This document shows, one piece after another, positions 1-64,000 of a stretch of 64,000 bases of DNA. This stretch comes from Pseudomonadales bacterium. GTDB lineage: Bacteria > Pseudomonadota > Gammaproteobacteria > Pseudomonadales > Azotimanducaceae. The position numbers and the translations under genes are program-made. How positions within the stretch are numbered: the first letter of the stretch is position 1; every line of letters starts with the position of its first letter. The stretch is taken from positions 14,706-78,705 of the forward strand of contig JBGSNQ010000165.1 in assembly GCA_041739525.1 (NCBI GenBank), read 5' to 3'. The notes below the pieces were generated by a model, which made no database searches, was not told the origin of the DNA, and saw only the letters and a program-made list of their open reading frames with translations.

Positions 1-624
1 CGGAAATACCGTGCTCAGCGTACGCACGTTGAGCAGCACGTTCTCGCGAATGGCATTGTCGAGCAGACTGCCGGCGTCGGGAATCGCTGCCTTTACCGCC
101 GGTGCGATCGCGTTGACGAGCGACGGCAGGTGCCCCGGTAACTCGGCGTGCCCCTCTACTACGCTGATCGTCGCATCTACCGCACCGCATGAACCGTGCC
201 CGAGCACCATGATCAACGGCACGTTCAGAATCGCTATGCCGTACTCGAGGCTCGCAATCACGTCGTCGTTGGCAAAGTTGCCGGCGACGCGTACCACGAA
301 CAGATCGCCCCGTGCCGCATCGAACGCATATTCGGGTGCAATTCGCGAATCGGCGCAGCTCAAGATCGCCGCATACGGATTTTGCCCGCCGACCAGCGCC
401 TCGCGTTCCGCCTTGAAATCGTGGCGCTTCGACGCACCCTTCACATAGCGGGCATTGCCTTCGATCAATCGTTCGAGCGCTTCGTCCGGAGAGATGACGT
501 TTTCCGGTTTTGGCGGCGGCTTACCGGGATCGGCAGCGAATGCAACGCGTGTGAAAGCGGCACCCAACGCCAGTGCTCCAGCGCTTTTCAAGAATCCGCG
601 ACGGCCGTTGCTCCGTGCGTCCAT
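1..624 (-). CDS. beta-class carbonic anhydrase, Tat-exported (C-terminus runs off window edge)
   Basis: Reverse frame is open from ATG (revcomp of 622-624) to position 1. Translation MDARSNGRRGFLKSAGALALGAAF... has a twin-arginine signal plus the beta-CA zinc-ligand motifs CADSR and HGSCGA. It is absent from the ORF track because there is no stop inside the window. Confidence 0.85.
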   Translation of the reverse strand, partial: MDARSNGRRGFLKSAGALALGAAFTRVAFAADPGKPPPKPENVISPDEALERLIEGNARYVKGASKRHDFKAEREALVGGQNPYAAILSCADSRIAPEYAFDAARGDLFVVRVAGNFANDDVIASLEYGIAILNVPLIMVLGHGSCGAVDATISVVEGHAELPGHLPSLVNAIAPAVKAAIPDAGSLLDNAIRENVLLNVRTLSTVFP

Positions 625-734
625 CTGGACCTCACCCCTGCAGTTTGAAAACCGACGAAGGATAACCGCAAAAGGATTCAACGGATCAGGGGTGCACCGT
701 AGACTACCCGCCACCCCACTTTCTGGAGAACGAC

Positions 735-2144
735 GTGAGCGAAGTACTGTGGCGCAAATCGGCAGGTGAACTCGCGGCTCTCATAGCAAAACGCGACGTC
801 AGTTCGCGCGCGGTCATCGAAGCGCATCTCGAACGAATCGCCGTAGTGAATCCGCAGATCAATGCGATGCCGGTCGTTCTGGAGCGCGAAGCACTGGCCG
901 CAGCAGACGCAGTCGATCGCGCGATTGCAAAGGGCGAACGCGGCGGGCCGTTGCACGGCGTGCCGCTTAGTGTGAAGGCGAACATCGACCTCGTTGGTTC
1001 GCCAACCACCAATGCGGTGCCGATGATGGCGCAGGCGATGCCCACACTCGATCATCCGATGGTCGAGCGAATGAAGGCTGCCGGCGCAATTCCGATCGGG
1101 CGCACCAACATGCCCGACATGGGTCTGCGCCTGCACACCGACAGCGCGCTGTACGGACTCACGCGCAATCCGTGGAACCTGGGCCGCACCGTCGGCGGAT
1201 CGAGCGGCGGCGAAGCGGCTTCGCTCGCCACCGGCATGAGTGCCATCGGCCTCGGCAACGACATCGGCGGCTCGTTGCGCAATCCCGCATTTTGCTGCGG
1301 CATCGCATCGTTGAAACCGTCGTTCGGGCGCATTCCTCACGCCTCGAGCCTCGAACCCGCGAGCAGTCCGCTGGTCATGCAGATGATGGCGGTACAAGGT
1401 CCGATGGCGCGTACGGTTGCGGACGTGCGCATCGGGTTCGGTATCGTCGCCGGCGCACACCCGCGCGACCCGATGTCGTACCCGGCACCGCTCATCGGCC
1501 CTGCTCCCAAGAATCCGATTCGAGTTGCGCTGGTGCCGCACCCGGCCGGCGGAACCACCGCGCCCTCGATCCGCGACGGTGTGCGTGCCGCCGGTGCCGC
1601 GCTCGAAGCGTCGGGCTATCGCGTCGAGGAAGTCAGCCCCCCGATGATCGAAGCGGCCATTGAAACGTGGGGACGCTGGATCGCGTGGGAGTTGGGATCC
1701 ACCCACGCGGTGCTGAGCACCTTGATGTCCGCCGACGCCAACCGGTTCTTCGACGCCTTCACCGATATATTCGGCAGGACACCGACCTATGCCGACAGCG
1801 TGTTGCTGATGCAGACGCGCCACCAGATCGCGCGCGCTTGGTCGGAGTTTTTCGCGGAGTACCCGATCGTGGTGGGGCCGACATGGTGCGAACCGCAGTT
1901 CGTGCACGGCTATGACATAGTGGGACCGAACAGCGCGGCAGATATCGTCAACCTGATGCGCTTCGTCACCCCGATGAATCTGTTGGGATTACCGGTGGTA
2001 TGCGTGCCGACCGGCGTCGCCGCCGGGTTGCCCACGGGCGTGCAGGTGATCGGCGATCGCTTCCGCGAAGACCTGTGCCTCGATGCAGCGGCCGCGATCG
2101 AACGGCGCCTCGGCACGCTAACGCCCATCGACGTGGTCACCTGA
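735..2144 (+). CDS. amidase (amidase-signature family)
   Basis: 469-aa ORF with a GTG start. Carries the GGSSGGEAA and GNDIGGSLRNPA amidase-signature block. Confidence 0.9.
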   Translation: MSEVLWRKSAGELAALIAKRDVSSRAVIEAHLERIAVVNPQINAMPVVLEREALAAADAVDRAIAKGERGGPLHGVPLSVKANIDLVGSPTTNAVPMMAQAMPTLDHPMVERMKAAGAIPIGRTNMPDMGLRLHTDSALYGLTRNPWNLGRTVGGSSGGEAASLATGMSAIGLGNDIGGSLRNPAFCCGIASLKPSFGRIPHASSLEPASSPLVMQMMAVQGPMARTVADVRIGFGIVAGAHPRDPMSYPAPLIGPAPKNPIRVALVPHPAGGTTAPSIRDGVRAAGAALEASGYRVEEVSPPMIEAAIETWGRWIAWELGSTHAVLSTLMSADANRFFDAFTDIFGRTPTYADSVLLMQTRHQIARAWSEFFAEYPIVVGPTWCEPQFVHGYDIVGPNSAADIVNLMRFVTPMNLLGLPVVCVPTGVAAGLPTGVQVIGDRFREDLCLDAAAAIERRLGTLTPIDVVT

Positions 2145-2181
2145 GCAGCGTTCGCCCGAACCTATACTGCACCGATCAGGA

Positions 2182-3405
2182 ATGGAGATGACCATGGCAG
2201 AACCGACACCCACCGGCTTTGCGCTGACCCCGTTCGATCCGACGTACCAGCGCGATCCGTATCCGGTGTTGCGTAGGGTGCGCGAAGCAGCGCCCGCGCA
2301 ATGGGACGAGATGACACGTGGCTGGCTCGTGACCACGCACGACGAAGTGCGCGAGGTGTTGCGCGATAAGGAGTTCTGGTCCGACCCGCGCAAGGCCGAC
2401 CCCGACTCCGCGGTCGCGCGTTTCCAACTCGCCGGCGATCGGGAACCTTCGATGCTGTTTCTCGACGATCCCGATCACCGGCGTCTGCGCAGCCTGGTGA
2501 ACAAGGCGTTCACTCCGAAAGCGGTCGAATCGACACGACCTCGCATCGCGGCGATCGCGAACGAACTGCTCGATTCGATCGAAGACGCCGAATTCGATCT
2601 GATCGACCGCCTCGCGGCTCCGTTGCCCGTAATCGTCATCGCCGAGATGCTCGGCATCGATGCGCGCCAGCAGGACGATTTCAAGGCGTGGTCGAATTCG
2701 ACGGTAACCGCCTTCTTCAACATCATGCGCAGCGCCGAAGAGGCCGCAATGGCCGAGAAAGCGCAGGCAGCACTCGACACGTGCTTCCGAACCGCGATCG
2801 CCAGGTGTCGCGCGAAGCCGGGCCAGGATCTGATCAGTGCCATGGTGCAAGCGACCGACGGCGACGATTCGATGAACGACGACGAAATCGTCATGCAGTG
2901 CAACCTGCTGCTGATCGCGGGCAACGTCACCACTACGGATCTGATCGGTAACGGCGTTCGCGCGCTGCTCGAAAATCCCAACGAACTCGCAAAGCTGCGC
3001 GCACGGCCGGACCTGCTCGACAACGCCGTCGAAGAAATGCTGCGATACGACTCGCCTGTGACCAATTCCGGACGCATCGCCAATCGCACCGTCGAAGTGC
3101 ACGGTTGTCCGATGCACACCCGGCAGTCGATCGGCGTTTCGCTCGCGGCTGCCAACCGTGATCCGGCCGTTTATCCGGATCCCGACCGCTTCGACATCGA
3201 ACGCGCCGACACGCACCATCAATCGTTCGGCGGCGGCCGTCACTTCTGCCTCGGCGCGCCGCTGGCACGCGCAGAGGCGCAGGAAACCATCCGCGCGTTG
3301 CTGAACCGATTTCCCGTTCTGCTTCCTGCCGCCGGCGAATTGCGCTATCGCGCCATTCCGGGATTCCGCGGCCTCGCTGAATATCGGATCAGAACGCGCG
3401 TATAA
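2182..3405 (+). CDS. cytochrome P450
   Basis: 407-aa ORF with the heme-thiolate loop FGGGRHFCLGAPLA and the I-helix-like LLLIAGNVTTT. Confidence 0.9.
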   Translation: MEMTMAEPTPTGFALTPFDPTYQRDPYPVLRRVREAAPAQWDEMTRGWLVTTHDEVREVLRDKEFWSDPRKADPDSAVARFQLAGDREPSMLFLDDPDHRRLRSLVNKAFTPKAVESTRPRIAAIANELLDSIEDAEFDLIDRLAAPLPVIVIAEMLGIDARQQDDFKAWSNSTVTAFFNIMRSAEEAAMAEKAQAALDTCFRTAIARCRAKPGQDLISAMVQATDGDDSMNDDEIVMQCNLLLIAGNVTTTDLIGNGVRALLENPNELAKLRARPDLLDNAVEEMLRYDSPVTNSGRIANRTVEVHGCPMHTRQSIGVSLAAANRDPAVYPDPDRFDIERADTHHQSFGGGRHFCLGAPLARAEAQETIRALLNRFPVLLPAAGELRYRAIPGFRGLAEYRIRTRV

Positions 3406-3432
3406 AGGCGCGCCCACACCGGAGAGGAATTG

Positions 3433-4734
3433 ATGCAACTCGGACGCGTGTTGACCTTGTTGGCGTTCTTGATCGGCGCTCAACACACCTTGGCGGCCGA
3501 GGTGGCCGATGCTTCGCCTGCGGCCGACCCGACGCCGATCACGGAGTATCGGCTGCCGCCCGACAAGCTCGAAAAGTCGCAGGCGCTCTATCGCACCGGC
3601 GTGACGATGAATCTGTTCGCCACCGTCTACGGCATCGCGCTGCTCGTGGTGCTGCTGTCGCTTCGCGTCAGCGCGCGCATTCGCGATTTCGCCGAGCGCG
3701 TCAGCAAGCGGCGTTTCGTGCAGGTGATCATCTTCGCGCCGCTGCTGCTGATCCTGATCGACATCCTCACGCTGCCGTTGAGCATCTACGGCCAGGATCT
3801 GCAGATGAGCTATGGATTGTCGGTACAGGGTTGGGGATCCTGGTTCTGGGACTGGATCAAGGGCGAGATGATCGGCACCGTCATGGCCACGCTGCTCGTC
3901 TGGGGGCTATATGCGTTCCTGCGCCGCAGCCCGAAACGCTGGTGGCTTTACGGCTGGCTCGCATCCATTCCGGTGGTGTTGTTGCTGGTGCTGATCCAGC
4001 CCGTATTCATCGCACCGCTCTTCAATCACTTCGAACCGCTCGAAGCCAAACAGCCGCAGCTGTTGCCGGAGCTCGAAAAGGTGATGCATCGCGGCGGGCT
4101 GCAGATCGATCGCGCGCGCATGTTCGAGATGCAGGCGAGCGACAAGGTCACCACGTACAACGCCTACGTCACCGGCATCGGCGCGAGCAAACGCGTCGTC
4201 GTATGGGACAACACGTCGCGCGACATGACGATTCCGGAAACGCTGTTCGTGTTCGGCCACGAACAGGGCCACTACGTGCTGCATCACGTCTGGATGCAGC
4301 TCGGCTTTCTGATCTCGGGAATGTTGCTTTCGCTGTATCTGGCACACCGCTTCGCGGCCGGCGTGCTCGCACGATGGGGGCAGCGCTGGGGCATACGCGA
4401 CCTCGGCGACTGGGCGTCACTGCCGGTCATTCTCTTGTTGCTCAACGTCTTTTCGCTGGTCGGGCAACCGGTAAGCGCGGCGTTTTCGCGACATCTGGAA
4501 CATCAGGCCGACATTTATGGACTCGAAGTCATCCACGGCATCGTGCCCGACTCGCCTCAAGTCGCCGCGCACGCCTTCCAGAAACTCGGCGAGAAAGCAC
4601 TGTCGTATCCCGATCCGAATCCGCTGTACGTGATGTGGGCGTTCGGTCATCCGCCGATCGCCGACCGCATCGAGTTCGCTGCGCACTACCAACCGTGGAA
4701 CGACGGTCAACCCACGCGCTACATCGCGCAGTAG
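3433..4734 (+). CDS. M48-family zinc metallopeptidase, Ste24-type multi-TM architecture
   Basis: HEQGH zinc motif (HExxH), NAYVTGIGASKRVVVWD block, several hydrophobic helices and an N-terminal signal. GGAGAGG lies 5-6 nt upstream of the ATG. Confidence 0.85.
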   Translation: MQLGRVLTLLAFLIGAQHTLAAEVADASPAADPTPITEYRLPPDKLEKSQALYRTGVTMNLFATVYGIALLVVLLSLRVSARIRDFAERVSKRRFVQVIIFAPLLLILIDILTLPLSIYGQDLQMSYGLSVQGWGSWFWDWIKGEMIGTVMATLLVWGLYAFLRRSPKRWWLYGWLASIPVVLLLVLIQPVFIAPLFNHFEPLEAKQPQLLPELEKVMHRGGLQIDRARMFEMQASDKVTTYNAYVTGIGASKRVVVWDNTSRDMTIPETLFVFGHEQGHYVLHHVWMQLGFLISGMLLSLYLAHRFAAGVLARWGQRWGIRDLGDWASLPVILLLLNVFSLVGQPVSAAFSRHLEHQADIYGLEVIHGIVPDSPQVAAHAFQKLGEKALSYPDPNPLYVMWAFGHPPIADRIEFAAHYQPWNDGQPTRYIAQ

Positions 4735-4739
4735 TACCG

Positions 4740-5186
4740 TCAGATCCAGCGCCTGACGCGTTGCTTGTATTGGAGATAGGCATCGCCGAACGTCTGCGCC
4801 ATCAGCGCTTCTTCATGGCGAATGAAGCGCAGATAAAGCAGCGTTGCGAAACCGACCGGCACCAACCAGGGCAGCGGCCGGTTCAGCAGCACCGCGGTGC
4901 CGATCAGCGCCAGCACCATGCCGAGATACATCGGATTGCGTGTCAATGCGAACGCGCCGCTCGTCACCAGCGAAGTGGACCGCGTCAACGGCACGATGTT
5001 CGTACCAACGACCGCGAACTGCCGCGACGCCATTCCGGCAATGGCAACGCCGCAGAGCAACACGATGGCGCCGGAGTAGATCCACGGCCCTGCAAGTACG
5101 GCGCTGCCCGGCAGTCGCGACAATGCGAACATTGCCGCGATGGCCATGACGAAATAGTGTGGCGGATTGACCTTGCGCGGACTCAC
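4740..5186 (-). CDS. isoprenylcysteine carboxyl methyltransferase (ICMT/PEMT) family membrane protein
   Basis: 148 aa, multi-TM, with the C-terminal signature TRNPMYLGMV...RHEEALM..FGD.Y..Y. The GTG start overlaps the stop of the upstream CpxP-like gene (GTGA, 5183-5186). Confidence 0.75.
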   Translation of the reverse strand: MSPRKVNPPHYFVMAIAAMFALSRLPGSAVLAGPWIYSGAIVLLCGVAIAGMASRQFAVVGTNIVPLTRSTSLVTSGAFALTRNPMYLGMVLALIGTAVLLNRPLPWLVPVGFATLLYLRFIRHEEALMAQTFGDAYLQYKQRVRRWI

Positions 5187-5707
5187 GATTCGGTTCCGTG
5201 CCTATGCGCGAACCAGCCGTCGATCTTCGTACGCTGTTCCTCCGACAACGTCGCATAGAAGACGTCAAACGCAGCCGCAAAGCGCTGCAATGCAAGGTCG
5301 GCCGTCTGGGCGATGCGTACCGCGGCGGCGACGTGCTGAGGCGCATCCCCCAGCGGCATTTCGCAAACGCTCCGCATGTCTACCGCCCAGTCGCTGAGCG
5401 CTCCGGTTGCCCCCGTGAGTGCGGCGACCTGCGATTCATCGAGCGTGAGCTCTTCCACCACCCAACGGTTCAACTCGGCCGCATGGTCCACCACGTGCGT
5501 ATCATCGAGATGCGAGCATGCGCGCGCCATTCCGCGGCCGTGGCCGCCATGGCCGTGTCCGCCGCCATGGCCGTGCCAAAGCCCACCGGCGGAGGCCAGA
5601 ACCATGCCTGGTTCGGCCGCGCGCACCGCAAATGCGCCAAACCCGACGATAGACAGCAGTACCGTGAGGGTCGTCAACAACACCGAAACAACGATGGTCT
5701 TCTTCAT
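5183..5707 (-). CDS. Spy/CpxP-family periplasmic protein with a His/Gly-rich tract
   Basis: Signal peptide MKKTIVVSVLLTTL..., a HGHGGGHGHGGHG tract, and two LTxxQ-like motifs (LTLDESQ, LSEEQ). Divergent from an OmpR/EnvZ-type pair, as in cpxP-cpxRA. Confidence 0.6.
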   Translation of the reverse strand: MKKTIVVSVLLTTLTVLLSIVGFGAFAVRAAEPGMVLASAGGLWHGHGGGHGHGGHGRGMARACSHLDDTHVVDHAAELNRWVVEELTLDESQVAALTGATGALSDWAVDMRSVCEMPLGDAPQHVAAAVRIAQTADLALQRFAAAFDVFYATLSEEQRTKIDGWFAHRHGTES

Positions 5708-5851
5708 AGGTCACCCGTTTGTCACAGATTGGGATGCCCACCCTAACTTCACCCCGGCGCGGGAACATGGCGCGTGCGCGTCGGATGGTAACAGTGCGTT
5801 ACAACGCCGCCGGCGGAAACAGACCGTTACACTGCGCGCCACCCGGCTTCC

Positions 5852-5857
5852 TATAAT
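5852..5857 (+). promoter_or_regulatory. candidate -10 hexamer (TATAAT) 7 nt upstream of the response-regulator ATG
   Basis: Perfect TATAAT at 5852-5857. No Shine-Dalgarno lies between it and ATG 5865. GTAAC/GTTAC half-sites at 5788-5802 and 5826-5830 lie upstream. Confidence 0.3.
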
Positions 5858-5864
5858 CCCGCGC

Positions 5865-6605
5865 ATGTCCGACGCCCAACGCATCCTCATCGTCGACGAC
5901 GATCCCGACATTCGCACGCTGGTGGCGGACTTCATCGGCCGACACGGCTTCGAGGTAGACACTGCTCGCAACGGTGCGGCGATGCATACCGCCCTCGCCC
6001 GCGGCCATTTCGACCTCGTCGTGCTCGACATCATGATGCCGGGTGAGGACGGCCTCAGCCTGTGTCGCACGCTGCGTGCGCAAACGCAGATCCCGGTCAT
6101 CTTCCTCACTGCCGCAGCCGAAGAGACCGATCGCGTCGTGGGTCTCGAAATGGGCGCGGACGACTACGTCGTGAAACCGTTCGCGCCGCGGGAATTACTG
6201 GCACGCATACGCGCCGTGCTGCGCCGCGCATCCGGGCTGGTGGCGGTGCACCGCATCGATCCGGCAGAGCGTTTGACGTTCGACGGTTGGCAACTGATAC
6301 CGGGGCGCCGCGAACTCTACGACGCGCGCGGCACGCTCGTGAGCCTCACCGCCGGCGAGTTCGACCTGCTCGTTGCACTCGCACGAAACGCAGGCCAGAT
6401 ACTGTCGCGCGATCAGTTGCTCGATCTGACGAAAGGTCGATCCGCGGCCGCATTCGATCGCAGCGTCGATGTGCAACTGTCCCGGCTGCGCCGCAAGCTC
6501 GAGCACGATCCGGCGCAGCCCACGCTGATCAAGACGGTTCGTGGCGGCGGCTACTTGTTCGCGCCGTCGGTGGTGATCGCCACTGACGCCTCCGCGAAGG
6601 GGTGA
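5865..6605 (+). CDS. OmpR-family response regulator
   Basis: Receiver domain (ILIVDDD...LDIMMPGEDG) plus a winged-helix C-terminus (VDVQLSRLRRKLE...IKTVRGGGY). The start is set at the M preceding the receiver domain. Confidence 0.9.
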   Translation: MSDAQRILIVDDDPDIRTLVADFIGRHGFEVDTARNGAAMHTALARGHFDLVVLDIMMPGEDGLSLCRTLRAQTQIPVIFLTAAAEETDRVVGLEMGADDYVVKPFAPRELLARIRAVLRRASGLVAVHRIDPAERLTFDGWQLIPGRRELYDARGTLVSLTAGEFDLLVALARNAGQILSRDQLLDLTKGRSAAAFDRSVDVQLSRLRRKLEHDPAQPTLIKTVRGGGYLFAPSVVIATDASAKG

Positions 6606-6608
6606 CAC

Positions 6609-7901
6609 GTGAGCCAGTTTGCCCGCATCGCATGGATCATCGTTGCAGGGTTTCTGGCGCTCGAGTTGATCGCATACGGCATTCGGGTACACGACGAAGG
6701 CGTTTCGAGCACGGGCGCCTACGCCGCATCCGTGGCGGATCGAGCAGTCACCCTCGACCGTTTGTTGGACGGTATATCGGCCGAGGAACAGCAACGCCTG
6801 CTGACGGCCGCATCGGGACCGGGCTTCCAGGTATCGCTGAGTGCAACCGAACCGCAACTGCCGCCGAACAGCTGGCGTCACGCCGACGAAATCTCCTCCG
6901 ATCTCGATGCGTATTTGAAACGCGCGGGTGCCGGCGGAACACGGATTGCCTTGTCGGAAAGGCGCACGGTCACCGTAGTGGTGCCGCGGCGCGCGAACGA
7001 CTATCTGGTGGTGCGCGCAGACGGCAGCGGACTCACTGCGCACGCGCGCCCGGCATTCATCGGCACGCTCACGACGCTGCTCGTTGCGGGCCTGGTGTTG
7101 TGGGCCACACGCCGATCGATCGGTCATCTGCCGCGCTTTGCCATCGCAGCTGAAGCGCTCGGTCGCAATGTGGCCGCACCGGAACTGGCCGAGACGGGGC
7201 CGCGCGAAGTACGACGTGCGGCCGTTGCATTCAACGAAATGGCGCGCCGCATCCGCGCCTATCTCGACGAACGTACACAGATGCTCGCCGCGGTCTCGCA
7301 CGACATCCGCACACAGCTCACGCGGCTTGCGATGCGCCTCGAATACGTAACGGATCGGAATCAGCAGGCTCGCGCCCGTGAAGACGTCGCGCAGATGACA
7401 CGCCTGCTCGACTCGGTGCTCGCGTTCTCGCGCGAGGATCGCGCCGAAGAGCCTTCGATTTCGCTCGACCTCGCTACGCTGCTCGACACGCTGGCGGACG
7501 ATGCACGCGGACTCGGCCATCGCGCCCAGTACCACGGTCCGATCCACTGCGTCATCGATGGTCGGCCCACCGCGTTGCGGCGTGCGTTCACGAACTTGAT
7601 CGATAACGCGGTGCGTTACGGCAGCGAAGCCGACATCACACTCCGGGCGGCGAACGACGATGCGTCGGTGATCGTAGAGATCGCCGATCGCGGACCCGGC
7701 ATCCCCGTCGAAGACCGTGCGCGCGTGCTGCGGCCGTTCCAGCGCGTGGAGCCGTCGCGCAACCGCTCGACCGGTGGCACCGGCCTCGGTCTTGCCATCG
7801 CACATACGGTGGTGACGCGACACGGCGGTTCGCTCGCATTCGTCGAACGACCCGGCGGCGGTCTGATCGTCCGGATTGCGCTGGGTCGCACGGCGCAATG
7901 A
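6609..7901 (+). CDS. sensor histidine kinase (EnvZ/CpxA-like)
   Basis: Two TM segments, a HAMP region, the H-box AAVSHDIRTQLTRL, N-box NLIDNAVRYG and G-boxes DRGPGI / GTGLGLAI. Starts 4 nt after the regulator stop. Confidence 0.9.
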   Translation: MSQFARIAWIIVAGFLALELIAYGIRVHDEGVSSTGAYAASVADRAVTLDRLLDGISAEEQQRLLTAASGPGFQVSLSATEPQLPPNSWRHADEISSDLDAYLKRAGAGGTRIALSERRTVTVVVPRRANDYLVVRADGSGLTAHARPAFIGTLTTLLVAGLVLWATRRSIGHLPRFAIAAEALGRNVAAPELAETGPREVRRAAVAFNEMARRIRAYLDERTQMLAAVSHDIRTQLTRLAMRLEYVTDRNQQARAREDVAQMTRLLDSVLAFSREDRAEEPSISLDLATLLDTLADDARGLGHRAQYHGPIHCVIDGRPTALRRAFTNLIDNAVRYGSEADITLRAANDDASVIVEIADRGPGIPVEDRARVLRPFQRVEPSRNRSTGGTGLGLAIAHTVVTRHGGSLAFVERPGGGLIVRIALGRTAQ

Positions 7902-7938
7902 GGATGGCATACTGCGCGGCAAACGAAGAGAAGCGCAC

Positions 7939-9276
7939 ATGAACGACATCCGCAGCACGCCCGTTTCCTGCTCCGACGCCACACAACTCGACGCTTTCGA
8001 GCGCGCGCTGCGCAGCTACCAGAACTACGTCGGCGACCCGATCGCATCGATCGACGCGGTGCTTTCCGAGCACCCCGACTTCGTACTCGGACAGCTGTTT
8101 CGCGCCGGTGTGCTGATGACCGCCGGCGAACGCCGCGTCGTTCCCGAAGCAGAACGCAGCCTGCGTTCCGCGGAAGCGCTTGCACCGTCTGCCAACGATC
8201 GTGAGAAGGGGTTGATGCGGGCGACACGCCTCCTCGTGAACGGCGAATGGCACGCCGCATGCGCCGCGTACGACGCCGTGCTGGTCGAATATCCGCGCGA
8301 CGTGTTCGCGCTGCAAACGGCGCATCTGTTCGACTTCTATCGCGGTGACGCGCTGAACCTGCGCAACCGCGTCGCACGCGTACTGCCGCACTGGAACGCG
8401 AGCGTGCCCGGCTATTCGTATGTGCTCGGCATGCACGCGTTCGGACTCGAGGAGTGCAATCAATACGCGGAAGCGGAAGCCTCCGGCCGTCGTGCGCTCG
8501 ACCTGGAACCGCGCGACGGCTGGGCCGTGCACGCTGTTACGCACGTAATGGAAATGACCGGCCGCATCGACGACGGCATCGCGTGGCTCGAAGGACGACG
8601 CGATGACTGGGCGCCGGAAAACGGCTTTGCCTTTCACAACTTCTGGCATCTCGCGCTGTACCGGCTCGACCGCCAGGAATACGCCGCAGTGCTCGCGCTC
8701 TACGACGCGAACATCTACGCCAACCCGCTCGACAATTGTGTGGTGCTGGTGGACGCCTCTTCGTTGCTATGGCGCCTGCACCTCGAAGGAGTCGGGCTCG
8801 GCGCGCGCCCGGCGGTGGTTGCCGAGGTATGGCGCAAGCGCATGAACGAAGAACGCGGCTACTACGCGTTCAACGACCTTCACGCGACCATGGCTTTCTG
8901 TCTCGCCAACGAGCGCGATCAGGCGCGCGATCTGATCGAGTACGTCGAACGGACCGCGCCGGAGATTCGCAGCAGCAACGGCGACATGACCCGCGATGTC
9001 GGGTTGCCATTGATGAAAGCAGTGCTGGCGTTTGCCGACGGCGACTACGCAAGCACGATCGAACTCGCGCTGCCCGTCCGTGACCGCGCTTACACCTTTG
9101 GCGGCAGCCACGCACAACGCGACGTCATTACGTTGACGGTGATCGAAGCGGCGTTGCGGTCGAACCGAAGCGGTCTCGCGCGTCATCTGATTGCCGAGCG
9201 CACCACACAAAAGCCGGCGAGTGCGTGGGGATGGCGTTTGCTGGCGCGCGCCGACCGGGCACCTGCTCCGCGATAA
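7939..9276 (+). CDS. tetratricopeptide-repeat protein (TTC38-like)
   Basis: Helical-repeat sequence with a WAVHAVTHVMEMTGR block that I associate with the TTC38 family. Start is taken at the first ATG after the kinase stop. Confidence 0.6.
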   Translation: MNDIRSTPVSCSDATQLDAFERALRSYQNYVGDPIASIDAVLSEHPDFVLGQLFRAGVLMTAGERRVVPEAERSLRSAEALAPSANDREKGLMRATRLLVNGEWHAACAAYDAVLVEYPRDVFALQTAHLFDFYRGDALNLRNRVARVLPHWNASVPGYSYVLGMHAFGLEECNQYAEAEASGRRALDLEPRDGWAVHAVTHVMEMTGRIDDGIAWLEGRRDDWAPENGFAFHNFWHLALYRLDRQEYAAVLALYDANIYANPLDNCVVLVDASSLLWRLHLEGVGLGARPAVVAEVWRKRMNEERGYYAFNDLHATMAFCLANERDQARDLIEYVERTAPEIRSSNGDMTRDVGLPLMKAVLAFADGDYASTIELALPVRDRAYTFGGSHAQRDVITLTVIEAALRSNRSGLARHLIAERTTQKPASAWGWRLLARADRAPAPR

Positions 9277-9296
9277 CGAAGCCTTTCGACAAACGG

Positions 9297-10019
9297 TCAG
9301 GCGACGGTGTGAAACACCCGCTGCACGTCGTCGTCCTGCTCGAGCTTGTCGATCAGCTCGAGCGCCTCGTTGGCCTGTTCTTCCGGTAACGTCATCGGCG
9401 AAATGCAGACGTATTCGTGCTCCGCGGAGATCGGCGTGATGCCGCGCTCTTCCAGCGCCTTCTGCACGTGGCCGAACTCTTCGAACGCACAACGCACCAC
9501 GAGCTGCGCCTCGCCCTTCTCACCGGTGCTCTCGCCCATCTCTTCGAGACCGTGGTCGATGAGATAAAGCTCCAGATCGTCCTGATCGATCCCCTCCGGG
9601 TTCAGTCTGAACACACCCATACGGTTGAACATGAACTCAACCGCACCGGTAGTGCCGAGATTGCCGCCGAATTTGCTGAAGATGCTGCGCACGCTCGCAA
9701 CGGTGCGCTTGGTGTTGTCCGTTGCCGTTTCCACGATCACCGCAACGCCGTGCGGGGCATAACCTTCGTAGATGACCACTTCGTAGTCCTTCGCATCCGC
9801 GCCGGATGCACGCTTGATCGCAGCCTCTACCTTGTCTTTGGGCATGTTGACCGCGCGCGCGTTCTGCATCACCCGCCGCAGCGCCGGATTGCTGTTCGGA
9901 TCGGAACCGCCGGCTTTCACCGCGATGGTGACGTCTTTGTTGATCTTCGCGAACTGTTTCGCCATGCGATTCCAGCGCGCAAACATCGTGTGCTTTCGGA
10001 CTTCGAAAATGCGGCCCAT
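9297..10019 (-). CDS. YebC/PmpR-family transcriptional regulator
   Basis: [23 protein letters not shown]...[12 protein letters not shown]..., typical YebC-family sequence over ~240 aa. The start is trimmed from the ORF-track 300-aa ORF to this M. Confidence 0.9.
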
Positions 10020-10112
10020 GTTGGCCTCGCAGAGTGGGTGGGGCTCGACGCGGCGCGAATCTACTCGATTCGTGGCAGTAGGAGAAGGGAGGAGCAAGTT
10101 GCAGCGGGGGTG

Positions 10113-10216
10113 GGCGACGGCTGATCGGTGTTCCGGGGCCGCTCTAGCCGTCCCTGCGCTTAAGGCGCGGCCATCCATGGCCGCGACATGCCCCTCCACA
10201 CCGATCAGCCGTCGCC
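10113..10216. repeat. palindromic element A: 19-bp perfect outer stem enclosing a 66-nt conserved core
   Basis: GGCGACGGCTGATCGGTGT (10113-10131) is the exact reverse complement of 10198-10216. The core contains CGCGGCCATCCATGGCCGCG (10166-10185). Confidence 0.7.
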
Positions 10217-10259
10217 TTCAGACGTCGACGGTCACGCCGTCGTTTTGTTGGGGAGGGAT

Positions 10260-10310
10260 GAACGCGCGCTGCACGCGCGTTCCGCACCAACGCGCTTTAG
10301 CGCGTTGGTG
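10260..10310. other. two adjacent perfect GC-rich hairpins
   Basis: GAACGCGCG-ctgca-CGCGCGTTC (10260-10282) and CACCAACGCGC-ttta-GCGCGTTGGTG (10285-10310). They lie between elements A and B. Confidence 0.6.
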
Positions 10311-10343
10311 TTTCTCCACAAGCTGGCGATGGAGTTCGACCTA

Positions 10344-10453
10344 GGCGGGCGTGAGGGAATGTTGGTGAGGACCATGAGCGGCCATGGATGGCCGCGATTG
10401 AGCGACCACGGAAGGCTCGAGCGTGTCCGAACCAACATTCCCTCACGCCCGCC
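10344..10453. repeat. palindromic element B: 23-bp perfect outer stem enclosing a 64-nt core homologous (inverted) to the element A core
   Basis: GGCGGGCGTGAGGGAATGTTGGT (10344-10366) is the exact reverse complement of 10431-10453. The core reverse complement aligns with the element A core and shares the block GCGGCCATCCATGGCCGC (10378-10395). Confidence 0.7.
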
Positions 10454-10522
10454 GTTATTCGAAGCTCCATCCCACCACCTCCGTCGTTGGCGACGGCCGT
10501 GCCGCTCTGTTGTAATGCCCGC

Positions 10523-10967
10523 ATGACCCACCTCCCCAACAGAACGAATGAAGGCGCGCGCAATGCCTGGCGACTTTGTATGGCTGCCATGGTCGTGTTC
10601 GGCCTCGTGCAAGCGGTGACGAACACCGGCCTGCTGCAGACCCTGTCGATGCAACTCTACGGGTGGTTCGGCGCGCAACTCGACGTGGTGTCGATGAACC
10701 TGCTCGCCGGCGTCGGTCTGCTGTCGAGCGTGCTGGCGAACACGCCGGTGGTCGCCGCGGCAATCGTCACGGTGAAGGGTAATCTGGTTCCTGCCGAAGT
10801 GGTGCCGGAGGCAGCCCTTTCGCACGGCTTCACGGCGTGGCCGCTCGCAACGTTGCCGGTGTTCGTTGCGATGATGTTTCGCGGGTACGCTCGGCGGAAA
10901 TGCAACGCTGATCGCCGCGGCGGCCGCCAACCTCGCCGCAATCGGCGTAGGAAGACAGCGGGAGTGA
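10523..10967 (+). pseudogene. C-terminal remnant of an ArsB/NhaD/CitMHS-superfamily ion-transporter permease, frameshifted
   Basis: One frame gives ...LLAGVGLLSSVLANTPVVAAAIV...LPVFVAMMF. A +1 shift near 10877-10880 gives FAGTLGGNATLIAAAAANLAAIGV...* (TGA 10965-10967). Only ~150 of the expected >400 residues are present. Confidence 0.6.
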
Positions 10968-10971
10968 CGCA

Positions 10972-11784
10972 ATGTTGAGTCTAACCAACGATTCACTAGA
11001 GGTGCAGCTGCTCGATCCAGCAGCGGACCGCCCGCGCTTCGGTGTGCGTTACTGCACCGGCGGTTACATCTTCCAGATCCGCGACCGCGTGCACGGCGAC
11101 CTGCTCAGCGGTCCGACGTTTCCTGACAGCTTCAACTGGTTCGACGGCCAGGGTATTCCGGACGCGTTCAATCTGGGTCCACTGAACTCGAACAAAACGC
11201 TCGGCGAAGCGCTGATCATCGGCATCGGCGTGTGCGACACGCAGGCGCGCACCGTCAAGTCGTTCAGCGATTGGCACGTCACGCGTGGTGCCGATTCGGT
11301 CGAGTTCGAAACCCGGCAGACTTACGAGGACTTTTCGCTGACCCTTTCGCGAACCGTTTCGCTGCACGAACGCACGATTCGTTCGCACACCACGCTCGCC
11401 AACGTCGGTAAAGCACCGGTGCCGATGCGCTGGTTCCCACATCCCTTCTACCCGCAAACCGCAACCGACGAACTGCTGTGGATCAACGCGCCGCTGAACT
11501 GGCGCGATGCCAACGGATATACCCGGCTGCGGAATGGTTTCATCGCGCGCACCGGGTGGCCGTGGCAAGACGGCCACTATCAGCCGCTCGACCACGATGC
11601 GACGGCACCGCTGATTCTGCTGCAACGACATCCCACGCTCGGCCTCGTTTCGGCAACGTGCAGCTACGTGCCGGACTATTTCCCCATCTGGGGCAATGCG
11701 GCGACCTTCTCGTGGGAGCCGTTTCTCGAACGCACGGTATTCCCGGGGCAGTCGTACAGCTGGTGGATCGACTATTCCTTCTGA
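10972..11784 (+). CDS. hypothetical protein (no motif I can name confidently)
   Basis: 270-aa ORF with coding-like composition. The ATG lies 4 nt after the stop of the transporter remnant. Confidence 0.55.
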   Translation: MLSLTNDSLEVQLLDPAADRPRFGVRYCTGGYIFQIRDRVHGDLLSGPTFPDSFNWFDGQGIPDAFNLGPLNSNKTLGEALIIGIGVCDTQARTVKSFSDWHVTRGADSVEFETRQTYEDFSLTLSRTVSLHERTIRSHTTLANVGKAPVPMRWFPHPFYPQTATDELLWINAPLNWRDANGYTRLRNGFIARTGWPWQDGHYQPLDHDATAPLILLQRHPTLGLVSATCSYVPDYFPIWGNAATFSWEPFLERTVFPGQSYSWWIDYSF

Positions 11785-12652
11785 AGTAAATGAAAGCGCG
11801 GCACGAGCCGCAGATGCCGTTCGTGCGAAATACTCGCTGGGTGCAACGCTAAACCGGTTCGAAGACGGCACCCTGCCGGTGTTCGCCGTCGACGACACCT
11901 GCGTCATCAAGCTGTTCCCGCCCGACGAACCAGCGCATTTCGAAACGGAACGCACTGCGCTCGCACGCATCGACGGTTCGCTGTCGATCCCGACACCGCG
12001 TCTGATCGAATCGGGGCAAATCGATGAGTGGTACTTCATCGCGATGACACGAATGACCGGCGAGACACTGTCGCGCGTGTGGCACGCAATCCCGCCCGGC
12101 GAACGTGTCGCATTGGCGCGACGTGTAGGCAAGGCGCTCACCGAACTGCATTCGATTTCGATCGACGACTGCGCCGCGCTCGTCGTCGACTGGCATGCGT
12201 TCATGCGCCAACAGCGCGACACAGTCACGGCGCGTCAGGCCGCAAAAGGTCTCGCGCCGCAGTGGCTCGATCAGGTGGACGACTTCCTCGATCGCTGGAT
12301 GCCGCACGACGACGGACGGCGCGTGCTGCTGCACACCGAAGTGATGCGCGAACATCTGCTCGCCGAGCATCGCGATGGCGCATGGCGCCTCACCGGACTG
12401 GTCGACTTCGAACCGGCGATGATCGGCGCACCGGAGTACGAATTCGCGTCGGTAGGTCTCTTCGTGGGCTGCGCCGAACCAGGGTTGTTCGCGACCGCGC
12501 TCGACGCCTATGGCATCGAACTAGAACCGGAGCGAACGATGGCGTACGCGCTGCTGCATCGCTACAGCCATTTGCGCTGGTATCTCGAACGCTTACCGCA
12601 CGACTCGAACACCACGCTCGAATCGCTCGCGCACAGGTGGTTCGGTTGTTGA
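11696..12652 (+). CDS. aminoglycoside/choline-kinase-type phosphotransferase family protein (start uncertain)
   Basis: Kinase-like layout with ...VIKLFPP..., LLHTEVMREHLL in the catalytic-loop position and GLVDFEPAMIG as the DFG-like motif. The only in-frame start upstream of the N-lobe is ATG 11696, which overlaps the previous gene by 89 nt. Confidence 0.65.
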   Translation: MRRPSRGSRFSNARYSRGSRTAGGSTIPSEVNESAARAADAVRAKYSLGATLNRFEDGTLPVFAVDDTCVIKLFPPDEPAHFETERTALARIDGSLSIPTPRLIESGQIDEWYFIAMTRMTGETLSRVWHAIPPGERVALARRVGKALTELHSISIDDCAALVVDWHAFMRQQRDTVTARQAAKGLAPQWLDQVDDFLDRWMPHDDGRRVLLHTEVMREHLLAEHRDGAWRLTGLVDFEPAMIGAPEYEFASVGLFVGCAEPGLFATALDAYGIELEPERTMAYALLHRYSHLRWYLERLPHDSNTTLESLAHRWFGC

Positions 12653-12656
12653 CCGT

Positions 12657-13595
12657 TCAGTCGCCCGAGACGGAATCCACATTGCCAAAGATGCGCTCGA
12701 GGTCGGCGAGGAGCTTTGGCGGCAACGGCGGCGCCAGAATCGCATCGACGTTCTCGCGCAGGTGCTCGACGCTGCTGGTGCCGGTGAGAATCACGTGCGC
12801 GCCAGGCTCGTGGCGACAGAAACGGTACGCGGCCTCGATCAACGATTTCACTTCCGGGTTCGACGCGACAAAACCGAGCGGATCGTTGCGATCGACCGCG
12901 CGTGCGTCGATCGCGCCTGCTTCGATCAACTGCGTGACCACGGCGCCCACGCGTTCGCGATTCGTCAGAGCACGCCGCACCGCGAACATGATCAACGTGC
13001 CCACGTCGTTAGCGCGCGTCAGCGGAAACACCGTGCGGCGCGCGGACGGGTTCAGCAGATTGTGGCCGACCATGATCACGTCGAAGTGATCGTCGGGCAG
13101 CGCGCGCTTCAGCATCGCGTGGTCCGTATCCGTGCCGAAGCGTTCCGTGATGCCGATGAAACGCACCTTACCCGCGTCGCGGGCACGCACCAGTTCCGGC
13201 AGCAACACGTCCACGCAGTGGGCGTATTGGTCGGTAAGCACGCCGTGCAGATGAAAGATGTCGACGTAGTCGGTACCCAGCCGCGACAGACTGAGTTCGA
13301 GGCTTTCGCGCAATTCGGCGGCGCTCATCAGCCCCGCCGCGCCGGCGGGTAGCGCTTTCGTAGACAACACCACCGAATCGCGCCGGCCACGGATGGCGCG
13401 CGCCACCGCGCCTTCCGTGCCGTAAACGCGCGCGGTGTCGATGAAGTCGATGCCGAGATCGAGTGCCGCAGCGACGACACGGCTTGCTTGCGCCTCGTCG
13501 CCGCCGTTCGCCATACCCAGCCGGCTGTGGCCGCCGCAACCGAGACCGACCACGCCCACCGAGAGTCCGGTGCGACCGAGCACTACCGTTTGCAT
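12657..13595 (-). CDS. aldo/keto reductase
   Basis: MQTVVLGRTGLSVGVVGLGCG...IDTARVYG...DYVDIFHLHG... The start is trimmed from the 523-aa ORF to the M preceded by GGAGAC. Confidence 0.9.
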   Translation of the reverse strand: MQTVVLGRTGLSVGVVGLGCGGHSRLGMANGGDEAQASRVVAAALDLGIDFIDTARVYGTEGAVARAIRGRRDSVVLSTKALPAGAAGLMSAAELRESLELSLSRLGTDYVDIFHLHGVLTDQYAHCVDVLLPELVRARDAGKVRFIGITERFGTDTDHAMLKRALPDDHFDVIMVGHNLLNPSARRTVFPLTRANDVGTLIMFAVRRALTNRERVGAVVTQLIEAGAIDARAVDRNDPLGFVASNPEVKSLIEAAYRFCRHEPGAHVILTGTSSVEHLRENVDAILAPPLPPKLLADLERIFGNVDSVSGD

Positions 13596-13670
13596 GAGAG
13601 TCTCCTGCCTGTCTTGCCTGTTATCCTCGCACGCCCTGGCCAAAGAAGGGCTGCGCAGCGGAGCATCAGC

Positions 13671-14513
13671 ATGAAATACGGTCTCTATCTCGTTCCGACC
13701 GATGACTACCCACCCATCACCGATCTCGCGCGCGCCGTCGAAGAGCGCGGCTTCGATTCGATCTGGGTGCCCGAGCATTCGCACATTCCTACCGTCGGCA
13801 ACACGCCGTATCCCGGCCGCGGTCCGGTGACGCGTGATTTCGCGCGCACGCTCGATCCGTTCGTCGCGCTCACCGCCGCGGCCACCGTCACTACTACGCT
13901 CAAACTCGGCACCGGCATTTGTCTCCTGATTCAGCGCGATACGATCCACACCGCCAAAACCGTGGCAACGCTCGATCACGTGTCGGGCGGACGCGTGCTG
14001 TTCGGCGTTGGCGGCGGTTGGAACAAACCGGAGATGGAGAACCACGGCACCGTTTACGCCACGCGCTTTCAACGGCTGGAGGAACAACTGCAGGCATTGA
14101 AGAAGATCTGGACGGAAGAAGAGCCCGAGTATCACGGCGAGCACGTCGACTTTGCGCCGATGTGGTTGTGGCCGAAGCCGGTCTCGCAACCGCATCCACC
14201 GATCTTCATCGGCGGCGAGACGGATCACACGCTGAGACGCATCGCGAAGTACGCCGACGGCTGGCTGCCGCGCGTTCGCGATCCGGCATTGGTGCTGGCC
14301 GGCATCGCGCGCCTGCGTGCGTTTGCACGTGCAGAGGGCCGCGATGCGGACAGCATTGCGATCAGTGCGTTCGGCCTCGCGGCGAAACCCGACGCGATCG
14401 CGCCGTTCAGGGACGCCGGCGTGGGTCGTGCGATCCTGGCAATCGCGCCGGGATCGCTCGACGACATGCTGCGGCGGCTCGACCGTTATGCGGAACTCGT
14501 CGCCGCAGCGTAA
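13671..14513 (+). CDS. luciferase-like monooxygenase (LLM) class oxidoreductase, resembles the F420-dependent subgroup
   Basis: MKYGLYLVP...FDSIWVPEHSHIP...LGTGICLL...GGRVLFGVGGGWN. TIM-barrel LLM pattern, 280 aa. Confidence 0.8.
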   Translation: MKYGLYLVPTDDYPPITDLARAVEERGFDSIWVPEHSHIPTVGNTPYPGRGPVTRDFARTLDPFVALTAAATVTTTLKLGTGICLLIQRDTIHTAKTVATLDHVSGGRVLFGVGGGWNKPEMENHGTVYATRFQRLEEQLQALKKIWTEEEPEYHGEHVDFAPMWLWPKPVSQPHPPIFIGGETDHTLRRIAKYADGWLPRVRDPALVLAGIARLRAFARAEGRDADSIAISAFGLAAKPDAIAPFRDAGVGRAILAIAPGSLDDMLRRLDRYAELVAAA

Positions 14514-14618
14514 AAAAACTACAAGCCTGCTTCTTCCAGTCCGCGAATAATCAGCGTGCGCGACGGTGGAACCTTGTCGTCACTGCGTGGATCATCAACG
14601 AGGGGATGAGGGGTAGCG

Positions 14619-16427
14619 ATGGTGCTCGACTGGCTACGCGCTCGCGACGAGTGGAAGTTCTTCGGTGTGCTGCCGAAGGCCGACAGCACGATGGCCGTCG
14701 TCTGGTGGGCATTACTGCTGCTGCGTGGCGTGTTGCCCGCGCTGTTCGCGGTGGCGATGGGCGTGCTGATCGGTGCGGTACAACGCGGCGACAGTCTGAC
14801 CACGCCACTGTCGATCGTCGGCGTCGTATTCGTGCTGCTGCAGACCACTTCACCGTTGCATCAGTCGATCGGCAAGAACCTCGGCAGCCGTACCGCGTCG
14901 TGGCTGTACGATGAACTCACGCGCGCCTGTGTACGTCCTCCCGGCATGGGTCACCTCGAAGACCCGCGGCTCACCACCGACCTCACCGTGGCGCGCGACT
15001 TCGACCTCGGCATCAGTGGTCCGCCGTTGTCGATTTCGATGGATTTCATCGGCGCTGGGCTGGTCGAGTTCATCGCGGGGGTCACCGCTGCGCTGCTGCT
15101 CGCGGCGTATGCATGGTGGGCGCCGCTGTTGCTGGGCGGTGCATGGTTCGCCACGCAATGGCTGCTGCGCGAAAGCGCGGTGTGGCGCGACCGCAACACT
15201 GACGAGGTACGTGAGGCGCAGCGTCACGCCGATTACGCGTACAGGCTCGCTGTCGATCCTCCCGCCGCAAAGGAACTGCGCCTGTTCGGCCTCTCGTCGT
15301 GGACGGTCGAGCGCTTCACCAAGCAACGCCGCCGGTTATTCGATTTGCGCTGGGAAGCCACCCGGCTGCGCGAGCGGTCCGTCGTGTGGAGTCTGTTGAT
15401 CGTGCTCTGTGCGAACGTCGCGGTGTTCGCGTCGATCGCGTTCGGCGTGAACGCCGCACGCATCGATCTCGGGCAGGCGGTCACGTTCGCGAGCGCTGCA
15501 GTGACCACCAGCATGATCGCGTTCGGGGGACTGTCGTGGGCACTCGACGGCGCATCGGCACCGGCCGCCGCCGTGTTGCGCCTGAAGCAGGCGATGGACC
15601 CGCAGGGTGCGCTGGCGCAAGGCACCCGCTCCGCACAGAACCTGCCGATTCGGGAGATCCGTTTCCGCAACGTCACGTTCGCCTATCCGGCCGGTGGCGG
15701 CACGGTTCTGGACAACTTCGACCTCACCATTCCGGCCGGCTCGTCGATTGCGATCGTCGGCCAGAACGGCGCCGGTAAAACCACGCTCGCAAAACTGCTG
15801 TGCCGGCTCTACGACCCGCAAGCCGGCGCCATCGAAGTGGACGGCATCGACATTCGCACGTTCGACCTCGACTCCTGGCGCGCGCGCGTCACCGCAGTGT
15901 TCCAGGACTTCATCCGCTTCGAGTTGCCGCTGCGCGACAACGTTGCGCCGGGCGGCGCGCCTGACGAGGCCATAAAGGCGGCGCTCGCCGATGCGGGCGC
16001 CTCGAATCTCGCCGAACTCGATACCGTGCTCGCGCGGGGCTACGAGGGTGGCACGGATCTGTCCGGCGGCCAGTGGCAACGCATCGCACTGGCGCGTGCC
16101 CTGTGCGCAGTGCGGCTCGGCGCGGGCGTAGTACTGCTCGACGAACCCACTGCCCAACTCGACGTGCGCGGCGAATCCGAGATCTTCGAGCGTGTGCTCG
16201 CCTCTACGCGACACGCAACGACGATCCTGATTTCGCACCGTTTCTCCACCGTGCGTCAGGCCGACCGCATCTGCGTACTCGAACAAGGCCGCGTCGTCGA
16301 ACTGGGAACGCACGACGAACTGATGGCTGCGAATGGCCGCTACCGCACGATGTTCGACCTGCAGGCATCGCGCTTCGGCACCGACGGCGACGAGAAAGAA
16401 GGAGAGACGCTCGATGTCCTCGGTTGA
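14619..16427 (+). CDS. ABC transporter, fused permease/ATP-binding subunit
   Basis: N-terminal TM domain, then Walker A GQNGAGKTT, signature LSGGQWQRIALARAL and Walker B VVLLDEPT. Confidence 0.9.
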   Translation: MVLDWLRARDEWKFFGVLPKADSTMAVVWWALLLLRGVLPALFAVAMGVLIGAVQRGDSLTTPLSIVGVVFVLLQTTSPLHQSIGKNLGSRTASWLYDELTRACVRPPGMGHLEDPRLTTDLTVARDFDLGISGPPLSISMDFIGAGLVEFIAGVTAALLLAAYAWWAPLLLGGAWFATQWLLRESAVWRDRNTDEVREAQRHADYAYRLAVDPPAAKELRLFGLSSWTVERFTKQRRRLFDLRWEATRLRERSVVWSLLIVLCANVAVFASIAFGVNAARIDLGQAVTFASAAVTTSMIAFGGLSWALDGASAPAAAVLRLKQAMDPQGALAQGTRSAQNLPIREIRFRNVTFAYPAGGGTVLDNFDLTIPAGSSIAIVGQNGAGKTTLAKLLCRLYDPQAGAIEVDGIDIRTFDLDSWRARVTAVFQDFIRFELPLRDNVAPGGAPDEAIKAALADAGASNLAELDTVLARGYEGGTDLSGGQWQRIALARALCAVRLGAGVVLLDEPTAQLDVRGESEIFERVLASTRHATTILISHRFSTVRQADRICVLEQGRVVELGTHDELMAANGRYRTMFDLQASRFGTDGDEKEGETLDVLG

Positions 16428-18228
16428 CGATCTGCCGCCGGCCCTCCCGGCGATGTGGCGCGCGCTGAAGCGCGGCTATCAGGCCGAACCGCGGCTGCTG
16501 ACGATCTCGTTTTCGCTGTCGTTGCTCGCAGCATTGCCAGACGCATTGATCGCGCTGCTGTTCATGCTGCTCGCCAACGGCGTTACGGCCCATAACGAAA
16601 AGCTCGTCATCGGCGCGATGCTGGGGCTCGCCACCTGCGCTGTGGCCACCTGGTTCCTGCGCGTCGTCAGCGACCGCACGCAACGCCGCTTCCGCGACCG
16701 CGTGACGATTGCCCTCGAATCGCACGTGGCGAAGCTGCAGGCGTCGGTGCAGACGATCGCGCACCACGAGCGGCCGGATTTTCTCGACCGCCTCGCGGTG
16801 CTGCGCGACCAGGTCTTCGTGCTCGACCACATGTACATGTCGCTGTTCTCCACGTGCGGCTGGATTCTGCGGCTCGGCGTCACGATCGTGCTGCTGATGT
16901 CGATCCACTGGGCGCTGGCGCTGCTGGTTCTGTTCGCGCTGCCGACGGTACTCACGTCCACATGGCGTCCGGCGGTGGAACGGGCGGCCGAAGAGCGCGG
17001 CGCCTCTGCAAACCGGTTGGCGCGCCATCTGTTCAATACTGCGACGACGGCCCCACCCGGCAAGGAAGTGCGCGTTACGCGCATCGGCGAACGGCTGGTG
17101 GAACAGCGCCGCGCGGCGTGGATGCGCTGGTACGCTCCGGTCGCCTCGGCGCGCACCGGCAGCGCGTTGTGGCACTCCGTGGGTTGGGCGGTGTTTGGTG
17201 CCGCATACATCGGCGCAGTCGTATTCGTGTCGTCGGGTCTCGGCGGCACCGCGGGCCAGGTATTGCTGGTGTTAGCGGCGGGCTCGCGGCTCTCGGCCTA
17301 CATCGGCGCAACCGTCGGTGAGATCGGCTTCCTGCGCGGCATCTGGATGGACGGTTCGCGCCGCCTCGCGTGGCTCGAGGACTACGCGGCGTCGATCAGC
17401 GAAAACGCCGACGCGGCGGTGCCGGAGCGACTGAAAGGCGGCATCCGCTTCGACCACGTGTCGTTCGCGTATCCGGGCACCACACGCAAAGTGCTCGACG
17501 ACGTCAGCTTCGAACTGCAACCCGGTACTGTCGTTGCCGTGGTGGGTGAAAACGGCGCCGGCAAAAGCACACTGGTGAAGCTGCTGTGTCGCCTCTATCA
17601 GCCGACGCAAGGCCGAATTCTGATCGACGGCGTCGATCTGGCACGTATTCCCGCAGACGGCTGGCGCGAGCGGCTCGCCGGCGCCTTCCAGGATTTCTTC
17701 CGCTTCGAATTCCAGGCGCGCCATACCGTGGGTGTTGGCGACGTGCCGCGACTCGACGATCAACCGGCCGTTTCGGTGGCCGTCGACCGCGCCGGTGCCG
17801 CCGACGTGGTCGAGCGTCTGATCGAAGGACTCGCAACACAACTCGGGCCTACCTGGCCCGGCGGCGTCGAAGTCAGCTTCGGCCAGTGGCAAAAGCTCGC
17901 CCTCGCCCGCGGCTTCATGCGCGACCGGCCGCTGTTGTTGGTGCTCGACGAACCGACCGCCGCGCTTGATGCCGAAACGGAACACATGCTGTTCGAACGT
18001 TACGCCGAAGCCGCGCGCGGAGGGTTTCGTGACGCCGGCTCCTCTGCCACGCCGGAGGGCCGCATCACGATTCTCGTGTCGCACCGCTTCAGCACCGTGC
18101 GTATGGCCGATCTCATCGTTGTGCTCGACGGTGCGAAGCTGGTCGAAATCGGCTCGCACGAAGCGCTGATGGCGAAAGGCGGTCAGTACGCGGAACTGTA
18201 CGGCATTCAGGCGGCGGCCTATCGGTAA
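16414..18228 (+). CDS. ABC transporter, fused permease/ATP-binding subunit (partner, degenerate signature)
   Basis: The ATG overlaps the upstream stop region. Walker A GENGAGKST, signature-like SFGQWQKLALARGF and LLVLDEPT. Likely heterodimer with 14619-16427. Confidence 0.9.
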   Translation: MSSVDDLPPALPAMWRALKRGYQAEPRLLTISFSLSLLAALPDALIALLFMLLANGVTAHNEKLVIGAMLGLATCAVATWFLRVVSDRTQRRFRDRVTIALESHVAKLQASVQTIAHHERPDFLDRLAVLRDQVFVLDHMYMSLFSTCGWILRLGVTIVLLMSIHWALALLVLFALPTVLTSTWRPAVERAAEERGASANRLARHLFNTATTAPPGKEVRVTRIGERLVEQRRAAWMRWYAPVASARTGSALWHSVGWAVFGAAYIGAVVFVSSGLGGTAGQVLLVLAAGSRLSAYIGATVGEIGFLRGIWMDGSRRLAWLEDYAASISENADAAVPERLKGGIRFDHVSFAYPGTTRKVLDDVSFELQPGTVVAVVGENGAGKSTLVKLLCRLYQPTQGRILIDGVDLARIPADGWRERLAGAFQDFFRFEFQARHTVGVGDVPRLDDQPAVSVAVDRAGAADVVERLIEGLATQLGPTWPGGVEVSFGQWQKLALARGFMRDRPLLLVLDEPTAALDAETEHMLFERYAEAARGGFRDAGSSATPEGRITILVSHRFSTVRMADLIVVLDGAKLVEIGSHEALMAKGGQYAELYGIQAAAYR

Positions 18229-18248
18229 GGGCGTCGTTCGCGACGCCC
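18229..18248. terminator. GC-rich hairpin between convergent genes
   Basis: GGGCGTCG-ttcg-CGACGCCC starts immediately after the ABC stop codon. There is no clear T-tract. Confidence 0.4.
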
Positions 18249-18262
18249 CACCGACACCGCGT

Positions 18263-19153
18263 CTATGCTACTGATACGCGGCGGCCGACGAAGGCCACCT
18301 GTTCGTCGTAGAAGCGCCGAATGTTATGTGCGATCTGCTCTAGACAGTCCTCCACCGCGAAGTGACCAGAATCCAGCCGATGGATCTCCGCATTCGGAAG
18401 GTCGCGCAGATACGCTTCACCGCCTTCGCGGGTGAAGAAGATGTCGTCCTGTCCCCAGAAGATCAGCGTGTGGGGTTGGCGCGTTCGGAGAAACGCCTGC
18501 CATTTCGGATACAGGTCGACGTTGGTTCGGTAGTCGTAGAACAGGTCGAGATGCACGCGTCGGGCATGCGTGCGCTCCATGAAACGGAAGTCCATGTTCC
18601 AGTTGTCGGGGCTGATGAGTTCAGGCTGCTTGTGGCCGTGCACGTACACCATGCGGATACCGTCGAGTGCGAGAAACGGCATGAGTGCTGCTTCCGTTTC
18701 GGCATCGCGCCGCTTCCACAACGCATGCCGGATGCCATCCCATGCGGTGGTGAATCCCTCCTCGTACGCATTCGTGTTCTGCAGAATCAGCCACTCCGCC
18801 CATTCCGGATGGCGCGTCACGATTCGGAATCCGACCGGTCCGCCGTAGTCCTGCATGAAGAGACCGAATCGGTCGAAGCCAACGTGCGTGAGGAGTCCTT
18901 CGACGATTTCAGAGAAGCGGTCGAACGTGTACGGAAAAGCGGCCGGATCCGGCATGTCGGTGTTGCCGAATCCGGGATAGTCCGGCGCGATGACGTGAAA
19001 TTTATCGGCCAGCGCCGGGATGAGATTGCGGAACTGGTGCGATGAGGCCGGGAAACCTCCCAGCAGCACCAGCTTCGGTGACCTAGGATCTCCTGCCTCC
19101 CGGTAAAACACCGAGAGTCCCTGGATGATCGCCGTCTTGCTGAGCACGTTCAT
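18263..19153 (-). CDS. alpha/beta-fold hydrolase (epoxide hydrolase/haloalkane dehalogenase-like)
   Basis: 296 aa with LLGGFPASSHQFRNLIP...APDYPGFG...QDYGGPVG in the nucleophile-elbow region. Confidence 0.85.
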   Translation of the reverse strand: MNVLSKTAIIQGLSVFYREAGDPRSPKLVLLGGFPASSHQFRNLIPALADKFHVIAPDYPGFGNTDMPDPAAFPYTFDRFSEIVEGLLTHVGFDRFGLFMQDYGGPVGFRIVTRHPEWAEWLILQNTNAYEEGFTTAWDGIRHALWKRRDAETEAALMPFLALDGIRMVYVHGHKQPELISPDNWNMDFRFMERTHARRVHLDLFYDYRTNVDLYPKWQAFLRTRQPHTLIFWGQDDIFFTREGGEAYLRDLPNAEIHRLDSGHFAVEDCLEQIAHNIRRFYDEQVAFVGRRVSVA

Positions 19154-19218
19154 TTGGCTTTACCTGATGAGTAGAAGTTCGTTCCTTGCAGCTGCGTCGA
19201 TATCGCAGCGGAACCAAG

Positions 19219-19268
19219 TAGACAAGTCTGTCTATTCCATGTCAAGGGAAAATAGACAAGTCTGTATA
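19219..19268. promoter_or_regulatory. twin operator-like palindromes in the hydrolase/TetR divergent intergenic region
   Basis: TAGACAAGTCTGTCTA (19219-19234) and TAGACAAGTCTGTATA (19253-19268), in an AT-rich spacer. Confidence 0.5.
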
Positions 19269-19309
19269 TTTTTTTGCCAAGCCCGGCGCATCCGTTCTAA
19301 GCTGCTCAT

Positions 19310-19873
19310 ATGGCATCGATGAAACGCGATCACCTGCTCGCTACCGCGTGGCGGCTCTTCTATCGCGACGGCTATCGCGCGGTGGGCATCGACACGCTGC
19401 TGGCCGAAGCGAACGTCGCAAAGATGACGCTCTACAATCACTACGCTTCGAAAGACGAGCTCATCGTCGACGTGATCAAACGGCGCAGCGAAGAAGTGCT
19501 CACCGGTCTGCGTGAAGCCGCCGAGGCTGCCGGCAATTCGCCGGAGCGTCGCTTGCTCAGCGTGTTCGACTGGCTCAAAGATCTGTTCGCCGGCGATGAC
19601 TTCATGGGATGCGCGTTCATTCGCGCGCTGAGCGAGTTCCCCGACACGGACCATCCTGTGCATCGCGCGGCGTGGACTCACAAGATGGCCGTCCGAAACA
19701 TGCTGAAAGGTCTGGCAACGGATGCAGGTGCGAAGAATCCTGGCGCACTCGCCGATTCGCTGAGGCTGCTGATCGACGGCGCGTTGGTCGCGGCGCACGC
19801 GACAGGTACGACCAAGCCCGCGACCGTCGCCCGTCAGGCAGCCGCGAGTCTGCTCGCGTCCGCCCGCGGCTGA
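19310..19873 (+). CDS. TetR/AcrR-family transcriptional regulator
   Basis: N-terminal HTH (LFYRDGYRAVGIDTLLAEANVAKMTLYNHYASKDEL), 187 aa. Confidence 0.9.
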   Translation: MASMKRDHLLATAWRLFYRDGYRAVGIDTLLAEANVAKMTLYNHYASKDELIVDVIKRRSEEVLTGLREAAEAAGNSPERRLLSVFDWLKDLFAGDDFMGCAFIRALSEFPDTDHPVHRAAWTHKMAVRNMLKGLATDAGAKNPGALADSLRLLIDGALVAAHATGTTKPATVARQAAASLLASARG

Positions 19874-20859
19874 TGAGTAGCTCTACCGTCATTCGCCGAC
19901 TCGTTGCCGCAGACGCGAAGGCGTTGGTTGCGTGCTTCCAACGTTGCTACGGCGAGACATATCCGAACGACGATTTCTACGACGTATCTCGCCTGGTGCA
20001 GCGCATCGAGATGGGTTCGTTGCGCTCGGCCGTCGCGATCGCCAACGACGGCACTCTGGTGGGCCATACGGGACTCAGCGTTCGGCATTCGGACGCCAAA
20101 GCGATCGAAGCCGGTAACACCGTGGTCGATCCGGCGTGTCGCGGGCAGGGTCTCTTGGCGCGACTCGCCGCGCTGCTGAACCAACTGTGCACGGAGGCCG
20201 GTTACCTCGCCTACCTGCACTACCCCACCTGCGCGCACGAAATCATGCAGATAAGTTCGGTGCGCAGCGGCTTCGAAACAGGCCTGATGCTCGACTACAT
20301 CCCGGCAGAAACCGACTACCGCGAGATCGATCGCGGCGAAGGCCGCGTTGCCGCGACGGTGGCGTACCAGCCGATTGCTCCGGCACCGCACCGCACGCTG
20401 CGGATCGCGCCTCGCTATTTCGACGTCGCACGGCAAGTCTACGACGCGGCATCACTCGACCGATCGCTGCGGCTTGCCGACGACTCCACAGCGTCGCGAA
20501 CCACGAGACTGACCGCCTCGTTCGGCAAGCGGCGCGGCTTGCAGCATGTGCACGTTGACGCGATTGGCAGCGATTTCACGCACGCCATCATGGCCGCATC
20601 GCGTGGCGACGCTGCGGTGAGCCACGTCGACCTGTGCCTCGACGATCCCGGAGTGACAATTGCAGTGGAAGAACTGCGCAGGATGGGCTATCTCTTCTGC
20701 GCGCTATTGCCGGAGTTCGCGCACACTGACGTGTTGCGCATGCAACGGCTCGCCTCTCCCGGCGCCAGTTCGTTCACGCCGCAGCTCGCAAATGCCGGCG
20801 CCATCGACTTGTTGGCGCGCATGCGTCGCGAGCAGGAAGGAACGAACAGCGTCTTCTGA
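19873..20859 (+). CDS. GNAT-family N-acetyltransferase with C-terminal extension
   Basis: The ATG overlaps the TetR stop (TGATG). Acetyl-CoA motif region VVDPACRGQGLLARL. 328 aa. Confidence 0.6.
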   Translation: MSSSTVIRRLVAADAKALVACFQRCYGETYPNDDFYDVSRLVQRIEMGSLRSAVAIANDGTLVGHTGLSVRHSDAKAIEAGNTVVDPACRGQGLLARLAALLNQLCTEAGYLAYLHYPTCAHEIMQISSVRSGFETGLMLDYIPAETDYREIDRGEGRVAATVAYQPIAPAPHRTLRIAPRYFDVARQVYDAASLDRSLRLADDSTASRTTRLTASFGKRRGLQHVHVDAIGSDFTHAIMAASRGDAAVSHVDLCLDDPGVTIAVEELRRMGYLFCALLPEFAHTDVLRMQRLASPGASSFTPQLANAGAIDLLARMRREQEGTNSVF

Positions 20860-20882
20860 ATGTGTGCGACCGAGAGCGGCCG

Positions 20883-21596
20883 TCAACGCTTCAGCTTCTC
20901 CGCCAGCGCACGAAACGCCGGATCCTTCTTCCGCCGCATGATGTCGGCGGCCGTCACGCCGTCTTTGTTCGGAATGTCGCCGCGCGCGCCGTACGAGACG
21001 ACCATCTCCACATGCTTCAACTCGCTGCCCTTCTTCAGCATGTAATGCAGCGCCGTCATCTTTTTCGCGTCCTGCCAGTTCGCGTTCGCACCGTGCTTCA
21101 GCAGTTCTTCCGCCGAGTCGAACAAGCTCCACTTCACCGCGCCGAGGAACGGCGTTTCCGGGCCGTCCTGATCGACGTCGGCGCCGCCGCGTATCAACAG
21201 ACGGATTGCTTCCAGATCGTGGTTGAACGATGCCGCCCATAAACAGTTGTTGGGATTCGAGCCGCGCTTCAGCAGGAACCTCGCGAGTTCGTGATTGCGG
21301 CCGCGCCCGATCGCATACCACAGCGGCGTCGCTTCGAAGAACCCGCCTTCGGTGAATGCCGGCTTGCTGACGTTGAAACCGAGTTTCAACAACGTTTCAG
21401 CCGTTTTCACGCCGTCGGCAACTTTCTGTTTGCGTTTCGTCACGTCGACACCGCAGCAGATGTGCAGCCAATTGCGGCCGCGCTCGTCCTCGTAGTCGAG
21501 CAATGCGGAACTTTCGTCGAGCCCTTCTTTGACTGCCTTCCAGTCGAACGCTTTCACGAGATCGAGCATTCGTGTTTTCGAGACCATCAGTTGCAT
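20883..21596 (-). CDS. ankyrin-repeat protein
   Basis: Repeated ..TPL..A......L..LL..GA..N.. units (e.g. ATPLWYAIGRGRNHELARFLLKRGSNPN and MTALHYMLKKGSELKHVEMVVSYGARGD). Confidence 0.85.
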   Translation of the reverse strand: MQLMVSKTRMLDLVKAFDWKAVKEGLDESSALLDYEDERGRNWLHICCGVDVTKRKQKVADGVKTAETLLKLGFNVSKPAFTEGGFFEATPLWYAIGRGRNHELARFLLKRGSNPNNCLWAASFNHDLEAIRLLIRGGADVDQDGPETPFLGAVKWSLFDSAEELLKHGANANWQDAKKMTALHYMLKKGSELKHVEMVVSYGARGDIPNKDGVTAADIMRRKKDPAFRALAEKLKR

Positions 21597-21698
21597 CCCT
21601 TCCGATTTCCACCCGATGGTTTCATACGGCTGGTGCTGCTTCCATCGCTTCGGATGTCGGGCTACATTGATTCTGCTTGGGGGTCAGAGGGAGACAAG

Positions 21699-22544
21699 GT
21701 GATCAATCCTGCAGAACACAACGTTACGAGCGGCCGGCTCAAAACGGATGAGTTGAAGTGCCTCGAGCAAAACGGTTACGTGGTGCGTGAGAACGTATTC
21801 ACACCGAAGGAAATCGCAGAGATTACTGCGGCGTGCGAAGCGCTGGTGGACCGATTCGTTCAGGAGCGCCGTCGTAAGCGCTACCCCGTCGGCAGCTACA
21901 CGTTCGAACCGAACAACGAGCACTTGATCATGATCAAGTGGGAAGGCGACACCGACATCGTGCACGGCCTCGAACCGTTCGCGCATCTCGATCCCGTCAT
22001 CAATCGCTGGGCGACAGACGATCGCTTCATCGCACCAATGTGCGATTTCGTCGGCGACGAGCACCCGGTTCTGTTCACCGAGAAACTAAATCTGAAACGT
22101 CCTGGCTACGGCGGCGTGAACCCGATGCACCAGGACTATCCGTACTGGATCGGCGAAGCAAAGGATCCCGTCAGAGTTGCAACCGCCATGTTGTTCCTCG
22201 ACGACGCAACGCTCGAGAACGGTTGTCTGCAGGTGGCGCCCGGCAGTCACCGTTCCGGGCGATGGCAGAATCGGACCGACTCCGACGAGTTCGGCGCCAA
22301 CGAGATCGACGCATCCGCTTATAAGGATGTAGTGATGCAGCCGCTGCCGTTGAAGGCGGGATCGATGGTGATGTTCGGCTCCATGCTCGTACACAGCTCC
22401 GAAGCCAATCGATCGAAACTCGAAAGACGCGCGCTGTTGTTTAGCTACCAGCCCGCCGGGTATCCGCACATGGTCGAGAAAATGATCGCCGACAAGGAAG
22501 CTTACCGACGCGCGAAAGCCGAGCGCGAAGCGAAGGCAGGTTGA
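21699..22544 (+). CDS. phytanoyl-CoA dioxygenase (PhyH) family Fe(II)/2-oxoglutarate oxygenase
   Basis: MHQDYPYW (HxD) ... LVHSSEANRS (distal His, Arg). GTG start preceded by GAGGGAG. ATG 21654 is an alternative start. Confidence 0.8.
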   Translation: MINPAEHNVTSGRLKTDELKCLEQNGYVVRENVFTPKEIAEITAACEALVDRFVQERRRKRYPVGSYTFEPNNEHLIMIKWEGDTDIVHGLEPFAHLDPVINRWATDDRFIAPMCDFVGDEHPVLFTEKLNLKRPGYGGVNPMHQDYPYWIGEAKDPVRVATAMLFLDDATLENGCLQVAPGSHRSGRWQNRTDSDEFGANEIDASAYKDVVMQPLPLKAGSMVMFGSMLVHSSEANRSKLERRALLFSYQPAGYPHMVEKMIADKEAYRRAKAEREAKAG

Positions 22545-22546
22545 GT

Positions 22547-23329
22547 ATGGATCTGAACGGACGAGTCGCCGTCATCACAGGTGCCGCCAGCGGCATCGGT
22601 GCCGCATGCGCGCGGGCATTCGCAGCGAAGGGCGCCAAAGTCGTAGTGGTGGATGTGAACGAAAGCGGCGCTCGTGCCGTTGCGAAGGAAATCGGCGGTC
22701 TCGCCATTCCATGCAACATTGCCGATGAATCGGCAGTCAATTCGCTGGTCGCGCAGGCACAACGCGAACTCGGCCCCATCGACGTGTTCTTCAACAACGC
22801 AGGCGTGGCCACCGGCGGTCCGCCGCTCACCACACCGATCGACGTGTGGAACGACCAGTGGCAGATCAACCTGATGAGCCACGTGTACGCCATTCGTGCG
22901 GTGCTGCCGGGGATGCTCGAACGCGGCGAGGGTTATCTGCTGCACACGGCATCGATGGCCGGCATTCTCACCACGCACGGCAATCTCACGTACGCGGTGA
23001 CGAAGCACGCGGTGGTCGGCCTCGCGGAGTGGTTGTCGATCACGTATCACGACAAAGGCATCCGCGTGTCGCTGCTCGCGCCGCTCGGCGTGCGCACGCC
23101 GATGCTCGGCAACGCAGAAGGCTCGCTCGCGCGCGACGCACTGGGTCCGATCAAGGAACCCGCCGAGGTCGCGGACATGGTGGTCGATGCGATTCACGCC
23201 GAACGCTTTCTGATCCTCACCGATCCGATTGCGCAGTCGTGGATGAACAAGAAGAACGCCGACCTCGAACGCTGGCTGAACGGTATGCGTCGGCTGCAAC
23301 GCGTGATGGACGGCGGTAAGCCGGCTTAA
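22547..23329 (+). CDS. SDR-family oxidoreductase
   Basis: TGAASGIGAA Rossmann motif, NNAG, YAVTKHA (YxxxK). Confidence 0.9.
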   Translation: MDLNGRVAVITGAASGIGAACARAFAAKGAKVVVVDVNESGARAVAKEIGGLAIPCNIADESAVNSLVAQAQRELGPIDVFFNNAGVATGGPPLTTPIDVWNDQWQINLMSHVYAIRAVLPGMLERGEGYLLHTASMAGILTTHGNLTYAVTKHAVVGLAEWLSITYHDKGIRVSLLAPLGVRTPMLGNAEGSLARDALGPIKEPAEVADMVVDAIHAERFLILTDPIAQSWMNKKNADLERWLNGMRRLQRVMDGGKPA

Positions 23330-23333
23330 GCCG

Positions 23334-24557
23334 CTACGCGTCGAGGCGCATCTGCCGCACGTCGCGTACACACAGCGTTAGTGCGGTTGGAATCACCACC
23401 ATCGCAACGGCAATCCACGCGGTGGTCTGTGTACCGAGTGCCTCGATCGATACACCCGCCGCGATGAGACCGAGCGGTGCCAGCGCAAAAGAACCGAGCG
23501 CATCGTAAGAGCTGATACGCGACAACATCTCCGCCGGGATCTTTCGGTGCAGCGTCGTGTACCACAGCACACCGACGAGCTGACCGCACACGCCGTGTGC
23601 GAACGTGGCGATCGCCACGAGCCACACCATCGTCGTGGACGCGAGCAGCAACGCCGGTGCCGCATAAACGAACACGCACATCGTAATCACGAGCATCGGC
23701 CGTACGACATTCAGACGCATCGCGACGAAGCCGCCGGTCAACGTACCGATTCCGAACGCAGCGCTGATGAAACCCCAGTCCGGTGGTCCGCCCATCGATG
23801 TTTTTGCCACGGTAGGACCGATCAGGCCGTACACACTCTGCACGGCCGCGACGATCAGCGAGAACTGCAGCACGATCACCCACAACCATTGGTGCGAGAC
23901 AAATTCCCGCCAGCCGGACTTCAGATCGTCGATCAAATCGGAGGTACGCGCCTGCGCAACAGCGGGAACGCCGATGCGCGACACCAGCACCGCCGCAATA
24001 CCGAATCCCGCCGCATCGATCGCGATGGTCGGCCCGCTGCCGAACAACGCCACGAGAATGCCCGCACACGCAGCGCCGAGTGCAAAAGCGCCGCTGCGCG
24101 CGGTACCAAGCAACGCGTTGGCGGCCTGCAATTTCTCGGGTTTCACAACCTGCGGTATGAAGCCGACCAGGGCCGGTTGGTGGAACGCCAGCGCCACGCC
24201 GTTGCACACCATCAACGCCATCATCAGCGGCACATGTGCGTGACCGGTGACGAAGGCGATCGCCATCGTCGCCTGGATGCTCATTGCGAGTACATCGGCG
24301 GATACCATCACGCGCCGTCGCGAGACGCGATCTGCAACAACGCCACCGAACAACAGCACCGCGATCTGCGCGGCAGTCTGGCACGCGATCACGACGCCCG
24401 TGTCGCGCGCCGACCCGGTTACGTGCAGCACGCCGAAGGCCATTGCGATCGGCGCCATCAACGTACCGAACCAAGCCACGAGATGCGCGCTGAACAGTTT
24501 TGCAAAGTCGCGATCGCGCAGCAGTACGGCGGCACCGCTGAATTGTGGACGGCTCAC
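23334..24557 (-). CDS. MFS transporter
   Basis: 407 aa, ~12 hydrophobic helices, GGVVADRVSRRRVM loop motif. Confidence 0.85.
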   Translation of the reverse strand: MSRPQFSGAAVLLRDRDFAKLFSAHLVAWFGTLMAPIAMAFGVLHVTGSARDTGVVIACQTAAQIAVLLFGGVVADRVSRRRVMVSADVLAMSIQATMAIAFVTGHAHVPLMMALMVCNGVALAFHQPALVGFIPQVVKPEKLQAANALLGTARSGAFALGAACAGILVALFGSGPTIAIDAAGFGIAAVLVSRIGVPAVAQARTSDLIDDLKSGWREFVSHQWLWVIVLQFSLIVAAVQSVYGLIGPTVAKTSMGGPPDWGFISAAFGIGTLTGGFVAMRLNVVRPMLVITMCVFVYAAPALLLASTTMVWLVAIATFAHGVCGQLVGVLWYTTLHRKIPAEMLSRISSYDALGSFALAPLGLIAAGVSIEALGTQTTAWIAVAMVVIPTALTLCVRDVRQMRLDA

Positions 24558-24602
24558 ATGGGTTGCGACGGTCCGGTTGAACCGCCGTAGTCACCGATTG
24601 CG

Positions 24603-25211
24603 TTACTTCATCAGGCCTTCGGCACGAAGCGCTTCCTGCACTTTCGGGCGCGCGGCGATGCGTCCGGAATACGCCGCGACGTTCGGGAATGCTTTCAGAT
24701 CCATGCCGACGAAGTTCGCCCAGTTCAGAATCGTGAACGCGTACGCGTCGGCTGCCGTGAACGTATCGCCCAGCAGGAACTGCTTGTTCGCGAGTTGCTC
24801 GTTCAGATAACCGATCCGCTTCGTGATGGTCGCCTTCGCCGCTTCTTTTCCCGCATCGGTTGTAGCCGGGTTGAACAGCGGACCGAAGTTCTTGTGCAGT
24901 TCGGTGCCGATGAAGTTCAGCCACTCCTGCAACCGATAGCGATCTACCGTGCCGGCCGCCGGTGCGAGTTTCGTGGCGGGCTTCTGATCGGCGAGGTATT
25001 GAACGATCGCCGGACCTTCGGTGAGCACGCTGCCGTCGTCGAGGCGCAGCGCCGGCACGTACCCTTTCGGATTGATCTTCGAATAGTCGTCGCCGTTTGC
25101 CGTCTTGTGCTGCGCGAGGTCGACTTTTTCCAGTTCGACCGCGATACCGGCTTCGCGCGCAACGATGTGCGGCGACAACGAGCAGGCGCCCGGGGAGTAA
25201 TACAGTTTCAT
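24603..25211 (-). CDS. glutathione S-transferase
   Basis: MKLYYSPGACSLSPHIVAREAG...YVPAL...GPAIVQYL, bacterial GstA/beta-class-like, 202 aa. The start is trimmed from the longer ORF. Confidence 0.9.
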   Translation of the reverse strand: MKLYYSPGACSLSPHIVAREAGIAVELEKVDLAQHKTANGDDYSKINPKGYVPALRLDDGSVLTEGPAIVQYLADQKPATKLAPAAGTVDRYRLQEWLNFIGTELHKNFGPLFNPATTDAGKEAAKATITKRIGYLNEQLANKQFLLGDTFTAADAYAFTILNWANFVGMDLKAFPNVAAYSGRIAARPKVQEALRAEGLMK

Positions 25212-25305
25212 GTTCGATTTCCTGGTTCCGACATGGGTCGGCAACCGTACGACTTTCGTCGGTGGTAGTCCACGGTGGAACGCTACGGACGCACCTCGGG
25301 ACGAG

Positions 25306-26838
25306 CTAACGCCGTAACGGCACGAACGCGTTCGCGAACACGTAGTCCGCCACCTTGCGGCCCTGTGCAACGCCGTCGGATTTGTCGAACGACCAATGGA
25401 TGCCGAGATAGATGCGGCTCTGCCCGTTCTCTTCTTCCGCCGCTGACAGCGACGAGAAGGTGCGCGGCAGCAGCGGTCGCACATTGCCCTGGTTGTCGCG
25501 CGTTACACCGTTGAACTCGTCGGAAACGAACGTGAACGCGATGTCGTCGGTGCCGTAGAACTTACGCAGCGTCTGGAACAGCGCCCCACCGAAACCGGCA
25601 TGTCCGGAAGGGTATGACGGGAACGGCGGCGTGAAATTCGGACCCTGCAGATTGCTGGCGGGCGCACCGAGCGGCGTGAACGTCGGATCACCGACGGTGT
25701 CGGGATTGCCGTCGCCGGTGAGGCTCGGCCCGGTGCCCTCGTCCGACTCGCGGATGCCGGTAACCGGCCGCCAGAAGTTGTAGTAGAACTTCGACTCCCA
25801 GATCGCAATTCCCGAATCCGCCATGGCCGTGTTGATCAGCGCGAGCAACCGCGCCATTTCGACCACGCGGGTGGTCGTACCCATCTGCTCCGCGATCACC
25901 AGTGCGAGCTGGTTATAGAGCCGCGGCGGTGCGCACAGGCTGGGTGTACCGTCGTAGGCCCAGTAGATTCCGGCTTCGGTCTGGTCGGCGGTGCGCTGTG
26001 TCGGCGTAACGATTCCGTCGCCGCCCAAGGACTGCACTTCCTCGTACGCCTTCGCGTATTTCACGCTCGTCATCTTCGGCGGCGGCGGTGCGCGGAACTG
26101 CTTGCCCGAACGCAGCACGAACGGCGTTACCTTTCCCCACGTCGCACCCAGCGCCACACCACCCTTGCCGATCGGATCCTGTCGCCACACGCCCGCCGCG
26201 TCGCCCGGAATGTACTCGGTTCCCATCTTCGGGTCGGTGTCGGTCCAACCGTCGCCCACGCGATGCTGGATCATTACCTGCGCGCTTTGCTTACCCAGCG
26301 CTATTCCATTCGCCTTGGCGCGGCTGTCGGGAAGGCCGGACAGATCTTCATCGAGCAAGTCGTCGAAGCGGACCTTTTGCGAGGGATACTCGGCGACGAG
26401 CGCGTCGTGCGCCGCTTGGGCGATTGCAGCTTGCATGGACGTAAGCACCGGTGGCGCCTTCAACCGCGAGTACGGCTTGTATCGCGGAATGATGGCGTTG
26501 ACCGCATCGAACATCGCGATGTGTACCATCGCCATCGCTCTGCTCGAACGCCCCGGCCCCAGCTGCTCGCCATACTTTCGAGTCTCGCCGGCAGCCACCG
26601 GAGTGTGATCGAGGCCACTCGCATCCACCGCAATCCTGTTCCAGCGAAGGAGCGCCTCCGCAGCGTCGTTTGCACGCCGCGGGCGATCCGGTAACGGATT
26701 CGCCAGCGGTGACGGCTTGAAGCCCGGTCCTAGAACTTCGTTCAACGATTGCGCGGCGTCAGCGGCTGGCACGCAACCCAGCGCAAGAATTACAAACAGG
26801 ACGCGTTGAAAAGAAGCGAAATGCCCACTGAACATCAT
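25306..26838 (-). CDS. vanadium-haloperoxidase-like protein (PAP2/acid-phosphatase superfamily), secreted
   Basis: Signal peptide. Carries the three superfamily motifs KFYYNFWRP (Kx6RP), PSYPSGHA (PSGH) and SRIYLGIHWSFD (SRx5Hx3D). Confidence 0.75.
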   Translation of the reverse strand: MMFSGHFASFQRVLFVILALGCVPAADAAQSLNEVLGPGFKPSPLANPLPDRPRRANDAAEALLRWNRIAVDASGLDHTPVAAGETRKYGEQLGPGRSSRAMAMVHIAMFDAVNAIIPRYKPYSRLKAPPVLTSMQAAIAQAAHDALVAEYPSQKVRFDDLLDEDLSGLPDSRAKANGIALGKQSAQVMIQHRVGDGWTDTDPKMGTEYIPGDAAGVWRQDPIGKGGVALGATWGKVTPFVLRSGKQFRAPPPPKMTSVKYAKAYEEVQSLGGDGIVTPTQRTADQTEAGIYWAYDGTPSLCAPPRLYNQLALVIAEQMGTTTRVVEMARLLALINTAMADSGIAIWESKFYYNFWRPVTGIRESDEGTGPSLTGDGNPDTVGDPTFTPLGAPASNLQGPNFTPPFPSYPSGHAGFGGALFQTLRKFYGTDDIAFTFVSDEFNGVTRDNQGNVRPLLPRTFSSLSAAEEENGQSRIYLGIHWSFDKSDGVAQGRKVADYVFANAFVPLRR

Positions 26839-26908
26839 TCCTCCGCTGAAAATTGTCGCTGATCGTAGGCTGTCAATTCGAGCGCCTCTGCACGTTGCAT
26901 ACGCTGAA

Positions 26909-28270
26909 TCACAGGGAATCGAGGAACTTAAGTACCTGCGTCTTCTGCGCCTCTGACAAACTGTTGTAACGACGGGTGACGCTGGCGGCCTGCCCTGCGT
27001 GCCGCGCGATGGCTTCCTGGAACGTGAACGACAAGCCGTCGTGCATCAGCCGGTTGCGCGTGCGCAGCGCCCACAACGGCGCAGTGCGTATCTGACTCGC
27101 TGTCGCTGCGTACTGCGCAGTCGGAAGGAACGGAATGCCGTCGCCGGTGCCGATGTCGTGCAGCAGGAAATCGCTGTAGGGATGAATGATCTTGTTTCCG
27201 AGCGCGGCAGGCACTTTGAACGCACCGCCGTTGATCGGCGTTCCCGCACGCGCCGTAACGATGGTTGCGACATGACACGTTGCACAGCCAACCTGTGTGA
27301 ACAACCGATCGCCGGCCTGAACGTCAGCGCTAAGGGGACCTCGCGAAGGCGCCTTCGTCGAACGCATGAAGTCGGCGAACGCAACGACGTCCACGCCGTC
27401 GTCTTCGGGGTCGGCCACTGTGTCGTACTTCGTTCCGTAGCTCACGTCTTCCCCGCTCGAAGTGTTCTCCTCCGGAAACGTCGGGCTCGTGATGCCCATC
27501 TCATTGAGATACGCATCCGCAGCGAACGACTGAAGGCTCGCGTGCTGGTTCTTCCAGCCGAAACGTCCGATTCGCGAGGCGCCGTTCGCTTCCAGCACCG
27601 GCACTTCGAGAATCGACCCGCGTAGTGCCGCAGGTTGCGCATTGCGGATTGCGATGATCGTGTCGTTCGAAATGGCCTCGACGTAGCCATTGCCCAGCGT
27701 ATTGGTCGACAACCTGAACGTGCGCACGTCGTCTTCGAAGTTCACACGCTCGACTGCCTCTGGATAAGTGGCGCGCGATTGAATCAACGAGCCGCCCGGC
27801 GATTCGAAGAACTGGTCGCCGTTCAGACGTCCGGTGCGGTGCTCGGCAATCTGGCTTGCGCCGCCCGTCGCCACGTTTTGGTGACACTCCGCGCAACTCT
27901 GCGCGTTGTAGGTAGGTCCGAGTCCGTCGGCTACCGTCTCAACTTCTTCGAAGATGAACCGGTTGTCGTTGAACGAGCGCCCCGGCACCACGGCGTCTTC
28001 GTCGAGTTCGTCGAACGGAGGACCTTGCACGAGGTAACCGTTGGTCACGTTGTCGAATCCGGTCAACGCTTCGGTAGGACGCGTTCTCGTTGTCGATGGA
28101 CGAGCGACGCCGGTGACGGTCGGCGCGCCGTCCGGATTCGCAGCCGGATCTTCCGACGGAGGTGTACCTACAGCGCGGAAGCGGTCGCGGCGGTCCGCGG
28201 AGGCATCAGAGATGCAGAAAGCAATTAAGAACAAGCCGGCGAAGGCGGCGCGACAGGTAGGACGTTTCAT
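26909..28270 (-). CDS. di-haem cytochrome c oxidoreductase/peroxidase-like protein (DUF1111-type), secreted
   Basis: Signal peptide, two CxxCH sites (CAECH, CATCH) and an IGRFGWK block. Confidence 0.75.
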   Translation of the reverse strand: MKRPTCRAAFAGLFLIAFCISDASADRRDRFRAVGTPPSEDPAANPDGAPTVTGVARPSTTRTRPTEALTGFDNVTNGYLVQGPPFDELDEDAVVPGRSFNDNRFIFEEVETVADGLGPTYNAQSCAECHQNVATGGASQIAEHRTGRLNGDQFFESPGGSLIQSRATYPEAVERVNFEDDVRTFRLSTNTLGNGYVEAISNDTIIAIRNAQPAALRGSILEVPVLEANGASRIGRFGWKNQHASLQSFAADAYLNEMGITSPTFPEENTSSGEDVSYGTKYDTVADPEDDGVDVVAFADFMRSTKAPSRGPLSADVQAGDRLFTQVGCATCHVATIVTARAGTPINGGAFKVPAALGNKIIHPYSDFLLHDIGTGDGIPFLPTAQYAATASQIRTAPLWALRTRNRLMHDGLSFTFQEAIARHAGQAASVTRRYNSLSEAQKTQVLKFLDSL

Positions 28271-28404
28271 CGATCTGGCTCCCTTGGCGAGCCACGATTT
28301 AAGGATGCGCGCGGAAACGAGTCTGCCCGGTTCGTGCCGGACCTATCTCATTCCTGTCATTAATTTCGAATCGGCGGAACCTCGTCGAGAGGCTCATCGG
28401 GCTC

Positions 28405-29298
28405 TCATCGATAGAGTGCCCTGTAGCGCGTTGGCGTCATTCCCGTTTCGCGTCGAAACAGGAATGCAAAACGACTGGGACTGCCGAAACCGAGCGCATA
28501 CGTTAGGTTGGCGACACTGTCTTCAGTATCGCGCAACAGAGGCTTCGCGCATTCGACGCGCCGCCGAAGCACGTACTGGAGCGGCGGTAAACCGGTCGTG
28601 CGTTTGAAGTTGTGCGCGAACCGGTGATGGCTCAACCCGGCAACCTGCGCGAGTTCATCGATGCGAATCTCGTTCGTGATGTTGTCGTCGATGTATCTCG
28701 TGACGCGCCTCAACGCACACGGTGACATGCCCCCGGTGTGTTCCGACGATTTCGCGCGAGGCGCCGCGTATCGAGCGATGAGGTATGCAGCGAGCGCAGC
28801 GCCCAGTGCCTCACCATACACGCGGCCCGACGGATAGCCGGCGTTCGCCTCCGTTTCGAGGCCTTTGGCGATACGCACGATCTGCGGATCGTTCAGCGCG
28901 TAGTGCTCTTCGAACAGCGGTTCGGCAACGTTCGGTGCATCGACTGCCTGGGCCACGAACTCGGGCGTCAACGCCATCACGAGTTGCTCTTTCGGGCCGT
29001 GCCGAACCTGCAGCAGCGACCCGGCAGAGATCAGCGAGACTTCGCCCGGTGCAACCGACTGACGGTGATACTCGCCCGCGCGCTTCACCTCTACGACGGC
29101 AGGCGCCGACCGGTGCAGGATCACGGCGTGTTCGCGCAGATAGAACTCGCGTGTGTCGATATCGTGCTCGACGCGGTGTAGCTCTACGACCACACCACCC
29201 CAGCGCTCGCCGCTCGACCAAACCGTTGCCGCGTCATCGACGATCCGTACGGGATGTCCACTCTGAGGATCGCGCGTTGCGATATGACTGCGTTGCAT
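28405..29298 (-). CDS. AraC-family transcriptional regulator
   Basis: C-terminal double HTH (IDELAQVAGLSHHRFAHNFKRTTGLPPLQY...FGSPSRFAFLFRRETGMTP). Start at the ATG with AGGGGA upstream; GTG 29394 is an alternative. Confidence 0.85.
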   Translation of the reverse strand: MQRSHIATRDPQSGHPVRIVDDAATVWSSGERWGGVVVELHRVEHDIDTREFYLREHAVILHRSAPAVVEVKRAGEYHRQSVAPGEVSLISAGSLLQVRHGPKEQLVMALTPEFVAQAVDAPNVAEPLFEEHYALNDPQIVRIAKGLETEANAGYPSGRVYGEALGAALAAYLIARYAAPRAKSSEHTGGMSPCALRRVTRYIDDNITNEIRIDELAQVAGLSHHRFAHNFKRTTGLPPLQYVLRRRVECAKPLLRDTEDSVANLTYALGFGSPSRFAFLFRRETGMTPTRYRALYR

Positions 29299-29477
29299 CG
29301 TGTCGTCCCCTGCTACGTCGCCGCATTTAGCCGAGCGACCTGGTTCGACGCGATGGTGTAGAGCACACGCTGCCGGGACTGTGACCTGTGTCACGCTTCA
29401 ATGTAGGTCTCTGTCCACCACCCGACGAATTGCGGCGCGCCGTTCTCCTAGCAGTTCGGTCCAACGGCAGGAACGAG

Positions 29478-32400
29478 TTACGCCGCCGCCAGCGGCGCTG
29501 ACTGCTCTGCGGCGTCGGCCGCGTCCTTCGGTGCCAGCAACAGATACATCGCGGGCGTGACGATGCGTGCGATCAGAGTCGAACTGACAAGGCCACCAAT
29601 CAGCACCATCGCCAGCGGCGAATACAACGGCGAGTGTTCGAACACGAGCGGTGACAACCCGCCGATGGCCGTGAGCGAGGTCAGCAGAACCGGCAGGAAG
29701 CGCACCTCACCGGCGCGTTCGATGGCTTCTCGCAATCGCACGCCTTTGGCCCGCTGCTGGTTCGCGAACTCGACCAGCAGAATGGAGTTCTTGATCTCGA
29801 TGCCGACCAGCGCGACGAATCCGATTACCGCAGTGAACGACAACGATTCACCGGCGATCGCCAGTGCGATGAGGCCGCCCATGATGCCGAACGGAATCAC
29901 GAATGCGACCACCGCGGTCGTAGAGAACGACCGGAACTCGAGCAGCAGCACGGCGAGGATGCCGAACAGCGCGACCATCGTTGCCGGCAGCAGTCCGCCG
30001 AAGCTGCGCTCCTGCGCCTCCGCTGCGCCACCGAAGCTCAACGTGTAACCGGCGGGCATACGCAGGCTTGCGAGTTGTCTTGCAACATCCTGTGTCACGC
30101 TCGACGTCAGATGTCCGAACTCGGTGTATGCACGCACCGTGACCGTACGTTCACGCTCGAAACGGTCGATCCGCGCGGGACCCGACTTCAACTGCGGGTT
30201 TGCGAGTTCGGCAAGCGGCGACGCGGCGCCTTCGCCGTTCCACACGTACAGCCGGTCGAGGTCGCTCACCGACATCACGTCGGCGCGCGGCGCACGCAGA
30301 ATCACCGGATACGAGTCGCCAACCGGGTCGCGGAACTCGGCCACCGATACACCGCCGATGGCGACGCGCAGCGTCTGATCTATCGACCCGGCCGGAACGC
30401 CGCGTAAGCTTGCCGCGGCGCTGTCGATGTTCATGTCGAGATCGACCAGCCGCGCCGCCAACGGATTCGAAACATCGCGCGTACCGGGCGTGCCGCGCAC
30501 GATCCGCTCGACGTCGGCCGCGATCTCGGTGAGCGCCGCGATATCGGGCCCACGCACGCGCACCGCAATCGGCGCTTCGATCGGTGGACCGTTTTCGAAC
30601 CGGCGCACGTTGAAGCGCGCACCCGGATACGTCTTCAGCTTCGCGCGTAGCGCCTCGAGCGTTGCATGTCCCGACACCGATTCCCAACGATCGAACCGAA
30701 CGTAGATGGAGCCGACGTTCGACTGCTGCTCTTCCGGTATCACGTTGTAGTAGATCTGAGGGTTACCGCGGCCGGTGTTGGCGAATCGCCAGACGAAATG
30801 CGGTTCTGCCGCGATCACACCGTCGGCGAACAGCACCGCGCGATCCGTTTCACTCACGGCGGTGCCCTGCGGCAACTCGACATCCACCAGGAAGTAAGGG
30901 CTGTCGTTTTCCGGGAACAGACTGAAGCCGAGTTTCGGCACCAGCGTCAGCGTTGCCGCAACGAGCAATAGCGAGACGGCAACCGTGCTGCGCGGCCAGC
31001 CGAGTGCTACGTGCAGCGCCGGCCGATAGATGCGGTGGATGCCGCGCATCACTACATCGAGGAAAACGTTGGTGTGACCCGCACCGGAACTCGGCAGCGC
31101 GCGGCTAGCCAGAAACGGCACGATCGTCAGCGAAACGATCAACGACGACGCGATGGTGCACACCACTGCCACCGGCAACGAGCGGATGAAGTCGCCGGCC
31201 CCTTCCGGTAGCGACATCAACGGCACGAACGCGAGCAGGAGCGTGGCTGTACAACCGACCACGGCGATGTTGATTTCGGATACACCTGCGATCGCTGCTT
31301 CGCGCGGCGCAAGCCCTTCGCGCAAACGTCGTGCGATGTTCTCGGTAACGACGATCGAATCGTCCACCAACAGCCCAAGCGCAAGCACGAACCCGGCAAT
31401 CGAAAGCTGGTTCAGTGAATAGCCGAGGAATTGCAGCGCGACCACACCCATCGACAACGACAGCGGAATCGACACCATTACGACGAGCGACGCACGATAG
31501 CCGAGCGGCAGCAGTGTCAGCAGCACGAGCCCTATCGCGATCAGGAAGTCGCGGCCAAGCGAGCCCAGCCGGTGCTCCACCGTCACCGCCTGATCGAAAC
31601 CGCGTTCGAGCCGGATCTCCGGCGGCAAGCGCGGTTCGAACCCATCGACCTGCGCGCGCACGCCGTCGATCACGTCGAATACGGTAGCCCCGAGCTTGGC
31701 GCGCGCGGTGACGAACAACGCGCGTTCGCCGTTGAAGCGGGTGATGTGGCTTCGCTGGTCGTTCGACCACGCAACATCGGCAACATCGCCCACTGTGACC
31801 ACTGAGCCTTCACTGGATCGCAGCACCACGCTGCGTATTTCATCGAGGCTGTCGAATGAACCGGTGGCCTCGACGTTGAATCGGCGCCCTCCCGATTCAA
31901 CTGCACCGATCGGTGCATCCAGACCTTCGCGCGTCAACGCATCGGCAACGGCCGTGAGCGGCAAGCGATACGCGGCAAGCCGGTCGAGATCCGCGGCCAC
32001 GCGCACTTCGGCGGCAGGCACGCCCCAGATCTCCGAGTGTTGTACACCGGGCGCACGCTCGATCGCGTCGCGCAGATCGCGTGCATAACCTTCCATGCGC
32101 CGGAACGAGGCCGTTTCGCTGACCAGCGCCATCTGTACGACGTTCGTCTGCGCGGGATTGCGGCGGTCCGCCCGCACCAGTGTAACGCCGTCAGGGAGGC
32201 TGGACCGCACGACGTTCAACTCGCGCACCACCTCGTCGTACTTCTTCTCCGGCTCGGAACCGTAGATGAACTCGACGCCTATGGTCGCGACACCGGCGCG
32301 ACTGCCCGAAGTAATCTGTCGAACGTCTTCGAGACCGTTCAGTGCGTTCTCGATAGGGATCGCGATGAGGCGTTCGATCTGCTCGGCGTCGGCGCCGGGC

Positions 32401-32555
32401 AACAGCACCACCACACCGACGGCGGGGAAACGCGTGATCGGGTCTTCCGATTTCGCGATGTTGCGTACCGAACTGGTACCGAGCGCGATCAGCAGCGCGA
32501 ACATCACCAGCGTGAATTGCCAGCGATCGACGAAGAACCGGGTGATCGCGTCCAT
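29478..32555 (-). CDS. RND efflux transporter permease (AcrB/HAE family)
   Basis: 1025 aa with 12-TM, two-large-loop architecture and typical RND sequence throughout. Confidence 0.95.
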   Translation of the reverse strand: MDAITRFFVDRWQFTLVMFALLIALGTSSVRNIAKSEDPITRFPAVGVVVLLPGADAEQIERLIAIPIENALNGLEDVRQITSGSRAGVATIGVEFIYGSEPEKKYDEVVRELNVVRSSLPDGVTLVRADRRNPAQTNVVQMALVSETASFRRMEGYARDLRDAIERAPGVQHSEIWGVPAAEVRVAADLDRLAAYRLPLTAVADALTREGLDAPIGAVESGGRRFNVEATGSFDSLDEIRSVVLRSSEGSVVTVGDVADVAWSNDQRSHITRFNGERALFVTARAKLGATVFDVIDGVRAQVDGFEPRLPPEIRLERGFDQAVTVEHRLGSLGRDFLIAIGLVLLTLLPLGYRASLVVMVSIPLSLSMGVVALQFLGYSLNQLSIAGFVLALGLLVDDSIVVTENIARRLREGLAPREAAIAGVSEINIAVVGCTATLLLAFVPLMSLPEGAGDFIRSLPVAVVCTIASSLIVSLTIVPFLASRALPSSGAGHTNVFLDVVMRGIHRIYRPALHVALGWPRSTVAVSLLLVAATLTLVPKLGFSLFPENDSPYFLVDVELPQGTAVSETDRAVLFADGVIAAEPHFVWRFANTGRGNPQIYYNVIPEEQQSNVGSIYVRFDRWESVSGHATLEALRAKLKTYPGARFNVRRFENGPPIEAPIAVRVRGPDIAALTEIAADVERIVRGTPGTRDVSNPLAARLVDLDMNIDSAAASLRGVPAGSIDQTLRVAIGGVSVAEFRDPVGDSYPVILRAPRADVMSVSDLDRLYVWNGEGAASPLAELANPQLKSGPARIDRFERERTVTVRAYTEFGHLTSSVTQDVARQLASLRMPAGYTLSFGGAAEAQERSFGGLLPATMVALFGILAVLLLEFRSFSTTAVVAFVIPFGIMGGLIALAIAGESLSFTAVIGFVALVGIEIKNSILLVEFANQQRAKGVRLREAIERAGEVRFLPVLLTSLTAIGGLSPLVFEHSPLYSPLAMVLIGGLVSSTLIARIVTPAMYLLLAPKDAADAAEQSAPLAAA

Positions 32556-33634
32556 CAGCCGGGCTGCGCGATCCGCACCGGCTCGCCATCTCTGACGTAA
32601 GCGGCACCGGCCGCTACTACGCGCTCACCCACTTCGAGACCGGACACGACCAGCACGCCGTCGCGGGCGATGCCGGACGTCTGCACCGCGCGGCGGCGCG
32701 CGATGTTGTCGCCATCTACTACGAATACGGTGCCTTGGTCGGCACGACCGTCGAGCAGCGACAACGTCGGCACGATCAGCGCGATTTGCGCATCCGCTGC
32801 CGCGGCCACGGCAATTTCGACCTGCGCTACTTGTCCGCTGCGCAGCCCAACAGGATCATCGGGGCGCACTTCGACTTCGAACGCGCCGGTCGCATCGTCG
32901 CTTTTCGCGGCTACGCGCACGACCTTGGCGGCGCGTTGCGGCAGTCCGGCAATCTGCACCGTTGCAATGCTGCCAACGTCGACTCGGGCCGCCGCGCGCG
33001 ATGCCACTGCCGCACGCACGACCATGCCCTGCGCCGTTTCGCCGAGCACGAGGATCGGCGTACCTGCATTGACCATCTGTGCGGGTTCGGCCTGCCGCCG
33101 CAACACCACGCCGGACGCAGGCGCCGTGAGCAACGTACTTTCCTGCGCACGCTCCACTGCAAGTCGCGCATCGTCCACCGCGGTTTGCGATATAAAGCCT
33201 TTCTCGAACAGCGCCTGATTGCGCGCGAGCAGGCGCTCGGCGTTCTCGCGCGCTTGCGTTGCTTCCGTCGGATTGGAGCCGACGCTGGTACGGCGCAACG
33301 AGGCAAGCTGTTGCCCGGGAACGACCACATCGCCCGTGTCGACCCGCAGCGACAGAATCACCCCGGGGGCATTGAAGGACAGTTCGGTCTCGCGCTTGTA
33401 GCCGACCAGGCCGCTGGCGCGAATCGCGCCGGCGTCCACGGCACTGGCGACCGAAACCACCGAAACGACCGGCCGAAGGTCGGGCGGCGGCGCGAGTTCG
33501 CTGGGACGCGCCTCTCCACAACCCGACAGCAGGGCCGCCACCGCGGCAGACAGCACAATCGCAACGACTACACCAAAGGCCGAGTTCGCTACTGGCCATC
33601 GCAGGTGCTCAGAACGGCACGAGTTCGAATGCAT
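32555..33634 (-). CDS. RND efflux periplasmic adaptor (membrane-fusion protein), lipoprotein
   Basis: Lipobox LLSGC, coiled-coil and beta-barrel MFP pattern. Its stop overlaps the RND start. Confidence 0.9.
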   Translation of the reverse strand: MHSNSCRSEHLRWPVANSAFGVVVAIVLSAAVAALLSGCGEARPSELAPPPDLRPVVSVVSVASAVDAGAIRASGLVGYKRETELSFNAPGVILSLRVDTGDVVVPGQQLASLRRTSVGSNPTEATQARENAERLLARNQALFEKGFISQTAVDDARLAVERAQESTLLTAPASGVVLRRQAEPAQMVNAGTPILVLGETAQGMVVRAAVASRAAARVDVGSIATVQIAGLPQRAAKVVRVAAKSDDATGAFEVEVRPDDPVGLRSGQVAQVEIAVAAAADAQIALIVPTLSLLDGRADQGTVFVVDGDNIARRRAVQTSGIARDGVLVVSGLEVGERVVAAGAAYVRDGEPVRIAQPG

Positions 33635-33662
33635 CGCCGATCCTCCTTTCAGTCCTGGGTCT

Positions 33663-33709
33663 TGACACTGTCAGGTGGGTAGTTTCGTAACACTACTTGA
33701 CATTGTCAA
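33663..33709. promoter_or_regulatory. twin palindromic operator candidates between the RND operon and TetR
   Basis: TGACACTGTCA (33663-33673) and TTGACATTGTCAA (33697-33709). Both embed TTGACA-like -35 hexamers. Confidence 0.5.
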
Positions 33710-33733
33710 GGCAGAACGCGAGGATCGCGCGCC

Positions 33734-34321
33734 ATGTCAGCTGATCTGCGCCGCGTCGTTCTCGACGCGAGCCTTGACCTTATTCAGGAAGAGGGGCTCG
33801 CGGCTTTGAGCATGCGCGAAGTGGCGCGCCGCGCGGGTGTCAGCCACCAGGCGCCGTACCACCACTTTCGCGATCGCGAAGGAATTCTCGCGGCCATCGC
33901 GATGGACGGCTTCATCAAGCTGCACAAGGGCATGATGAAAGCCGTGGCGCCCCTCACCGACCCGGTCGACCGCCTGAACGCCGTCGGCGGCGCCTACCTC
34001 ACGTTCGCCGTGCGCAATCAGGCGCATTTCAAGATCATGTTCCGCTCCGAACTGGTTGCGATCGACAAGCACGAAGCGCTGAAGGAGCGTGCCGATGCCG
34101 CATTCGACTTCGTCACCTCGATCGTTGCCGAAGTCGCGCAGCGGCGCGGTGCGAAGGACACGCTGCCGCTCGTCATCGCCGCCTGGTCGCTGGCGCACGG
34201 CGCCGCCACGCTGCTGCTCGAAGGCAAACTCGATCACCGCTATGGAAACACCGACAAGCAACGTATGGCCGGTGCGATGGCAGCGATCGAAGCTTTCGGT
34301 AACCTGATGGCCCGGGACTGA
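33734..34321 (+). CDS. TetR/AcrR-family transcriptional regulator
   Basis: HTH LSMREVARRAGVSHQAPYHHFRDREG. Divergent from the efflux operon. Confidence 0.9.
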   Translation: MSADLRRVVLDASLDLIQEEGLAALSMREVARRAGVSHQAPYHHFRDREGILAAIAMDGFIKLHKGMMKAVAPLTDPVDRLNAVGGAYLTFAVRNQAHFKIMFRSELVAIDKHEALKERADAAFDFVTSIVAEVAQRRGAKDTLPLVIAAWSLAHGAATLLLEGKLDHRYGNTDKQRMAGAMAAIEAFGNLMARD

Positions 34322-34329
34322 GGCCGCCC

Positions 34330-34716
34330 ATGAAACTCCGCATCGTCGACGACTCGATCCGGTTGCGCCTCACGGTGTCGGAAGTGGCGTCGATCGCGCG
34401 CGGTGCTGCAGTCGAGTCGCGCACCCGCTTTCCTTCCGCAACGCTCGACTACGCCCTGTGGGTTGCCGACGTACCGCACATCGCCGCACGCTTCGACGCC
34501 GCGCGCATCGCGATCACTCTGCCGCGGGCGGTCGCCTCACGCTGGGCCGGCAGCAACGAGGTATCGCTTCATGGCGAACAGCAGATCGGCGACGGCGTGT
34601 TGCGGATCCTCGTGGAGAAGGACTTCACCTGTGTGGAACCGCGCGAGGGTGAGGATCAGGGAGATCTGTATCCGAATCCGAAGAGCGTTTCGGCGAAGGT
34701 GTCCGACGGCGCTTAG
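34330..34716 (+). CDS. hypothetical protein
   Basis: 128-aa ORF 9 nt after the TetR stop, with coding-like composition and no motif I can name. Confidence 0.55.
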   Translation: MKLRIVDDSIRLRLTVSEVASIARGAAVESRTRFPSATLDYALWVADVPHIAARFDAARIAITLPRAVASRWAGSNEVSLHGEQQIGDGVLRILVEKDFTCVEPREGEDQGDLYPNPKSVSAKVSDGA

Positions 34717-35258
34717 CGCGCGCAGAGTTTCTGTATTTCGCCGATTGCGCGCGATGAGCCGACCAGCGAGATGTGGTACGAACGCTCGCCGTCAGCCAGC
34801 AACAACAGTTCGAGGCTTTTTCCGTTGCGCATGCCACGGACGATTTCGTTCGCCGAGGATTGTGGTACGACCATCGCATTGCCTCGCGGATTGAGCCGCC
34901 ACCGAGCGGCCTTCATCGGACCGTTGTCGAATTTCCAGCGAACTTCCTCGGAACTCAGCAATTCACCATTCTCGAGCATGAATCGAACGTCGATCTCGCC
35001 GGTTGCGCTCCAGCACCGAACCGTCGCAGTGACGACGTCACCGCCAACGGGCTCGGACGTTTGCGACGCGGCGCCGACGACACCGGCTTTGTGCATCGGA
35101 TCGGCGTACTGCTCGAATCGCCAGTCGAGCGGCGGCAACTCAGACACGGCGGCGAATGAAACACCCGAAATCACCACGATTCCGCCGCCGAAGAGCCACG
35201 CGACAAGTCTCCGGAACCCGATTCCGGCGCGATGCGGTGGCGACGTGGTCCTGCTCAT
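34713..35258 (-). CDS. hypothetical membrane-anchored protein
   Basis: 181 aa with an N-terminal TM (LVAWLFGGGIVVISGVSFAAV). The ATG overlaps the upstream stop (ATGA). Confidence 0.6.
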   Translation of the reverse strand: MSRTTSPPHRAGIGFRRLVAWLFGGGIVVISGVSFAAVSELPPLDWRFEQYADPMHKAGVVGAASQTSEPVGGDVVTATVRCWSATGEIDVRFMLENGELLSSEEVRWKFDNGPMKAARWRLNPRGNAMVVPQSSANEIVRGMRNGKSLELLLLADGERSYHISLVGSSRAIGEIQKLCAR

Positions 35259-36052
35259 CGTCCGCGGAACTGCGGGCTGCGCTTCTCCGCGAACGCGCGT
35301 CGCCCTTCTTTGTAATCCTCGCTGTTGAAGCACGCATCGACCAGCGGCGCCACGTCGCGCGCCGCTTCGAGGTTCGAGTAGCGCTCGTACGCATTGATCG
35401 AAGCTTTCGACGCGCGGATCGTCAGCGGTGCGTTCGCGGCTATCGTCGCGGCATACGCACGCACGCGCGCCTCGAGCTGCTCGTCGGGGACTACGAAGTT
35501 GATCAACCCGATGCGCAACGCTTCGTCCGCTTCGAGAAAACGGGCGCTGAACAGGATGTCGCGCGCGGACGATGGACCCACGAGGCGCGCCAGCGCCGCG
35601 GTGCCCGCGTATTCGTAGCCGAGTCCGAGTTTCGCGGCGGGAATGCCGAATCGCGAACCCGGCGTTGCGAACCGCACGTCGGCATTCAGCGCAATGGCAA
35701 GACCACCACCGATGCAGAAGCCCTGGATCATTGCGATGAACGGCTTTTCCAGATGCGAAAGCCAATGATGACCGCGCCCGGAAATTTCGCCGTATTCCTT
35801 ACGCTGCTGCGCATTCGCGCGGTGCTGATCGAACTCCGAGATGTCCGCGCCGGCCGCGAACGCTTTTCCGCCCGCGCCTTTCATCACCACCACTCGCACG
35901 TCGTCGTCCTTTTGAAACGCTTCGAGTGCATCGCCGATGCCCTGCCACATCTCCAACGACACCGCGTTGCGCCGCTGCGGATGGTTGAACGTCAACCAGC
36001 CGATGCCGCCTTCGACGTCCGCCAGAATCTTCTCGGTCTTCAGTTTGATCAT
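35255..36052 (-). CDS. enoyl-CoA hydratase/isomerase (crotonase family)
   Basis: VVVMKGAGGKAFAAGADI..., FIAMIQGFCIGGGLAIAL oxyanion-hole pattern. Confidence 0.9.
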   Translation of the reverse strand: MIKLKTEKILADVEGGIGWLTFNHPQRRNAVSLEMWQGIGDALEAFQKDDDVRVVVMKGAGGKAFAAGADISEFDQHRANAQQRKEYGEISGRGHHWLSHLEKPFIAMIQGFCIGGGLAIALNADVRFATPGSRFGIPAAKLGLGYEYAGTAALARLVGPSSARDILFSARFLEADEALRIGLINFVVPDEQLEARVRAYAATIAANAPLTIRASKASINAYERYSNLEAARDVAPLVDACFNSEDYKEGRRAFAEKRSPQFRGR

Positions 36053-37251
36053 GAAATGGCTCCTGCCTGCGTGAGGCGTTCGATTTCAGCCGCAGCGATA
36101 CCGAACTCGCGCAGCACTTCGTGGGTGTGTTCACCGGGATCGGGCCCGGCGTGATGAAAACGTTCCGCGGCTGGAAACAGCGACAGGTTGATCGGCGAGC
36201 GCACCAGCTCGATGTCACCGAGATCTTTGTGCGGCGCCGGGCGGGTCATCCGCAGGTGTTTCACCTGAGCGTCCTCGAATGCTTCGCCGATGGTGTAGAT
36301 GGGTCCGCACGGAACACCGACCGGATTCAAGCGCTCCACCAGCTGCGCCGTCGTGAACCGTCGCGTGACCTCGCTAACGGATTCATTCAGGCGCTGCCGA
36401 TTCCGGAATCGCGAACGCCCATCGGCATACGCGGGATCGAGCAGCAGTTCCGGTGCGTCGAGCGCCTCGCAGAAACTCTTCCACATCTTACCGGTACTCG
36501 CCGCGAGATTGACGAGGCCATCCTTGGATTCATACGTGCCCATCGGCACCTGCACGGGATGGAAGTTGCCCTGTTTGCCCGGAATTTCCTTGTTCATCGT
36601 GTACCGCGCGCCCTGGAAATCGAGCTTGCTCAACATGCCTTCCAGCAACGACGTGTGCACCCATTGGCCCTCGCCGGTACGCTCGCGATGCAGCAGCGCG
36701 AGCAGAATGCCCTGCCCCAGAAACATCCCGGCGGTCGTGTCGGAAATCGCGATGCCCACGCGCATCGGCGGCGCACCCGGCTCGCCGGTAATCGACATCA
36801 GGCCGCTCATACCTTGCACGATCTGATCGACGCCGGGCCGATCGCCATACGGCCCGTCCTGGCCGAAACCGGAAATGCTGGCAAGAATGATGCGCGGATT
36901 GATCACGCGCAGTTGCGGGTAGTCGATACCGAGCCGCGACTTCACATCTGCGCGAAAATTCTCCACCACGACGTCAGCACGCGCGACGAGTTGCCGAAAC
37001 AGTGTGGCCCCGTCAGCGTGTTTGAGATCGATGCACACGCCGCGTTTGTTGCGATGCAGATTCTGATCGTCCGGGCCATGACGCACACCGGTCACCGAAC
37101 CACCGGATCCGTCGCGCCCGGCGGGCGGTTCGATCTTGATGACGTCGGCGCCCCAGTCTGCCAACAACCGCACCGCAGTAGGCCCGGCGCGCGCGATTGT
37201 CAGATCGAGCACCACGCAATCCGACAACGGCAGTGATGGTTCGTTCGTCAT
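36049..37251 (-). CDS. family III CoA-transferase (CaiB/BaiF-type)
   Basis: VVLDLTIARAGPTAVRLLADWGADVIKIEPP... typical N-terminus. Start trimmed to MTNEPS. ATGA overlaps at both ends. Confidence 0.9.
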   Translation of the reverse strand: MTNEPSLPLSDCVVLDLTIARAGPTAVRLLADWGADVIKIEPPAGRDGSGGSVTGVRHGPDDQNLHRNKRGVCIDLKHADGATLFRQLVARADVVVENFRADVKSRLGIDYPQLRVINPRIILASISGFGQDGPYGDRPGVDQIVQGMSGLMSITGEPGAPPMRVGIAISDTTAGMFLGQGILLALLHRERTGEGQWVHTSLLEGMLSKLDFQGARYTMNKEIPGKQGNFHPVQVPMGTYESKDGLVNLAASTGKMWKSFCEALDAPELLLDPAYADGRSRFRNRQRLNESVSEVTRRFTTAQLVERLNPVGVPCGPIYTIGEAFEDAQVKHLRMTRPAPHKDLGDIELVRSPINLSLFPAAERFHHAGPDPGEHTHEVLREFGIAAAEIERLTQAGAIS

Positions 37252-37799
37252 TGCTGGTAACCCTCCTCCGAATGCTCCGGTGCGGCGTCTGCGGTCATCT
37301 TTGCGTACGCTTCCGGCTCCAACAGCGGCAGCTTGCGCAGGAACGCGACGAGGCTCCAGATGACATCGTCGTCGCGCGTCATGCCCCACGCCGGCATCGC
37401 CGACGACTTGATGCCGTGCTTGATGATCCAGAAGCGTCGCGCCGCAGCGGCCTCGCCGTCGTCGCGCGCGAACTCCGCGCCCGCGAGCGGGGGCGCAACG
37501 GGATACAGCCCCTTTCGGAACTCGTTATCGGCTACCCCCGGGGCGAGATGGCAGCCCACGCACAGGTGAGCGTATTCCTTCGCGCCGGCAGCCAGGAGCG
37601 TCGGCGAATCGAGGTCCGGCACCTTGATGCCGATGGCCCGCACGGCGATCGAGCGTTCGCGCGTGGTCTGCGCGACCCATCGGAAGACGACGCCGTGCGG
37701 CGCATCCGCCGCCACGTCGAAAACACCGACATAGACATAGGCCAACGCGGCCAGCACGACCACCAGCAACGTCACCACCACCACTCTCAACGTGGTCAT
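37248..37799 (-). CDS. membrane-anchored mono-haem c-type cytochrome
   Basis: N-terminal TM, CVGCH haem site, distal SSAMPAWG Met region. Confidence 0.8.
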   Translation of the reverse strand: MTTLRVVVVTLLVVVLAALAYVYVGVFDVAADAPHGVVFRWVAQTTRERSIAVRAIGIKVPDLDSPTLLAAGAKEYAHLCVGCHLAPGVADNEFRKGLYPVAPPLAGAEFARDDGEAAAARRFWIIKHGIKSSAMPAWGMTRDDDVIWSLVAFLRKLPLLEPEAYAKMTADAAPEHSEEGYQQ

Positions 37800-37893
37800 C
37801 GCCCTTCTCCGGGACTAGCGCGCACGCGCCGGCATCATGTGGACCCGATAAAACGTGTCCGGCCCCAAGGAAGACGAGCGTCGCCTCCGCGCC

Positions 37894-39564
37894 TCAGATT
37901 TTCAACAGCGAGTCGAGCTCCTCCAGGAACAGCGCCACCTTCTCGAGCTGATCCGGCAGGGTGAGATAGCGCGATTCGTTGGTGGCCGGCGACCCCGGCC
38001 GAAAGCCGAGGTTGAGCTGCAGCGGGTACCGCGGGAAGTCGGTGATGAGCGTGCGCAGACAGTGGGCTGCGCGCGGATCGAGTACGAGCCCGAGCAGCAC
38101 CAGGTTGTCGCCGACGTCCTCGAAATCGCCATCTTCGATCAGGTCGAGCAGATCCGGCTCGCTCACGGCAGATTCGATCTCGTCCAGAATCCAGCGCTTG
38201 CGTCTCAGCTGCTCGCGGACGTGTTCGGAGCGCAGTACGTCGAGCAACGTCCGCGCAACGTGCATCGGCAACGCCTGGATCAGGTGCCAGCCGATCTGGA
38301 ACAACCGCACGATGCCGGGGCGGCTTTCAAGCATCCGTTCGATCGAATCGGCGCGGTCCAACGCACTCGTTGGGCGGCCGTTCGAATCCGCCTCCAGAAC
38401 GTGATGCATCCCGAGGTTTGCGCAGGCGAGCGCCGCCTTGGCAGCCTCGGCTTCCGTGAATCGCGCTCCCTGATACCAGCTTCCCGCCATCAACACGTTG
38501 GCGAGAAAAATGAGTTCACCGAGCCGGGCACCGAACACATCGGGGCGCGTCAGCTGCAGGCGGTCGAGGCGCGCCTGCAGTTCGAGCGGCGCCTCGCGCG
38601 AATCCTTCGGTCCTTCCAACAATTGCGGTTGCCGATCGCCGGTGATCTCGGCTTCAGCCAACGCGGACTCCAGGGCGCGCAGTTCCAACGGCGCGATCGG
38701 CGCTTCGTCCGGTTCTTCGTCGGAACCCTGCGTCTGCGCCCTGCGCTGTTCGGCAGCCGCCGCCGCAGCCGCAGCCAGTTGATCGAAGTAACGTTGCGCA
38801 ATTGCGTCGTAGTCGGTTTGCGCCACGAGGTTCTCGCGCGCGGCCTGCCGCGTGGTCTTTAGAAATACGGCGGCCATCTGCGGCGTAACGAAGCCGCTGC
38901 GTTCGCGGCGCTGTTCCCGTTCGTGCGTCTCATCGTCGAGCAGCAGATGTGCGTCGGCATCGAAGTCGCGCATCGTCGGCGCCGACGAGCAGCGCGCCAG
39001 CACACGGTAGAGAAACTCGCTGTCCTCGGCTTCGAGTTCCATGAGCGCCGTTTTGACGATGTCCCATTCGTCCTCGTGAATGGAGGTCACGATGTATTCG
39101 CCGATCACCTCGAACGACACGTTGTCGCTCTCGAGCTGACACAGCACGCACACGCAGCTGCCTTCCACGTGCTCTGCACCGACGGTGCGGTCGATCACGG
39201 AGATCAGCGGCGCGAAGTTGAGCACCACGAACGTATCGCCCAGATCGATTAGGCGTTGCGTCGCGAACGCCGACCCCGCCTCGAACATCACGTCGAGCCA
39301 TTCGAGGAATCGTTCGGGCCGCAGCCGATCGGCGCGCCCCGGCGTGAGCGACTCCCACAACGACTCATCGAGCACGTCGCGCATCTGCTCAGGTGTGGTC
39401 AGCGCGATCAGATCGCCAGCGTCGTGCAATCCAACGTGCTCGATCAGCCGCTTCAGCACCGGCGGCTCGAGCTTGCGAACGAAAGCCGGCAATGCCGGGT
39501 TGTCGGTGAGCGTCTTCATCAGACGCTTCGATGATTGAGCTTTCGTCAGTTGGCGTTTCGGCAT
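37894..39564 (-). CDS. large acidic hypothetical protein (Ala8 tract)
   Basis: 556-aa ORF, helical and acidic, with an AAAAAAAA run. I cannot verify any catalytic motif. Confidence 0.6.
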   Translation of the reverse strand: MPKRQLTKAQSSKRLMKTLTDNPALPAFVRKLEPPVLKRLIEHVGLHDAGDLIALTTPEQMRDVLDESLWESLTPGRADRLRPERFLEWLDVMFEAGSAFATQRLIDLGDTFVVLNFAPLISVIDRTVGAEHVEGSCVCVLCQLESDNVSFEVIGEYIVTSIHEDEWDIVKTALMELEAEDSEFLYRVLARCSSAPTMRDFDADAHLLLDDETHEREQRRERSGFVTPQMAAVFLKTTRQAARENLVAQTDYDAIAQRYFDQLAAAAAAAAEQRRAQTQGSDEEPDEAPIAPLELRALESALAEAEITGDRQPQLLEGPKDSREAPLELQARLDRLQLTRPDVFGARLGELIFLANVLMAGSWYQGARFTEAEAAKAALACANLGMHHVLEADSNGRPTSALDRADSIERMLESRPGIVRLFQIGWHLIQALPMHVARTLLDVLRSEHVREQLRRKRWILDEIESAVSEPDLLDLIEDGDFEDVGDNLVLLGLVLDPRAAHCLRTLITDFPRYPLQLNLGFRPGSPATNESRYLTLPDQLEKVALFLEELDSLLKI

Positions 39565-39668
39565 GCGCGGAACCTCCAGCTCGAAGGAACGCGGCGTTGT
39601 ACGCCTCTTATTCGACCCGGAACAGACTAGGCAGTTCGACCGAGGGCTGGTAACTTATGACCACAGTG

Positions 39669-39698
39669 AAAAAAACGGCGACTCGAAGTCGCCGTTTT
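39669..39698 (-). terminator. Rho-independent terminator downstream of the CYP153-like gene (bidirectional geometry)
   Basis: ACGGCGAC-tcgaa-GTCGCCGT, a perfect 8-bp stem flanked by an A7 run on one side and T4 on the other. On the minus strand the stem is followed by T7, 28 nt after the P450 stop. Confidence 0.75.
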
Positions 39699-39725
39699 CG
39701 TTTCCAGCTCCTGAACGCCCGCGTC

Positions 39726-41096
39726 TCAGCCGCGAATGCGTACCGGCAGTTCGCGGATGCCGTGGATGAAACTGGACTTCAGGTAAACCGGATCGCCAAC
39801 CACTTCGATCTTCGGGAAGCGCTTGTGCATCTCTTCCCAGATCACGCGCAACTGCATCTCACCCAGGCGATTGCCGAGGCAGCGGTGGATGCCGAACCCG
39901 AACGACAGGTGATGCCGCGCGTTGGCACGGTCGATGAGGAACTGGTTCGGATTCTCGATCGCGTCGGAGTCGCGATTGCCCGAGATGTACCACATCACCA
40001 CCTTTTCGCCCTGCTTGATCTGCTTGCCGCCGATCTCGGTATCTTCGAGCGCGGTACGTGCCATGTGCGCCACCGGTGATTGCCAGCGGATGATCTCGGG
40101 AACCATGTTGGTGATGAGCCCGGGATTCTCGCGCAGCTTCTTGTACTCGTTGGGGAACTGGTTCAGTGCCAGCACGCCACCGGTGATCGAGTTGCGGGTT
40201 GTATCGTTGCCACCGACGATGAGCAGCAGGATGTTGCCGAGGTATTCGTTCGGCGGCATGTTTTTGGTCGACTCACCATGCGCCAGCATCGAGATCAGGT
40301 CGGCCTTGTGGGGATTCTTGACGCGCTCTTTCCAGACCTCGTCGAAGTAGCCGTAACACTCCCACAGCACCTTGAAGCCCTGCTCCACGGTTTCGAAATA
40401 CTCGGGATTGCCGAGGTTCGACACACTGTCGGACCAGTAAATCAGCTTATGGCGGTCTTCCTGCGGAATGTCGAACAGCGTTGCCAGCATCTGCCCCGTG
40501 AGTTCCACCGACACGTGGCGCACCCAGTTGAAGTCTTCGTTGCGTGGCAGGTTGTCGAGAATGTTGCAGGCGCGCTCGCGGATCAGCGGCTCGAGGTCCA
40601 TCAAGTTGCGCGGCGTGAACATCGGCGCGACCACCTTGCGCTGGTTCTCGTGCTTCGGCGGATCTTCCTGAATGAACATCGGCAGATCGAACTGCGGATC
40701 GGGATCGGCGCCGCCCCCCAGGCTGATGCCGCCGATCTTCGAGTCGGACGAAAAAATCTGGTGGTGCGAGTCGCAGTACATGATGTCGTTGAACTTCGTC
40801 AGCGACCAATAGGGGCCGAACTGACTCTTCGCGCAGTAATGCACCGGCGCTTCTTTGCGCATACGTTCGAAGTACGGCCACATGGCGTCGGCTTCGAACA
40901 ATGCAGGATGACCGACGTCGATCGATTCAAGTGGTACCGCGTAGGGATCCTGCTTCACGTCGATCGGCCACATCGCCGCGAACTGGGCGTTCGTCATGGT
41001 CGGATCGAACGCCGGCATGGTGGTGCGCAGATGCGCCTTGATCTTTTCCTTGCTGGCGTCGATTTCGGTCTGCTTGATCGCTACTGCTTCGCTCAT
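39726..41096 (-). CDS. cytochrome P450, CYP153-like (alkane/terminal hydroxylase type)
   Basis: NILLLIVGGNDTTRNS I-helix and HLSFGFGIHRCLGNRLGE haem loop, plus the overall sequence pattern I associate with CYP153. Start trimmed to MSEAVAIK. Confidence 0.85.
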   Translation of the reverse strand: MSEAVAIKQTEIDASKEKIKAHLRTTMPAFDPTMTNAQFAAMWPIDVKQDPYAVPLESIDVGHPALFEADAMWPYFERMRKEAPVHYCAKSQFGPYWSLTKFNDIMYCDSHHQIFSSDSKIGGISLGGGADPDPQFDLPMFIQEDPPKHENQRKVVAPMFTPRNLMDLEPLIRERACNILDNLPRNEDFNWVRHVSVELTGQMLATLFDIPQEDRHKLIYWSDSVSNLGNPEYFETVEQGFKVLWECYGYFDEVWKERVKNPHKADLISMLAHGESTKNMPPNEYLGNILLLIVGGNDTTRNSITGGVLALNQFPNEYKKLRENPGLITNMVPEIIRWQSPVAHMARTALEDTEIGGKQIKQGEKVVMWYISGNRDSDAIENPNQFLIDRANARHHLSFGFGIHRCLGNRLGEMQLRVIWEEMHKRFPKIEVVGDPVYLKSSFIHGIRELPVRIRG

Positions 41097-41153
41097 GATC
41101 GTTTCCAACTTCCGGGGGTATCGAGTATTGCATAGCGGACCGCTGCGCCAAAC

Positions 41154-41247
41154 CACAGGCGGCTGTGCCGCTCCTCAGGCGGCTATGCCGCTCCACAGGC
41201 GGCTGTGCCGCTCCTCAGGCGGCTGTGCCGCTCCAGGCGGTGGCTGT
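41154..41247. repeat. tandem 20-bp repeats (4 full copies plus a partial fifth), each containing GCGGC-TRT-GCCGC
   Basis: CACAGGCGGCTGTGCCGCTC / CTCAGGCGGCTATGCCGCTC / CACAGGCGGCTGTGCCGCTC / CTCAGGCGGCTGTGCCGCTC / CAGGCGGTGGCTGT. Lies in the divergent CYP153 / cinA-like intergenic region. Confidence 0.9.
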
Positions 41248-41280
41248 ATCGTGATGCGCATTGCGACAACAGGAGTTTTT

Positions 41281-41769
41281 ATGCAACGGCTGCTTCCGCT
41301 GGCTGAACGCACCGCCGAATTGCTCAAGGCGCGTGGCGAAACGATCGCCGTCGCCGAATCGTCCACGGCCGGACTGATCAGCGCTGCGCTGGTCGCGGTA
41401 CCCGGCGCTTCGGCCTACTTCGTCGGCGGCGGCGTCATCTATACGGCCGTCGCACAACGCGCCTTACTCGACATTCCACGCGAACAGCTCCGCGGCATTC
41501 GCGCCTCTACCGAACCGTACGCGCGGCTCGGCGCGCAGACCATTCGCACCAGGCTCGCGACCACCTGGGGAATCGCCGAAACCGGCGCCACAGGACCCAC
41601 CGGCAATCCATACGGCGACGCGGCAGGCCACAGCTGCATCGCGGTCGATGGACCCGTGCAGCGATCCATCACGCTCGAAACGCACCGCAGCGACCGCGTC
41701 GACAACATGTGGGCGTTCTCGGAAGCCGCGCTGCAACTCCTGATCGACTGCCTGACCGCGCGCGGGTGA
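41281..41769 (+). CDS. CinA-family protein (PncC-type nicotinamide-nucleotide amidohydrolase domain)
   Basis: ETIAVAESSTAGLISAALV..GAS.YF.GG.V.Y. AGGAG RBS 5 nt upstream. 162 aa. Confidence 0.85.
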   Translation: MQRLLPLAERTAELLKARGETIAVAESSTAGLISAALVAVPGASAYFVGGGVIYTAVAQRALLDIPREQLRGIRASTEPYARLGAQTIRTRLATTWGIAETGATGPTGNPYGDAAGHSCIAVDGPVQRSITLETHRSDRVDNMWAFSEAALQLLIDCLTARG

Positions 41770-41804
41770 CGTCCGTTACACGGCCGAGTTGTTATAGTGC
41801 GACC

Positions 41805-42071
41805 ATGAAGAAGAACTCCGGCAAACCGCGCGCATCCAAAGCCGATCGCGCGTACTTCGCGCGGATCGCACGCGGAAATCGAGCGATCGTCGATGAGCGC
41901 CCGCCGAACTCCCTCGACGAAATGCTGGATCGATTGGAACGAATCAGACGCGACCTCGGGGCGATGGCGCGTCCAGGGATCACGGCCGATGGCGACGGCG
42001 ATCTGGCCAGCCACCTCGCCTTCCTCGAACGCCAACACCGAATCGACGGACATGGAACGCACGGCGCTTAG
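41805..42071 (+). CDS. small hypothetical protein (possible antitoxin-like partner)
   Basis: 88-aa ORF that overlaps the downstream gene by 20 nt. Confidence 0.45.
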   Translation: MKKNSGKPRASKADRAYFARIARGNRAIVDERPPNSLDEMLDRLERIRRDLGAMARPGITADGDGDLASHLAFLERQHRIDGHGTHGA

Positions 42072-42573
42072 CGCGCTCGCACGGCTCCTCGACTCTCTGT
42101 CGATCGAGTGGACTCTCATCGGCGCATTGGCTGCCAATCGATATCGCGCCTCACCGCGTCTGACTCATGACATTGATCTGCTGCTCGCCGACACCGGCCC
42201 CGGACTCGATCAGCTCGAGTCCGCGCTGAACTCGGCGGGCTGGTCCGTGCGTCGCGCCGACGCCGCAGGGGAGCTATTGCGTCTGCGGCATGCGGAACTC
42301 GGTGTCGCCGATCTCATCGTTGCCGGCACGCAATACCAGCTGCAAGCGCTGCGGCGCGCGCACGAGGAGCCGATCGGGGAAGCGGTTTCCGCGCGCGTAC
42401 TCACACCTGAGGACGTAATCCTGCACAAGCTGATCGCGGGCCGTAGCCAGGACATCGCCGACATCGAGGCCATCATCGAAGGTGGCGTTCCACTCGACAA
42501 ACGCTATCTGGCCGAATGGGCACGCTATTGGGATGTAGCCGCGTTGTGGGAGTCGTTGCGCGGCAAACGCTAA
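42052..42573 (+). CDS. nucleotidyltransferase-fold-like hypothetical protein
   Basis: 173 aa. Has GALAANRYRASPRLTHDIDLLL (G..A...G..R.T.DID pattern) and PEDVILHKLIAGRSQDIADIEAI, as in small NTase-type TA/abortive-infection components. Confidence 0.45.
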   Translation: MERTALSALARLLDSLSIEWTLIGALAANRYRASPRLTHDIDLLLADTGPGLDQLESALNSAGWSVRRADAAGELLRLRHAELGVADLIVAGTQYQLQALRRAHEEPIGEAVSARVLTPEDVILHKLIAGRSQDIADIEAIIEGGVPLDKRYLAEWARYWDVAALWESLRGKR

Positions 42574-42689
42574 GCGAATCGGGTCGCGCGCGATCGCGGC
42601 AGGGAACCGCTCCTCACCACACATCGTCGAGCATATGCAGCGCAGCGCGGAATCCGGCATATTGGCCGATCGAATCCGCACGCACGTTC

Positions 42690-44906
42690 ATGCTCGAGAC
42701 GTTTCTTGCCGAACTGAAGCGCCGCAAGGTACTGCGCGTAATGGGCGCCTACGCAGTGGTCTCGTGGGGCGTGCTGCAGGTCATCGACAAACTGTTCCCG
42801 GCGCTGATGTTGCCGCCGTGGACGATCACGTTCGTCGCCGTGCTGCTGATCATCGGCCTGCCGATCACCGCGATCATCACGTGGGCGTTCGAAATCACGC
42901 CCGACGGCATCCGACGCACCACCTCCGAGCCGGAACCGGGTACCGCGCGCGCCGGTTGGCTCGAGACGGCGCTGCTCATCGCAATTGTCGTCGCGGTCGG
43001 AATCTCGTTCGTTCAGCTGCACGAACGGATGGCTGCGCCCGAGCCCGCGACGACGGCTGCAACCCAAGCAACGGCAGCAACCACCGCGGCGAACTCGATC
43101 GCGGTGCTGCCGTTCACCAGTTTCAGCGAAGACGCCGAAAGCAACTACTTCGCTGACGGACTCACTGAGGAGCTGATCAACGAACTCGCCAACATCCCGG
43201 GAATGAAAGTGTCGGGCCGAACTTCGTCGTTCTATTTCAAGAACCGCAACGAAGACCTGCGCGAGATCGGCCGCACCCTGGGCGTTTCGCAAGTGCTGGA
43301 AGGCAGTGTGCGCCGGGCCGGCGACAAGCTGCGCATCACCGTGCAGCTGATCTCCACATCGGACGGATTCCACCTGTGGTCGCAGACATACGATCGGCGT
43401 ATGGACGACATCTTCGCGATTCAGGACGACGTAGCGATGAACGTCGCGTCGGTGCTCGAGATGAAGATCGGCGCGCCGAACCGCGAAGGCACCGACACCA
43501 TGCACGATATGGAAGACTATCGGTTGTATCTGATCGCGCTCGCGTTGCTGCACGAGCGCGCGCTGGAACCGCTCACGCAGGCGCGCGAGCTGTTCACGCA
43601 ACTCAAAACCCGTGAACCCGACAATGCCGATGCGCTCGCCGGCTACACGCAGGCAACGATGTTGCTGGCGGGTACCTATATGACGCTCGACTTCGAAGCG
43701 GCATCGAAGGACGCCATCGCTGCTGTGGAGCACGCACTCGAAGTGGATCCGAACTCGGTCAGCGCGAATGTCGCCGCCGGCGCCGCGTACACGGTACTGC
43801 TGCATCGCACCGACGACGAGCGTTACCGCGTGCAGGCCGAGCGTACCCTGGCGCGCGCCGTGGAACTGGCGCCCGAGGATCCGGACGCACTCGCTACATA
43901 CGGCACACTGCTGAACGAAATGGGCAACTACGAATCCGCATACGAACTGCTTCGGCGGGCCACGACGCGGGATCCGCTGTCGCGCGTTGCACAAGCTCAG
44001 CTGATCACCTCGCTCGAAGGGCTGGGGCGCCTCGCCGAGGCACGCGAAAAGTTGATCACGCTCGGGCAGATGTATCCTGACTATGTCTTTCCGCAACTCG
44101 AGCTCGGCGAGCTGTTGCTGACGCAGGGCCAGCTCGACGCCGCGCTGCCGTATCTGCAGAAGGCGCATGCATCGAAGAGCAGTCCGCGCGCCACGTTCGC
44201 GCTCGCACTCGCGTATCTGAACCTCGGCCTCGAAGACGAAGTGCGCGCAACGCTTGCGCAGCTCGACTATTCGCCGCTGTCGGTGCCGTTCGGCGAAGTC
44301 ATTCTGCTCAACTCGCGCGGCGACGAGGCCGGCAGTTTTCGTCTGGCACAAACACAACTCGAAAAGACCAATGATCCGATCTGGCAGTCGCTGCTGATCA
44401 ATTCGTCGCTTGCGCTCGGCGATCTTGCAACGGCGCGGCGCGAACTCACGAAACTCACACCCACACTGCTCGCGACGCTCGATGCTTCCCACTCGCAGCC
44501 GGAACCGGCGCTGCTGGTCGGCGAGTTGTTGATCCAGGAAGGCCGCAAGGACGATGCAGCGCGGGTGTTCGAAACCCTGCTCGCGACGCTAGCACCGCCG
44601 GCACACGGCTATGAACCCGCGCTGCGTAAAGTGACACGCGCGAAGATCCTCGCCCGTCTCGGCAGAAACGACGCGGCCATCGACGAACTGCGCGCCGCAC
44701 AGCTGCAAGGCAACCGCCTGCTGTGGGATTTCGACTTCGTGCAGCGGCTCGACCGCGTGCCGGCGTTCGAGACCATTCGCGACGATCCGCGCTTTCGCGC
44801 CGTGATCACAGACATGGAAGCCGACAATCGTATGATGCGCGACCGCGTTCTGAAACAGACCAACGCGCAAGCTGCGCCGCCGCCAACCAAGAGGGAACGC
44901 TCGTGA
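42690..44906 (+). CDS. membrane-anchored TPR-repeat protein with a TolB-N-like/CsgG-like proximal domain
   Basis: N-terminal TM, IAVLPFTSFSEDAESNYFADGLTEELINELA block, then long TPR-like helical repeats. Confidence 0.7.
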   Translation: MLETFLAELKRRKVLRVMGAYAVVSWGVLQVIDKLFPALMLPPWTITFVAVLLIIGLPITAIITWAFEITPDGIRRTTSEPEPGTARAGWLETALLIAIVVAVGISFVQLHERMAAPEPATTAATQATAATTAANSIAVLPFTSFSEDAESNYFADGLTEELINELANIPGMKVSGRTSSFYFKNRNEDLREIGRTLGVSQVLEGSVRRAGDKLRITVQLISTSDGFHLWSQTYDRRMDDIFAIQDDVAMNVASVLEMKIGAPNREGTDTMHDMEDYRLYLIALALLHERALEPLTQARELFTQLKTREPDNADALAGYTQATMLLAGTYMTLDFEAASKDAIAAVEHALEVDPNSVSANVAAGAAYTVLLHRTDDERYRVQAERTLARAVELAPEDPDALATYGTLLNEMGNYESAYELLRRATTRDPLSRVAQAQLITSLEGLGRLAEAREKLITLGQMYPDYVFPQLELGELLLTQGQLDAALPYLQKAHASKSSPRATFALALAYLNLGLEDEVRATLAQLDYSPLSVPFGEVILLNSRGDEAGSFRLAQTQLEKTNDPIWQSLLINSSLALGDLATARRELTKLTPTLLATLDASHSQPEPALLVGELLIQEGRKDDAARVFETLLATLAPPAHGYEPALRKVTRAKILARLGRNDAAIDELRAAQLQGNRLLWDFDFVQRLDRVPAFETIRDDPRFRAVITDMEADNRMMRDRVLKQTNAQAAPPPTKRERS

Positions 44907-46870
44907 CCGTCTTCGAATCCGCAATCAGGCGCCTGATTTCCTGTCTGCTCATTTGCGCCAGCACGATTCCGTTGGGGGCCTTCGGCGCGGAGCCACGCGA
45001 CAGCGAATGGCCGACGTATGGCAACGACCCCGGTGGCAGCCGCTACGCCGCGCTCACGCAAGTCACGCGCGACAACGTGGCGCAGCTGACGCAGGTATGG
45101 AGCTATCAGACCGGCGACCTCGGCGAGGGATATCCAAGCGCCGAACGGATGGCATTCGAAGCGACGCCCATCCTCATCGACGGCGTGCTCTACGTCAGCA
45201 CGCCCTATGGGCACGTGCACGCGATCAAAGCCGCCACCGGCGAAGCGGTGTGGCATTTCGACGCCCATCTTCCCAACGACCGATCCTATTCGGAGAACAC
45301 CTCGCGCGGTGTCAGTGCGTGGCGCGATCCCGACGCGGCGGCCGGCGCACCGTGTGCACTGCGCATTCTGTTCGGCACGCTCGATGCGCGACTCATCGCG
45401 CTCGATGCGAAGACCGGTCTCGCGTGCGCCGACTTCGGCAAGAACGGCAGCGTCGACCTGAACGAAGGCAGCCGGCCGCGCGATCCGGGAAATTATCTCG
45501 TCACGTCGCCGCCAGCGTTGTGGCGCAACCTCGTCATGGTCGGCTCAGCGGTGGGCGACAACCGCGCGGTCGACAACGAGCTCGGCATCGTGCGCGCGTT
45601 CGATGCGCGCACGGGCGCCCTGGTGTGGTCGTGGGATCCGATTCCACGCACGCCCGACAACCCGGTGTATTCGGAGTGGACCGACGAAGCGGCGAAGATC
45701 ACCGGTGCGGCGAATGCGTGGTCGGTGCTGTCGCTCGATGTCGAGCGCGGTTTGCTGTTCGTGCCGGTGGGTTCCGCCAGCCCGGATTTCTTCGGCGGCG
45801 AACGCACCGGCGACAACCGTCACGCGAACTCGATCGTCGCATTGAACGCCGCGACCGGTGAAGTCGTGTGGGCGCGACAGCTCGTACATCACGACGTGTG
45901 GGACTACGACATGCCGGCGCAACCGGTACTGATCGACCTGCAACGCAACGGCCAGAGCGTGCCCGCAGTAGTGCAGCCCACCAAGATGGGCATGCTGTTC
46001 GTGCTCGCCCGCCGCACCGGCGAACCGCTGTTCGGCATCGAGGAACGTCCCGTTCCACAAAATGGCGTCGAAGGCGAAGTGCTGTCGCCGACCCAACCGT
46101 TCTCCGCGTTGCCGTCGCTGGTGCCGAACGCACCGCTAACAGCTGACGACGCGTGGGGATTCACGCCGTGGGACCGCGGCAAGTGCGCTGACCAGATCAC
46201 TAAGCTGCGCTCGGAAGGCATCTACACGCCGCCGAGTTTGCAGGGCACCGTGGAGTGGCCCGGCTATTCGGGCGGTTCGAACTGGGGCAGCGTGTCGTTC
46301 GATCCTGTACATCAGCTGGTCATTGCGAACACCAACCGTTTGCCGTTCGTCGTGCAGTTGATCAAGCGCGACGAACTGAAAGCCACCTACGAATCGAAGG
46401 TGTATCCGGATTCCGAATTCGCGCGCCAGACGGGCACCCCTTACGGCATGCGACGCGAACTGATCAAGTCGCCCATCGGTGTGCCGTGCACGGCGCCGCC
46501 CTGGGGCACCCTCACCGCGATGAATCTCACCACCGGCTCGATCGCGTGGCAGGTGCCGCTCGGCACATCGCGCGATCTCGCACCCTGGCCGGTGTGGTTC
46601 ATCGATGGCGTGCCGAACATGGGCGGCTCCATCGTGACGGCGGGCAACGTGGTATTCATCGCCGCCGCTAGCGACAACTTCCTGCGCGCGTTCGACGTCG
46701 AAACGGGCGCCGAGTTGTGGCGCGGACGGTTGCCGGCCGGCGGTCAGGCCACGCCGATGACGTACATGCAGAATGGCCGCCAGTACATCGTCATTTCCGC
46801 GGGCGGTCACGGCGGCATGGGCAGCACGCGCGGCGACTATGTGGTCGCGTTCGCCCTTCCGTCTTCTTAA
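44903..46870 (+). CDS. periplasmic PQQ-dependent dehydrogenase (glucose/quinate dehydrogenase-like beta-propeller)
   Basis: The GTG overlaps the upstream stop (GTGA). Signal peptide, repeated W-motif propeller sequence, ...WPTYGNDPGGSRY.... Confidence 0.85.
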   Translation: MTVFESAIRRLISCLLICASTIPLGAFGAEPRDSEWPTYGNDPGGSRYAALTQVTRDNVAQLTQVWSYQTGDLGEGYPSAERMAFEATPILIDGVLYVSTPYGHVHAIKAATGEAVWHFDAHLPNDRSYSENTSRGVSAWRDPDAAAGAPCALRILFGTLDARLIALDAKTGLACADFGKNGSVDLNEGSRPRDPGNYLVTSPPALWRNLVMVGSAVGDNRAVDNELGIVRAFDARTGALVWSWDPIPRTPDNPVYSEWTDEAAKITGAANAWSVLSLDVERGLLFVPVGSASPDFFGGERTGDNRHANSIVALNAATGEVVWARQLVHHDVWDYDMPAQPVLIDLQRNGQSVPAVVQPTKMGMLFVLARRTGEPLFGIEERPVPQNGVEGEVLSPTQPFSALPSLVPNAPLTADDAWGFTPWDRGKCADQITKLRSEGIYTPPSLQGTVEWPGYSGGSNWGSVSFDPVHQLVIANTNRLPFVVQLIKRDELKATYESKVYPDSEFARQTGTPYGMRRELIKSPIGVPCTAPPWGTLTAMNLTTGSIAWQVPLGTSRDLAPWPVWFIDGVPNMGGSIVTAGNVVFIAAASDNFLRAFDVETGAELWRGRLPAGGQATPMTYMQNGRQYIVISAGGHGGMGSTRGDYVVAFALPSS

Positions 46871-46892
46871 GAAGGACAGCCGGCTTCGTGAT

Positions 46893-47810
46893 TCACAGGC
46901 CTGCGCCCCAACGATATTGCCAGGCGACGCCGTACAGATCGAACTCATTGCCTGTACGCGCCGAAACGCCGTTACTCGCGTACAGCTTCACCGAATTGAG
47001 CCGATCGATCGGTATCGCGAGCGTCAGCCCTCCACGCCAGTTCTTCTGCTGGTCGTTCTTGTGCACGCCGTCGATGGTGGTGCGCCCGCCTTCGAAATAG
47101 GTCGCGTCGCCCGACGCCCACCAACCGTTGTGGAAGCTATAGATGAGATGACCCTGCATCGAGTAGATCGGGTCCTGTTCACGCCGTTTGCCGCCGTAGA
47201 AATTGTCGTTGTCCGTATAGACTGTCGCGCCCGCGGCAAGCTCCAGGGTCCAGCGCCCGCTGGCTTTGGACACCCCAACTTCAGGGCGGAATGCCCAGCG
47301 GTTGGTGCCGATGTTGACGAGGCGGTCGTCGTCGTACTGGCCAACTGGCAGGCTCGCCTGCAGGCTCACGCCGACGATCAGATCCTGTCTGTAGTTCGCG
47401 AAGTCCCGTAGCGTGAGTGCCGGCGCGCCGTACAAGTTCACCGACAGCCGCACTTTCGGATCGGCAAAACCGTCGACGTTGCGATCGATTGGGTCGCCGT
47501 CGAGTTTCGCGTCGCCCGACAACCGGGTGTAGGGCGCGATCAGATCGATCTTTGCCGACTGGCCACCGATCTCGAGCACGTGTGCCATCCCGAGTACCGC
47601 GCTGTCGGTGCGCAGGTTGATATCGGTGAGCGGCAGGGAGCCATCGGTGGACAGCCCGCCATCAGTACGCGCGTAGCCGGCGGCGAGGAAATTCACGCCG
47701 ATCGGCGCGTTAGAGTAGGCTCGCGGCTCGATGTCCTGCGCAATCGCGTCGGCGCCACCAACCAATAGCCCCAGGAGCACCCAGGCGGATACTGCTAACG
47801 GCTTCGTCAT
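46893..47810 (-). CDS. outer-membrane beta-barrel channel (MetA-pathway/phenol-degradation-like transporter family)
   Basis: Signal peptide ending ADAIAQD, alternating beta-strand pattern, C-terminal aromatic end ...WQYRWGAGL. Start trimmed to MTKPLAV. Confidence 0.6.
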   Translation of the reverse strand: MTKPLAVSAWVLLGLLVGGADAIAQDIEPRAYSNAPIGVNFLAAGYARTDGGLSTDGSLPLTDINLRTDSAVLGMAHVLEIGGQSAKIDLIAPYTRLSGDAKLDGDPIDRNVDGFADPKVRLSVNLYGAPALTLRDFANYRQDLIVGVSLQASLPVGQYDDDRLVNIGTNRWAFRPEVGVSKASGRWTLELAAGATVYTDNDNFYGGKRREQDPIYSMQGHLIYSFHNGWWASGDATYFEGGRTTIDGVHKNDQQKNWRGGLTLAIPIDRLNSVKLYASNGVSARTGNEFDLYGVAWQYRWGAGL

Positions 47811-48039
47811 GGTGTGGCAGCTGTCGGAGTGAGCAACGACGTCGGAGCACACGCCTGTGCAACGGGCCATCGAGAGATCTGAAGCGCATCCACAAATTTG
47901 AGCGAAGTGTCCTTCGGCAGATGTGGACATCCTCGTGAGGGCGAGCGATGCGGTCAACTCACTGAGATTCATCAGTTAGCGCTGCGGCCGGCGTGTCCGG
48001 AACGGCTACAATGCCGCGCCGGATCGCGCACCACACCCC

Positions 48040-50193
48040 ATGAACCTGTTCGCAACACATCCCTTGGGCTTTTCCGACCTGATCGAGCAGGAACTGCTCG
48101 GCTGCGGCGGAGCGGTGGCCACGCGCACGACCGCCGGCATCGGCTTCGCCGGCAATCTCGAGTGCGCATACCGGATGTGTCTGTGGAGCCGCATCGCCAA
48201 CCGCATTCTGCTGCAGATCGACACGTTCGATGCACCGGAGCCCGACGCGCTGTACTACGGTATCCAGCGCATCGACTGGCAAATGCACCTGCACCCCACT
48301 GGTTCCATCGCGGTCGATTTCGTTACGGCGCGATCACAGATCAACCACAGTTTGTACGGTGCGCAGCGCGTCAAAGACGCGATCGTGGACCAGCTGCGCG
48401 ACGCAACCGGCGCACGGCCGAACGTCGACCTCGAGGCGCCCGACGTTCGCATCAACGTATTCCTCGATCGCGATCGCGCCTCGGTGGCGATCGATCTGTC
48501 CGGCGAAAGCCTGCACCGGCGCGGCTATCGTCAGGCACAGGGTCCCGCACCGTTGAAAGAGAACCTGGCGGCCGGTCTGCTGTTGCGCGCGGGCTGGCCA
48601 CAGATCGCGCGTGACGGCGGCGCCCTGCTCGACCCGATGTGCGGATCCGGAACGTTTGCCATCGAAGCATTGATGATGGCCGCAGACATCGCCCCCAACC
48701 TGGGTCGTTCTGCATTCGGGTTCGAGCGATGGAAGCAGCACGATGCATCGGTGTGGGAGCCGCTGCTGGCCGAAGCGCGCGCGCGGCGCGAACGAGGCCT
48801 CACCTCCACGCCGATCATTCTCGCCAGCGATCACGACGCGCGTGCCGTCGCCGTAACGTTGCGCAACTGCGAAGCGGCCGGGCTCGCGCAGTACATATCG
48901 GTCGAACAACGCGAAATGCGCGACATCGTGCCACCGGCGCAACACGGTCTGCTGATTTGCAATCCGCCGTACGGCGAGCGGTTGTCCGACGTCGCGTCGC
49001 TGCCACCGCTGTTCACCGAACTCGGCGAGGTATTGCGTACCCGATTCGAAGGTTGGCGCGCCTCGATACTGGCCACCGATCAGGAACTCGGTTTTCGCAC
49101 CGGCCTGCGGCTCAAGAAGAAAAACGCGGCGCGTAACGGCGCGATCGACGTCTTTTTACTGACGTTCGACGTGGCTGCCGATCGCACGCTGACTGCGCAC
49201 GGCAAGAGACCGCCGAAGCGGCCACCGGCTCTCGATGCCGGCGTCGATGACTTCAGCAATCGCATCCGCAAGAACCAGAAGCGCCTCGCTCGCTGGACAC
49301 AGCGCGAGTCGGTGACGTGCTATCGCGTCTACGATGCCGACCTTCCGGACTACGCCTTCGCGGTAGACGTTTACCGCAGCGATGCCACGTGGCTGCACGT
49401 GCAGGAATACGCACCACCCTCAAGCGTTGACGCCGACAAGGCGCAACTGCGTCGCACCTCGGTGGAAGCGGTGCTGCCCGAACTGTTCGGCGTCGATGCG
49501 GCGCACATCGTAATGAAGACGCGCGAACGAAAACGCGGTAACGCCCAGTACCATCGGCAGGACTCGGCCGCGGAGTTCTACGAAGTGACCGAGGGCGGCT
49601 GTCGCCTGCTGGTGAACCTGCGCGACTATCTCGACACGGGTCTTTTCCTCGATCACCGCCCGCTACGGATGCGCATCCGGGCCGAAAGCCGCGGTAAACG
49701 CTTCCTCAATCTGTACGCGTACACCGGCGCCGCTACCGTGCACGCGCTCTGTGGTGGTGCATCGAGCAGCGTGTCTGTGGATCTGTCGAACACCTATCTC
49801 AACTGGGCGCTGCGAAATCTCGAACTCAACCAGCGCGATCTGCGTCATCACCGCCTGATCCGTGCCGACTGCAAGGATTGGCTTGCCGACGCTGCGACGC
49901 GTCCCGACAGATACGATCTGATCCTGCTCGACCCGCCGTCGTTCTCCAATTCGAAGGCGACCGAAGGAGTGCTCGACATCCAGCGCGATCACGCTGACCT
50001 GATTCGCGCCTGTGTCGATCTGTTGGCTGCGGACGGCACGCTGTACTTTTCCACCAATCTGCGCGGTTTCAAGCTGAATGAAGGCGCGCTCGCCGGCCTC
50101 GACTGCGTTAACATCACCCCGGATACGATCGACGAAGACTTTCGACGCAATCCACGTATCCACCACTGCTGGCGGATCCGCGCGTCGAAGTAG
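48040..50193 (+). CDS. rlmL: bifunctional 23S rRNA m2G2445/m7G2069 methyltransferase RlmKL
   Basis: N-terminus [19 protein letters not shown]...[14 protein letters not shown] parallels E. coli RlmL. Has the NPPYGERL motif and a second C-terminal SAM-MTase domain. 717 aa. Confidence 0.85.
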
Positions 50194-50227
50194 CCCAGGG
50201 AGCGGCAGTCAAGGAGAGACGAGCCTG

Positions 50228-51853
50228 ATGAAGATCGGCATACCCAAAGAGATCCACGTCGGCGAACGCCGCGTCGCCGCCACTCCGGAATCGGTAGAAC
50301 AACTCGCCAAACTCGGTCACCACGTGGCAGTCGAACGCGGCGCCGGCGCGTATGCCGCGTTCACGGACGACGCCTATCGCCAGGCCGGTGCAGAGATCGT
50401 GCCGAATGCCCGCGCGCTCTGGTCCGCGTCGGACATCGTGTTGAAAGTGCGCGCACCGGAGCCCGATGTGCGGCTCGGCGTTCACGAAACCGAATTGATG
50501 CGCGAAGGCACGCTGCTCATCTGTTTCGTGTGGCCGGCGCAAAACCCGGACCTGATGAATAGGCTCAAGGCACGCAAAGCCACGGTGCTGGCGATGGACT
50601 GCGTGCCGCGTATGTCGCGCGCGCAAAAACTCGACGCGCTCAGTTCGATGGCCAACATCGCCGGTTATCGCGCCATCGTGGAAGCGGCGCAGCACTTAGG
50701 CCGCTTCTTCATGGGGCAGTTCACGGCGGCCGGCAAAGTGGCGCCGGCCAAGGTGATGGTGATCGGCGCGGGCGTTGCAGGGCTCGCTGCAATCGGCGCA
50801 GCGCGCAGCCTCGGGGCCATCGTCAGGGCCTTCGACGTGCGCCCCGAAGTACGCGATCAGATCAAGAGTCTCGGCGCCGAGGTACTCGACCTCGACTTGA
50901 AAGAGGAAGGTGCCGGAGCCGGCGGTTACGCCAAGCAGATGAGTCCCGAGTTCATCAAAGCAGAGATGGACCTGTTCGCGCGCCAGGCGATGGAAGTGGA
51001 CATCATCATCACCACGGCTCAGATCCCGGGTAAGCCGGCACCGAAACTGATCACCGCCGGCATGATCGAATCCATGAGAGACGGCGGCGTCGTAGTCGAT
51101 CTGGCTGCCGAACAAGGGGGCAATTGCGACCTGACGGTGCCCGGCGAAGTGGTCGAGCATTCCGGCGTCACCATCATCGGCTACACCGACCTGCCGAGCC
51201 GTCTGCCTACGCAGTCGAGCCAGCTTTACGCGACCAACGTGCAGCACCTGCTGACCGAAATCACGCCGCAGAAAGACGGACGCATCGTCATCGACATGGA
51301 AGACGACGTGATTCGCGGCGCCACCGTGCTGCGCGACGGCGTCATCACCTGGCCGCCACCGCCACCCAAAGTGCCGGTTCCGGTGCCGCGACCTTCGCCG
51401 GTTGCTTCGGAAGGCAAGGCCAACGCCGCGTCGAAGCCGGCGACCGCAGCTGCTGCACACGCACCGAATCAATCGGGTTCCCGAACGGGTTCCCGAACCG
51501 GCCCGATCAAAGCAAGCAGCGCCATCGTGCTGCTATCACTGGCCGCCATCGCACTCGCGATGGTCGGCGGCGGCGCACCGCCGCAGTTCATGCAACACCT
51601 CACCGTATTCGTGCTCGCCTGCTTCCTCGGCTTCCACGTGATCTGGAACGTCACGCCGGCGCTGCACACGCCGCTGATGAGCGTCACGAATGCGATCAGC
51701 GGCATCATCATCATCGGCGCTTTGTTGCAGATCGGCAGTGCATCGTGGCTGGTCAAGGTGCTTGCCGGCGTTTCGGTGCTGATCGCCACGATCAACATCA
51801 GTGGCGGTTTCTGGGTGACTCACCGCATGCTCAAAATGTTCCGACGGGACTAA
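50228..51853 (+). CDS. pntA: NAD(P) transhydrogenase subunit alpha (fused dI plus TM part)
   Basis: [21 protein letters not shown]..., [11 protein letters not shown] Rossmann motif, C-terminal TM helices. Contains a Pro/Ala-rich linker. Confidence 0.9.
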
Positions 51854-51863
51854 CGAGAACATC

Positions 51864-53279
51864 ATGGCGATCGGCTACATCATCGTTTCGTATCTCGGCG
51901 CCGCGATACTGTTCATTCTGAGCCTCGGGGGGTTGAGCAAGCAGGAGACGTCGAGCCGCGGCAACATCTACGGCGTGCTCGGCATGGCCATCGCCATCGC
52001 AGCCACCGTCTACGGTGTGCACGTGGGTGGTCTCGTCGTGCTGATTCCGGCAATCCTGATCGGCGCCGCCATAGGCGGGTCGGTTGCGGCGCGCGTCGAG
52101 ATGACGCAGATGCCGCAGCTGGTCGCGATGCTGCACAGCTTCGTCGGTCTCGCCGCGGTGCTCGTCGGCATCTCGAGCTACCTCGACCCCGAAATGCAGT
52201 TCACCGGCATCGAAAGGACCATTCACCGCGTCGAAATCTTCATCGGCGTGTTCATCGGTTCGATCACGTTCACGGGTTCCATCGTCGCGTTCGCCAAGTT
52301 GCAGGGCACCCTCTCCGGCAAGCCATTGCTGCTGCCGCTGCGCCATGTGCTGAACGCGGTCGCATTGCTCGCTGCGATATGGCTCGGCTATGGCTTCGTC
52401 GGCGCGTCATCGGATACCGGCGCGCTCGTTCCATTGCTGGCGATGACGATCATCGCGATGGCGATGGGCTTACACCTCGTCGCAGCCGTTGGCGGCGCCG
52501 ACATGCCCGTTGTGGTCAGCATGCTGAACAGCTACTCCGGTTGGGCCGCGGCCGCCACGGGCTTCATGCTGTCGAACGATCTGCTGATCGTCACCGGCGC
52601 GCTGGTCGGTTCAAGCGGCGCGATTCTCTCGTACATCATGTGTCGCGCCATGAACCGCAGCTTCATCTCGGTGATCATGGGCGGCTTCGGAACCTCCAGC
52701 GAATCGGCGGTAGCAGCGCCTCAAGGCAACGTCGTCGCAACCACCGCCGCGGACGTTGCGAACTCGCTGCGCGCCGCGAAGGCAGTGATCATCGTGCCCG
52801 GTTACGGCATGGCGGTGTCGCGCGCTCAAGGCGAGGTCAGCGACATGACGCAGCGATTGCGCAGCGAAGGTATCGACGTGCGCTTCGGCATTCACCCGGT
52901 GGCCGGACGTCTGCCCGGACACATGAACGTGCTGCTTGCCGAAGCCAACGTGCCGTACGACATCGTGCTCGAAATGGACAAGATCAATCCCGACTTCGCG
53001 CGCACAGACGTTGTGCTCGTGATCGGCGCGAACGACATCGTGAACCCCGGCGCGCTCGAAGATCCGAACAGCCCCATCGCAGGTATGCCGGTGCTCGAGG
53101 TGTGGCACGCGAAGACGGTCGTGGTGTTCAAACGCAGCATGGCCACCGGTTACGCAGGCGTCGACAATCCCCTCTTCTACAAAGAAAACACCCGAATGCT
53201 GTTCGGGGATGCAAAAGCGATGCTCGAAGGCATCTTGTCGAATATCCCGGAAGCGGTTCCCGTCAGCGCAGTGAGATAG
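51864..53279 (+). CDS. pntB: NAD(P) transhydrogenase subunit beta
   Basis: Multi-TM N-terminal part plus the dIII domain (...[12 protein letters not shown]...[19 protein letters not shown]...). Confidence 0.95.
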
Positions 53280-53313
53280 ACTCGAACTCCGCTTAGCCAG
53301 GAGGAGAGTTGTC

Positions 53314-54417
53314 ATGTTGCTGCGTTCACTGCGCGTTTCGAAACGCGAATTCGAAGCCGGTACCGGCTGGAACTTGAAACCCGAAGGTGCCTGCCAGGGC
53401 GACATCTGCATTCCGCTGTCCAAACCGGCCGGCGATCCGGTGGACGTGCGCCAGGTCGCCAACGACGTAGGCATGCCGCTGGTCGAATCGCCCGAGCACG
53501 GTCTGTGGGCACTCGGCCCGGCATCGATCGGCTCGCGCACGCTAGCCTCTGCGGAAGCCCCCGAACTCACCCTGCCCGATCTCGACGGCAAACTCTTCAA
53601 CCTGTCGAGCCTGCGCGGCCAGAAGGTATTGCTCTTCGCCTGGGCCCCTTACTGAGGCTGTTCAGGAGACCTGCCCGTGTGGCAGGCATTGCGGAACGAA
53701 CTCCACCCGAAAGGCTTCGAACTGGTGGCCGTCGGTCTCGACACACTCGGCGGCGCCGGCTGCCGCGCCTTCATCGAAGCTGCCAAACCACAACATCCAT
53801 CGTTGATCGATCAGCATCACGTGCTGGCCGACCTGTTCGGCGTGATCAACATTCCAAGCAGCGTCTGGATAGACGAACGCGGAATGATCGTTCGACCTGC
53901 GGAAGCGGCGCCCGCACCACCGCAACCCGGTGGCCCCACGGGGCCACGCGTGAACCTGCCTAGCGAACTGCCGCAACGCTTCGTCGAGATCATGGGCGAA
54001 GCGGCGAAGATCAAGAGCGATGCGCAGGCCTATCACGATGCATTGCGCGATTGGGTGAACAACGGATCGGCCAGCCGCTTCGCTCTTTCCCCGGAAGAAG
54101 TCGTCGAACGTTCGCGCCCGCGCGACAACGCGAAAGCGTTGGGACACGCGCATTTCGCGCTGGCGACACAACTCGAGATGGACGGCCATCACGACGTGGC
54201 AATCCCACACTTCCGCGAAGCGCATCGCCTCGTTCCAGAAAGCTGGACCTTCCGCCGCCAGGCATGGTCGTTGGAGAAGGTGATCGACGGTCCGCTGCAG
54301 CGCTTCTGGCAAGGTCCCGACCCGACCAAACCCGAGGCGTGGCCCTACGACGGCGACTGGCTTGCCGACATACGACGCGAGGGCGCCGAGAACTACAACG
54401 AACCCTGGAGGCCCTAG
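53314..54417 (+). CDS. TlpA/ResA-like thioredoxin-fold protein with an in-frame TGA (53653-53655) at the redox motif: candidate selenoprotein (alternatively a nonsense pseudogene)
   Basis: ORFs 53314-53655 and 53677-54417 share one frame. Read-through gives GQKVLLFAWAPY-[TGA]-GCSGDLPVWQALRNELHPKGFELVAVGLD...NIPSSVWIDERGMIV. AGGAGGAG RBS upstream. Confidence 0.55.
53670..53686 (+). other. hairpin 14 nt downstream of the in-frame TGA (candidate bacterial SECIS apical stem-loop)
   Basis: CCTGCC-cgtgt-GGCAGG, a perfect 6-bp stem with a G/U-containing pentaloop. Confidence 0.35.
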
Positions 54418-54448
54418 CGTCCCGGACACGACGTTCGCCGCGGTTAGC

Positions 54449-54940
54449 TCACGCGTCGACGTCGGCGTCCGGTACCCAGATCAGCATCAAGAACAGCAGG
54501 CCGGACATGATGACGTGCCACACCACGCCGGCGAGATAGGCGCGGAACTCGTGGTCGAATTCTATGCCGGCCACGTTCATGAACTGGACGGCGCCGAACA
54601 GATAACCGATCGCGATGAACGATCGAACGCGCACACCGACGGTCGACGACATGAACAACACGGCGCTGACGTGCCCGACGATCTCGACCCCTAGAAGTGC
54701 GCTCGAGAGGTTCCAGATCATCGTGCGATCGGTCGTGAACACACCGATGAGCAACGGCAGCAGGCAGAACAGCACGGCGACCATCGCATGCACGACCATG
54801 CCGTGAAAACGGTCCGCCTGCGCCCTGCGCCACCGGCCCGACTCGCCGCGCCCGAACAACACGACGATGGCCGAGAACCCCGCCAGCGCAACCGCCACCT
54901 GCGCGAGCGAAAACAGGACCTCCGTTTCATCGTGCGACAT
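54449..54940 (-). CDS. hypothetical integral membrane protein
   Basis: 163 aa, ~5 hydrophobic helices. Start trimmed to MSHDETE, 5 nt after the upstream stop. Confidence 0.55.
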   Translation of the reverse strand: MSHDETEVLFSLAQVAVALAGFSAIVVLFGRGESGRWRRAQADRFHGMVVHAMVAVLFCLLPLLIGVFTTDRTMIWNLSSALLGVEIVGHVSAVLFMSSTVGVRVRSFIAIGYLFGAVQFMNVAGIEFDHEFRAYLAGVVWHVIMSGLLFLMLIWVPDADVDA

Positions 54941-54945
54941 CGGCG

Positions 54946-55344
54946 TCAGTGTTCCTGCGCGCCGGTCGCGAACTCCATCAGCGTTTCGAGCGCCACGAAC
55001 TCGAGCGTCTTCGCGTGCGTCGCTTCCAGCACCACGCGCGGCGCGGCGCCCGCCTCGTGAGCCTCGACCCAGCGCGCGGCGCACAAGCACCAGCGATCGC
55101 CGGGAACAAGACCCGTAAAGCCGTATTCGGGACGCGGCGTCGACAGGTCGTTGCCGACGCGGCGTGAGAATTCGAGGAACTCGCGCGTCGTCTCGACACA
55201 GACGCTGTGCACGCCCGGATCGCTTTCGTCGGTTCGACAGCACCCGTCGCGGAAGAATCCCGTCAGCGGCTTCGTGCCGCACGTACGCAGCGGTCCGCCG
55301 AGTACGTTGATGCCGCGCGGCGCAAACGCTCTCTGCTCGCTCAT
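54946..55344 (-). CDS. DUF2237-family protein
   Basis: NVLGGPL..C......TGFFRDGCC.T...D.G.H.VC...T.EFL.FS...GNDLSTP...GL.PGDRWCLCA.RW pattern. Confidence 0.8.
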   Translation of the reverse strand: MSEQRAFAPRGINVLGGPLRTCGTKPLTGFFRDGCCRTDESDPGVHSVCVETTREFLEFSRRVGNDLSTPRPEYGFTGLVPGDRWCLCAARWVEAHEAGAAPRVVLEATHAKTLEFVALETLMEFATGAQEH

Positions 55345-55425
55345 GCTCTTTACTCGCTTGTTAGTGCCATCTCGGTGCCAGGCAATGCATTATTGCACCT
55401 TCATACGATTCCACGGAGATTCCAG

Positions 55426-55776
55426 ATGACCATCAAGCGCCTTCATGTCGGCCCACGCCTCTCGCAGGTCGCAATCCACGGCAATACGGTTTACTCGGCG
55501 GGCATCGTCGCGAGCGACCCTACGGCCGATGCGGCCGGGCAAACTCGTCAGATCCTCGATCTGATCGACGGATACCTCGCGGAAGCAGGTACCGACAAGA
55601 CGAAGCTGCTCAATGTCACGATCTGGCTCGCCGACATCAAGGACTTTGGTGCGATGAACGGCGTCTGGGACGCGTGGGTGCCCAAAGGCAACACGCCGCC
55701 GCGCGCCTGTGTGGAAGCCAAGCTCGCCGCGCCGCAGTACAAAGTGGAAATCCGCGTGCTCGCTGCAATCGGCTAG
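55426..55776 (+). CDS. RidA/YjgF-family protein
   Basis: 116 aa. ...NTVYSAGIVA...Q.LD.ID..L...G.....L...I.L.D...F..MN..W..W......PAR..VEA.L. Confidence 0.85.
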   Translation: MTIKRLHVGPRLSQVAIHGNTVYSAGIVASDPTADAAGQTRQILDLIDGYLAEAGTDKTKLLNVTIWLADIKDFGAMNGVWDAWVPKGNTPPRACVEAKLAAPQYKVEIRVLAAIG

Positions 55777-55798
55777 CGATCCGAGAAACCAGGAGGCG

Positions 55799-56641
55799 AT
55801 GATGAAGGCCGCAATCGGACTGATGGTGGAAGGCCAGTTCGGACTCAACTGGGACCGCTGGACGCGCGTGCTCGACATGGCCGAGCGTGCGGGATATCAG
55901 TGCGTATTCCGATCAGACCACTTCACGAATCCGGCGGAACCGGACCTCGACTCGCTCGAACTGTTCACGTCGCTCACGTATGCGGCAACACGAACCAAAC
56001 GAATCGAGTTCGGCTCGCTGGTAGCGCCGGTCACGTTTCGTCATCCGACGATGACGGTGCGGCAAGCCGCGGCCATCGACGATCTGTCGAACGGTCGTCT
56101 GGTACTCGGCCTCGGTGCGGGATGGCAGCGACGCGAACACGAGAACTACGGCATTCCGTTCGACGACTTCCCGACCCGTTTCAACAAGCTGACCGATGCG
56201 CTCGAAATCACGCGACGTCTTTTGCACGACGCAAAGCCGGTCACCCACACCGGCAAAATGATCAGCGTAAAAGACGCAGTGCTGCTGCCGCGGCCGAAGC
56301 GCAAAACGCCGATCCTGATCGGCGGCAACGGACCGAAGCGCAGCCTTCCGCTCGCTGCGAAATACGCGGACGAGTGGAACGGCGTGTTCGTCGATGCCGA
56401 CACTTATCGCGCGCTGAACAAGCGGCTCACCGAGTTGCTGGAGAAAAACGGGCGCGATCCGAAGTCGGTGAAACGTTCGCTGATGGGACCGTTCGCGTGG
56501 GCGCAAGGTGATGGCGGAATCGAGCGGCTCGAAGCGTACATCGACGCCGGCTGCGAGCGCTTCATGCTGCAGTTCACCGACTACGACAACCTCGAGCCGA
56601 TCGAAGCCTGGGCCGCCGACAACCTGAAACGGTTTCGCTGA
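55799..56641 (+). CDS. luciferase-like monooxygenase (LLM) class oxidoreductase
   Basis: ...FRSDHF...LVLGLGAGW...REHENYGIPF...ILIGGNGPKRSL.LAAKYADEWN. AGGAGG RBS upstream. Confidence 0.85.
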   Translation: MMKAAIGLMVEGQFGLNWDRWTRVLDMAERAGYQCVFRSDHFTNPAEPDLDSLELFTSLTYAATRTKRIEFGSLVAPVTFRHPTMTVRQAAAIDDLSNGRLVLGLGAGWQRREHENYGIPFDDFPTRFNKLTDALEITRRLLHDAKPVTHTGKMISVKDAVLLPRPKRKTPILIGGNGPKRSLPLAAKYADEWNGVFVDADTYRALNKRLTELLEKNGRDPKSVKRSLMGPFAWAQGDGGIERLEAYIDAGCERFMLQFTDYDNLEPIEAWAADNLKRFR

Positions 56642-56650
56642 GAAGCTGAC

Positions 56651-56671
56651 CGCGCGCCGAAGGGGCGCGCG
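56651..56671. terminator. GC-only hairpin between convergent genes
   Basis: CGCGCGCC-gaagg-GGCGCGCG, 8-bp stem, no T-tract. Confidence 0.4.
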
Positions 56672-56677
56672 ATTGCC

Positions 56678-58168
56678 TCAGGCTCGACGCGCGGCGAACG
56701 GAACATTCCCCGCCGCCGCTTCCGCCGCACGGCGCGCGTTCAGCGCCGCAACGATTTCAGCGTGGCGCGTTCGATCGAGCCGGTATCCCGAATACAGAAT
56801 CACCGCGATGAACACGAAAATCGACGGCACAGGCGCCTGATAAAGGCCGAGTTCCCACAACACGTCTTCGGGAACCGTCCCCGCCTTGGCGCCGCGCGGG
56901 AAGTTGATCCAGTCGATGATCCAACCACCCACGACCACACCAACAGACGAGATCGCCTTTATCAGAAACGACCGTGCAGCAAAGATGATGCCCTCGCGTC
57001 GATGGCCTGTGTCGAGTTCGTGCTCATCGACAATGTCGGCGAACATCGCATTCAGCGAACCGAAGATCGGCGGTGCAAGCATCGCGCCGATGAAACTCAT
57101 GATGATCACCAGCGGCAGAATGAGCGGCGAACCGTTCTGCGGAAACCACGGCACATCCAACAGTCGCAGACCGACGAGCACCACCGAGTTGGTGATCGCG
57201 AGCATCGAGCCGTACATCAGCGTCCGTTTCTTGTCGAGCCAGCGCGTGACCGCGGGCGTCAATGCGAATCCGATGAACAACCCGAACAGGCTGAACGCCG
57301 GAATGCTCGAGATCTGCTCGGTGGTCAATCCCCAGAAATGCACGCTCATGTACGGTGTGAGCACGCCCTCGGCCGACAGCATGATCGTCGCCAGGCTCAG
57401 ACCGAAGAACAACGCGCGGAACGACCTGTTGCGGAACGCTTCGGCCGTTTCGTGGAATACACCGAGCAGGGAGAAGGCTGCAGTGGATCGTCCCGACGTC
57501 GGAAGGTGCGGAATCTCCCGCCACGTACCAAGCACACACACCGCGATAGCCACCACGATGCACACGCCGAACACCGAAGAGAACTCGACATAACCGTGCG
57601 GGTTCAGCAGGCCGGGACTGTACTGCTCGGTAGTCGGGAAGAAGGCGTAGTACGCAAACGCAACGCCGATGGCCTGGCCGACGATGCCGAAGAACGTGTT
57701 GTACGAGTACATCGTCGAGCGCTGGTTGTAGTCGTGCGCCATTTCGGCACCGAGCGCGAGGTGCGGGACGTGGAAGAAGGTCAACGCGATCCGCGTAGCC
57801 AACGTCCACACAACCAACCAGGCCGCGAGTCCGATTTCGCCGAATCCGCCGGGCGGATTGAAGATCAGAAAGAAACACCCGCCCAGCGGAACTGCCGACA
57901 ACAGGATGAACGGATGACGCCTGCCCCAGCGGGAACGCAACCGATCGGATAGCGATCCCGCAACCGGATCGACCACCGCATCGACAATGAGCGAAATCGC
58001 GAGCGCGATGCCGGTGATGGTGCCCGATACCCCAAGCACCTGGTTGTAGTAGTAGAGAAGGAAGGTGGTGAACCCGATGGTGACGAGCGCCTCGCCCAAC
58101 TGCCCGAACCCGAACGCGGCCATCACTGGTATCGATAACCGACGCGGCTCGCTAGACGACGACGCCAT
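56678..58168 (-). CDS. MFS transporter, glycoside-pentoside-hexuronide (GPH/MelB-like) type
   Basis: ...FGFGQLGEALV...LLYYYNQVLG...DPVAGSLSDRLRSRWGRRHPF..., typical GPH N-terminus. Start trimmed to MASSSSE. Confidence 0.85.
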   Translation of the reverse strand: MASSSSEPRRLSIPVMAAFGFGQLGEALVTIGFTTFLLYYYNQVLGVSGTITGIALAISLIVDAVVDPVAGSLSDRLRSRWGRRHPFILLSAVPLGGCFFLIFNPPGGFGEIGLAAWLVVWTLATRIALTFFHVPHLALGAEMAHDYNQRSTMYSYNTFFGIVGQAIGVAFAYYAFFPTTEQYSPGLLNPHGYVEFSSVFGVCIVVAIAVCVLGTWREIPHLPTSGRSTAAFSLLGVFHETAEAFRNRSFRALFFGLSLATIMLSAEGVLTPYMSVHFWGLTTEQISSIPAFSLFGLFIGFALTPAVTRWLDKKRTLMYGSMLAITNSVVLVGLRLLDVPWFPQNGSPLILPLVIIMSFIGAMLAPPIFGSLNAMFADIVDEHELDTGHRREGIIFAARSFLIKAISSVGVVVGGWIIDWINFPRGAKAGTVPEDVLWELGLYQAPVPSIFVFIAVILYSGYRLDRTRHAEIVAALNARRAAEAAAGNVPFAARRA

Positions 58169-58296
58169 CCACGACTCTCCCGTTGTTGGTCCCCGCTGAG
58201 ACCATGCCATTGCGCGCGCCCAAAGACCAGAACGCGTTGAGTTGCGCACGACATCTGGATCATGATCGATGCGCATTCGGCAACGGGGAGAAAAGC

Positions 58297-59127
58297 ATGC
58301 GTCTCGAAGGCACCGTCGCAATGATCACCGGTGGTGCATCCGGTTTGGGGCGCGCGGTGGCGGAGCGCTTCGTCGCCGAAGGCGCACGCGTCGTCATACT
58401 CGATCGCTCGGAAGCACGCATCGCCGAACTCGTTGCGAAGTATCCCGACCGGGTACGCGGCATCGCGGGCGACGTGCGCGATCTCGCGGCGAACAAACGT
58501 GCGGTTGCGGATGCAGTGGCCGCATTCGGGCGCCTCGACGTGCTCGTTGCAAACGCGGGTATCTGGGACTACGGCTGCGCGCTGGTCGATCTGCCGGAGG
58601 ACCGCATCGACGAAGCATTCGACGAACTGATCGGCATCAACGTGAAAGGCTATCTTCTCGCGGCCAAAGCGGCGCAAGGCGCGCTGGTGGAATCGAAAGG
58701 TTCAATGATATTCACCGTGTCGAATGCCGGCTTCTTTCCTGACGGCGGCGGCCCGTTGTACACCGCTTCGAAACACGCTGCGGTTGGGCTGATCCGGCAA
58801 CTCGCGTTCGAATGCGCGCCACACGTGCGCGTCAACGGCGTTGCGCCGGGCGCAATCGCGACGGACCTGCGAGGCCCGCGCGCGCTCGACATGGCAGATC
58901 GCTCGATCGGCAGCGTGCTGAAACCGGAGATGATGAAAGGCGGATTACCGATCGACCGGCTTCCGGTGCCGGAGGACTACGCGGCAGCGTTCGTGTTTCT
59001 TGCCGCACGCGGCGAGTCCAGTCACGCGACGGGCAGCATCATCAACATCGATGGTGGTTTCGCGGCGCGTGGCGTGAGTCGTGTGCGTGGAGGCGACGCG
59101 TTGCCGGAGGTGTTCGGCGCGAAATAG
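58297..59127 (+). CDS. SDR, cis-dihydrodiol dehydrogenase type (BphB/HcaB-like)
   Basis: ITGGASGLGRA...NAGIWDY...INVKGY...SNAGF.P.GGGPLYTASKHA.VGL.RQ.AFE.AP.VRVNGVAPG. Closely parallels the BphB sequence as I recall it. Confidence 0.8.
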   Translation: MRLEGTVAMITGGASGLGRAVAERFVAEGARVVILDRSEARIAELVAKYPDRVRGIAGDVRDLAANKRAVADAVAAFGRLDVLVANAGIWDYGCALVDLPEDRIDEAFDELIGINVKGYLLAAKAAQGALVESKGSMIFTVSNAGFFPDGGGPLYTASKHAAVGLIRQLAFECAPHVRVNGVAPGAIATDLRGPRALDMADRSIGSVLKPEMMKGGLPIDRLPVPEDYAAAFVFLAARGESSHATGSIINIDGGFAARGVSRVRGGDALPEVFGAK

Positions 59128-59244
59128 AACAGTGCGGCTCAGGAGAACTGTTGGGCTGTCACTCGGCTTGAAGGCGCCTGCATCGAACCAGACGCCCTCG
59201 TAACCTGGGCATGGCAATCGCGTCACGCATTTGGAGTCAGACTC

Positions 59245-59652
59245 ATGAGCACTGAAACTGAAGCACTCAAACAGTTCTTCGCCGCAATCAATCGCAATGA
59301 CATGCAGGCCATTATGAAGGACTTCGATCCTCAGGTTGTGCGCATTGAGCCGGAAGGTTTTCCAACGGCCGGCACCTACCGGGGTATCACGGAAGTGCAA
59401 GCGCACGTCGCGAAAGGCCGTGGTACGTGGGCGGAAGGGGCCTGCGAGCCGGAAAGGTTCCTGCTGAATGGAGATAAGGTGGTCGTGTACCTCCATGTTC
59501 GGGTTCGCCTAAAGGACGCAACCGATTGGGTTGACGGACGATTTGCCGATGGTTTCGTGTTCCGCAACGGCAAGATCATCCAATATCTGTCCTTTGGGGA
59601 ACGAGCGGATGCCCTCGAGTGGGCCGACATCGAAGAGCAGCAGGCGACTTGA
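59245..59652 (+). CDS. SnoaL-like/NTF2-fold protein
   Basis: 135 aa. ...LKQFFAAINRNDMQAIMKDFDPQVV... is the typical N-terminus of the SnoaL/ketosteroid-isomerase-like fold. GGAG RBS upstream. Confidence 0.7.
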   Translation: MSTETEALKQFFAAINRNDMQAIMKDFDPQVVRIEPEGFPTAGTYRGITEVQAHVAKGRGTWAEGACEPERFLLNGDKVVVYLHVRVRLKDATDWVDGRFADGFVFRNGKIIQYLSFGERADALEWADIEEQQAT

Positions 59653-59661
59653 GACCGCACA

Positions 59662-60021
59662 CTACTCCTTCTCTGTAACGAGATGGACTATCGACGATGG
59701 ACTGGTGAGCCAGAATCCCGGGTAATCCTTCGGAAGTGGTTCGACCCCATCGCAGCGCACGAAATCCGCTTGTTCGATGTATCCTGCAGCCGCCTTCGCG
59801 TCAGGCACTATCAACTCCAGCCAGATCTCCGCGTGGCCAAGGTTTGCGACACTGTCTACGTGTAGGTTCATGGGACCGAATTGAAACGTAACGCTTGCTG
59901 GAGATCGCTCGAGTATCGGAATGCCCAGCCGAACATAGCTCTCAACAGTTGCATCAAACTGATGAGCCGGAACCTTCATCGCGATGTTCCTGCCCCCTCT
60001 GAATGCGGGCTTTTCATGCAT
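59662..60021 (-). CDS. VOC (glyoxalase/bleomycin-resistance-fold) family protein
   Basis: ~119 aa from MHEKPAF. The beta-alpha-beta-beta-beta-like pattern is assigned only by general resemblance. Confidence 0.5.
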   Translation of the reverse strand: MHEKPAFRGGRNIAMKVPAHQFDATVESYVRLGIPILERSPASVTFQFGPMNLHVDSVANLGHAEIWLELIVPDAKAAAGYIEQADFVRCDGVEPLPKDYPGFWLTSPSSIVHLVTEKE

Positions 60022-60157
60022 GTTGCGTACCTCTTCTTGTTCGCCTAGCAACTAGGGCGAGGGGCCAGTACTACGCTCTGCACATCCTGACTTGATGACC
60101 GACTCGGCACGGCTGTTGCGGCGGCCACGCGGAGCCTTGTTGTGGTCCGGTCCACGT

Positions 60158-60658
60158 CTAGTTGCCTTCATCAGGCTGAAATGCGGATGACGAAAGAAAA
60201 TCCACGTTTTTCGCGCTCCCATGCTCGAACAACTCCGCCGCTTCCAGGATTGCAGCGACCTCTGCGGGCGAGTACTGCGCATCGAAGGAGTCGCGCATCT
60301 CGCTCACGTTGCACTCCTTGCGATGTAGGCATGCCAGGTAGCCCCAAGTCTCTCCGACGACGTCGCTCGAGCCCGAACCCTCGGCGGGGTACCTGTAAGA
60401 GAACATGTATGCCGCCTCGTACAACCTAAAGTCGGACGTCACCCGATCGTCCAATTCGTCAGGTGAGAACTGGTCCAACTGTCCCGACCAAGCTACGTCG
60501 TCCTGATTCGCGTATTGATCCCAATCTTGGTACGACCCTACCGGCGCGCAAGTCTCAATTGTCTCCGCGATGATCAGCATGCTTGCCGCATCACCACTTT
60601 CCGCGCGGAGGATGTGAGCATCGAATTTCGCTTTTAGATCGTAGTGCGCGGCACCCAA
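60158..60658 (-). CDS. hypothetical acidic protein (start uncertain; possibly the 3' part of a frameshifted secreted-protein gene)
   Basis: 166-aa ORF with only a TTG start. Its frame is open upstream to ~60745 without a start codon. The overlapping ORF 60634-60858 encodes a signal-peptide-like N-terminus in another frame. Confidence 0.4.
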   Translation of the reverse strand: MGAAHYDLKAKFDAHILRAESGDAASMLIIAETIETCAPVGSYQDWDQYANQDDVAWSGQLDQFSPDELDDRVTSDFRLYEAAYMFSYRYPAEGSGSSDVVGETWGYLACLHRKECNVSEMRDSFDAQYSPAEVAAILEAAELFEHGSAKNVDFLSSSAFQPDEGN

Positions 60659-60889
60659 TGATGCCTGCTGCAGTTCCTGACCTCCGCAGTCGAATCGGGA
60701 GGTCGGGCGACGTTCACCGGCCTTGGAATCTGAACATGATTCTGCGGCTCAGTGACTTCGTACGAATCCTGGTCATTTTGGATTCCAACGATCTGCTCGT
60801 GTACTGGCACGAGCACGCCGCCGATCAACAGAAGTCCAACCAGCCACTTGTATTGCATCGAAGGATACTTGTGAAAACAGATTTGATGA

Positions 60890-60923
60890 TCGCTGGGGCG
60901 TCGCCTGCATGCAGCCGTTAGGC
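60890..60923 (-). other. attC-like L'-R' half-site (third copy; partner half unclear)
   Basis: GGGGCGTCGCCTGCATGCAGCC-GTTAGGC aligns with the same end of the sites at 61350-61447 and 61970-62067. The GTTAGGC core overlaps the stop codon of the 4-TM ORF. Confidence 0.35.
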
Positions 60924-61331
60924 GGCTCTCCTTGACGTCTTACTAGAAGGCTCACCCGAAAAAAACGAGATCAGCCCACAGATCAGCCCGATGACTGCAA
61001 CAACATCGAGTGCCCCAATCCAAATGGTGAGCTCGAGATGCGGAATCGGACCATTCGTTGGGCGATCGAGAAGCTCGACGTGGCCCATGAAGCTGTAGGT
61101 GAACAGTGCGATTGTGAGTATCCATGTGGCAATCAGCAGGATTCGTGCAAACGAGCGGCCCTTTACTGAGAGATATCCAAAGAGCACGAGCAAACCAGCA
61201 AAGAGATAGTCGAACGTGTAGCTTGTCCAATGGCCCCAATCAGCCCAGTTTCGTCGTGTTTCACCGAAGACGAGGAAGATACCGAAGGCGATACCGAGCC
61301 AAGCGCTGATTCTCAGGTACTTGGAATTCAT
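60918..61331 (-). CDS. small integral membrane protein (4 TM), hypothetical
   Basis: 137 aa with four hydrophobic helices. The ATG lies 18 bp after the attC-like site. Confidence 0.6.
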   Translation of the reverse strand: MNSKYLRISAWLGIAFGIFLVFGETRRNWADWGHWTSYTFDYLFAGLLVLFGYLSVKGRSFARILLIATWILTIALFTYSFMGHVELLDRPTNGPIPHLELTIWIGALDVVAVIGLICGLISFFSGEPSSKTSRRAA

Positions 61332-61349
61332 CTCAAGACCTCCCAGGGC

Positions 61350-61447
61350 CGCTAACCATCAGTATCAGGCGCGCGCGCGACAGGCGACAAGTTTGCGAGT
61401 GCAGATTGGATGACCACCTGCGGGTCGGCTGCATGCAGTGGTTGGCC
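61350..61447 (-). other. attC-like recombination site (98 bp)
   Basis: CGCTAAC...GTTGGCC ends. Imperfect internal complementarity with bulges. Both halves align with the site at 61970-62067. Confidence 0.5.
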
Positions 61448-61530
61448 GACAGATCCCGCGAACGATCCAACATGTGTCGGGGGTCGAGCGTGCACACCTG
61501 CGACAGTTGCTTGGTCCGGCCCAAACTGCA

Positions 61531-61956
61531 CTAGGCGTCATCAGCAACGATGATCGGAAGCACAGCCTCTACCAAGTCCACAACGGACAACTCAGGAAGC
61601 GTCTGCAAAGGGTGCCATTGGCACAAGTCGGTGGTGCCGTCACTCTCGTTTCGAAGCACTCCGCCAATCAGCTTCGTGTAGTAGATGATCCGAATACCGT
61701 GAAAGGCGCGGTCAGGCGTTTCATCAGTGATGGAGTCGATGCCCGCCAAACTGACAGCGGCAACGATCAAGCCAGTCTCCTCCTCAACCTCCCGAACCAT
61801 TGCCGCCTCGGGGTGCTCGCCGAAGTCAATGCCACCGCCGGGAAGCGTCCACATCCCCGCTTCTGGCACACGGTCTGAGAGTCGGCAAAGCAGAAGATGG
61901 TCGTTGTCTATCACAAGACCGTACGCAGAGATTCGGGTGACGTTTAGTTTGGCCAT
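61531..61956 (-). CDS. NUDIX hydrolase
   Basis: Nudix box GGGIDFGEHPEAAMVREVEEETGL. 141 aa. Confidence 0.85.
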   Translation of the reverse strand: MAKLNVTRISAYGLVIDNDHLLLCRLSDRVPEAGMWTLPGGGIDFGEHPEAAMVREVEEETGLIVAAVSLAGIDSITDETPDRAFHGIRIIYYTKLIGGVLRNESDGTTDLCQWHPLQTLPELSVVDLVEAVLPIIVADDA

Positions 61957-61969
61957 TGCGACGATCGGC

Positions 61970-62067
61970 GCCTAACAACAGAGTTGAGCGGCACGCCAGA
62001 CAGGCGGCAGATTCGGATATGCGAATTTGACGACTGTCTGCGCGTCGGCATCATGCAAAGGTTAGGC
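61970..62067 (-). other. attC-like recombination site (98 bp)
   Basis: GCCTAAC (61970-61976) and GTTAGGC (62061-62067) are perfect reverse complements matching RYYYAAC/GTTRRRY. Inner arms pair with single-base bulges (..TTGA-GCGGCACGC-CAGACAG.. vs ..CTGTCTGCGCGTCGGCATCAT..). Central ATTCG-gatatg-CGAAT. Confidence 0.6.
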
Positions 62068-62155
62068 GAACCTACCTCAGAGCACCCCATCCGAACTTCC
62101 TCGCCCGAAAGTCGACGCTGCGCCGCCTATCTTCGTTCGACCCGTTCGCTCGAAC

Positions 62156-63514
62156 TCAACCGTTCTTCCCCAACGCAGCAGCAACGCGCGCGCGAACCTC
62201 GGGGTCCATCAACCGCTCGAAGGGCACCAGCAAATGTCCGACTTCATTCGACAACTTGCGCAACTCCACATCGCGCGATGCCGCAATCTGAATCTGCATC
62301 CGGTACTGCATCTCTTCAGGTGTGAACATGTCGCGGTTGCCCTGCGTAGTTGGATACAGGAAGTCGTTGTAGTTGGCCTGCCGCCACGGCATTCGTGCTG
62401 CTTCCGCCGCGCGCATGAGATACGTGCGCGTCAGTTCGTCGAGCGAATCTCCCGGCGCGCGCCGCGCAAGCGTATCGAACAGTGCTTCCGCCTGTAGCGC
62501 AGCAGACGTCATGCCCTGTCCGTAGGTCGGATTGAAACTGCACAGCGCATCGCCCACCGGAATGAATCCACGCGGCAACGACTCCGATCGTTCGTAGTGC
62601 CTGAACCGGTTCGCGGGATAAATCATGCGCGCTACACCGGATAGGAACCTGGCGCCCCGTAACGCTTCGTACATCGTCGGATGCGGCAGACTCTTTGCGA
62701 ATTCGAGGAAGTCGGCTTCGTTGTCGGGCGGATAGTCGCCGGCGCGGCCGCCCAACGAGCAGATGAAGCGGCCGCCTTCGATCGGCAGCAACACCGCCCC
62801 GCGCGCGCCGACACGCGGCAGGTTGCCCATCGCAAGCGCCTTCCAGTCGCGCGTGGGATCGTCGGGCAGTTCGACGACGGCGCTCGAATAGCCGAAGTCC
62901 ACCGACACCTCTTCGACTTCCGGAAGCGGCACACCGAGCGCAGAGAGCCACCGCAGGCCGCCTTCGCCGCGCCCCGTTGCATCGATGACGAGATCGGCAT
63001 CGAGGTCCACGGTGCCGTTCTGCGTCTCCACCTTCACACCGGTGATCCGGTTGGCGGTCGCGTCGTAGTTCAATCCGCGCACGGTATTGCCGGTGCGCAA
63101 CTCGACGACGGGCGTCGATGCGAGCACGCGTTGCCGGATACAGTGTTCTAGCATCCAGCGGCTTTGGCCGTGCAGTTCCATGCCGGCGTCCCAACGCGGC
63201 GCGAAGCCGAGTTCGGATCCCGCGAGAAAATCGAGACCTGCGCGAATCGTCACCGAGCCGCTCTCTTCGATGGCGCTGCGGAAGCCGGGCAGGATCCGGT
63301 CGATGGCGTTCTCGCCGCCTTTCAACAGCATGTGCACATGATGCGACTGCGGCGTGGTGCGACGCGGCGCCGGTGAGTCGGTGAACACATCGCGTTCGAG
63401 CACGACCACTTCGACGAAATGCAGCGCAACCGCGCGTGCCGCCAGCATGCCGCCGAGACTGCCGCCGGCGATGACGGCGCGATGGCCGAGCGATTTCTGA
63501 GGTGTGTTCGTCAC
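62156..63514 (-). CDS. FAD-dependent oxidoreductase/monooxygenase
   Basis: N-terminal dinucleotide-binding AVIAGGSLGGMLAARA. ~452 aa. GTG start preceded by AGGAAG; TTG 63553 is an alternative. Confidence 0.8.
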   Translation of the reverse strand: MTNTPQKSLGHRAVIAGGSLGGMLAARAVALHFVEVVVLERDVFTDSPAPRRTTPQSHHVHMLLKGGENAIDRILPGFRSAIEESGSVTIRAGLDFLAGSELGFAPRWDAGMELHGQSRWMLEHCIRQRVLASTPVVELRTGNTVRGLNYDATANRITGVKVETQNGTVDLDADLVIDATGRGEGGLRWLSALGVPLPEVEEVSVDFGYSSAVVELPDDPTRDWKALAMGNLPRVGARGAVLLPIEGGRFICSLGGRAGDYPPDNEADFLEFAKSLPHPTMYEALRGARFLSGVARMIYPANRFRHYERSESLPRGFIPVGDALCSFNPTYGQGMTSAALQAEALFDTLARRAPGDSLDELTRTYLMRAAEAARMPWRQANYNDFLYPTTQGNRDMFTPEEMQYRMQIQIAASRDVELRKLSNEVGHLLVPFERLMDPEVRARVAAALGKNG

Positions 63515-63772
63515 TACTGCTTCCTGTGATTCGTCGATCGATTCAACTTGCAACGCGTTATAAATTCAAAGCGCCCGGCGTTATAGACCGGCCCTACACG
63601 CGAGTCAACCGTGTGCCCGATCCGGACCCGTCGGTACGGATCGACCTCCACGGCCGCCAACCTCTGCACGACCCAACGACTCGAACAAAGGGGCAACCGC
63701 ACACGATCTCGCTTCGAATCGCGTGTTTCTCTACCGTCCCACCTGCGTGACTCGCTAGAATCCGCCGCACAC

Positions 63773-64000
63773 ATGCTCGGAGTCGCGCACATGCTGCTTG
63801 CGCACCGACTGACCAGCCAAGGTCTCGAAATCGTCGACGACCCCACCGCGCTCGAAGGTGCGCTGTGGGTCGACGTGGTCGATCCTGACGACGACGAGCG
63901 CAAAATGCTCGAGAGTGTGCTTCGCCGTCCGTTCGACGACACACCCGACGCCGACGAGATCGAATCCAGCGCACGGTCGTTCGTCGACGAGTCGGGCGCC
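63773..64000 (+). CDS. CorA-like divalent-cation transporter, N-terminal fragment (runs off window)
   Basis: Open frame from the ATG to the window end. ...LWVDVVDPDDDERKMLESVL....P....EIESSARSF.E resembles the CorA/ZntB N-terminal region. The identification is tentative. Confidence 0.4.
   Translation, partial: MLGVAHMLLAHRLTSQGLEIVDDPTALEGALWVDVVDPDDDERKMLESVLRRPFDDTPDADEIESSARSFVDESGA

Follow-up and report, generated by a model that had tools for sequence, protein, structure and literature searches.

Organization of the locus

The window, as we call the whole 64,000-nucleotide stretch analyzed here, carries two structured elements, A and B, in the intergenic DNA between a yebC-like gene and a fused SBP_bac_3/CitMHS remnant. 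Read on the strand that bears the AYGGAY motifs (minus for A, plus for B), the two form a divergent doublet whose 5′ ends face each other across a spacer, with midpoints 234 bp apart. The features of the locus are as follows.

10113–10216, minus strand: element A, a TwoAYGGAY-like three-way-junction element
10113–10131/10198–10216: element A, arms of the basal helix P1, 19 of 19 pairs Watson-Crick
10135–10139/10190–10194: element A, inner helix
10167–10184: element A, hairpin 1, loop AUGGAU on the minus strand
About 10143–10163: element A, hairpin 2, loop CAGGGAC, 2 nt deleted relative to the sister strain L001
10217–10343, no strand assigned: spacer between the 5′ ends of the two elements
10226–10242, plus strand: terminator-like hairpin followed by TTTTGTT, not conserved in locus L098
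10260–10282, no strand assigned: palindrome 1, GAACGCGCG-CTGCA-CGCGCGTTC, 9 bp with a loop of 5, A half of the spacer
10285–10310, no strand assigned: palindrome 2, CACCAACGCGC-TTTA-GCGCGTTGGTG, 12 bp, B half of the spacer
10344–10453, plus strand: element B, same architecture as element A
10344–10366/10431–10453: element B, P1 arms, 23 of 23 pairs Watson-Crick
10369–10372/10425–10428: element B, inner helix
10378–10395: element B, hairpin 1, loop AUGGAU
About 10400–10422: element B, hairpin 2, loop ACGGAA
10454–10476, plus strand: B-type 3′ tail, GTTATTCGAAGCTCCATCCCACC, the right-hand limit of the dispersed doublet module

Each element is a three-way junction in which the long basal helix P1 carries two hairpins with CA-N-GGA-Y loops. 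The perfect stems that a sequence-only reading of this DNA had described were recovered at the same positions: the arms of A (10113–10139/10190–10216) contain the 19-bp helix GGCGACGGCTGATCGGTGT/ACACCGATCAGCCGTCGCC, and those of B (10344–10372/10425–10453) the 23-bp helix GGCGGGCGTGAGGGAATGTTGGT/ACCAACATTCCCTCACGCCCGCC. That reading also held the enclosed cores to be homologous once B is reverse-complemented, and the cores do lie in opposite orientations and share an identical 18-mer, GCGGCCATCCATGGCCGC, at 10167–10184 on the plus strand and 10378–10395 on the minus strand. With up to 3 mismatches allowed, this 18-mer had 4 matches against 0.35 expected, a number reached in 0 of 100 shuffles. 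Both elements folded far better than shuffled sequences (z = −7.6 for A and −11.3 for B).

The DNA around the elements was affected by a deletion. Relative to the sister strain L001, 1.9 kb is missing from the window at 10597/10606, and the first codons of SBP_bac_3 are thereby joined to a CitMHS fragment. The truncated transporter remnant noticed earlier is thus real, although it is better described as a deletion, and this single event about 150 bp away gives little support to the rearrangement hotspot that had been suggested. A small hairpin reported at about 10050–10067 does have a stem, located at about 10057–10073, but with just 5 bp it is no more than chance would produce. The terminator-like hairpin at 10226–10242 is probably incidental.

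Relatives of the elements and covariation

When one genome per species was scanned with the hairpin 1 18-mer, at least 120 loci were returned. Among the matches listed, these belonged mostly to Rhodanobacteraceae/Lysobacterales, together with other Gammaproteobacteria, and fell into two classes. Class 1 comprised short two-hairpin units without a long stem, often in 64-nt tandem arrays, and hairpin 1 was also found in CsrB-like tandem arrays of Rhodanobacteraceae. Class 2, the type found in the window, consisted of a long stem closing on GGGAC, followed by hairpin 1, CGAGC, hairpin 2 and GCGUGUCCC. A covariance model built from 18 class 2 sequences (R1) scored 64.2 bits on element A (E = 2e-15) and 83.8 bits on element B (E = 7e-21), and found no further copy above 15 bits in the 64-kb window, where A and B stand alone. 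At E < 1e-4, R1 detected 29 elements in the genome loci among the matches listed and another 36 in 24 metagenome contigs fetched with a subfamily-specific pattern, amounting to at least 60 relatives in Gammaproteobacteria.

In an alignment of 29 relatives, 97% of cells were paired, double-sided changes were seen in 17 of 23 pairs, and the covariation score was 0.67, compared with 0.16 for shuffles (0 of 500 reached the observed value) and at most 0.12 for slid controls; fitting this alignment to the model inflates these pairing and covariation figures somewhat, and P1 was also measured independently of the model. All 12 P1 pairs showed double changes, and 96% of P1 positions were paired, with nearly every copy having a sequence of its own. 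The core therefore does recur elsewhere between complementary but differing arms, the pattern for which a search of relatives had been proposed. The inner helix, given earlier as GGGGC/GCCCC in A against GGAC/GTCC in B, was likewise as described and covaries throughout the family (alignment columns 11–14/102–105). The outer stems had been called entirely different. This holds in that P1 is unique in nearly every copy, but A-type and B-type stems are inherited and can be recognized in homologous doublets. In addition, a GGGGTG block is shared inside P1 by Thioalkalivibrio-type copies, which points to common descent of the stems.

Assignment to the TwoAYGGAY motif

A scan of the region against Rfam at relaxed thresholds aligned TwoAYGGAY (RF01731) end to end with element B on the plus strand, at 30.6 bits (E = 0.01), and gave no match of RF01731 to element A. 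The gathering score of this family is 43 bits. Rfam at gathering thresholds returned nothing in the whole 64-kb window and nothing relevant in 16 related loci, none of which reached 43 bits with RF01731; the best score among relatives was 37.4 bits (L105). The loops agree with the motif: B has AUGGAU and ACGGAA, A has AUGGAU and CAGGGAC, and the orthologues in L001 and L098 have AUGGAU or AAGGAU together with AUGGAC. Elements A and B are a new lineage of the TwoAYGGAY-like motif, a known family (Weinberg et al. 2010, PMC2864571; extended analysis in bioRxiv 10.64898/2026.09.22.753630) with unsolved function. The earlier remark that no known RNA family fits the core was therefore wrong in substance, as the architecture is that of RF01731 at a subthreshold score. 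The Rfam search that it recommended placed B, below the gathering score, and left A unmatched.

The failure to reach the RF01731 gathering score, here and in the 16 related loci, counts against the interpretation that we favor below. The TwoAYGGAY-like family extends, beneath the Rfam threshold, into soil, marine and soda-lake Gammaproteobacteria. Many matches to microRNA precursors in the Rfam scans were rejected, as they merely reflect the long stem. Integron attC sites and hammerhead-type ribozymes were also considered and dropped, with neither a visible consensus nor an Rfam match.

A second Rfam family, Ysr224 (RF02770), is a multicopy, temperature-responsive, expressed sRNA of Yersinia. 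The reverse complement of its consensus contains hairpin 1 (GCGCC-AGGGAU-GGCGC), a CGAGC junction and hairpin 2 (UAC-AUGGAU-GUA). Ysr224 aligned to two relatives (36.2 bits for L106 and 23.7 bits for L078; gathering score 70) on the strand opposite AYGGAY, and did not match the window elements at E values up to 10. This suggests that RF01731 and RF02770 are one architecture described on opposite strands. Both TwoAYGGAY and Ysr224 rank with the RNA motifs of Proteobacteria that are most abundant and still lack an explanation.

Folding strand and evolution of the basal helix

Across 56 nonredundant elements, P1 had a median length of 25 bp and was perfect in 19 stems. Its pairs comprised 1253 Watson-Crick pairs, 37 G·U, 4 A·C and 15 other mismatches. 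As a transition in one arm is equally likely to yield G·U or A·C, the excess of G·U over A·C (37 versus 4; p = 1e-7) indicates selection on the folded AYGGAY strand. These counts thus provide strand-resolved evidence on which strand folds, and it is the AYGGAY strand. The same excess is expected if a specific single-stranded DNA strand folds, so that it fits RNA and single-stranded DNA alike.

Strain-level comparison showed how the stems change. The sister strain L001 (ENA ERZ25039597) was located via an identical YebC-like protein and is 97% identical to the window over 4.3 kb. It carries both elements with canonical loops (hairpin 1, AUGGAU or AAGGAU; hairpin 2, AUGGAC), and relative to it element A of the window has lost 2 nt in hairpin 2. 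All six stem changes between the two strains were compensatory (four pairs in B and two in A), with none uncompensated. The elements diverged at 10 to 17% of positions, compared with 3% in the spacer. A third version of the B stem, in locus L098, contains three G·U pairs and two mismatches, and one U·G is an intermediate between the U-A of the window and the C-G of L001 (U-A to U·G to C-G). The basal helix therefore turns over rapidly through compensatory change. The first of two interpretations offered in the sequence-only reading, a structured RNA or DNA family whose closing helix is selected for pairing rather than sequence, is strongly supported by the covariation and by these six compensatory changes.

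The doublet as a dispersed module

The same doublet, consisting of an A-type stem, the spacer, a B-type stem and the 23-nt tail, was found in a Gammaproteobacteria MAG (L098) and in two metagenome contigs (L145 and L138). These copies share 74 to 82% identity with the window between about 10110 and 10476. The tail (10454–10476) is kept in L001, L098, L145 and L138, and the sequence past it is unrelated. Outside the doublet, neither the DNA nor the encoded proteins of the flanks are related among the window, L098, L145 and L138: L098 has an alpha/beta-hydrolase gene and a PNPOx gene as neighbors, L138 and L145 have SDR paralogues, and the window has yebC-like and SBP_bac_3/CitMHS genes. The doublet of about 360 bp (A, palindrome spacer, B and tail) is therefore a dispersed, mobile-like module present in four unrelated contexts.

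Within the spacer, the two perfect hairpins reported earlier at 10260–10282 and 10285–10310 were both confirmed. In AYGGAY orientation, each spacer half runs from a GC-rich palindrome (TGAACGCGCGC..GCGCGCGTTCA) through a linker of about 35 to 43 nt into the element. As each half of the doublet thus comprises palindrome, linker and element, the doublet is an old inverted duplication of a unit of about 180 nt. Palindrome 2 is a diverged yet still perfect copy of palindrome 1, and in L145 the two palindromes are near-identical copies. Palindrome 1 is kept in L001, L098 and L145, whereas doublets of other genera lack it. A family-wide role of the GC-rich palindromes, for instance as operator or terminator, was rejected, as they are confined to the sublineage of the window.

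The second earlier interpretation was that a core of about 65 nt inserts into the apex of preexisting palindromes, so that the variable stems are split target hairpins. The stem does differ from copy to copy, and seemingly empty perfect hairpins adjoin the elements. However, A-type and B-type stems accompany their cores in all four unrelated contexts and diverge there by compensatory change, P1 is continuous with the conserved inner helix without a boundary in most copies, and the adjoining hairpins are conserved along with the rest of the module. The shared GGGGTG block of the Thioalkalivibrio-type stems, with the common descent it implies, also speaks against this origin, which we regard as extremely improbable.

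Element pairs favor the divergent arrangement. Among the matches listed and the metagenome contigs, pairs no more than 500 bp apart were divergent in about 14 cases, tandem in 2 and convergent in 0. All elements are intergenic, their orientation to adjacent genes is inconsistent, and the family is multicopy within single MAGs. Comparison of L124 with L129, two related contigs, shows one element flipped in place relative to both flanks, which turns a divergent pair into a tandem one. This inversion could have arisen by recombination between the inverted P1 arms.

Transcription signals and mobility

No sigma-70-like promoter was found in positions 9950 to 10650. Across 39 copies, there was neither a conserved motif upstream of P1 nor a U-run after it. 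When information content was measured over the 60 nt before P1 and the 50 nt after it, the only conservation in these flanks was YTGAA|G at the 5′ junction. An independent sRNA gene with its own promoter and terminator is therefore not supported, which is a point against the RNA interpretation favored below, as are the inconsistent orientation to neighboring genes and the annotation of Ysr224 on the opposite strand.

The search for a mobility partner was also negative. In an all-against-all BLASTP comparison of neighboring ORFs from 42 loci, only orthologous neighborhoods and common SDR paralogues recurred. No target-site duplication or fixed terminal repeat was present at the four module junctions, where the ends are element-specific P1 arms; a REP or MITE family with fixed terminal repeats, named in the sequence-only reading as one finding that would overturn it, is thus not what the junctions and the differing stems show. 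The 371-bp region had no BLAST match among 72,556 plasmids, and of 18 IMG/VR contigs identified with the 18-mer, none carried a class 2 element.

These observations bear on whether the elements are DNA-level mobile elements of the REP/REPIN or MITE type, which fold as single-stranded DNA, with the loops and the junction serving as sites for a transposase or recombinase whose gene lies elsewhere in the genome and any RNA being incidental. Such elements would account for the doublet in four unrelated contexts and the multiple copies within single MAGs, the intergenic positions with inconsistent orientation, the missing promoter and terminator, the in-place inversion between two related strains and the conserved 5′ junction. 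Single-stranded DNA hairpins also tolerate G·T wobbles, and Pseudomonas members of the family adjoin REP arrays. On the other hand, no transposase or other protein family recurs in the 42 neighborhoods, which consist of ordinary genes (SDR, hydrolase, PNPOx, YebC), the module ends lack the marks of transposition, the viral contigs and plasmids searched yielded none of the elements, and the conserved loops are exactly the RNA consensus of CsrA. On balance, we consider a purely DNA-level role unlikely.

Proposed CsrA/RsmA binding

The loops point to a protein partner. They read CAUGGAU in 25 of 28 cases and CA[G/U/C]GGA[U/C], and the GGA triplets are 23 to 29 nt apart (median, 24 nt). The CsrA SELEX consensus is RUACARGGAUGU, with GGA in a hairpin loop (PMC4347634), and the element loops fit it. 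TwoAYGGAY was previously proposed as a CsrA-binding sRNA (PMC4333381), a proposal repeated in bioRxiv 10.64898/2026.09.22.753630. The occurrence of hairpin 1 in CsrB-like tandem arrays of Rhodanobacteraceae and the expression of Ysr224 in Yersinia are in favor of an RNA role as well. The locus is a divergent doublet of TwoAYGGAY-class structured elements; their structure, covariation and folding strand, their mobile-like dispersal and the preference for divergent pairs are results of the analysis, whereas their action as RNA and as a two-site CsrA/RsmA platform is an inference that we consider probable. No CsrA/RsmA gene was detected by tblastn in the 64-kb window or in any of the fetched loci, which weakens the proposal.

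In the mechanism that we propose, P1, whose pairing is obligatory and whose sequence is free, would hold the two loops in place and shield the RNA from degradation. The transcript would most likely be one two-site, high-affinity platform for a single dimer of the CsrA/RsmA family. It may act as a decoy or sponge for CsrA/RsmA, or possibly as the CsrA-responsive part of a longer transcript. Since neither a promoter nor a terminator is apparent for the element itself, its RNA would probably arise through read-through or unconventional spacer promoters, with subsequent trimming to the stable stem.

Another possibility is that of cis-regulatory leaders, with A being part of the yebC-like 5′ leader and B of the SBP_bac_3 leader (now that of the fused remnant), and each placing its downstream gene under CsrA- or structure-dependent control. 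A and B both point to the adjacent gene in the window and in L001, with A ending 94 nt ahead of the yebC-like start and B lying before SBP_bac_3. Rfam classes TwoAYGGAY as cis-regulatory, and pyrimidine-rich CUCC tails follow both elements. However, elements in L098, L068, L115, L059 and L094 are located past gene 3′ ends or oriented antisense to adjacent genes, and the same doublet stands beside unrelated genes in L098, L145 and L138. A role as cis-regulatory leaders thus seems very unlikely.

A more speculative extension would join decoy and mobility. The doublet would be a nonautonomous mobile cassette that spreads CsrA/RsmA decoy RNAs, with the long perfect P1 arms doubling as recombination inverted repeats, and flipping of the core would set whether read-through yields the AYGGAY strand, forming a heritable on/off switch. 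The absence of an own promoter, the in-place inversion of one element between related strains and the 3- to 5-fold higher rate of change in the elements relative to the spacer are all compatible with such a switch. So are the few A·C pairs in P1, the expected product of a flipped G·U. We regard this possibility as unlikely.

Comparison with known systems

The elements share with TwoAYGGAY two successive hairpins with AYGGAY-type loops on a common, sequence-poor basal stem. They also share its multicopy occurrence and its preference for divergent doublets about 200 to 250 bp apart; for Pseudomonas TwoAYGGAY, 68% divergent doublets and a median distance of 249 bp are reported (bioRxiv 10.64898/2026.09.22.753630). 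In contrast to that family, the window lineage and its relatives score only 30.6 to 37.4 bits against a gathering score of 43 and have a compact junction with conserved sequences of its own (CGU, CGAGC and GCGU). P1 is very long (12 to more than 40 bp; median, 25 bp) and often perfect, and in the window sublineage a GC-rich palindrome precedes each element. In Pseudomonas, the extended form of TwoAYGGAY is marked by a 3′ pseudoknot and three further hairpins, with a GMTBT(T) repeat array upstream and REP arrays downstream (bioRxiv 10.64898/2026.09.22.753630). The extra hairpins, the pseudoknot and the GMTBT repeats are not evident in the present lineage. No conserved upstream array or downstream extension was found in 39 copies examined here, and spacers vary between genera. 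Ysr224 differs in being annotated on the opposite strand.

The elements resemble REP/REPIN sequences and MITEs in being intergenic, repeated and hairpin-forming, in their frequent arrangement as inverted pairs and in their common location just past the 3′ ends of genes. REPs, however, have a fixed sequence and short imperfect stems, and RAYT genes co-occur with them. Here, the stem sequence is free while loops and junction are fixed, and no associated transposase was seen in the 42 loci.

The likeness to CsrB, CsrC and RsmX/Y/Z lies in GGA motifs placed in hairpin loops that match the CsrA SELEX consensus. RsmU of Xanthomonas, a UTR-derived, CsrA-sequestering sRNA without a stand-alone gene, offers a further parallel, as the candidate RNA here likewise lacks stand-alone gene features. 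The elements differ from all of these RNAs in having only two putative sites each, and neither a GacA-type upstream box nor an intrinsic terminator was found here. They are also dispersed and repeated rather than confined to one conserved locus. If binding of CsrA/RsmA is confirmed, these repeats would form a dispersed layer, variable in copy number, in the control of a global regulator.

Element ends, strand and tandem arrays

P1 is the long basal helix of each element. In most of the 39 copies, YTGAA directly precedes the first P1 base, and a C-rich stretch directly follows the last P1 base in most of them. At the 5' junction of element A (window 10217-10221, minus strand), for example, GTCTGAA is followed by GGCGAC. 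These flanks could be part of the true ends of the element, or they could represent a processing site. Within P1, Thioalkalivibrio-type copies (L059, L127, L129, L132, L136, L141, L142 and others among the related loci) carry a GGGGTG block at a fixed depth in their 5' arms, while the rest of the stems is divergent. As this block is kept in otherwise divergent stems, either the P1 sequence of Thioalkalivibrio-type copies is not wholly free or the copies are young.

Two related loci, L106 (7035-7131, minus strand) and L078 (2547-2650, minus strand), were matched by the Rfam model for the Yersinia sRNA Ysr224 (RF02770), in both cases on the strand opposite the AYGGAY strand. Reverse-complemented, the RF02770 consensus shows the same TwoAYGGAY-like architecture as these elements, so two differently named Rfam families may describe a single kind of element, each from a different strand.

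Two-hairpin units also occur in tandem with a 64-nt period in Rhodanobacter aciditrophus (L057, 5804-5982), and likewise in L050, L090, L103, L107 and L077. The unit consists of GCGGCC-AUGGAU-GGCCGC plus GCGAUCA-nGGAn-GAUCGC, and the L057 array starts immediately downstream of an intrinsic terminator. The array looks like a candidate CsrB/RsmY-type multi-site RsmA sponge of Rhodanobacteraceae.

Surroundings and rearrangements

Directly past the reverse complement of element A lies a hairpin resembling an intrinsic terminator:

Window 10226-10242, + strand: terminator-like hairpin, 7-bp stem followed by TTTTGTT

It is not conserved in L098, a gammaproteobacterial MAG with the same doublet. Two long ORFs with coding-like GC3 lie either side of the region (window 7876-9276 and 10972-11784, both + strand); neither had a Pfam match at E <= 0.001. 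A 1.9-kb segment of strain L001, which is 97% identical, is missing from the window (junction 10597/10606); it holds two small ORFs together with the greater part of an SBP_bac_3 gene. In the ORF left at 10523-10978, the N-terminus of SBP_bac_3 is fused to part of CitMHS (PF03600), and this ORF has no Pfam match of its own.

Between two related soda-lake contigs, an entire single element (L124 5012-5121 versus L129 1180-1289) is flipped relative to both flanks, which are 82-91% identical. L129 additionally carries a lone copy of the 5' arm of the neighbouring element (~1330-1365).

In Pseudoxanthomonas koreensis (L019, ~5570-5670), two Xanthomonad REP-like sequences, inverted relative to each other (TGTAGGAGCCGGCCTTGCCGGCGAC ... 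GTCGCCGGCAAGGCCGGCTCCTACA), lie within the doublet spacer, reminiscent of the association with REPs that has been reported for TwoAYGGAY in Pseudomonas.

Follow-up and report, generated by a model that had tools for sequence, protein, structure and literature searches.

In the 64-kb stretch of DNA analysed here (the window), the ORFs 53314-53655 (113 aa) and 53677-54417 (246 aa) share one frame on the forward strand, and direct reading of the window shows that the frame 53314-54417 is broken solely by the TGA at 53653-53655. This layout raises the question of whether the TGA ends a first gene, marks a damaged one or is translated as selenocysteine (Sec) within a single longer protein. A preliminary description of the locus had favoured the last of these, with the TGA as the Sec codon of a TlpA/ResA-like protein and a hairpin just behind it as the SECIS. 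That proposal is now supported by a TGA in 83/83 orthologues, by homologues with Cys at the same site, by RNA-level constraint and covariation in the hairpin, by the fit of the hairpin to the bSECIS criteria and by the match to the curated NCBIfam family NF041054. We are highly confident that 53314-54417 is one gene coding for a soluble NF041054 selenoprotein of 367 residues, and comparison with its relatives leaves hardly any doubt that the TGA is a genuine Sec codon in a thioredoxin-fold redox protein.

Gene layout and the in-frame TGA

The selenoprotein CDS (53314..54417, forward strand) starts with the ATG at 53314, ends with the TAG at 54415-54417 and specifies 367 residues including the predicted Sec114. 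Seven nucleotides 5' of the ATG we read the Shine-Dalgarno sequence AGGAGGAG directly from the forward strand (53299..53306), and a gap of 34 nt separates the ATG from the TAG stop codon of pntB (53277-53279). The genes on the 5' side are rlmKL, pntA and pntB, the identities of which were confirmed. Thus the earlier account of two same-frame ORFs split by the TGA at 53653-53655 alone, and of a gene that lies 34 nt 3' of pntB with its own ribosome binding site, is exact in the sequence.

The TGA (53653..53655, forward strand) occupies the site of the N-terminal Cys of a CxxC motif, and the TGT at 53659..53661 on the same strand encodes Cys116, the predicted partner of Sec in a U-G-C redox motif. 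W-A-P-Y-TGA-G-C is read from 53641-53661, and the same motif, including the Cys at position 116, is found in 83/83 orthologues. Read-through would give the product ...LLFAWAPY-U-GCSGDLPVWQ..., in which the peptide spanning the junction is VLLFAWAPY-U-GCSGDLPVWQALR. Since ordinary genes of the window end in TGA, the genetic code is standard and the codon has not been reassigned.

The window was also scanned for other ORF pairs bridged by one TGA. The top candidate, 5340-7901, was rejected as a TGA-bridged gene and represents an ordinary neighbouring pair of an ompR-like and an envZ-like gene. Another such pair in the window, 23668-24810, gave no family match, and most of the remaining pairs resemble the antisense or out-of-frame ORFs that GC-rich DNA typically contains.

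Conservation of the TGA codon and its Cys counterparts

To place the TGA in a comparative context, we used an orthologue set of 83 sequences, consisting of 82 loci and the window; 80 loci, at 63-92% amino-acid identity, came from a scan in which each GTDB species was represented by a single genome. The loci belong to Pseudomonadales, Burkholderiales and Reyranella-type MAGs, which represent three orders. The same codon is TGA in 83/83 orthologues, within the context AWAPY-TGA-GGN-TGY, and it is the sole in-frame stop in every orthologue frame that was read full length. An SD-like 4-mer is present within 20 nt 5' of the codon 113 codons before the TGA in most of the 83 orthologues, and in 63/83 it is combined with an ATG at this start position. 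Upstream of the TGA, bases other than the majority one make up a fraction of 0.14, 0.09 and 0.39 at codon positions 1, 2 and 3, and downstream of it 0.10, 0.06 and 0.37. This pattern of variability on both sides of the TGA indicates that both halves are translated and under purifying selection, and gene continuity as well as conservation of the UGA are established.

A protein search yielded 2885 homologues, of which the best 120 were inspected. Three of these 120 are full length (366-367 aa) and contain Cys in WAPY-C-GC, and the metagenomic Cys-form homologues P0001-P0003 have TGC or TGT at the TGA codon, which establishes replacement by Cys among homologues. The question put in the preliminary description, namely which residue homologues carry in the TGA column, is thereby answered with TGA in 83/83 orthologues and Cys in three homologues; decay in the form of scattered stops or frameshifts was looked for among the orthologues and none was seen. 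The other 117 of the best 120 homologues are C-terminal fragments of ~245 aa that start inside the SECIS loop. Similarly, two long, unrelated contigs (L001 and L002) show a 113-aa ORF followed by a ~245-aa ORF, with the TGA at the identical codon. Automated gene callers thus cut the gene at the UGA and most public annotations are truncated; correct annotation gives back a complete redox enzyme and flags the host as a probable user of Sec.

That gene callers split the gene in this way in 117 of the best 120 homologues, and likewise on contigs L001 and L002, would agree with two separate genes, the first encoding a 113-aa protein that ends at the TGA and the second a 246-aa protein that starts at the GTG at 53677. 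This GTG is invariant and, in the window, is preceded at a distance of 8 nt by AGGAGA. However, the GTG is preceded by an SD-like motif in 6/83 orthologues only and lacks one in 77/83, and the 21-nt stretch between the ORFs is in frame and encodes the conserved GC(S/A)xD(L)P in 83/83. Moreover, the split would cut one thioredoxin-fold domain in two, leaving strand beta1 and the active site on one side and helix alpha1 on the other. A single Pfam domain (PF00578, 3.7e-13; PF08534, 2e-11; residues 79-193) spans the TGA, and either ORF alone would consequently be a broken domain. Finally, the Cys-form homologues are continuous single proteins and the curated NF041054 model covers both halves. Two separate genes are thus largely refuted and, in our estimation, extremely improbable.

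We also considered that a continuous gene might have been damaged, either as a pseudogene or by a sequencing or assembly error, such that a Cys codon (TGC or TGT) was mutated to, or misread as, TGA. A single substitution would be sufficient, Cys forms do exist, and the window probably derives from a metagenome-type assembly, the closest relatives being MAGs. On the other hand, the TGA is present in 83/83 independent assemblies from three orders, further stops and frameshifts are absent, the coding sequence on either side of the codon is still under purifying selection, and the sequence immediately 3' of it is constrained at the RNA level (see below). Damage of either kind is hence exceedingly unlikely, and we continue with the reading of one intact gene with an in-frame UGA codon.

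The set of loci also allowed us to evaluate the suggestion that the position behind pntAB links the gene to NADPH supply. This idea did not hold: pntB is located upstream in 5/82 loci only, all of them close relatives (L003, L004, L007, L008 and, in part, L012), and in two loci that are 87-88% identical (L005 and L006) rlmKL is directly upstream. When flanking ORFs within 5 kb were clustered for all loci, no family was present in more than 12 loci, and the commonest families were inconsistent in side and strand. We therefore rejected a conserved pntAB operon, as the adjacency is confined to the closest relatives and no neighbour is kept throughout the family; judged by gene order, the adjacency to pntAB is local synteny and gives no evidence that the gene is functionally connected with NADPH supply.

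A hairpin downstream of the TGA and the decoding of UGA

Bacterial decoding of UGA as Sec involves a hairpin within the coding sequence, and the hairpin CCTGCC/cgtgt/GGCAGG reported earlier at 53670-53686, 14 nt past the TGA, is present as described. In the window, this SECIS-type hairpin (53670..53686, forward strand) has a 6-bp stem. It comprises a conserved 5-bp core stem (53671-53675 / 53681-53685), which is paired in 83/83 orthologues, and the apical loop CGUGU (53676-53680), which is invariant in 83/83. The GTG that gene callers use as a start codon (53677-53679) sits inside this loop. When the region 53640-53730 of the single window sequence was folded and compared with shuffled sequences, a z of -0.99 was obtained; from the window alone the hairpin is thus suggestive rather than significant, and it exceeds chance only through the comparison of orthologues.

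In this comparison, the three consecutive degenerate codons of the hairpin, encoding Leu, Pro and Val, have a third-position entropy of 0 across the 83 sequences. Leu is encoded by CTG or TTG only, Pro by CCC only (or replaced by Ser, TCC only) and Val by GTG only, while these amino acids draw on three or four codons at other positions of the gene (1-1.8 bits). Substitutions in the core stem are restricted to U-G wobble or to compensatory changes from C-G to U-A, with pair 18-32 being CG in 68, UG in 10 and UA in 5 of the 83 sequences; the sources of wobble include one Pro-to-Ser and one Gln-to-Arg replacement. Paired cells amount to 97.7% for the hairpin and to 19-67% in controls with slid partners, its covariation score was reached by 0/500 shuffles, and RNAalifold independently picked the same 5-bp stem. 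In the orthologue alignment, no conserved lower stem was detected below the 5-6 bp hairpin. Part of the conservation could come from the peptide DLPVWQ together with codon bias in a GC-rich genome. This explanation is insufficient, because the hairpin Pro never has CCG or CCT as its codon, yet both are common for the Pro two codons 5' of the TGA (CCC 35, CCG 25, CCT 23). RNA-level constraint on this stretch is thus established, and the codon and pairing patterns support a candidate SECIS that is under selection beyond the coding constraint. In the Cys forms P0001-P0003 an otherwise invariant loop base is altered (Pro CCC to CCG). This is the direction that would be expected if the RNA constraint lapses, and it provides weak evidence given that the three sequences may represent a single event.

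At gathering thresholds, a search of the whole window against Rfam gave no match, and no Rfam model fits the hairpin. The bSECIS criteria (PMC13188914) specify a loop of 3-9 nt with a G within the first two positions, a stem of 4-16 bp, a distance of 16-37 nt from UGA to loop and a minimum free energy of at most -7.5 kcal/mol. The candidate has a loop of 5 nt whose second base is G and whose third is U, a stem of 5-6 bp, a spacing of 20 nt between UGA and loop, and a folding energy of -10.4 kcal/mol, so that a check against all four criteria of that work came out in favour of a SECIS. As in the fdhF/fdnG-type SECIS of E. coli and the bSECIS consensus (PMC13188914), the hairpin lies within the CDS just past the UGA, at a spacing within the known range, and has a small apical loop with G followed by U. 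In contrast to the E. coli fdhF/fdnG-type elements, it is very short (5-6 bp) and predicted from sequence, and CGUGU in its loop does not vary among the three proteobacterial orders. The family offers a clean and deep case of a minimal predicted bacterial SECIS, with a 5-bp stem and a loop that stays CGUGU in three proteobacterial orders, and this minimal invariant element would make it a good model.

Even a conserved UGA could in principle be recoded as something other than Sec, for instance by near-cognate read-through with Trp or Cys, or serve mainly for termination, in which case the hairpin would be a pause site or attenuator. Consistent with this, no sel genes are found within the 64-kb window, where selA, selB, selD and tRNA-Sec were looked for and where ARAGORN detected no tRNA whatever, and the literature searched holds no experimental work on the family. 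In one Burkholderiales MAG (L010), however, the orthologue is located directly 3' of selA (TIGR00474, 545 bits), selB (TIGR00475, 347 bits) and the selC gene for tRNA-Sec (ARAGORN anticodon TCA; Rfam RF01852, 72.4 bits), and it is therefore physically linked to the Sec machinery. Likewise, the hairpin agrees with the consensus for SelB-type SECIS elements (PMC13188914), the site is a redox Cys, as is typical of Sec/Cys exchange, and NF041054 is curated as a selenoprotein family. Taken together, we regard recoding other than as Sec as very unlikely. A tblastn search with SelA and SelB of L010 against the window and all loci matched L010 itself only, and no selD was seen by tblastn in the locus flanks or the window with an approximate E. 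coli SelD query, which makes the selD result weak.

We thus favour decoding of the UGA at 53653-53655 as selenocysteine, which, following the standard bacterial mechanism, would proceed as follows. The hairpin at 53670-53686, with its loop CGUGU starting 20 nt past the UGA, would recruit SelB carrying Sec-tRNA(Sec), and SelB, competing with release factor 2, would bring Sec to the ribosome. Insertion of Sec in the source organism itself, like the redox chemistry proposed below, is what we infer from these features.

Domains, redox centre and related systems

The protein can be divided into three parts. The N-terminal domain (aa 1-78; 53314..53547, forward strand) contains two Cys in CxxxxC spacing, Cys27 (codon 53392-53394) and Cys32 (codon 53407-53409), both of which are invariant in 37 aligned sequences; for these 78 residues there was no PDB profile match below E = 0.6 and no Pfam match. 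It is followed by the thioredoxin-fold domain of the AhpC-TSA/Redoxin, TlpA/ResA-like type (aa 79-193; 53548..53892, forward strand), which holds U114, C116 and C150, the last of these (codon 53761-53763) being invariant in the orthologue alignment. The C-terminal helical extension (aa 198-367; 53905..54414, forward strand) matches Pfam TPR_2/TPR_14 below cutoff and, in profile comparisons, single TPR units in OGT (1w3b, 4.2e-8) and consensus TPR proteins; the match to single TPR units covers a TPR-like helix-turn-helix at about aa 277-309 (54142-54240, forward strand). No transmembrane or signal segment was found in the protein, its maximum 19-residue hydropathy being 1.12 and its N-terminus hydrophilic. 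As a hydrophobic segment is absent, the protein is predicted to be soluble and probably cytoplasmic, unlike ResA and TlpA. An AlphaFold2 model of the Cys-form P0001 from a 37-row alignment reached a mean pLDDT of 47 and a pTM of 0.34, values too poor for a fold search.

In the PDB, the thioredoxin-fold domain matched 3kcm, 1jfu (TlpA) and 4nmu (ResA). HMMER placed U114 on the first and C116 on the second Cys of CxxC in all three, with a one-residue gap, in an alignment in which Cys stood in for U and which thereby favours this placement. The one-residue gap points to U-x-C, a shortened motif, as the redox centre. The redox motif as first described is thus right in placing U where CxxC has its N-terminal Cys, but the spacing of the motif is one residue shorter than in CxxC. 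In the mechanism that we propose, Sec114 would be positioned at the start of helix alpha1, the site of the attacking Cys in the CxxC of TlpA and ResA, with Cys116 as its partner. It would attack a disulfide or an oxidised substrate, after which either Cys116 or the invariant Cys150 would join it in a selenenylsulfide, and Sec114 would then be re-reduced by a cellular thiol system. The two flanking domains, TPR-like at the C-terminus and CxxxxC-bearing at the N-terminus, would probably serve in partner binding or electron relay. A further possibility, which we put forward only tentatively, is that the family constitutes a dedicated multi-thiol/selenol relay enzyme rather than a generic thiol-disulfide oxidoreductase. 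This idea builds on the soluble three-domain architecture with Sec in 83/83 species representatives examined, on the shortened U-x-C and three more invariant Cys residues (the N-terminal CxxxxC pair and C150), on the TPR-like, potentially partner-binding module, and on the occurrence in proteobacteria that were recovered as environmental MAGs.

With regard to identity, the protein is an ordinary member of NF041054 (WAxxUGC_long, equivalog), the 'ResA-like WAxxUGC motif-containing protein' family, as judged by a profile score of 497.2 bits against a cutoff of 300 and an alignment of residues 1-365 to profile positions 1-352 of 354. Family membership is therefore established. Both NF041054 and the window protein have a WAxxUGC motif in which the TGA supplies U, as well as the three-part architecture termed 'long', and nothing substantive differs between them. 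The closest relatives of the window protein are 92-94% identical, and its exact sequence is probably absent from the public protein collection, where the neighbouring PntB has no record.

Peroxiredoxins carry the peroxidatic motif PxxxTxxC. The residues before U in the window protein are L-F-A-W-A-P-Y, with no Thr or Ser at -3 and no Pro at -7, and because PxxxTxxC is missing we rejected a peroxiredoxin identity (AhpC/TSA, BCP/PrxQ). The thiol peroxidase model NF006960 scored 23.5 bits against a cutoff of 140.

A selenoprotein of this description is already on record. 'Prx-like (UGC-containing)' with pfam00578 is among the selenoproteins listed in the passages concerned of PMC2398784, where 46 Sec sequences were reported for it in GOS data and it was commoner in non-marine samples. 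According to the relevant passage of PMC1088965, a single UXC Prx-like sequence had been noted as early as 2005, and a selenoprotein named 'Prx-like (UGC-containing)' or 'UGC-containing TlpA' has appeared in published lists since 2008. As far as these passages go, the published protein resembles the window protein in PF00578 and the UGC Sec motif, and its non-marine preference fits the environmental proteobacterial MAGs found here; N- and C-terminal extensions like those of the window protein are not described in the passages on the UGC-containing family. Motif and domain, rather than a comparison of sequences, lead us to equate this published family, as described there, with the 'long' subfamily NF041054. 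In the literature searched, the family occurs only in tables of computationally predicted selenoproteins, and no paper on a WAxxUGC or ResA-like selenoprotein under those names was found. Since the family has been both curated and published, the present assignment is correct but does not amount to a discovery, and with the family curated as NF041054 and covered by selenoproteome surveys it opens no new question. The detail added here consists of the U-x-C centre, which the family exemplifies, the lack of a membrane anchor, the TPR-like C-terminal motif and the N-terminal CxxxxC domain without detectable relatives.

Among proteins of known structure, ResA, TlpA and StoA (PDB 1st9, 4nmu, 1jfu) resemble the window protein in the thioredoxin fold, in the layout of beta1, active site and alpha1 and in the W-A-x-x-[C/U] context, with E-values of 5e-11 to 8e-8. 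Membership in the ResA, TlpA and DsbE families was nevertheless rejected, with scores of 56 bits versus 170, 41 versus 230 and 20 versus 123. ResA, TlpA and StoA are extracytoplasmic proteins with a CxxC, whereas the window protein has a U-x-C, carries neither a membrane anchor nor a signal peptide, and adds the N-terminal CxxxxC domain and the TPR-like C-terminal domain. By its predicted fold and active site, it would thus work like a TlpA-type oxidoreductase, yet stand outside the ResA/TlpA/DsbE families.

Public entries and the hairpin loop

Among the 120 closest database homologues of the WAxxUGC selenoprotein, 117 (P0004-P0120) are entries of about 245 aa named 'hypothetical proteins', and their annotated starts are GTG or ATG codons that lie within the SECIS loop, the counterpart in the window being 53677-54417. 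These short entries are a systematic truncation of the WAxxUGC selenoprotein in public protein sets. In ten Reyranella-type loci with a variant hairpin (L011, L014, L017, L019, L025, L031, L037, L042, L043 and L046), the outermost pair is broken (C/T), and U-G wobbles occupy two stem positions, at the codons where the protein has exchanged Gln for Arg and Ala for Ser. In these loci the protein sequence appears to shift, with stem pairing kept.

A second pair of ORFs in the window likewise shares one frame with a single TGA between its members (5340-7901). The C-terminal part of the first ORF (5340-6602) is an OmpR-like response regulator, and the second (6606-7898) encodes an EnvZ-like histidine kinase. 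We rejected this site as a recoding candidate and regard the pair as ordinary adjacent genes.

Genomic surroundings

Upstream of the selenoprotein gene, the mechanically called pntA ORF (50078-51853) begins before rlmKL has ended (at 50193), so that the two overlap. Because the NCBIfam PntA alignment opens at residue 51 of this ORF, the true pntA start probably lies near 50228. On the other side, a 277-aa ORF on the minus strand (54449-55282) is convergent with the selenoprotein gene; it had no match in NCBIfam, and two homologous loci (L004 and L058) carry a counterpart with 73-78% identity. Further 3', a luciferase-like monooxygenase-class oxidoreductase (55709-56641) is retained in this position downstream of the selenoprotein gene at about nine closely related loci. 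Its score against the F420-dependent subfamily TIGR03560, 231.4 bits, is exactly the cutoff, and an F420-type assignment is mildly unusual for a gammaproteobacterium.

In only one of the 82 loci, that of a Burkholderiales MAG (L010, span 6361-11098), selA (6361-7848), selB (7845-9800), tRNA-Sec (9807-9900) and the WAxxUGC gene (10001-11098) follow each other head to tail on the same strand. Separately, 3' of one Cys-form homologue, a gene of which only the start (L084:1602-1817) is present before the contig ends carries a Molybdop_Fe4S4 domain and is possibly of the formate dehydrogenase type.

Invariant cysteines beyond the redox centre

Throughout the family, three more cysteines never vary, namely C27 and C32, which form a CxxxxC motif in the orphan N-terminal domain (53392-53409), and C150 (53761-53763), 36 residues past Sec. 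Their invariance suggests that they include a resolving cysteine or make up a thiol relay. The 36-residue spacing between Sec and C150 may resemble the distance from CP to CR in some PrxQ/BCP enzymes.

Follow-up and report, generated by a model that had tools for sequence, protein, structure and literature searches.

The segment at 59122–62141 of the window, by which we mean the whole 64-kb (64,000-nt) stretch of DNA that was analysed, is most probably (probability of about 0.9) a ~3.0-kb decaying fragment of an integron cassette array lying between convergent core genes of an uncultured soil gammaproteobacterium, that is, a CALIN. The cassette top strand corresponds to the minus strand of the window, and the insert is strain-specific. 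CALINs are a well-known kind of element, and this one is an ordinary case.

The extent of the insert was defined by a synteny comparison in which homology to the relative L129 ends at window position 59121 and restarts at 62142, nearly matching the limits of 59128–62155 proposed in a first-pass annotation. It is flanked by two convergent core genes, whose 3′ ends face it. One is a BphB/HcaB-like short-chain dehydrogenase (SDR; 58297–59127, plus strand; Pfam adh_short, E = 2e-48), which is convergent with the array, is syntenic in L129 and L130, and has plasmid matches that carry bphB/hcaB annotation. The other is an FAD-dependent monooxygenase (FADmo; 62156–63517, minus strand), which reads in the same direction as the cassettes and is recognised by conserved synteny, its Pfam matches being below threshold; its homologues, 79–94% identical, occur in the conserved order CorA-FADmo ... 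SDR-MFS-luciferase. The GC content of the insert is 0.563, compared with 0.631 in the rest of the window, and the drop described earlier was reproduced (0.53–0.59 over 59.0–62.4 kb versus 0.61–0.67 in the flanks). The three 1-kb bins at 59–62 kb (0.563–0.573) form the sole consecutive low-GC run of the window, and the value for the insert matches that of attC arrays in MAGs (0.56–0.585), not that of the core (0.63). GC3 is 0.60–0.68 in the five insert ORFs versus 0.72–0.82 elsewhere. The first-pass annotation had also proposed a comparison with related genomes, and those with flanking proteins 79–94% identical lack the array at this slot: L129, the closest relative without the array, carries a beta-lactamase-fold gene there, and L130 and L131 carry TauE. 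The same array is present at 97–98% identity in L132 and L133, which come from other samples; across the near-identical strains the 308-aa cassette gene is intact in one variant and broken in another.

Read along the minus strand, the insert consists of ~60–75 nt of obscure origin, attC site A, a NUDIX gene, attC site B, a gene for a 4-TM protein, attC site C, the disrupted 308-aa gene, the decayed site D, a VOC-like gene, an inverted SnoaL gene and a final 117 nt. The ORFs start 13, 18 and 21 nt past sites A, B and D, respectively, in agreement with the 12–22 bp first claimed.

Sites A (61970–62067) and B (61350–61447) are both 98 nt long and lie on the plus strand of the window, the bottom strand of the cassettes. 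They had been described as two 98-bp elements alignable along their full length with RYYYAAC/GTTRRRY-like ends, and both points hold: they are 66% identical to each other, and their ends are GCCTAAC/GTTAGGC in A and CGCTAAC/GTTGGCC in B. For the suggested covariance-model check we used a model, CM R1, that was made from 47 attC sites taken from integrase-linked arrays of other genomes, with the window sequences excluded, and that stands in for IntegronFinder attc_4.cm. CM R1, which measures membership in one attC family and not attC-ness in general, matched both sites on the expected bottom strand, A with 69.5 bits (E = 1.5e-16) on the plus strand against 37.1 bits on the minus strand, and B with 63.4 bits (E = 7e-15) against 14.7 bits. 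No other significant match to it was found over the 64-kb window. The corresponding nhmmer scores were 59.7 bits for A and 60.3 bits for B, with site C as the sole further nhmmer match in the window, and a 24-nt motif common to the sites occurs three times in the window versus zero expected. Both sites are 77–78% identical to the family consensus (78% for A, 77% for B), compared with an average of 96% among array copies.

The two sites differ in how well their arms pair. The R box of site A, formed by R′ (GCCTAAC, 61970–61976) and the complement of R″ (GTTAGGC, 62061–62067), has 7/7 pairs, and 30 of the 39 model pairs are formed. Its ssDNA fold reaches −28.9 kcal/mol (z = −5.1) on the plus strand and −20.8 kcal/mol (z = −2.1) on the minus strand. 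Its two L arms, however, are of different types, so that 6/10 L-box pairs (as assigned here) are broken; with an L box that is largely unpaired, site A may be inactive as a recombination site. Site B has 6/7 R-box pairs including one G-T, a largely intact L box and 32 of the 39 model pairs; its fold is −19.8 kcal/mol on the plus strand versus −14.2 kcal/mol on the minus strand, neither of which differs from shuffles (z = −0.06 and +1.40). In the consensus fold of the family, two bases (T and C) of the 3′ R″-L″ arm are without partners and are candidate extrahelical bases; they are kept in both sites, in B together with most L-box pairs and in A with the L-box pairs mostly broken. The strand asymmetry is that of a cassette array, with the bottom strand (plus) folding better than the top strand and the ORFs mostly on the minus strand.

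Site C (60822–60923, plus strand) is a half-site match, in which the R″-L″-half-VTS part (60865–60926) is conserved. An nhmmer profile without window sequences gave 35.5 bits over model positions 43–105, whereas the full-length CM gave only 13.1 bits (E = 0.59, not significant). The L′-R′ arm has diverged: R′ reads GTTGATC on the top strand (60822–60828), leaving only four Watson-Crick pairs and one wobble with the GCCTAAC core, and the next gene overlaps this arm with its first 10 codons. The same junction of half-site and ORF start was found in L034, L038, L057 and L079. The third attC copy that had been placed at the stop of the 4-TM gene thus exists, and its GTTAGGC core holds the stop codon, but only its R″-L″ half is significantly conserved. 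A weaker fourth candidate, at ~60043–60121, proved to be a decayed remnant, site D (60043–60133, plus strand; GCCTAGC ... GCCACGC), in which neither conserved triplet is intact (AAC has become AGC, and GTT has become GCC). Its place corresponds to that of the attC (1870–1971) located before the VOC homologue in L079, and it aligns with that site at a score reached by 4 of 2000 shuffles, but at 58% identity to the family consensus it is not significant by nhmmer or CM, and the window's own profile gave E = 0.75.

Homologues of four of the genes in the insert (NUDIX, VOC-like, SnoaL and the 308-aa gene) are located in attC arrays of other genomes. The NUDIX hydrolase (141 aa; 61531–61956, minus strand) was correctly labelled at first pass (Pfam NUDIX, E = 1e-18) and is 80% identical in amino acid sequence to an ORF at L034 3707–4075 within an intI-linked array; at the DNA level, 61506–62068 is 77.6% identical to L034 3573–4135. 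The 4-TM membrane protein (137 aa; 60918–61331, minus strand), whose gene has its stop inside the R″ core of site C, belongs to no Pfam family, and its label stands on four hydrophobic stretches seen by eye. It has 41 homologues, mostly from short metagenome contigs. The homologue in L013, from another metagenome, is preceded by a different attC of the same family (CM 39.9 bits), and on the upstream side the homology stops at 61360, 4 nt past the R′ core of site B (61350–61356). The disrupted cassette gene (60158–60858, minus strand) is split into ORF74 (60634–60858) and ORF166 (60158–60658), two frames of one gene that is a single intact ORF in L079 (544–1464, 306 aa) and in L132 (2185–3111, 308 aa). 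With L132 as the reference, the window shows two deletions, of 1 nt near 60682 and of ~221 nt near 60450; L001, an independent assembly, has the identical sequence over both lesions. The acidic hypothetical protein annotated at 60158–60658 is therefore present as an ORF but is actually a fragment of the broken 308-aa gene, which has no Pfam or NCBIfam family and has homologues in the attC arrays of L079, L038, L057 and L034.

The remaining two genes close the insert. The VOC/glyoxalase-like protein (119 aa; 59662–60021, minus strand) is 81.5% identical in amino acid sequence to L079 1490–1849, within an attC array. It has no direct Pfam, NCBIfam or PDB match, but 28 of the 62 members of its homologue alignment match Pfam Glyoxalase_6; the VOC label is thus transitive only, because the homologues and not the ORF itself match the family. 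The SnoaL_2-domain gene (59245–59652, plus strand; Pfam SnoaL_2, E = 1e-12, as the earlier SnoaL-like label had it) is the last gene of the insert, in inverse orientation to the array and converging on the VOC-like gene. Over its first 135 nt it shares 86% identity with L079 2127–2261, a stretch flanked by two attC sites; 3′ of it along the array, nhmmer and the CM were blank for attC over 59122–59244.

We conclude that the array is decaying, because site D is without both triplets, the L arms of site A are mismatched, one gene is broken and neither edge is a canonical cassette boundary. As to its origin, the account we prefer is that a piece of the chromosomal integron native to the lineage was displaced, through rearrangement or through homologous exchange among relatives, and was trimmed afterwards. 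We consider a clean IntI-mediated insertion less likely. Such an event would have IntI itself place the array, by recombining a multi-cassette circle with a secondary genomic site (attC × attG), as described for SALINs and small CALINs. Experiments have established this route (bioRxiv 10.1101/2022.09.11.507474), and it is listed among possible CALIN origins by Cury et al. (PMC4889954), and the lineage has both functional-looking integrons and other small attC clusters in variable spots, such as the four sites at L131 17.4–20.0 kb. An IntI insertion would, however, be expected to start with TTRRRY and a first ORF and to finish with a complete attC, whereas here the full attC (A) at the upstream edge is preceded by ~60–75 nt of unrelated sequence, and the last 117 nt at the downstream edge are free of attC. 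Such a layout would call for subsequent deletions on both sides, and the junction sequences have no match in the attC arrays examined. We therefore regard direct placement by IntI as unlikely.

Following established integron biology, IntI supplied in trans could recombine A, B and possibly C as folded bottom strands, with the outcome that the NUDIX and 4-TM cassettes would be excised as circles and reinserted at an attI. On its own the array would be static, because intI, attI and Pc are absent from the locus, and any expression of the cassettes would probably depend on read-through from the co-directional FADmo gene.

The integrase was sought by tblastn over the 64 kb, with an IntI1 query, whose matches in the MAG arrays were validated by NCBIfam, and with the IntI of L088. 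The best E values were 0.79 for IntI1 and 5 for the L088 IntI, and no intI or intI remnant was found anywhere in the window; the first-pass annotation had recognised none on either side of the array. No promoter-like sites were found above chance. The locus thus lacks the combination of intI, attI and Pc beside the array that marks a complete integron, and its upstream edge abuts the 3′ end of FADmo. By definition, a CALIN has two or more attC sites that share a strand, are separated by less than 4 kb and have no integrase close by (PMC4889954). Here, both A and B are on the plus strand and 620 nt separate their starts, with C a further 425 nt beyond B; neither intI nor an intI pseudogene is nearby.

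Of the two possibilities originally offered, an integrase-less attC cluster and the distal part of a larger array, the first is borne out and the second is not. Nor did any of the three outcomes that the first-pass annotation named as refuting its interpretation (failure of attC models, a REP/MITE repeat, the same gene order in relatives) come about in the comparisons made here. The second possibility would put intI of a complete integron just outside the window, and arrays in related MAGs do exceed 17 kb (L039, L034 and L030 are blocks of one contig). The window extends only 1.9 kb past site A on the right, and syntenic core DNA (FADmo-CorA) occupies that distance, so the inference that intI is absent on that side rests on synteny with relatives. 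Nevertheless, given the orientation of the cassettes, attI and intI would belong on the FADmo side, which is occupied by a conserved 453-aa gene and CorA, and the 64 kb hold no IntI remnant and no further attC. Above all, the array is bounded at each end by core genes whose synteny is kept in three relatives (CorA-FADmo at the right-hand edge and SDR-MFS-luciferase at the left-hand one), and on this ground we exclude the distal-part reading for this locus as highly improbable.

The parent family of these sites can be identified in other genomes. A motif scan of public genomes returned 115 stretches, including arrays with 2–8 matches per 8 kb, and dozens of near-identical 98-nt copies, 0.5–1.8 kb apart, are present in uncultured Gammaproteobacteria MAGs. 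The array copies are ~96% identical to one consensus. IntI homologues 52–55% identical to IntI1 adjoin arrays in L039, L088, L086, L043, L113 and L028. The IntI of L088 matches TIGR02249 at 463 bits (cut-off 265), and an attI-like GCCTAAC junction lies ~300 nt from its gene (L088 1243–1249). The family is structured: 89.8% of cells pair versus 25–39% in slid controls, 24 pairs show compensatory change (reached in 0/500 shuffles), and the consensus fold is more stable on the bottom strand (−46.9 kcal/mol) than on the top (−37.7 kcal/mol). The motif strand is opposite to the cassette ORFs in the MAG arrays and in the window alike; the 86 inter-attC segments in the MAGs have a median length of 579 nt, and in 62 of them the longest ORF is on the top strand. 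Hybrid sites, with two L arms of different subtypes, comprise window A, L110_2407 and L097_4397.

That the 98-nt elements are instead REP/MITE-type dispersed palindromes or transcription terminators resembling attC is the least probable reading: they are imperfect palindromes in intergenic positions, occur in MAGs labelled with different taxa and also exist as single copies (the one-match block L122 6779–6877, although the CM shows three weaker sites 1.4–2.4 kb off on the same contig, L131), but within the 64 kb all copies are confined to the insert, foreign copies are uniformly oriented with one small ORF between them, form cassette-spaced arrays and adjoin TIGR02249 integrases with an attI-like junction, the RYYYAAC/GTTRRRY ends and the strand asymmetry fit attC, no T-run follows any element, a terminator scan gave fewer sites than expected by chance, and Rfam, which has no attC family, returned no match.

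The locus alone carries little weight, since CALINs are common and there are no resistance genes or known trait here. Its value is as a well-documented example: the attC family it derives from, related arrays that carry the integrase, a relative with an empty site and near-identical strain variants are all in hand, so that it is usable as a natural case study of stranded, decaying cassette arrays. It also flags, in uncultured soil Gammaproteobacteria, a 98-nt attC family of high homogeneity that is apparently undescribed; its consensus had no match in the searchable literature. A more speculative idea, which we think improbable, is that the lineage runs a 'distributed' integron combined with IntI-independent homologous exchange of cassettes via the conserved attC central stem; hints of such exchange may be seen in the hybrid sites, in the non-canonical edges of the window locus and in the conserved gene start inside an attC arm. 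Such an integron may consist of one intI-linked homogeneous 98-nt array and many small attC clusters seeded in variable slots; if true, this would add a second route for cassette spread and CALIN formation.

Sedentary chromosomal integrons with homogeneous attC sites include the Vibrio cholerae superintegron with its VCRs and the Xanthomonas integrons. The parent system in the MAGs is like these in having more than 15 cassettes per array, ~96% attC identity, low-GC cassettes and a cargo that is mostly small-enzyme or uncharacterised, whereas the window locus is without intI, attI and Pc and its attC sites are 58–78% identical to the consensus. With SALINs and attC × attG insertions (bioRxiv 10.1101/2022.09.11.507474) the locus shares the placement of cassettes outside an integron platform, in an ordinary chromosomal intergenic region, but it has several cassettes, not one, and its edges are unlike those of a single attC × attG event. 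The closest likeness is to CALINs, 83% of which have under six attC sites and 95% of which have no nearby intI pseudogene (PMC4889954). Shared with them are at least two same-strand attC sites within 4 kb of each other, the absence of a nearby integrase or intI pseudogene, and few cassettes, of non-resistance or undefined function. There is no categorical difference from this class; what is unusual here is that the parent attC family and its integrase-bearing arrays are identifiable in relatives, and that decay is explicit, site D being dead, site A a hybrid and one gene broken.

Over the 64 kb of the window, two complete attC sites, A (61970–62067) and B (61350–61447), can be aligned along their full 98 nt, and a third copy, C (60822–60923), is alignable in its right-hand ~56 nt only, ending at 60924. 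A 24-nt motif common to the copies occurs three times in the window, with zero occurrences expected. When A, B and C were combined into a profile, no further site was found over the 64 kb, the best remainder being 60045–60104 (E = 0.75). An nhmmer profile built from 54 sites of other genomes, with none from the window, matched B (60.3 bits) and A (59.7 bits) over the whole model length and C (35.5 bits) at model positions 43–105 only, with nothing else in the window; the third copy of the conserved attC end noticed in the first-pass annotation is thus confirmed as a right-hand portion.

A covariance model (R1) was built from an alignment of 47 diverse foreign sites, with the structure written to include the R box, the L box and the terminal stem; RNAalifold on the family alignment returned the central stem alone, and the R and L boxes were added by hand and pair-counted. 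In this alignment, 89.8% of cells pair, compared with 25–39% when the partners are slid, and 24 of the 39 pairs change on both sides, which none of 500 shuffles reached. Searched against all 64 kb of the window with its filters disabled, R1 detected A (69.5 bits, E = 1.5e-16 on the plus strand; 37.1 bits on the minus strand) and B (63.4 bits, E = 7e-15; 14.7 bits), both on the bottom strand, which is the plus strand of the window, so that the attC identity proposed from sequence alone withstood the model. Site C scored 13.1 bits (plus strand, E = 0.59), and every other match had E ≥ 0.2. An Rfam gathering scan of the window gave no match; Rfam contains no family for attC.

The family consensus folds at −46.9 kcal/mol (z = −10.7) on the bottom strand and at −37.7 on the top strand, with one T and one C in the 3′ (R''-L'') arm left without partners. 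Site A likewise favours the bottom strand (−28.9, z = −5.1, versus −20.8). It forms 30 of the 39 model pairs; its R box is perfect, and most of its L-box pairs are broken. B forms 32. The 5′ arm of A (AACAGAGTTGAGCGG) belongs to a second L-arm subtype, as in the foreign sites L101_1661 and L110_2407, while the main type is found in its 3′ arm, which makes A a hybrid. The two L-arm subtypes are CAGCATCAGCCG pairing with CGGCTGCATGC and GGAGTTGAGCGG pairing with CCGCTCCAAC, as seen from 61970–62067 in the window and from L110 (~2305–2407), L097 (~4294–4397) and L101 (~1661–1757); single sites combine mismatched arms in window A, L110 and L097. Exchange at the R' crossover cannot yield mismatched L arms; such sites suggest that homologous recombination took place inside the central stem of attC, which is conserved.

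A fourth site had been proposed at ~60043–60121, which with the window profile reaches E = 0.75 only. This site, D (60043–60133, plus strand), sits where an attC precedes the homologue of the adjacent VOC-like gene in the foreign array L079, and its alignment to that attC beats 1996 of 2000 shuffles. Both the AAC and the GTT triplet of D carry mutations, and we therefore regard it as a dead attC remnant.

The sites lie in a segment of lowered GC content, as the first-pass annotation had claimed for ~59.13–62.15 kb. GC is 0.53–0.59 across 59.0–62.4 kb and 0.61–0.67 on both sides, forming the window's sole run of three consecutive low-GC 1-kb bins, and the GC3 of the insert ORFs is also lower (0.60–0.68 versus 0.72–0.82 elsewhere). 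At 0.563, the GC of the insert equals that of the attC arrays in metagenome-assembled genomes (MAGs; 0.56–0.585) and differs from the core value of 0.63. A second, smaller dip lies at 21684–22469 (21–22 kb bin, GC 0.572), where two neighbouring, mutually dissimilar ORFs on the minus strand (126 and 127 aa; GC3 0.61) stand beside an ankyrin-repeat protein; neither ORF has a Pfam family, and attC was not detected there.

Between the BphB/HcaB-like short-chain dehydrogenase (SDR) gene (58297–59127, plus strand) and the FAD monooxygenase gene (62156–63517, minus strand), the insert encodes a SnoaL_2 protein (59245–59652), which is on the plus strand and inverted relative to the array. The minus strand carries a VOC-like 119-aa ORF (59662–60021), ORF166 (60158–60658) and ORF74 (60634–60858), which overlap in different frames, a 137-aa four-helix membrane protein (4-TM; 60918–61331) and a NUDIX hydrolase (61531–61956). 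A blastn search of PLSDB plasmids with 57–64 kb gave no match for the insert and matched only bphB/hcaB and MFS genes in the flanks.

An exact look-up of the monooxygenase gave no record, but homologues of its gene occur in conserved synteny in three related loci. The order in L129 (94% amino acid identity) is CorA, monooxygenase, a variable slot, SDR, MFS, luciferase, L-PSP, and it is partly kept in L130 (84%) and L131 (79%). The slot 3′ of the monooxygenase gene holds a beta-lactamase-fold gene in L129 (2675–3892), TauE in L130 (11378–12064), and TauE (11194–11949) followed by an amidohydrolase replacing SDR-MFS in L131; in the window, L129 and L130, the convergent SDR gene follows. The suggested comparison with related genomes therefore showed the array to be absent from all three slots. 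Along the window, DNA homology to L129 ends at 59121 and restarts at 62142, placing the junctions a few nt from both flank stop codons. The same array occupies the same slot at 97–98% identity in other samples (L132, L133), and also in a JGI contig known from its listing. L131 has a cluster of four family attC sites of its own (17476–19983; 29–109 bits, one strand), 6–9 kb away from the monooxygenase. The neighbouring genes there encode PEMT, an ECF sigma factor and GNAT, and this stretch has no counterpart in the window. L131 and L122 belong to one contig of MAG MFD02134.bin.2.176, and this MAG and MFD00822 carry arrays on several contigs. Together with the L131 cluster, this places the window organism in, or near, the lineage owning the 98-nt attC family.

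Several genes of the insert have homologues in foreign arrays. The NUDIX protein is 80% identical to that at 3707–4075 of L034, an intI-linked contig, and the DNA of 61506–62068 is 77.6% identical to L034. The VOC-like ORF is 81.5% identical to L079 1490–1849. It has no direct Pfam, NCBIfam or PDB match, and its earlier VOC label holds by transitivity only, because 28 of the 62 members of its homologue alignment match Glyoxalase_6. The first 135 nt of the SnoaL gene are 86% identical to L079 2127–2261. In L079 a single ORF of 306 aa corresponds to ORF74 plus ORF166; in L132 (SRR26457508; 97–98% identical overall), where the gene is intact, its length is 308 aa. Compared with L132, the window has a 1-nt deletion near 60682 and a deletion of ~221 nt near 60450 (60448–60452), which inactivate the gene. 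Both lesions are also present in Logan SRR28170474. L001, assembled independently, matches the window exactly across both, so the 308-aa gene is truly broken in the window strain.

The 308-aa gene starts within the preceding attC, whose L'-R' arm contains its first ~10 codons (M-Q/R-Y-x-x-L-x-G-x-x). This junction (window 60822–60858, L034 ~6885–6985, L038 7222–7320, L057 4039–4135, L079 1464–1430) is kept in five arrays despite different upstream cassettes, and the predicted crossover G|TTG lies immediately before an in-frame TTG codon in both the window and L038. In the canonical model, the L'-R' attC arm travels with the upstream cassette; the conserved junction runs counter to this.

In L013, another attC of the family (R1, 39.9 bits, on the opposite strand) precedes the 4-TM gene, and L013–window homology upstream of the gene reaches only to 61360, 4 nt past the R' core of site B, as a mobile cassette would be expected to behave. 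A metagenome scan with the 4-TM alignment yielded seven loci, with a family attC in L013 only. L003 (1–20411) and L004 (1–20426) are 20-kb runs of at least 30 small, mostly co-directional genes with gaps of 0–60 nt and cargo typical of cassettes (GFA, glyoxalase, DUF1801, NUDIX, GNAT, YjbR, SnoaL), in which neither a repeat family nor an R1 match was detectable; the context in L005 is an ordinary operon. In view of these three contexts, the 4-TM family is not confined to cassettes.

A motif scan with GTCGSCNNCATGCANNNGTTRGSC over one genome per species returned at least 115 stretches, many of them single matches at about chance expectation by our own estimate; the genome that the window comes from is not among the matches listed. 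Among the matches listed, several 8-kb blocks held 2–8 matches 0.5–1.8 kb apart, and these came from MAGs titled 'uncultured Gammaproteobacteria bacterium' (MFD02979.bin.2.32, MFD00822.bin.2.176, MFD05684, MFD05513 and MFD02134) and a few others. Array copies are ~96% identical to one 98-nt consensus, GCCTAACAGCCAGCATCAGCCGCGCACCAGACAGGCGGCAAATTTGCGTATGCAAATTTGATGACTGGCTGGGGCGTCGGCTGCATGCAGTGGTTAGGC; a literature search with part of it matched no paper. A tblastn search with an IntI1 query revealed 52–55% identical proteins adjoining arrays in L039, L088, L086, L043, L113 and L028. The L088 match (329 aa) was afterwards backed by NCBIfam TIGR02249 'integron integrase' (463 bits, cut-off 265), and ~300 nt separate its intI start from a GCCTAAC junction (L088 1243–1249). 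L039, L034 and L030 follow one another on a single contig, which opens with intI and has more than 15 sites behind that gene. As in the window, the motif in L039 and L088 is on the strand opposite to the cassettes, the bottom strand. The 86 inter-site array segments have a median of 579 nt, and in 62 of them the longest ORF lies on the top strand, as expected. The analysis establishes the sequence family, the fold, the strand bias and the boundaries of the cassettes. Near-consensus copies were also seen in MAGs labelled Candidatus Eisenbacteria, somewhat lower-scoring ones in Sulfurifustaceae and Planctomycetia, and shorter-stem variants in Sinimarinibacterium and Nevskiaceae (L043, L033, L073, L113, L120); copies under other taxon labels may have arisen by horizontal spread of the integron, or else from errors in binning.

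As in the first-pass annotation, which recognised no intI or attI, neither IntI nor an IntI remnant was found within the 64 kb, nor an attI-like junction in the window. Neither nhmmer nor R1 detected an attC after SnoaL (59122–59244), and both junction sequences were without match among the fetched arrays. At the upstream edge, ~60–75 nt of unmatched sequence are followed by a complete attC; downstream the array ends in 117 nt that are likewise unmatched. A single attC × attG insertion would place TTRRRY and the ORF first and the attC last (bioRxiv 10.1101/2022.09.11.507474). Because the observed edges are opposite to this layout, we think that the array is a trimmed fragment rather than a clean IntI-mediated insertion. 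The main alternative for its origin is insertion at a secondary site by IntI followed by deletions at both ends. Among the origins in PMC4889954, the best fit is an array fragment, in which part of an array would have been rearranged or transferred and then decayed. Cassettes of such a fragment could be mobilised in trans by an IntI encoded elsewhere, and the array may be expressed by read-through from the monooxygenase gene.

The reading as the distal end of a complete integron, raised earlier as the distal part of a larger array, was rejected because the array adjoins conserved core genes on either side. So was a terminator reading, as terminator-like sites, like promoter-like sites, showed no excess over chance in a scan of the insert. 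A REP/MITE reading was dismissed, since over the 64 kb every copy sits in the insert and in other genomes the copies form cassette-spaced arrays beside intI. The earlier proposal of an integrase-less, CALIN-like attC cluster is supported: the locus falls within the published definition of a CALIN, a cluster of attC sites without an adjoining integron integrase (PMC4889954), and the cassette array is therefore a known kind of element.
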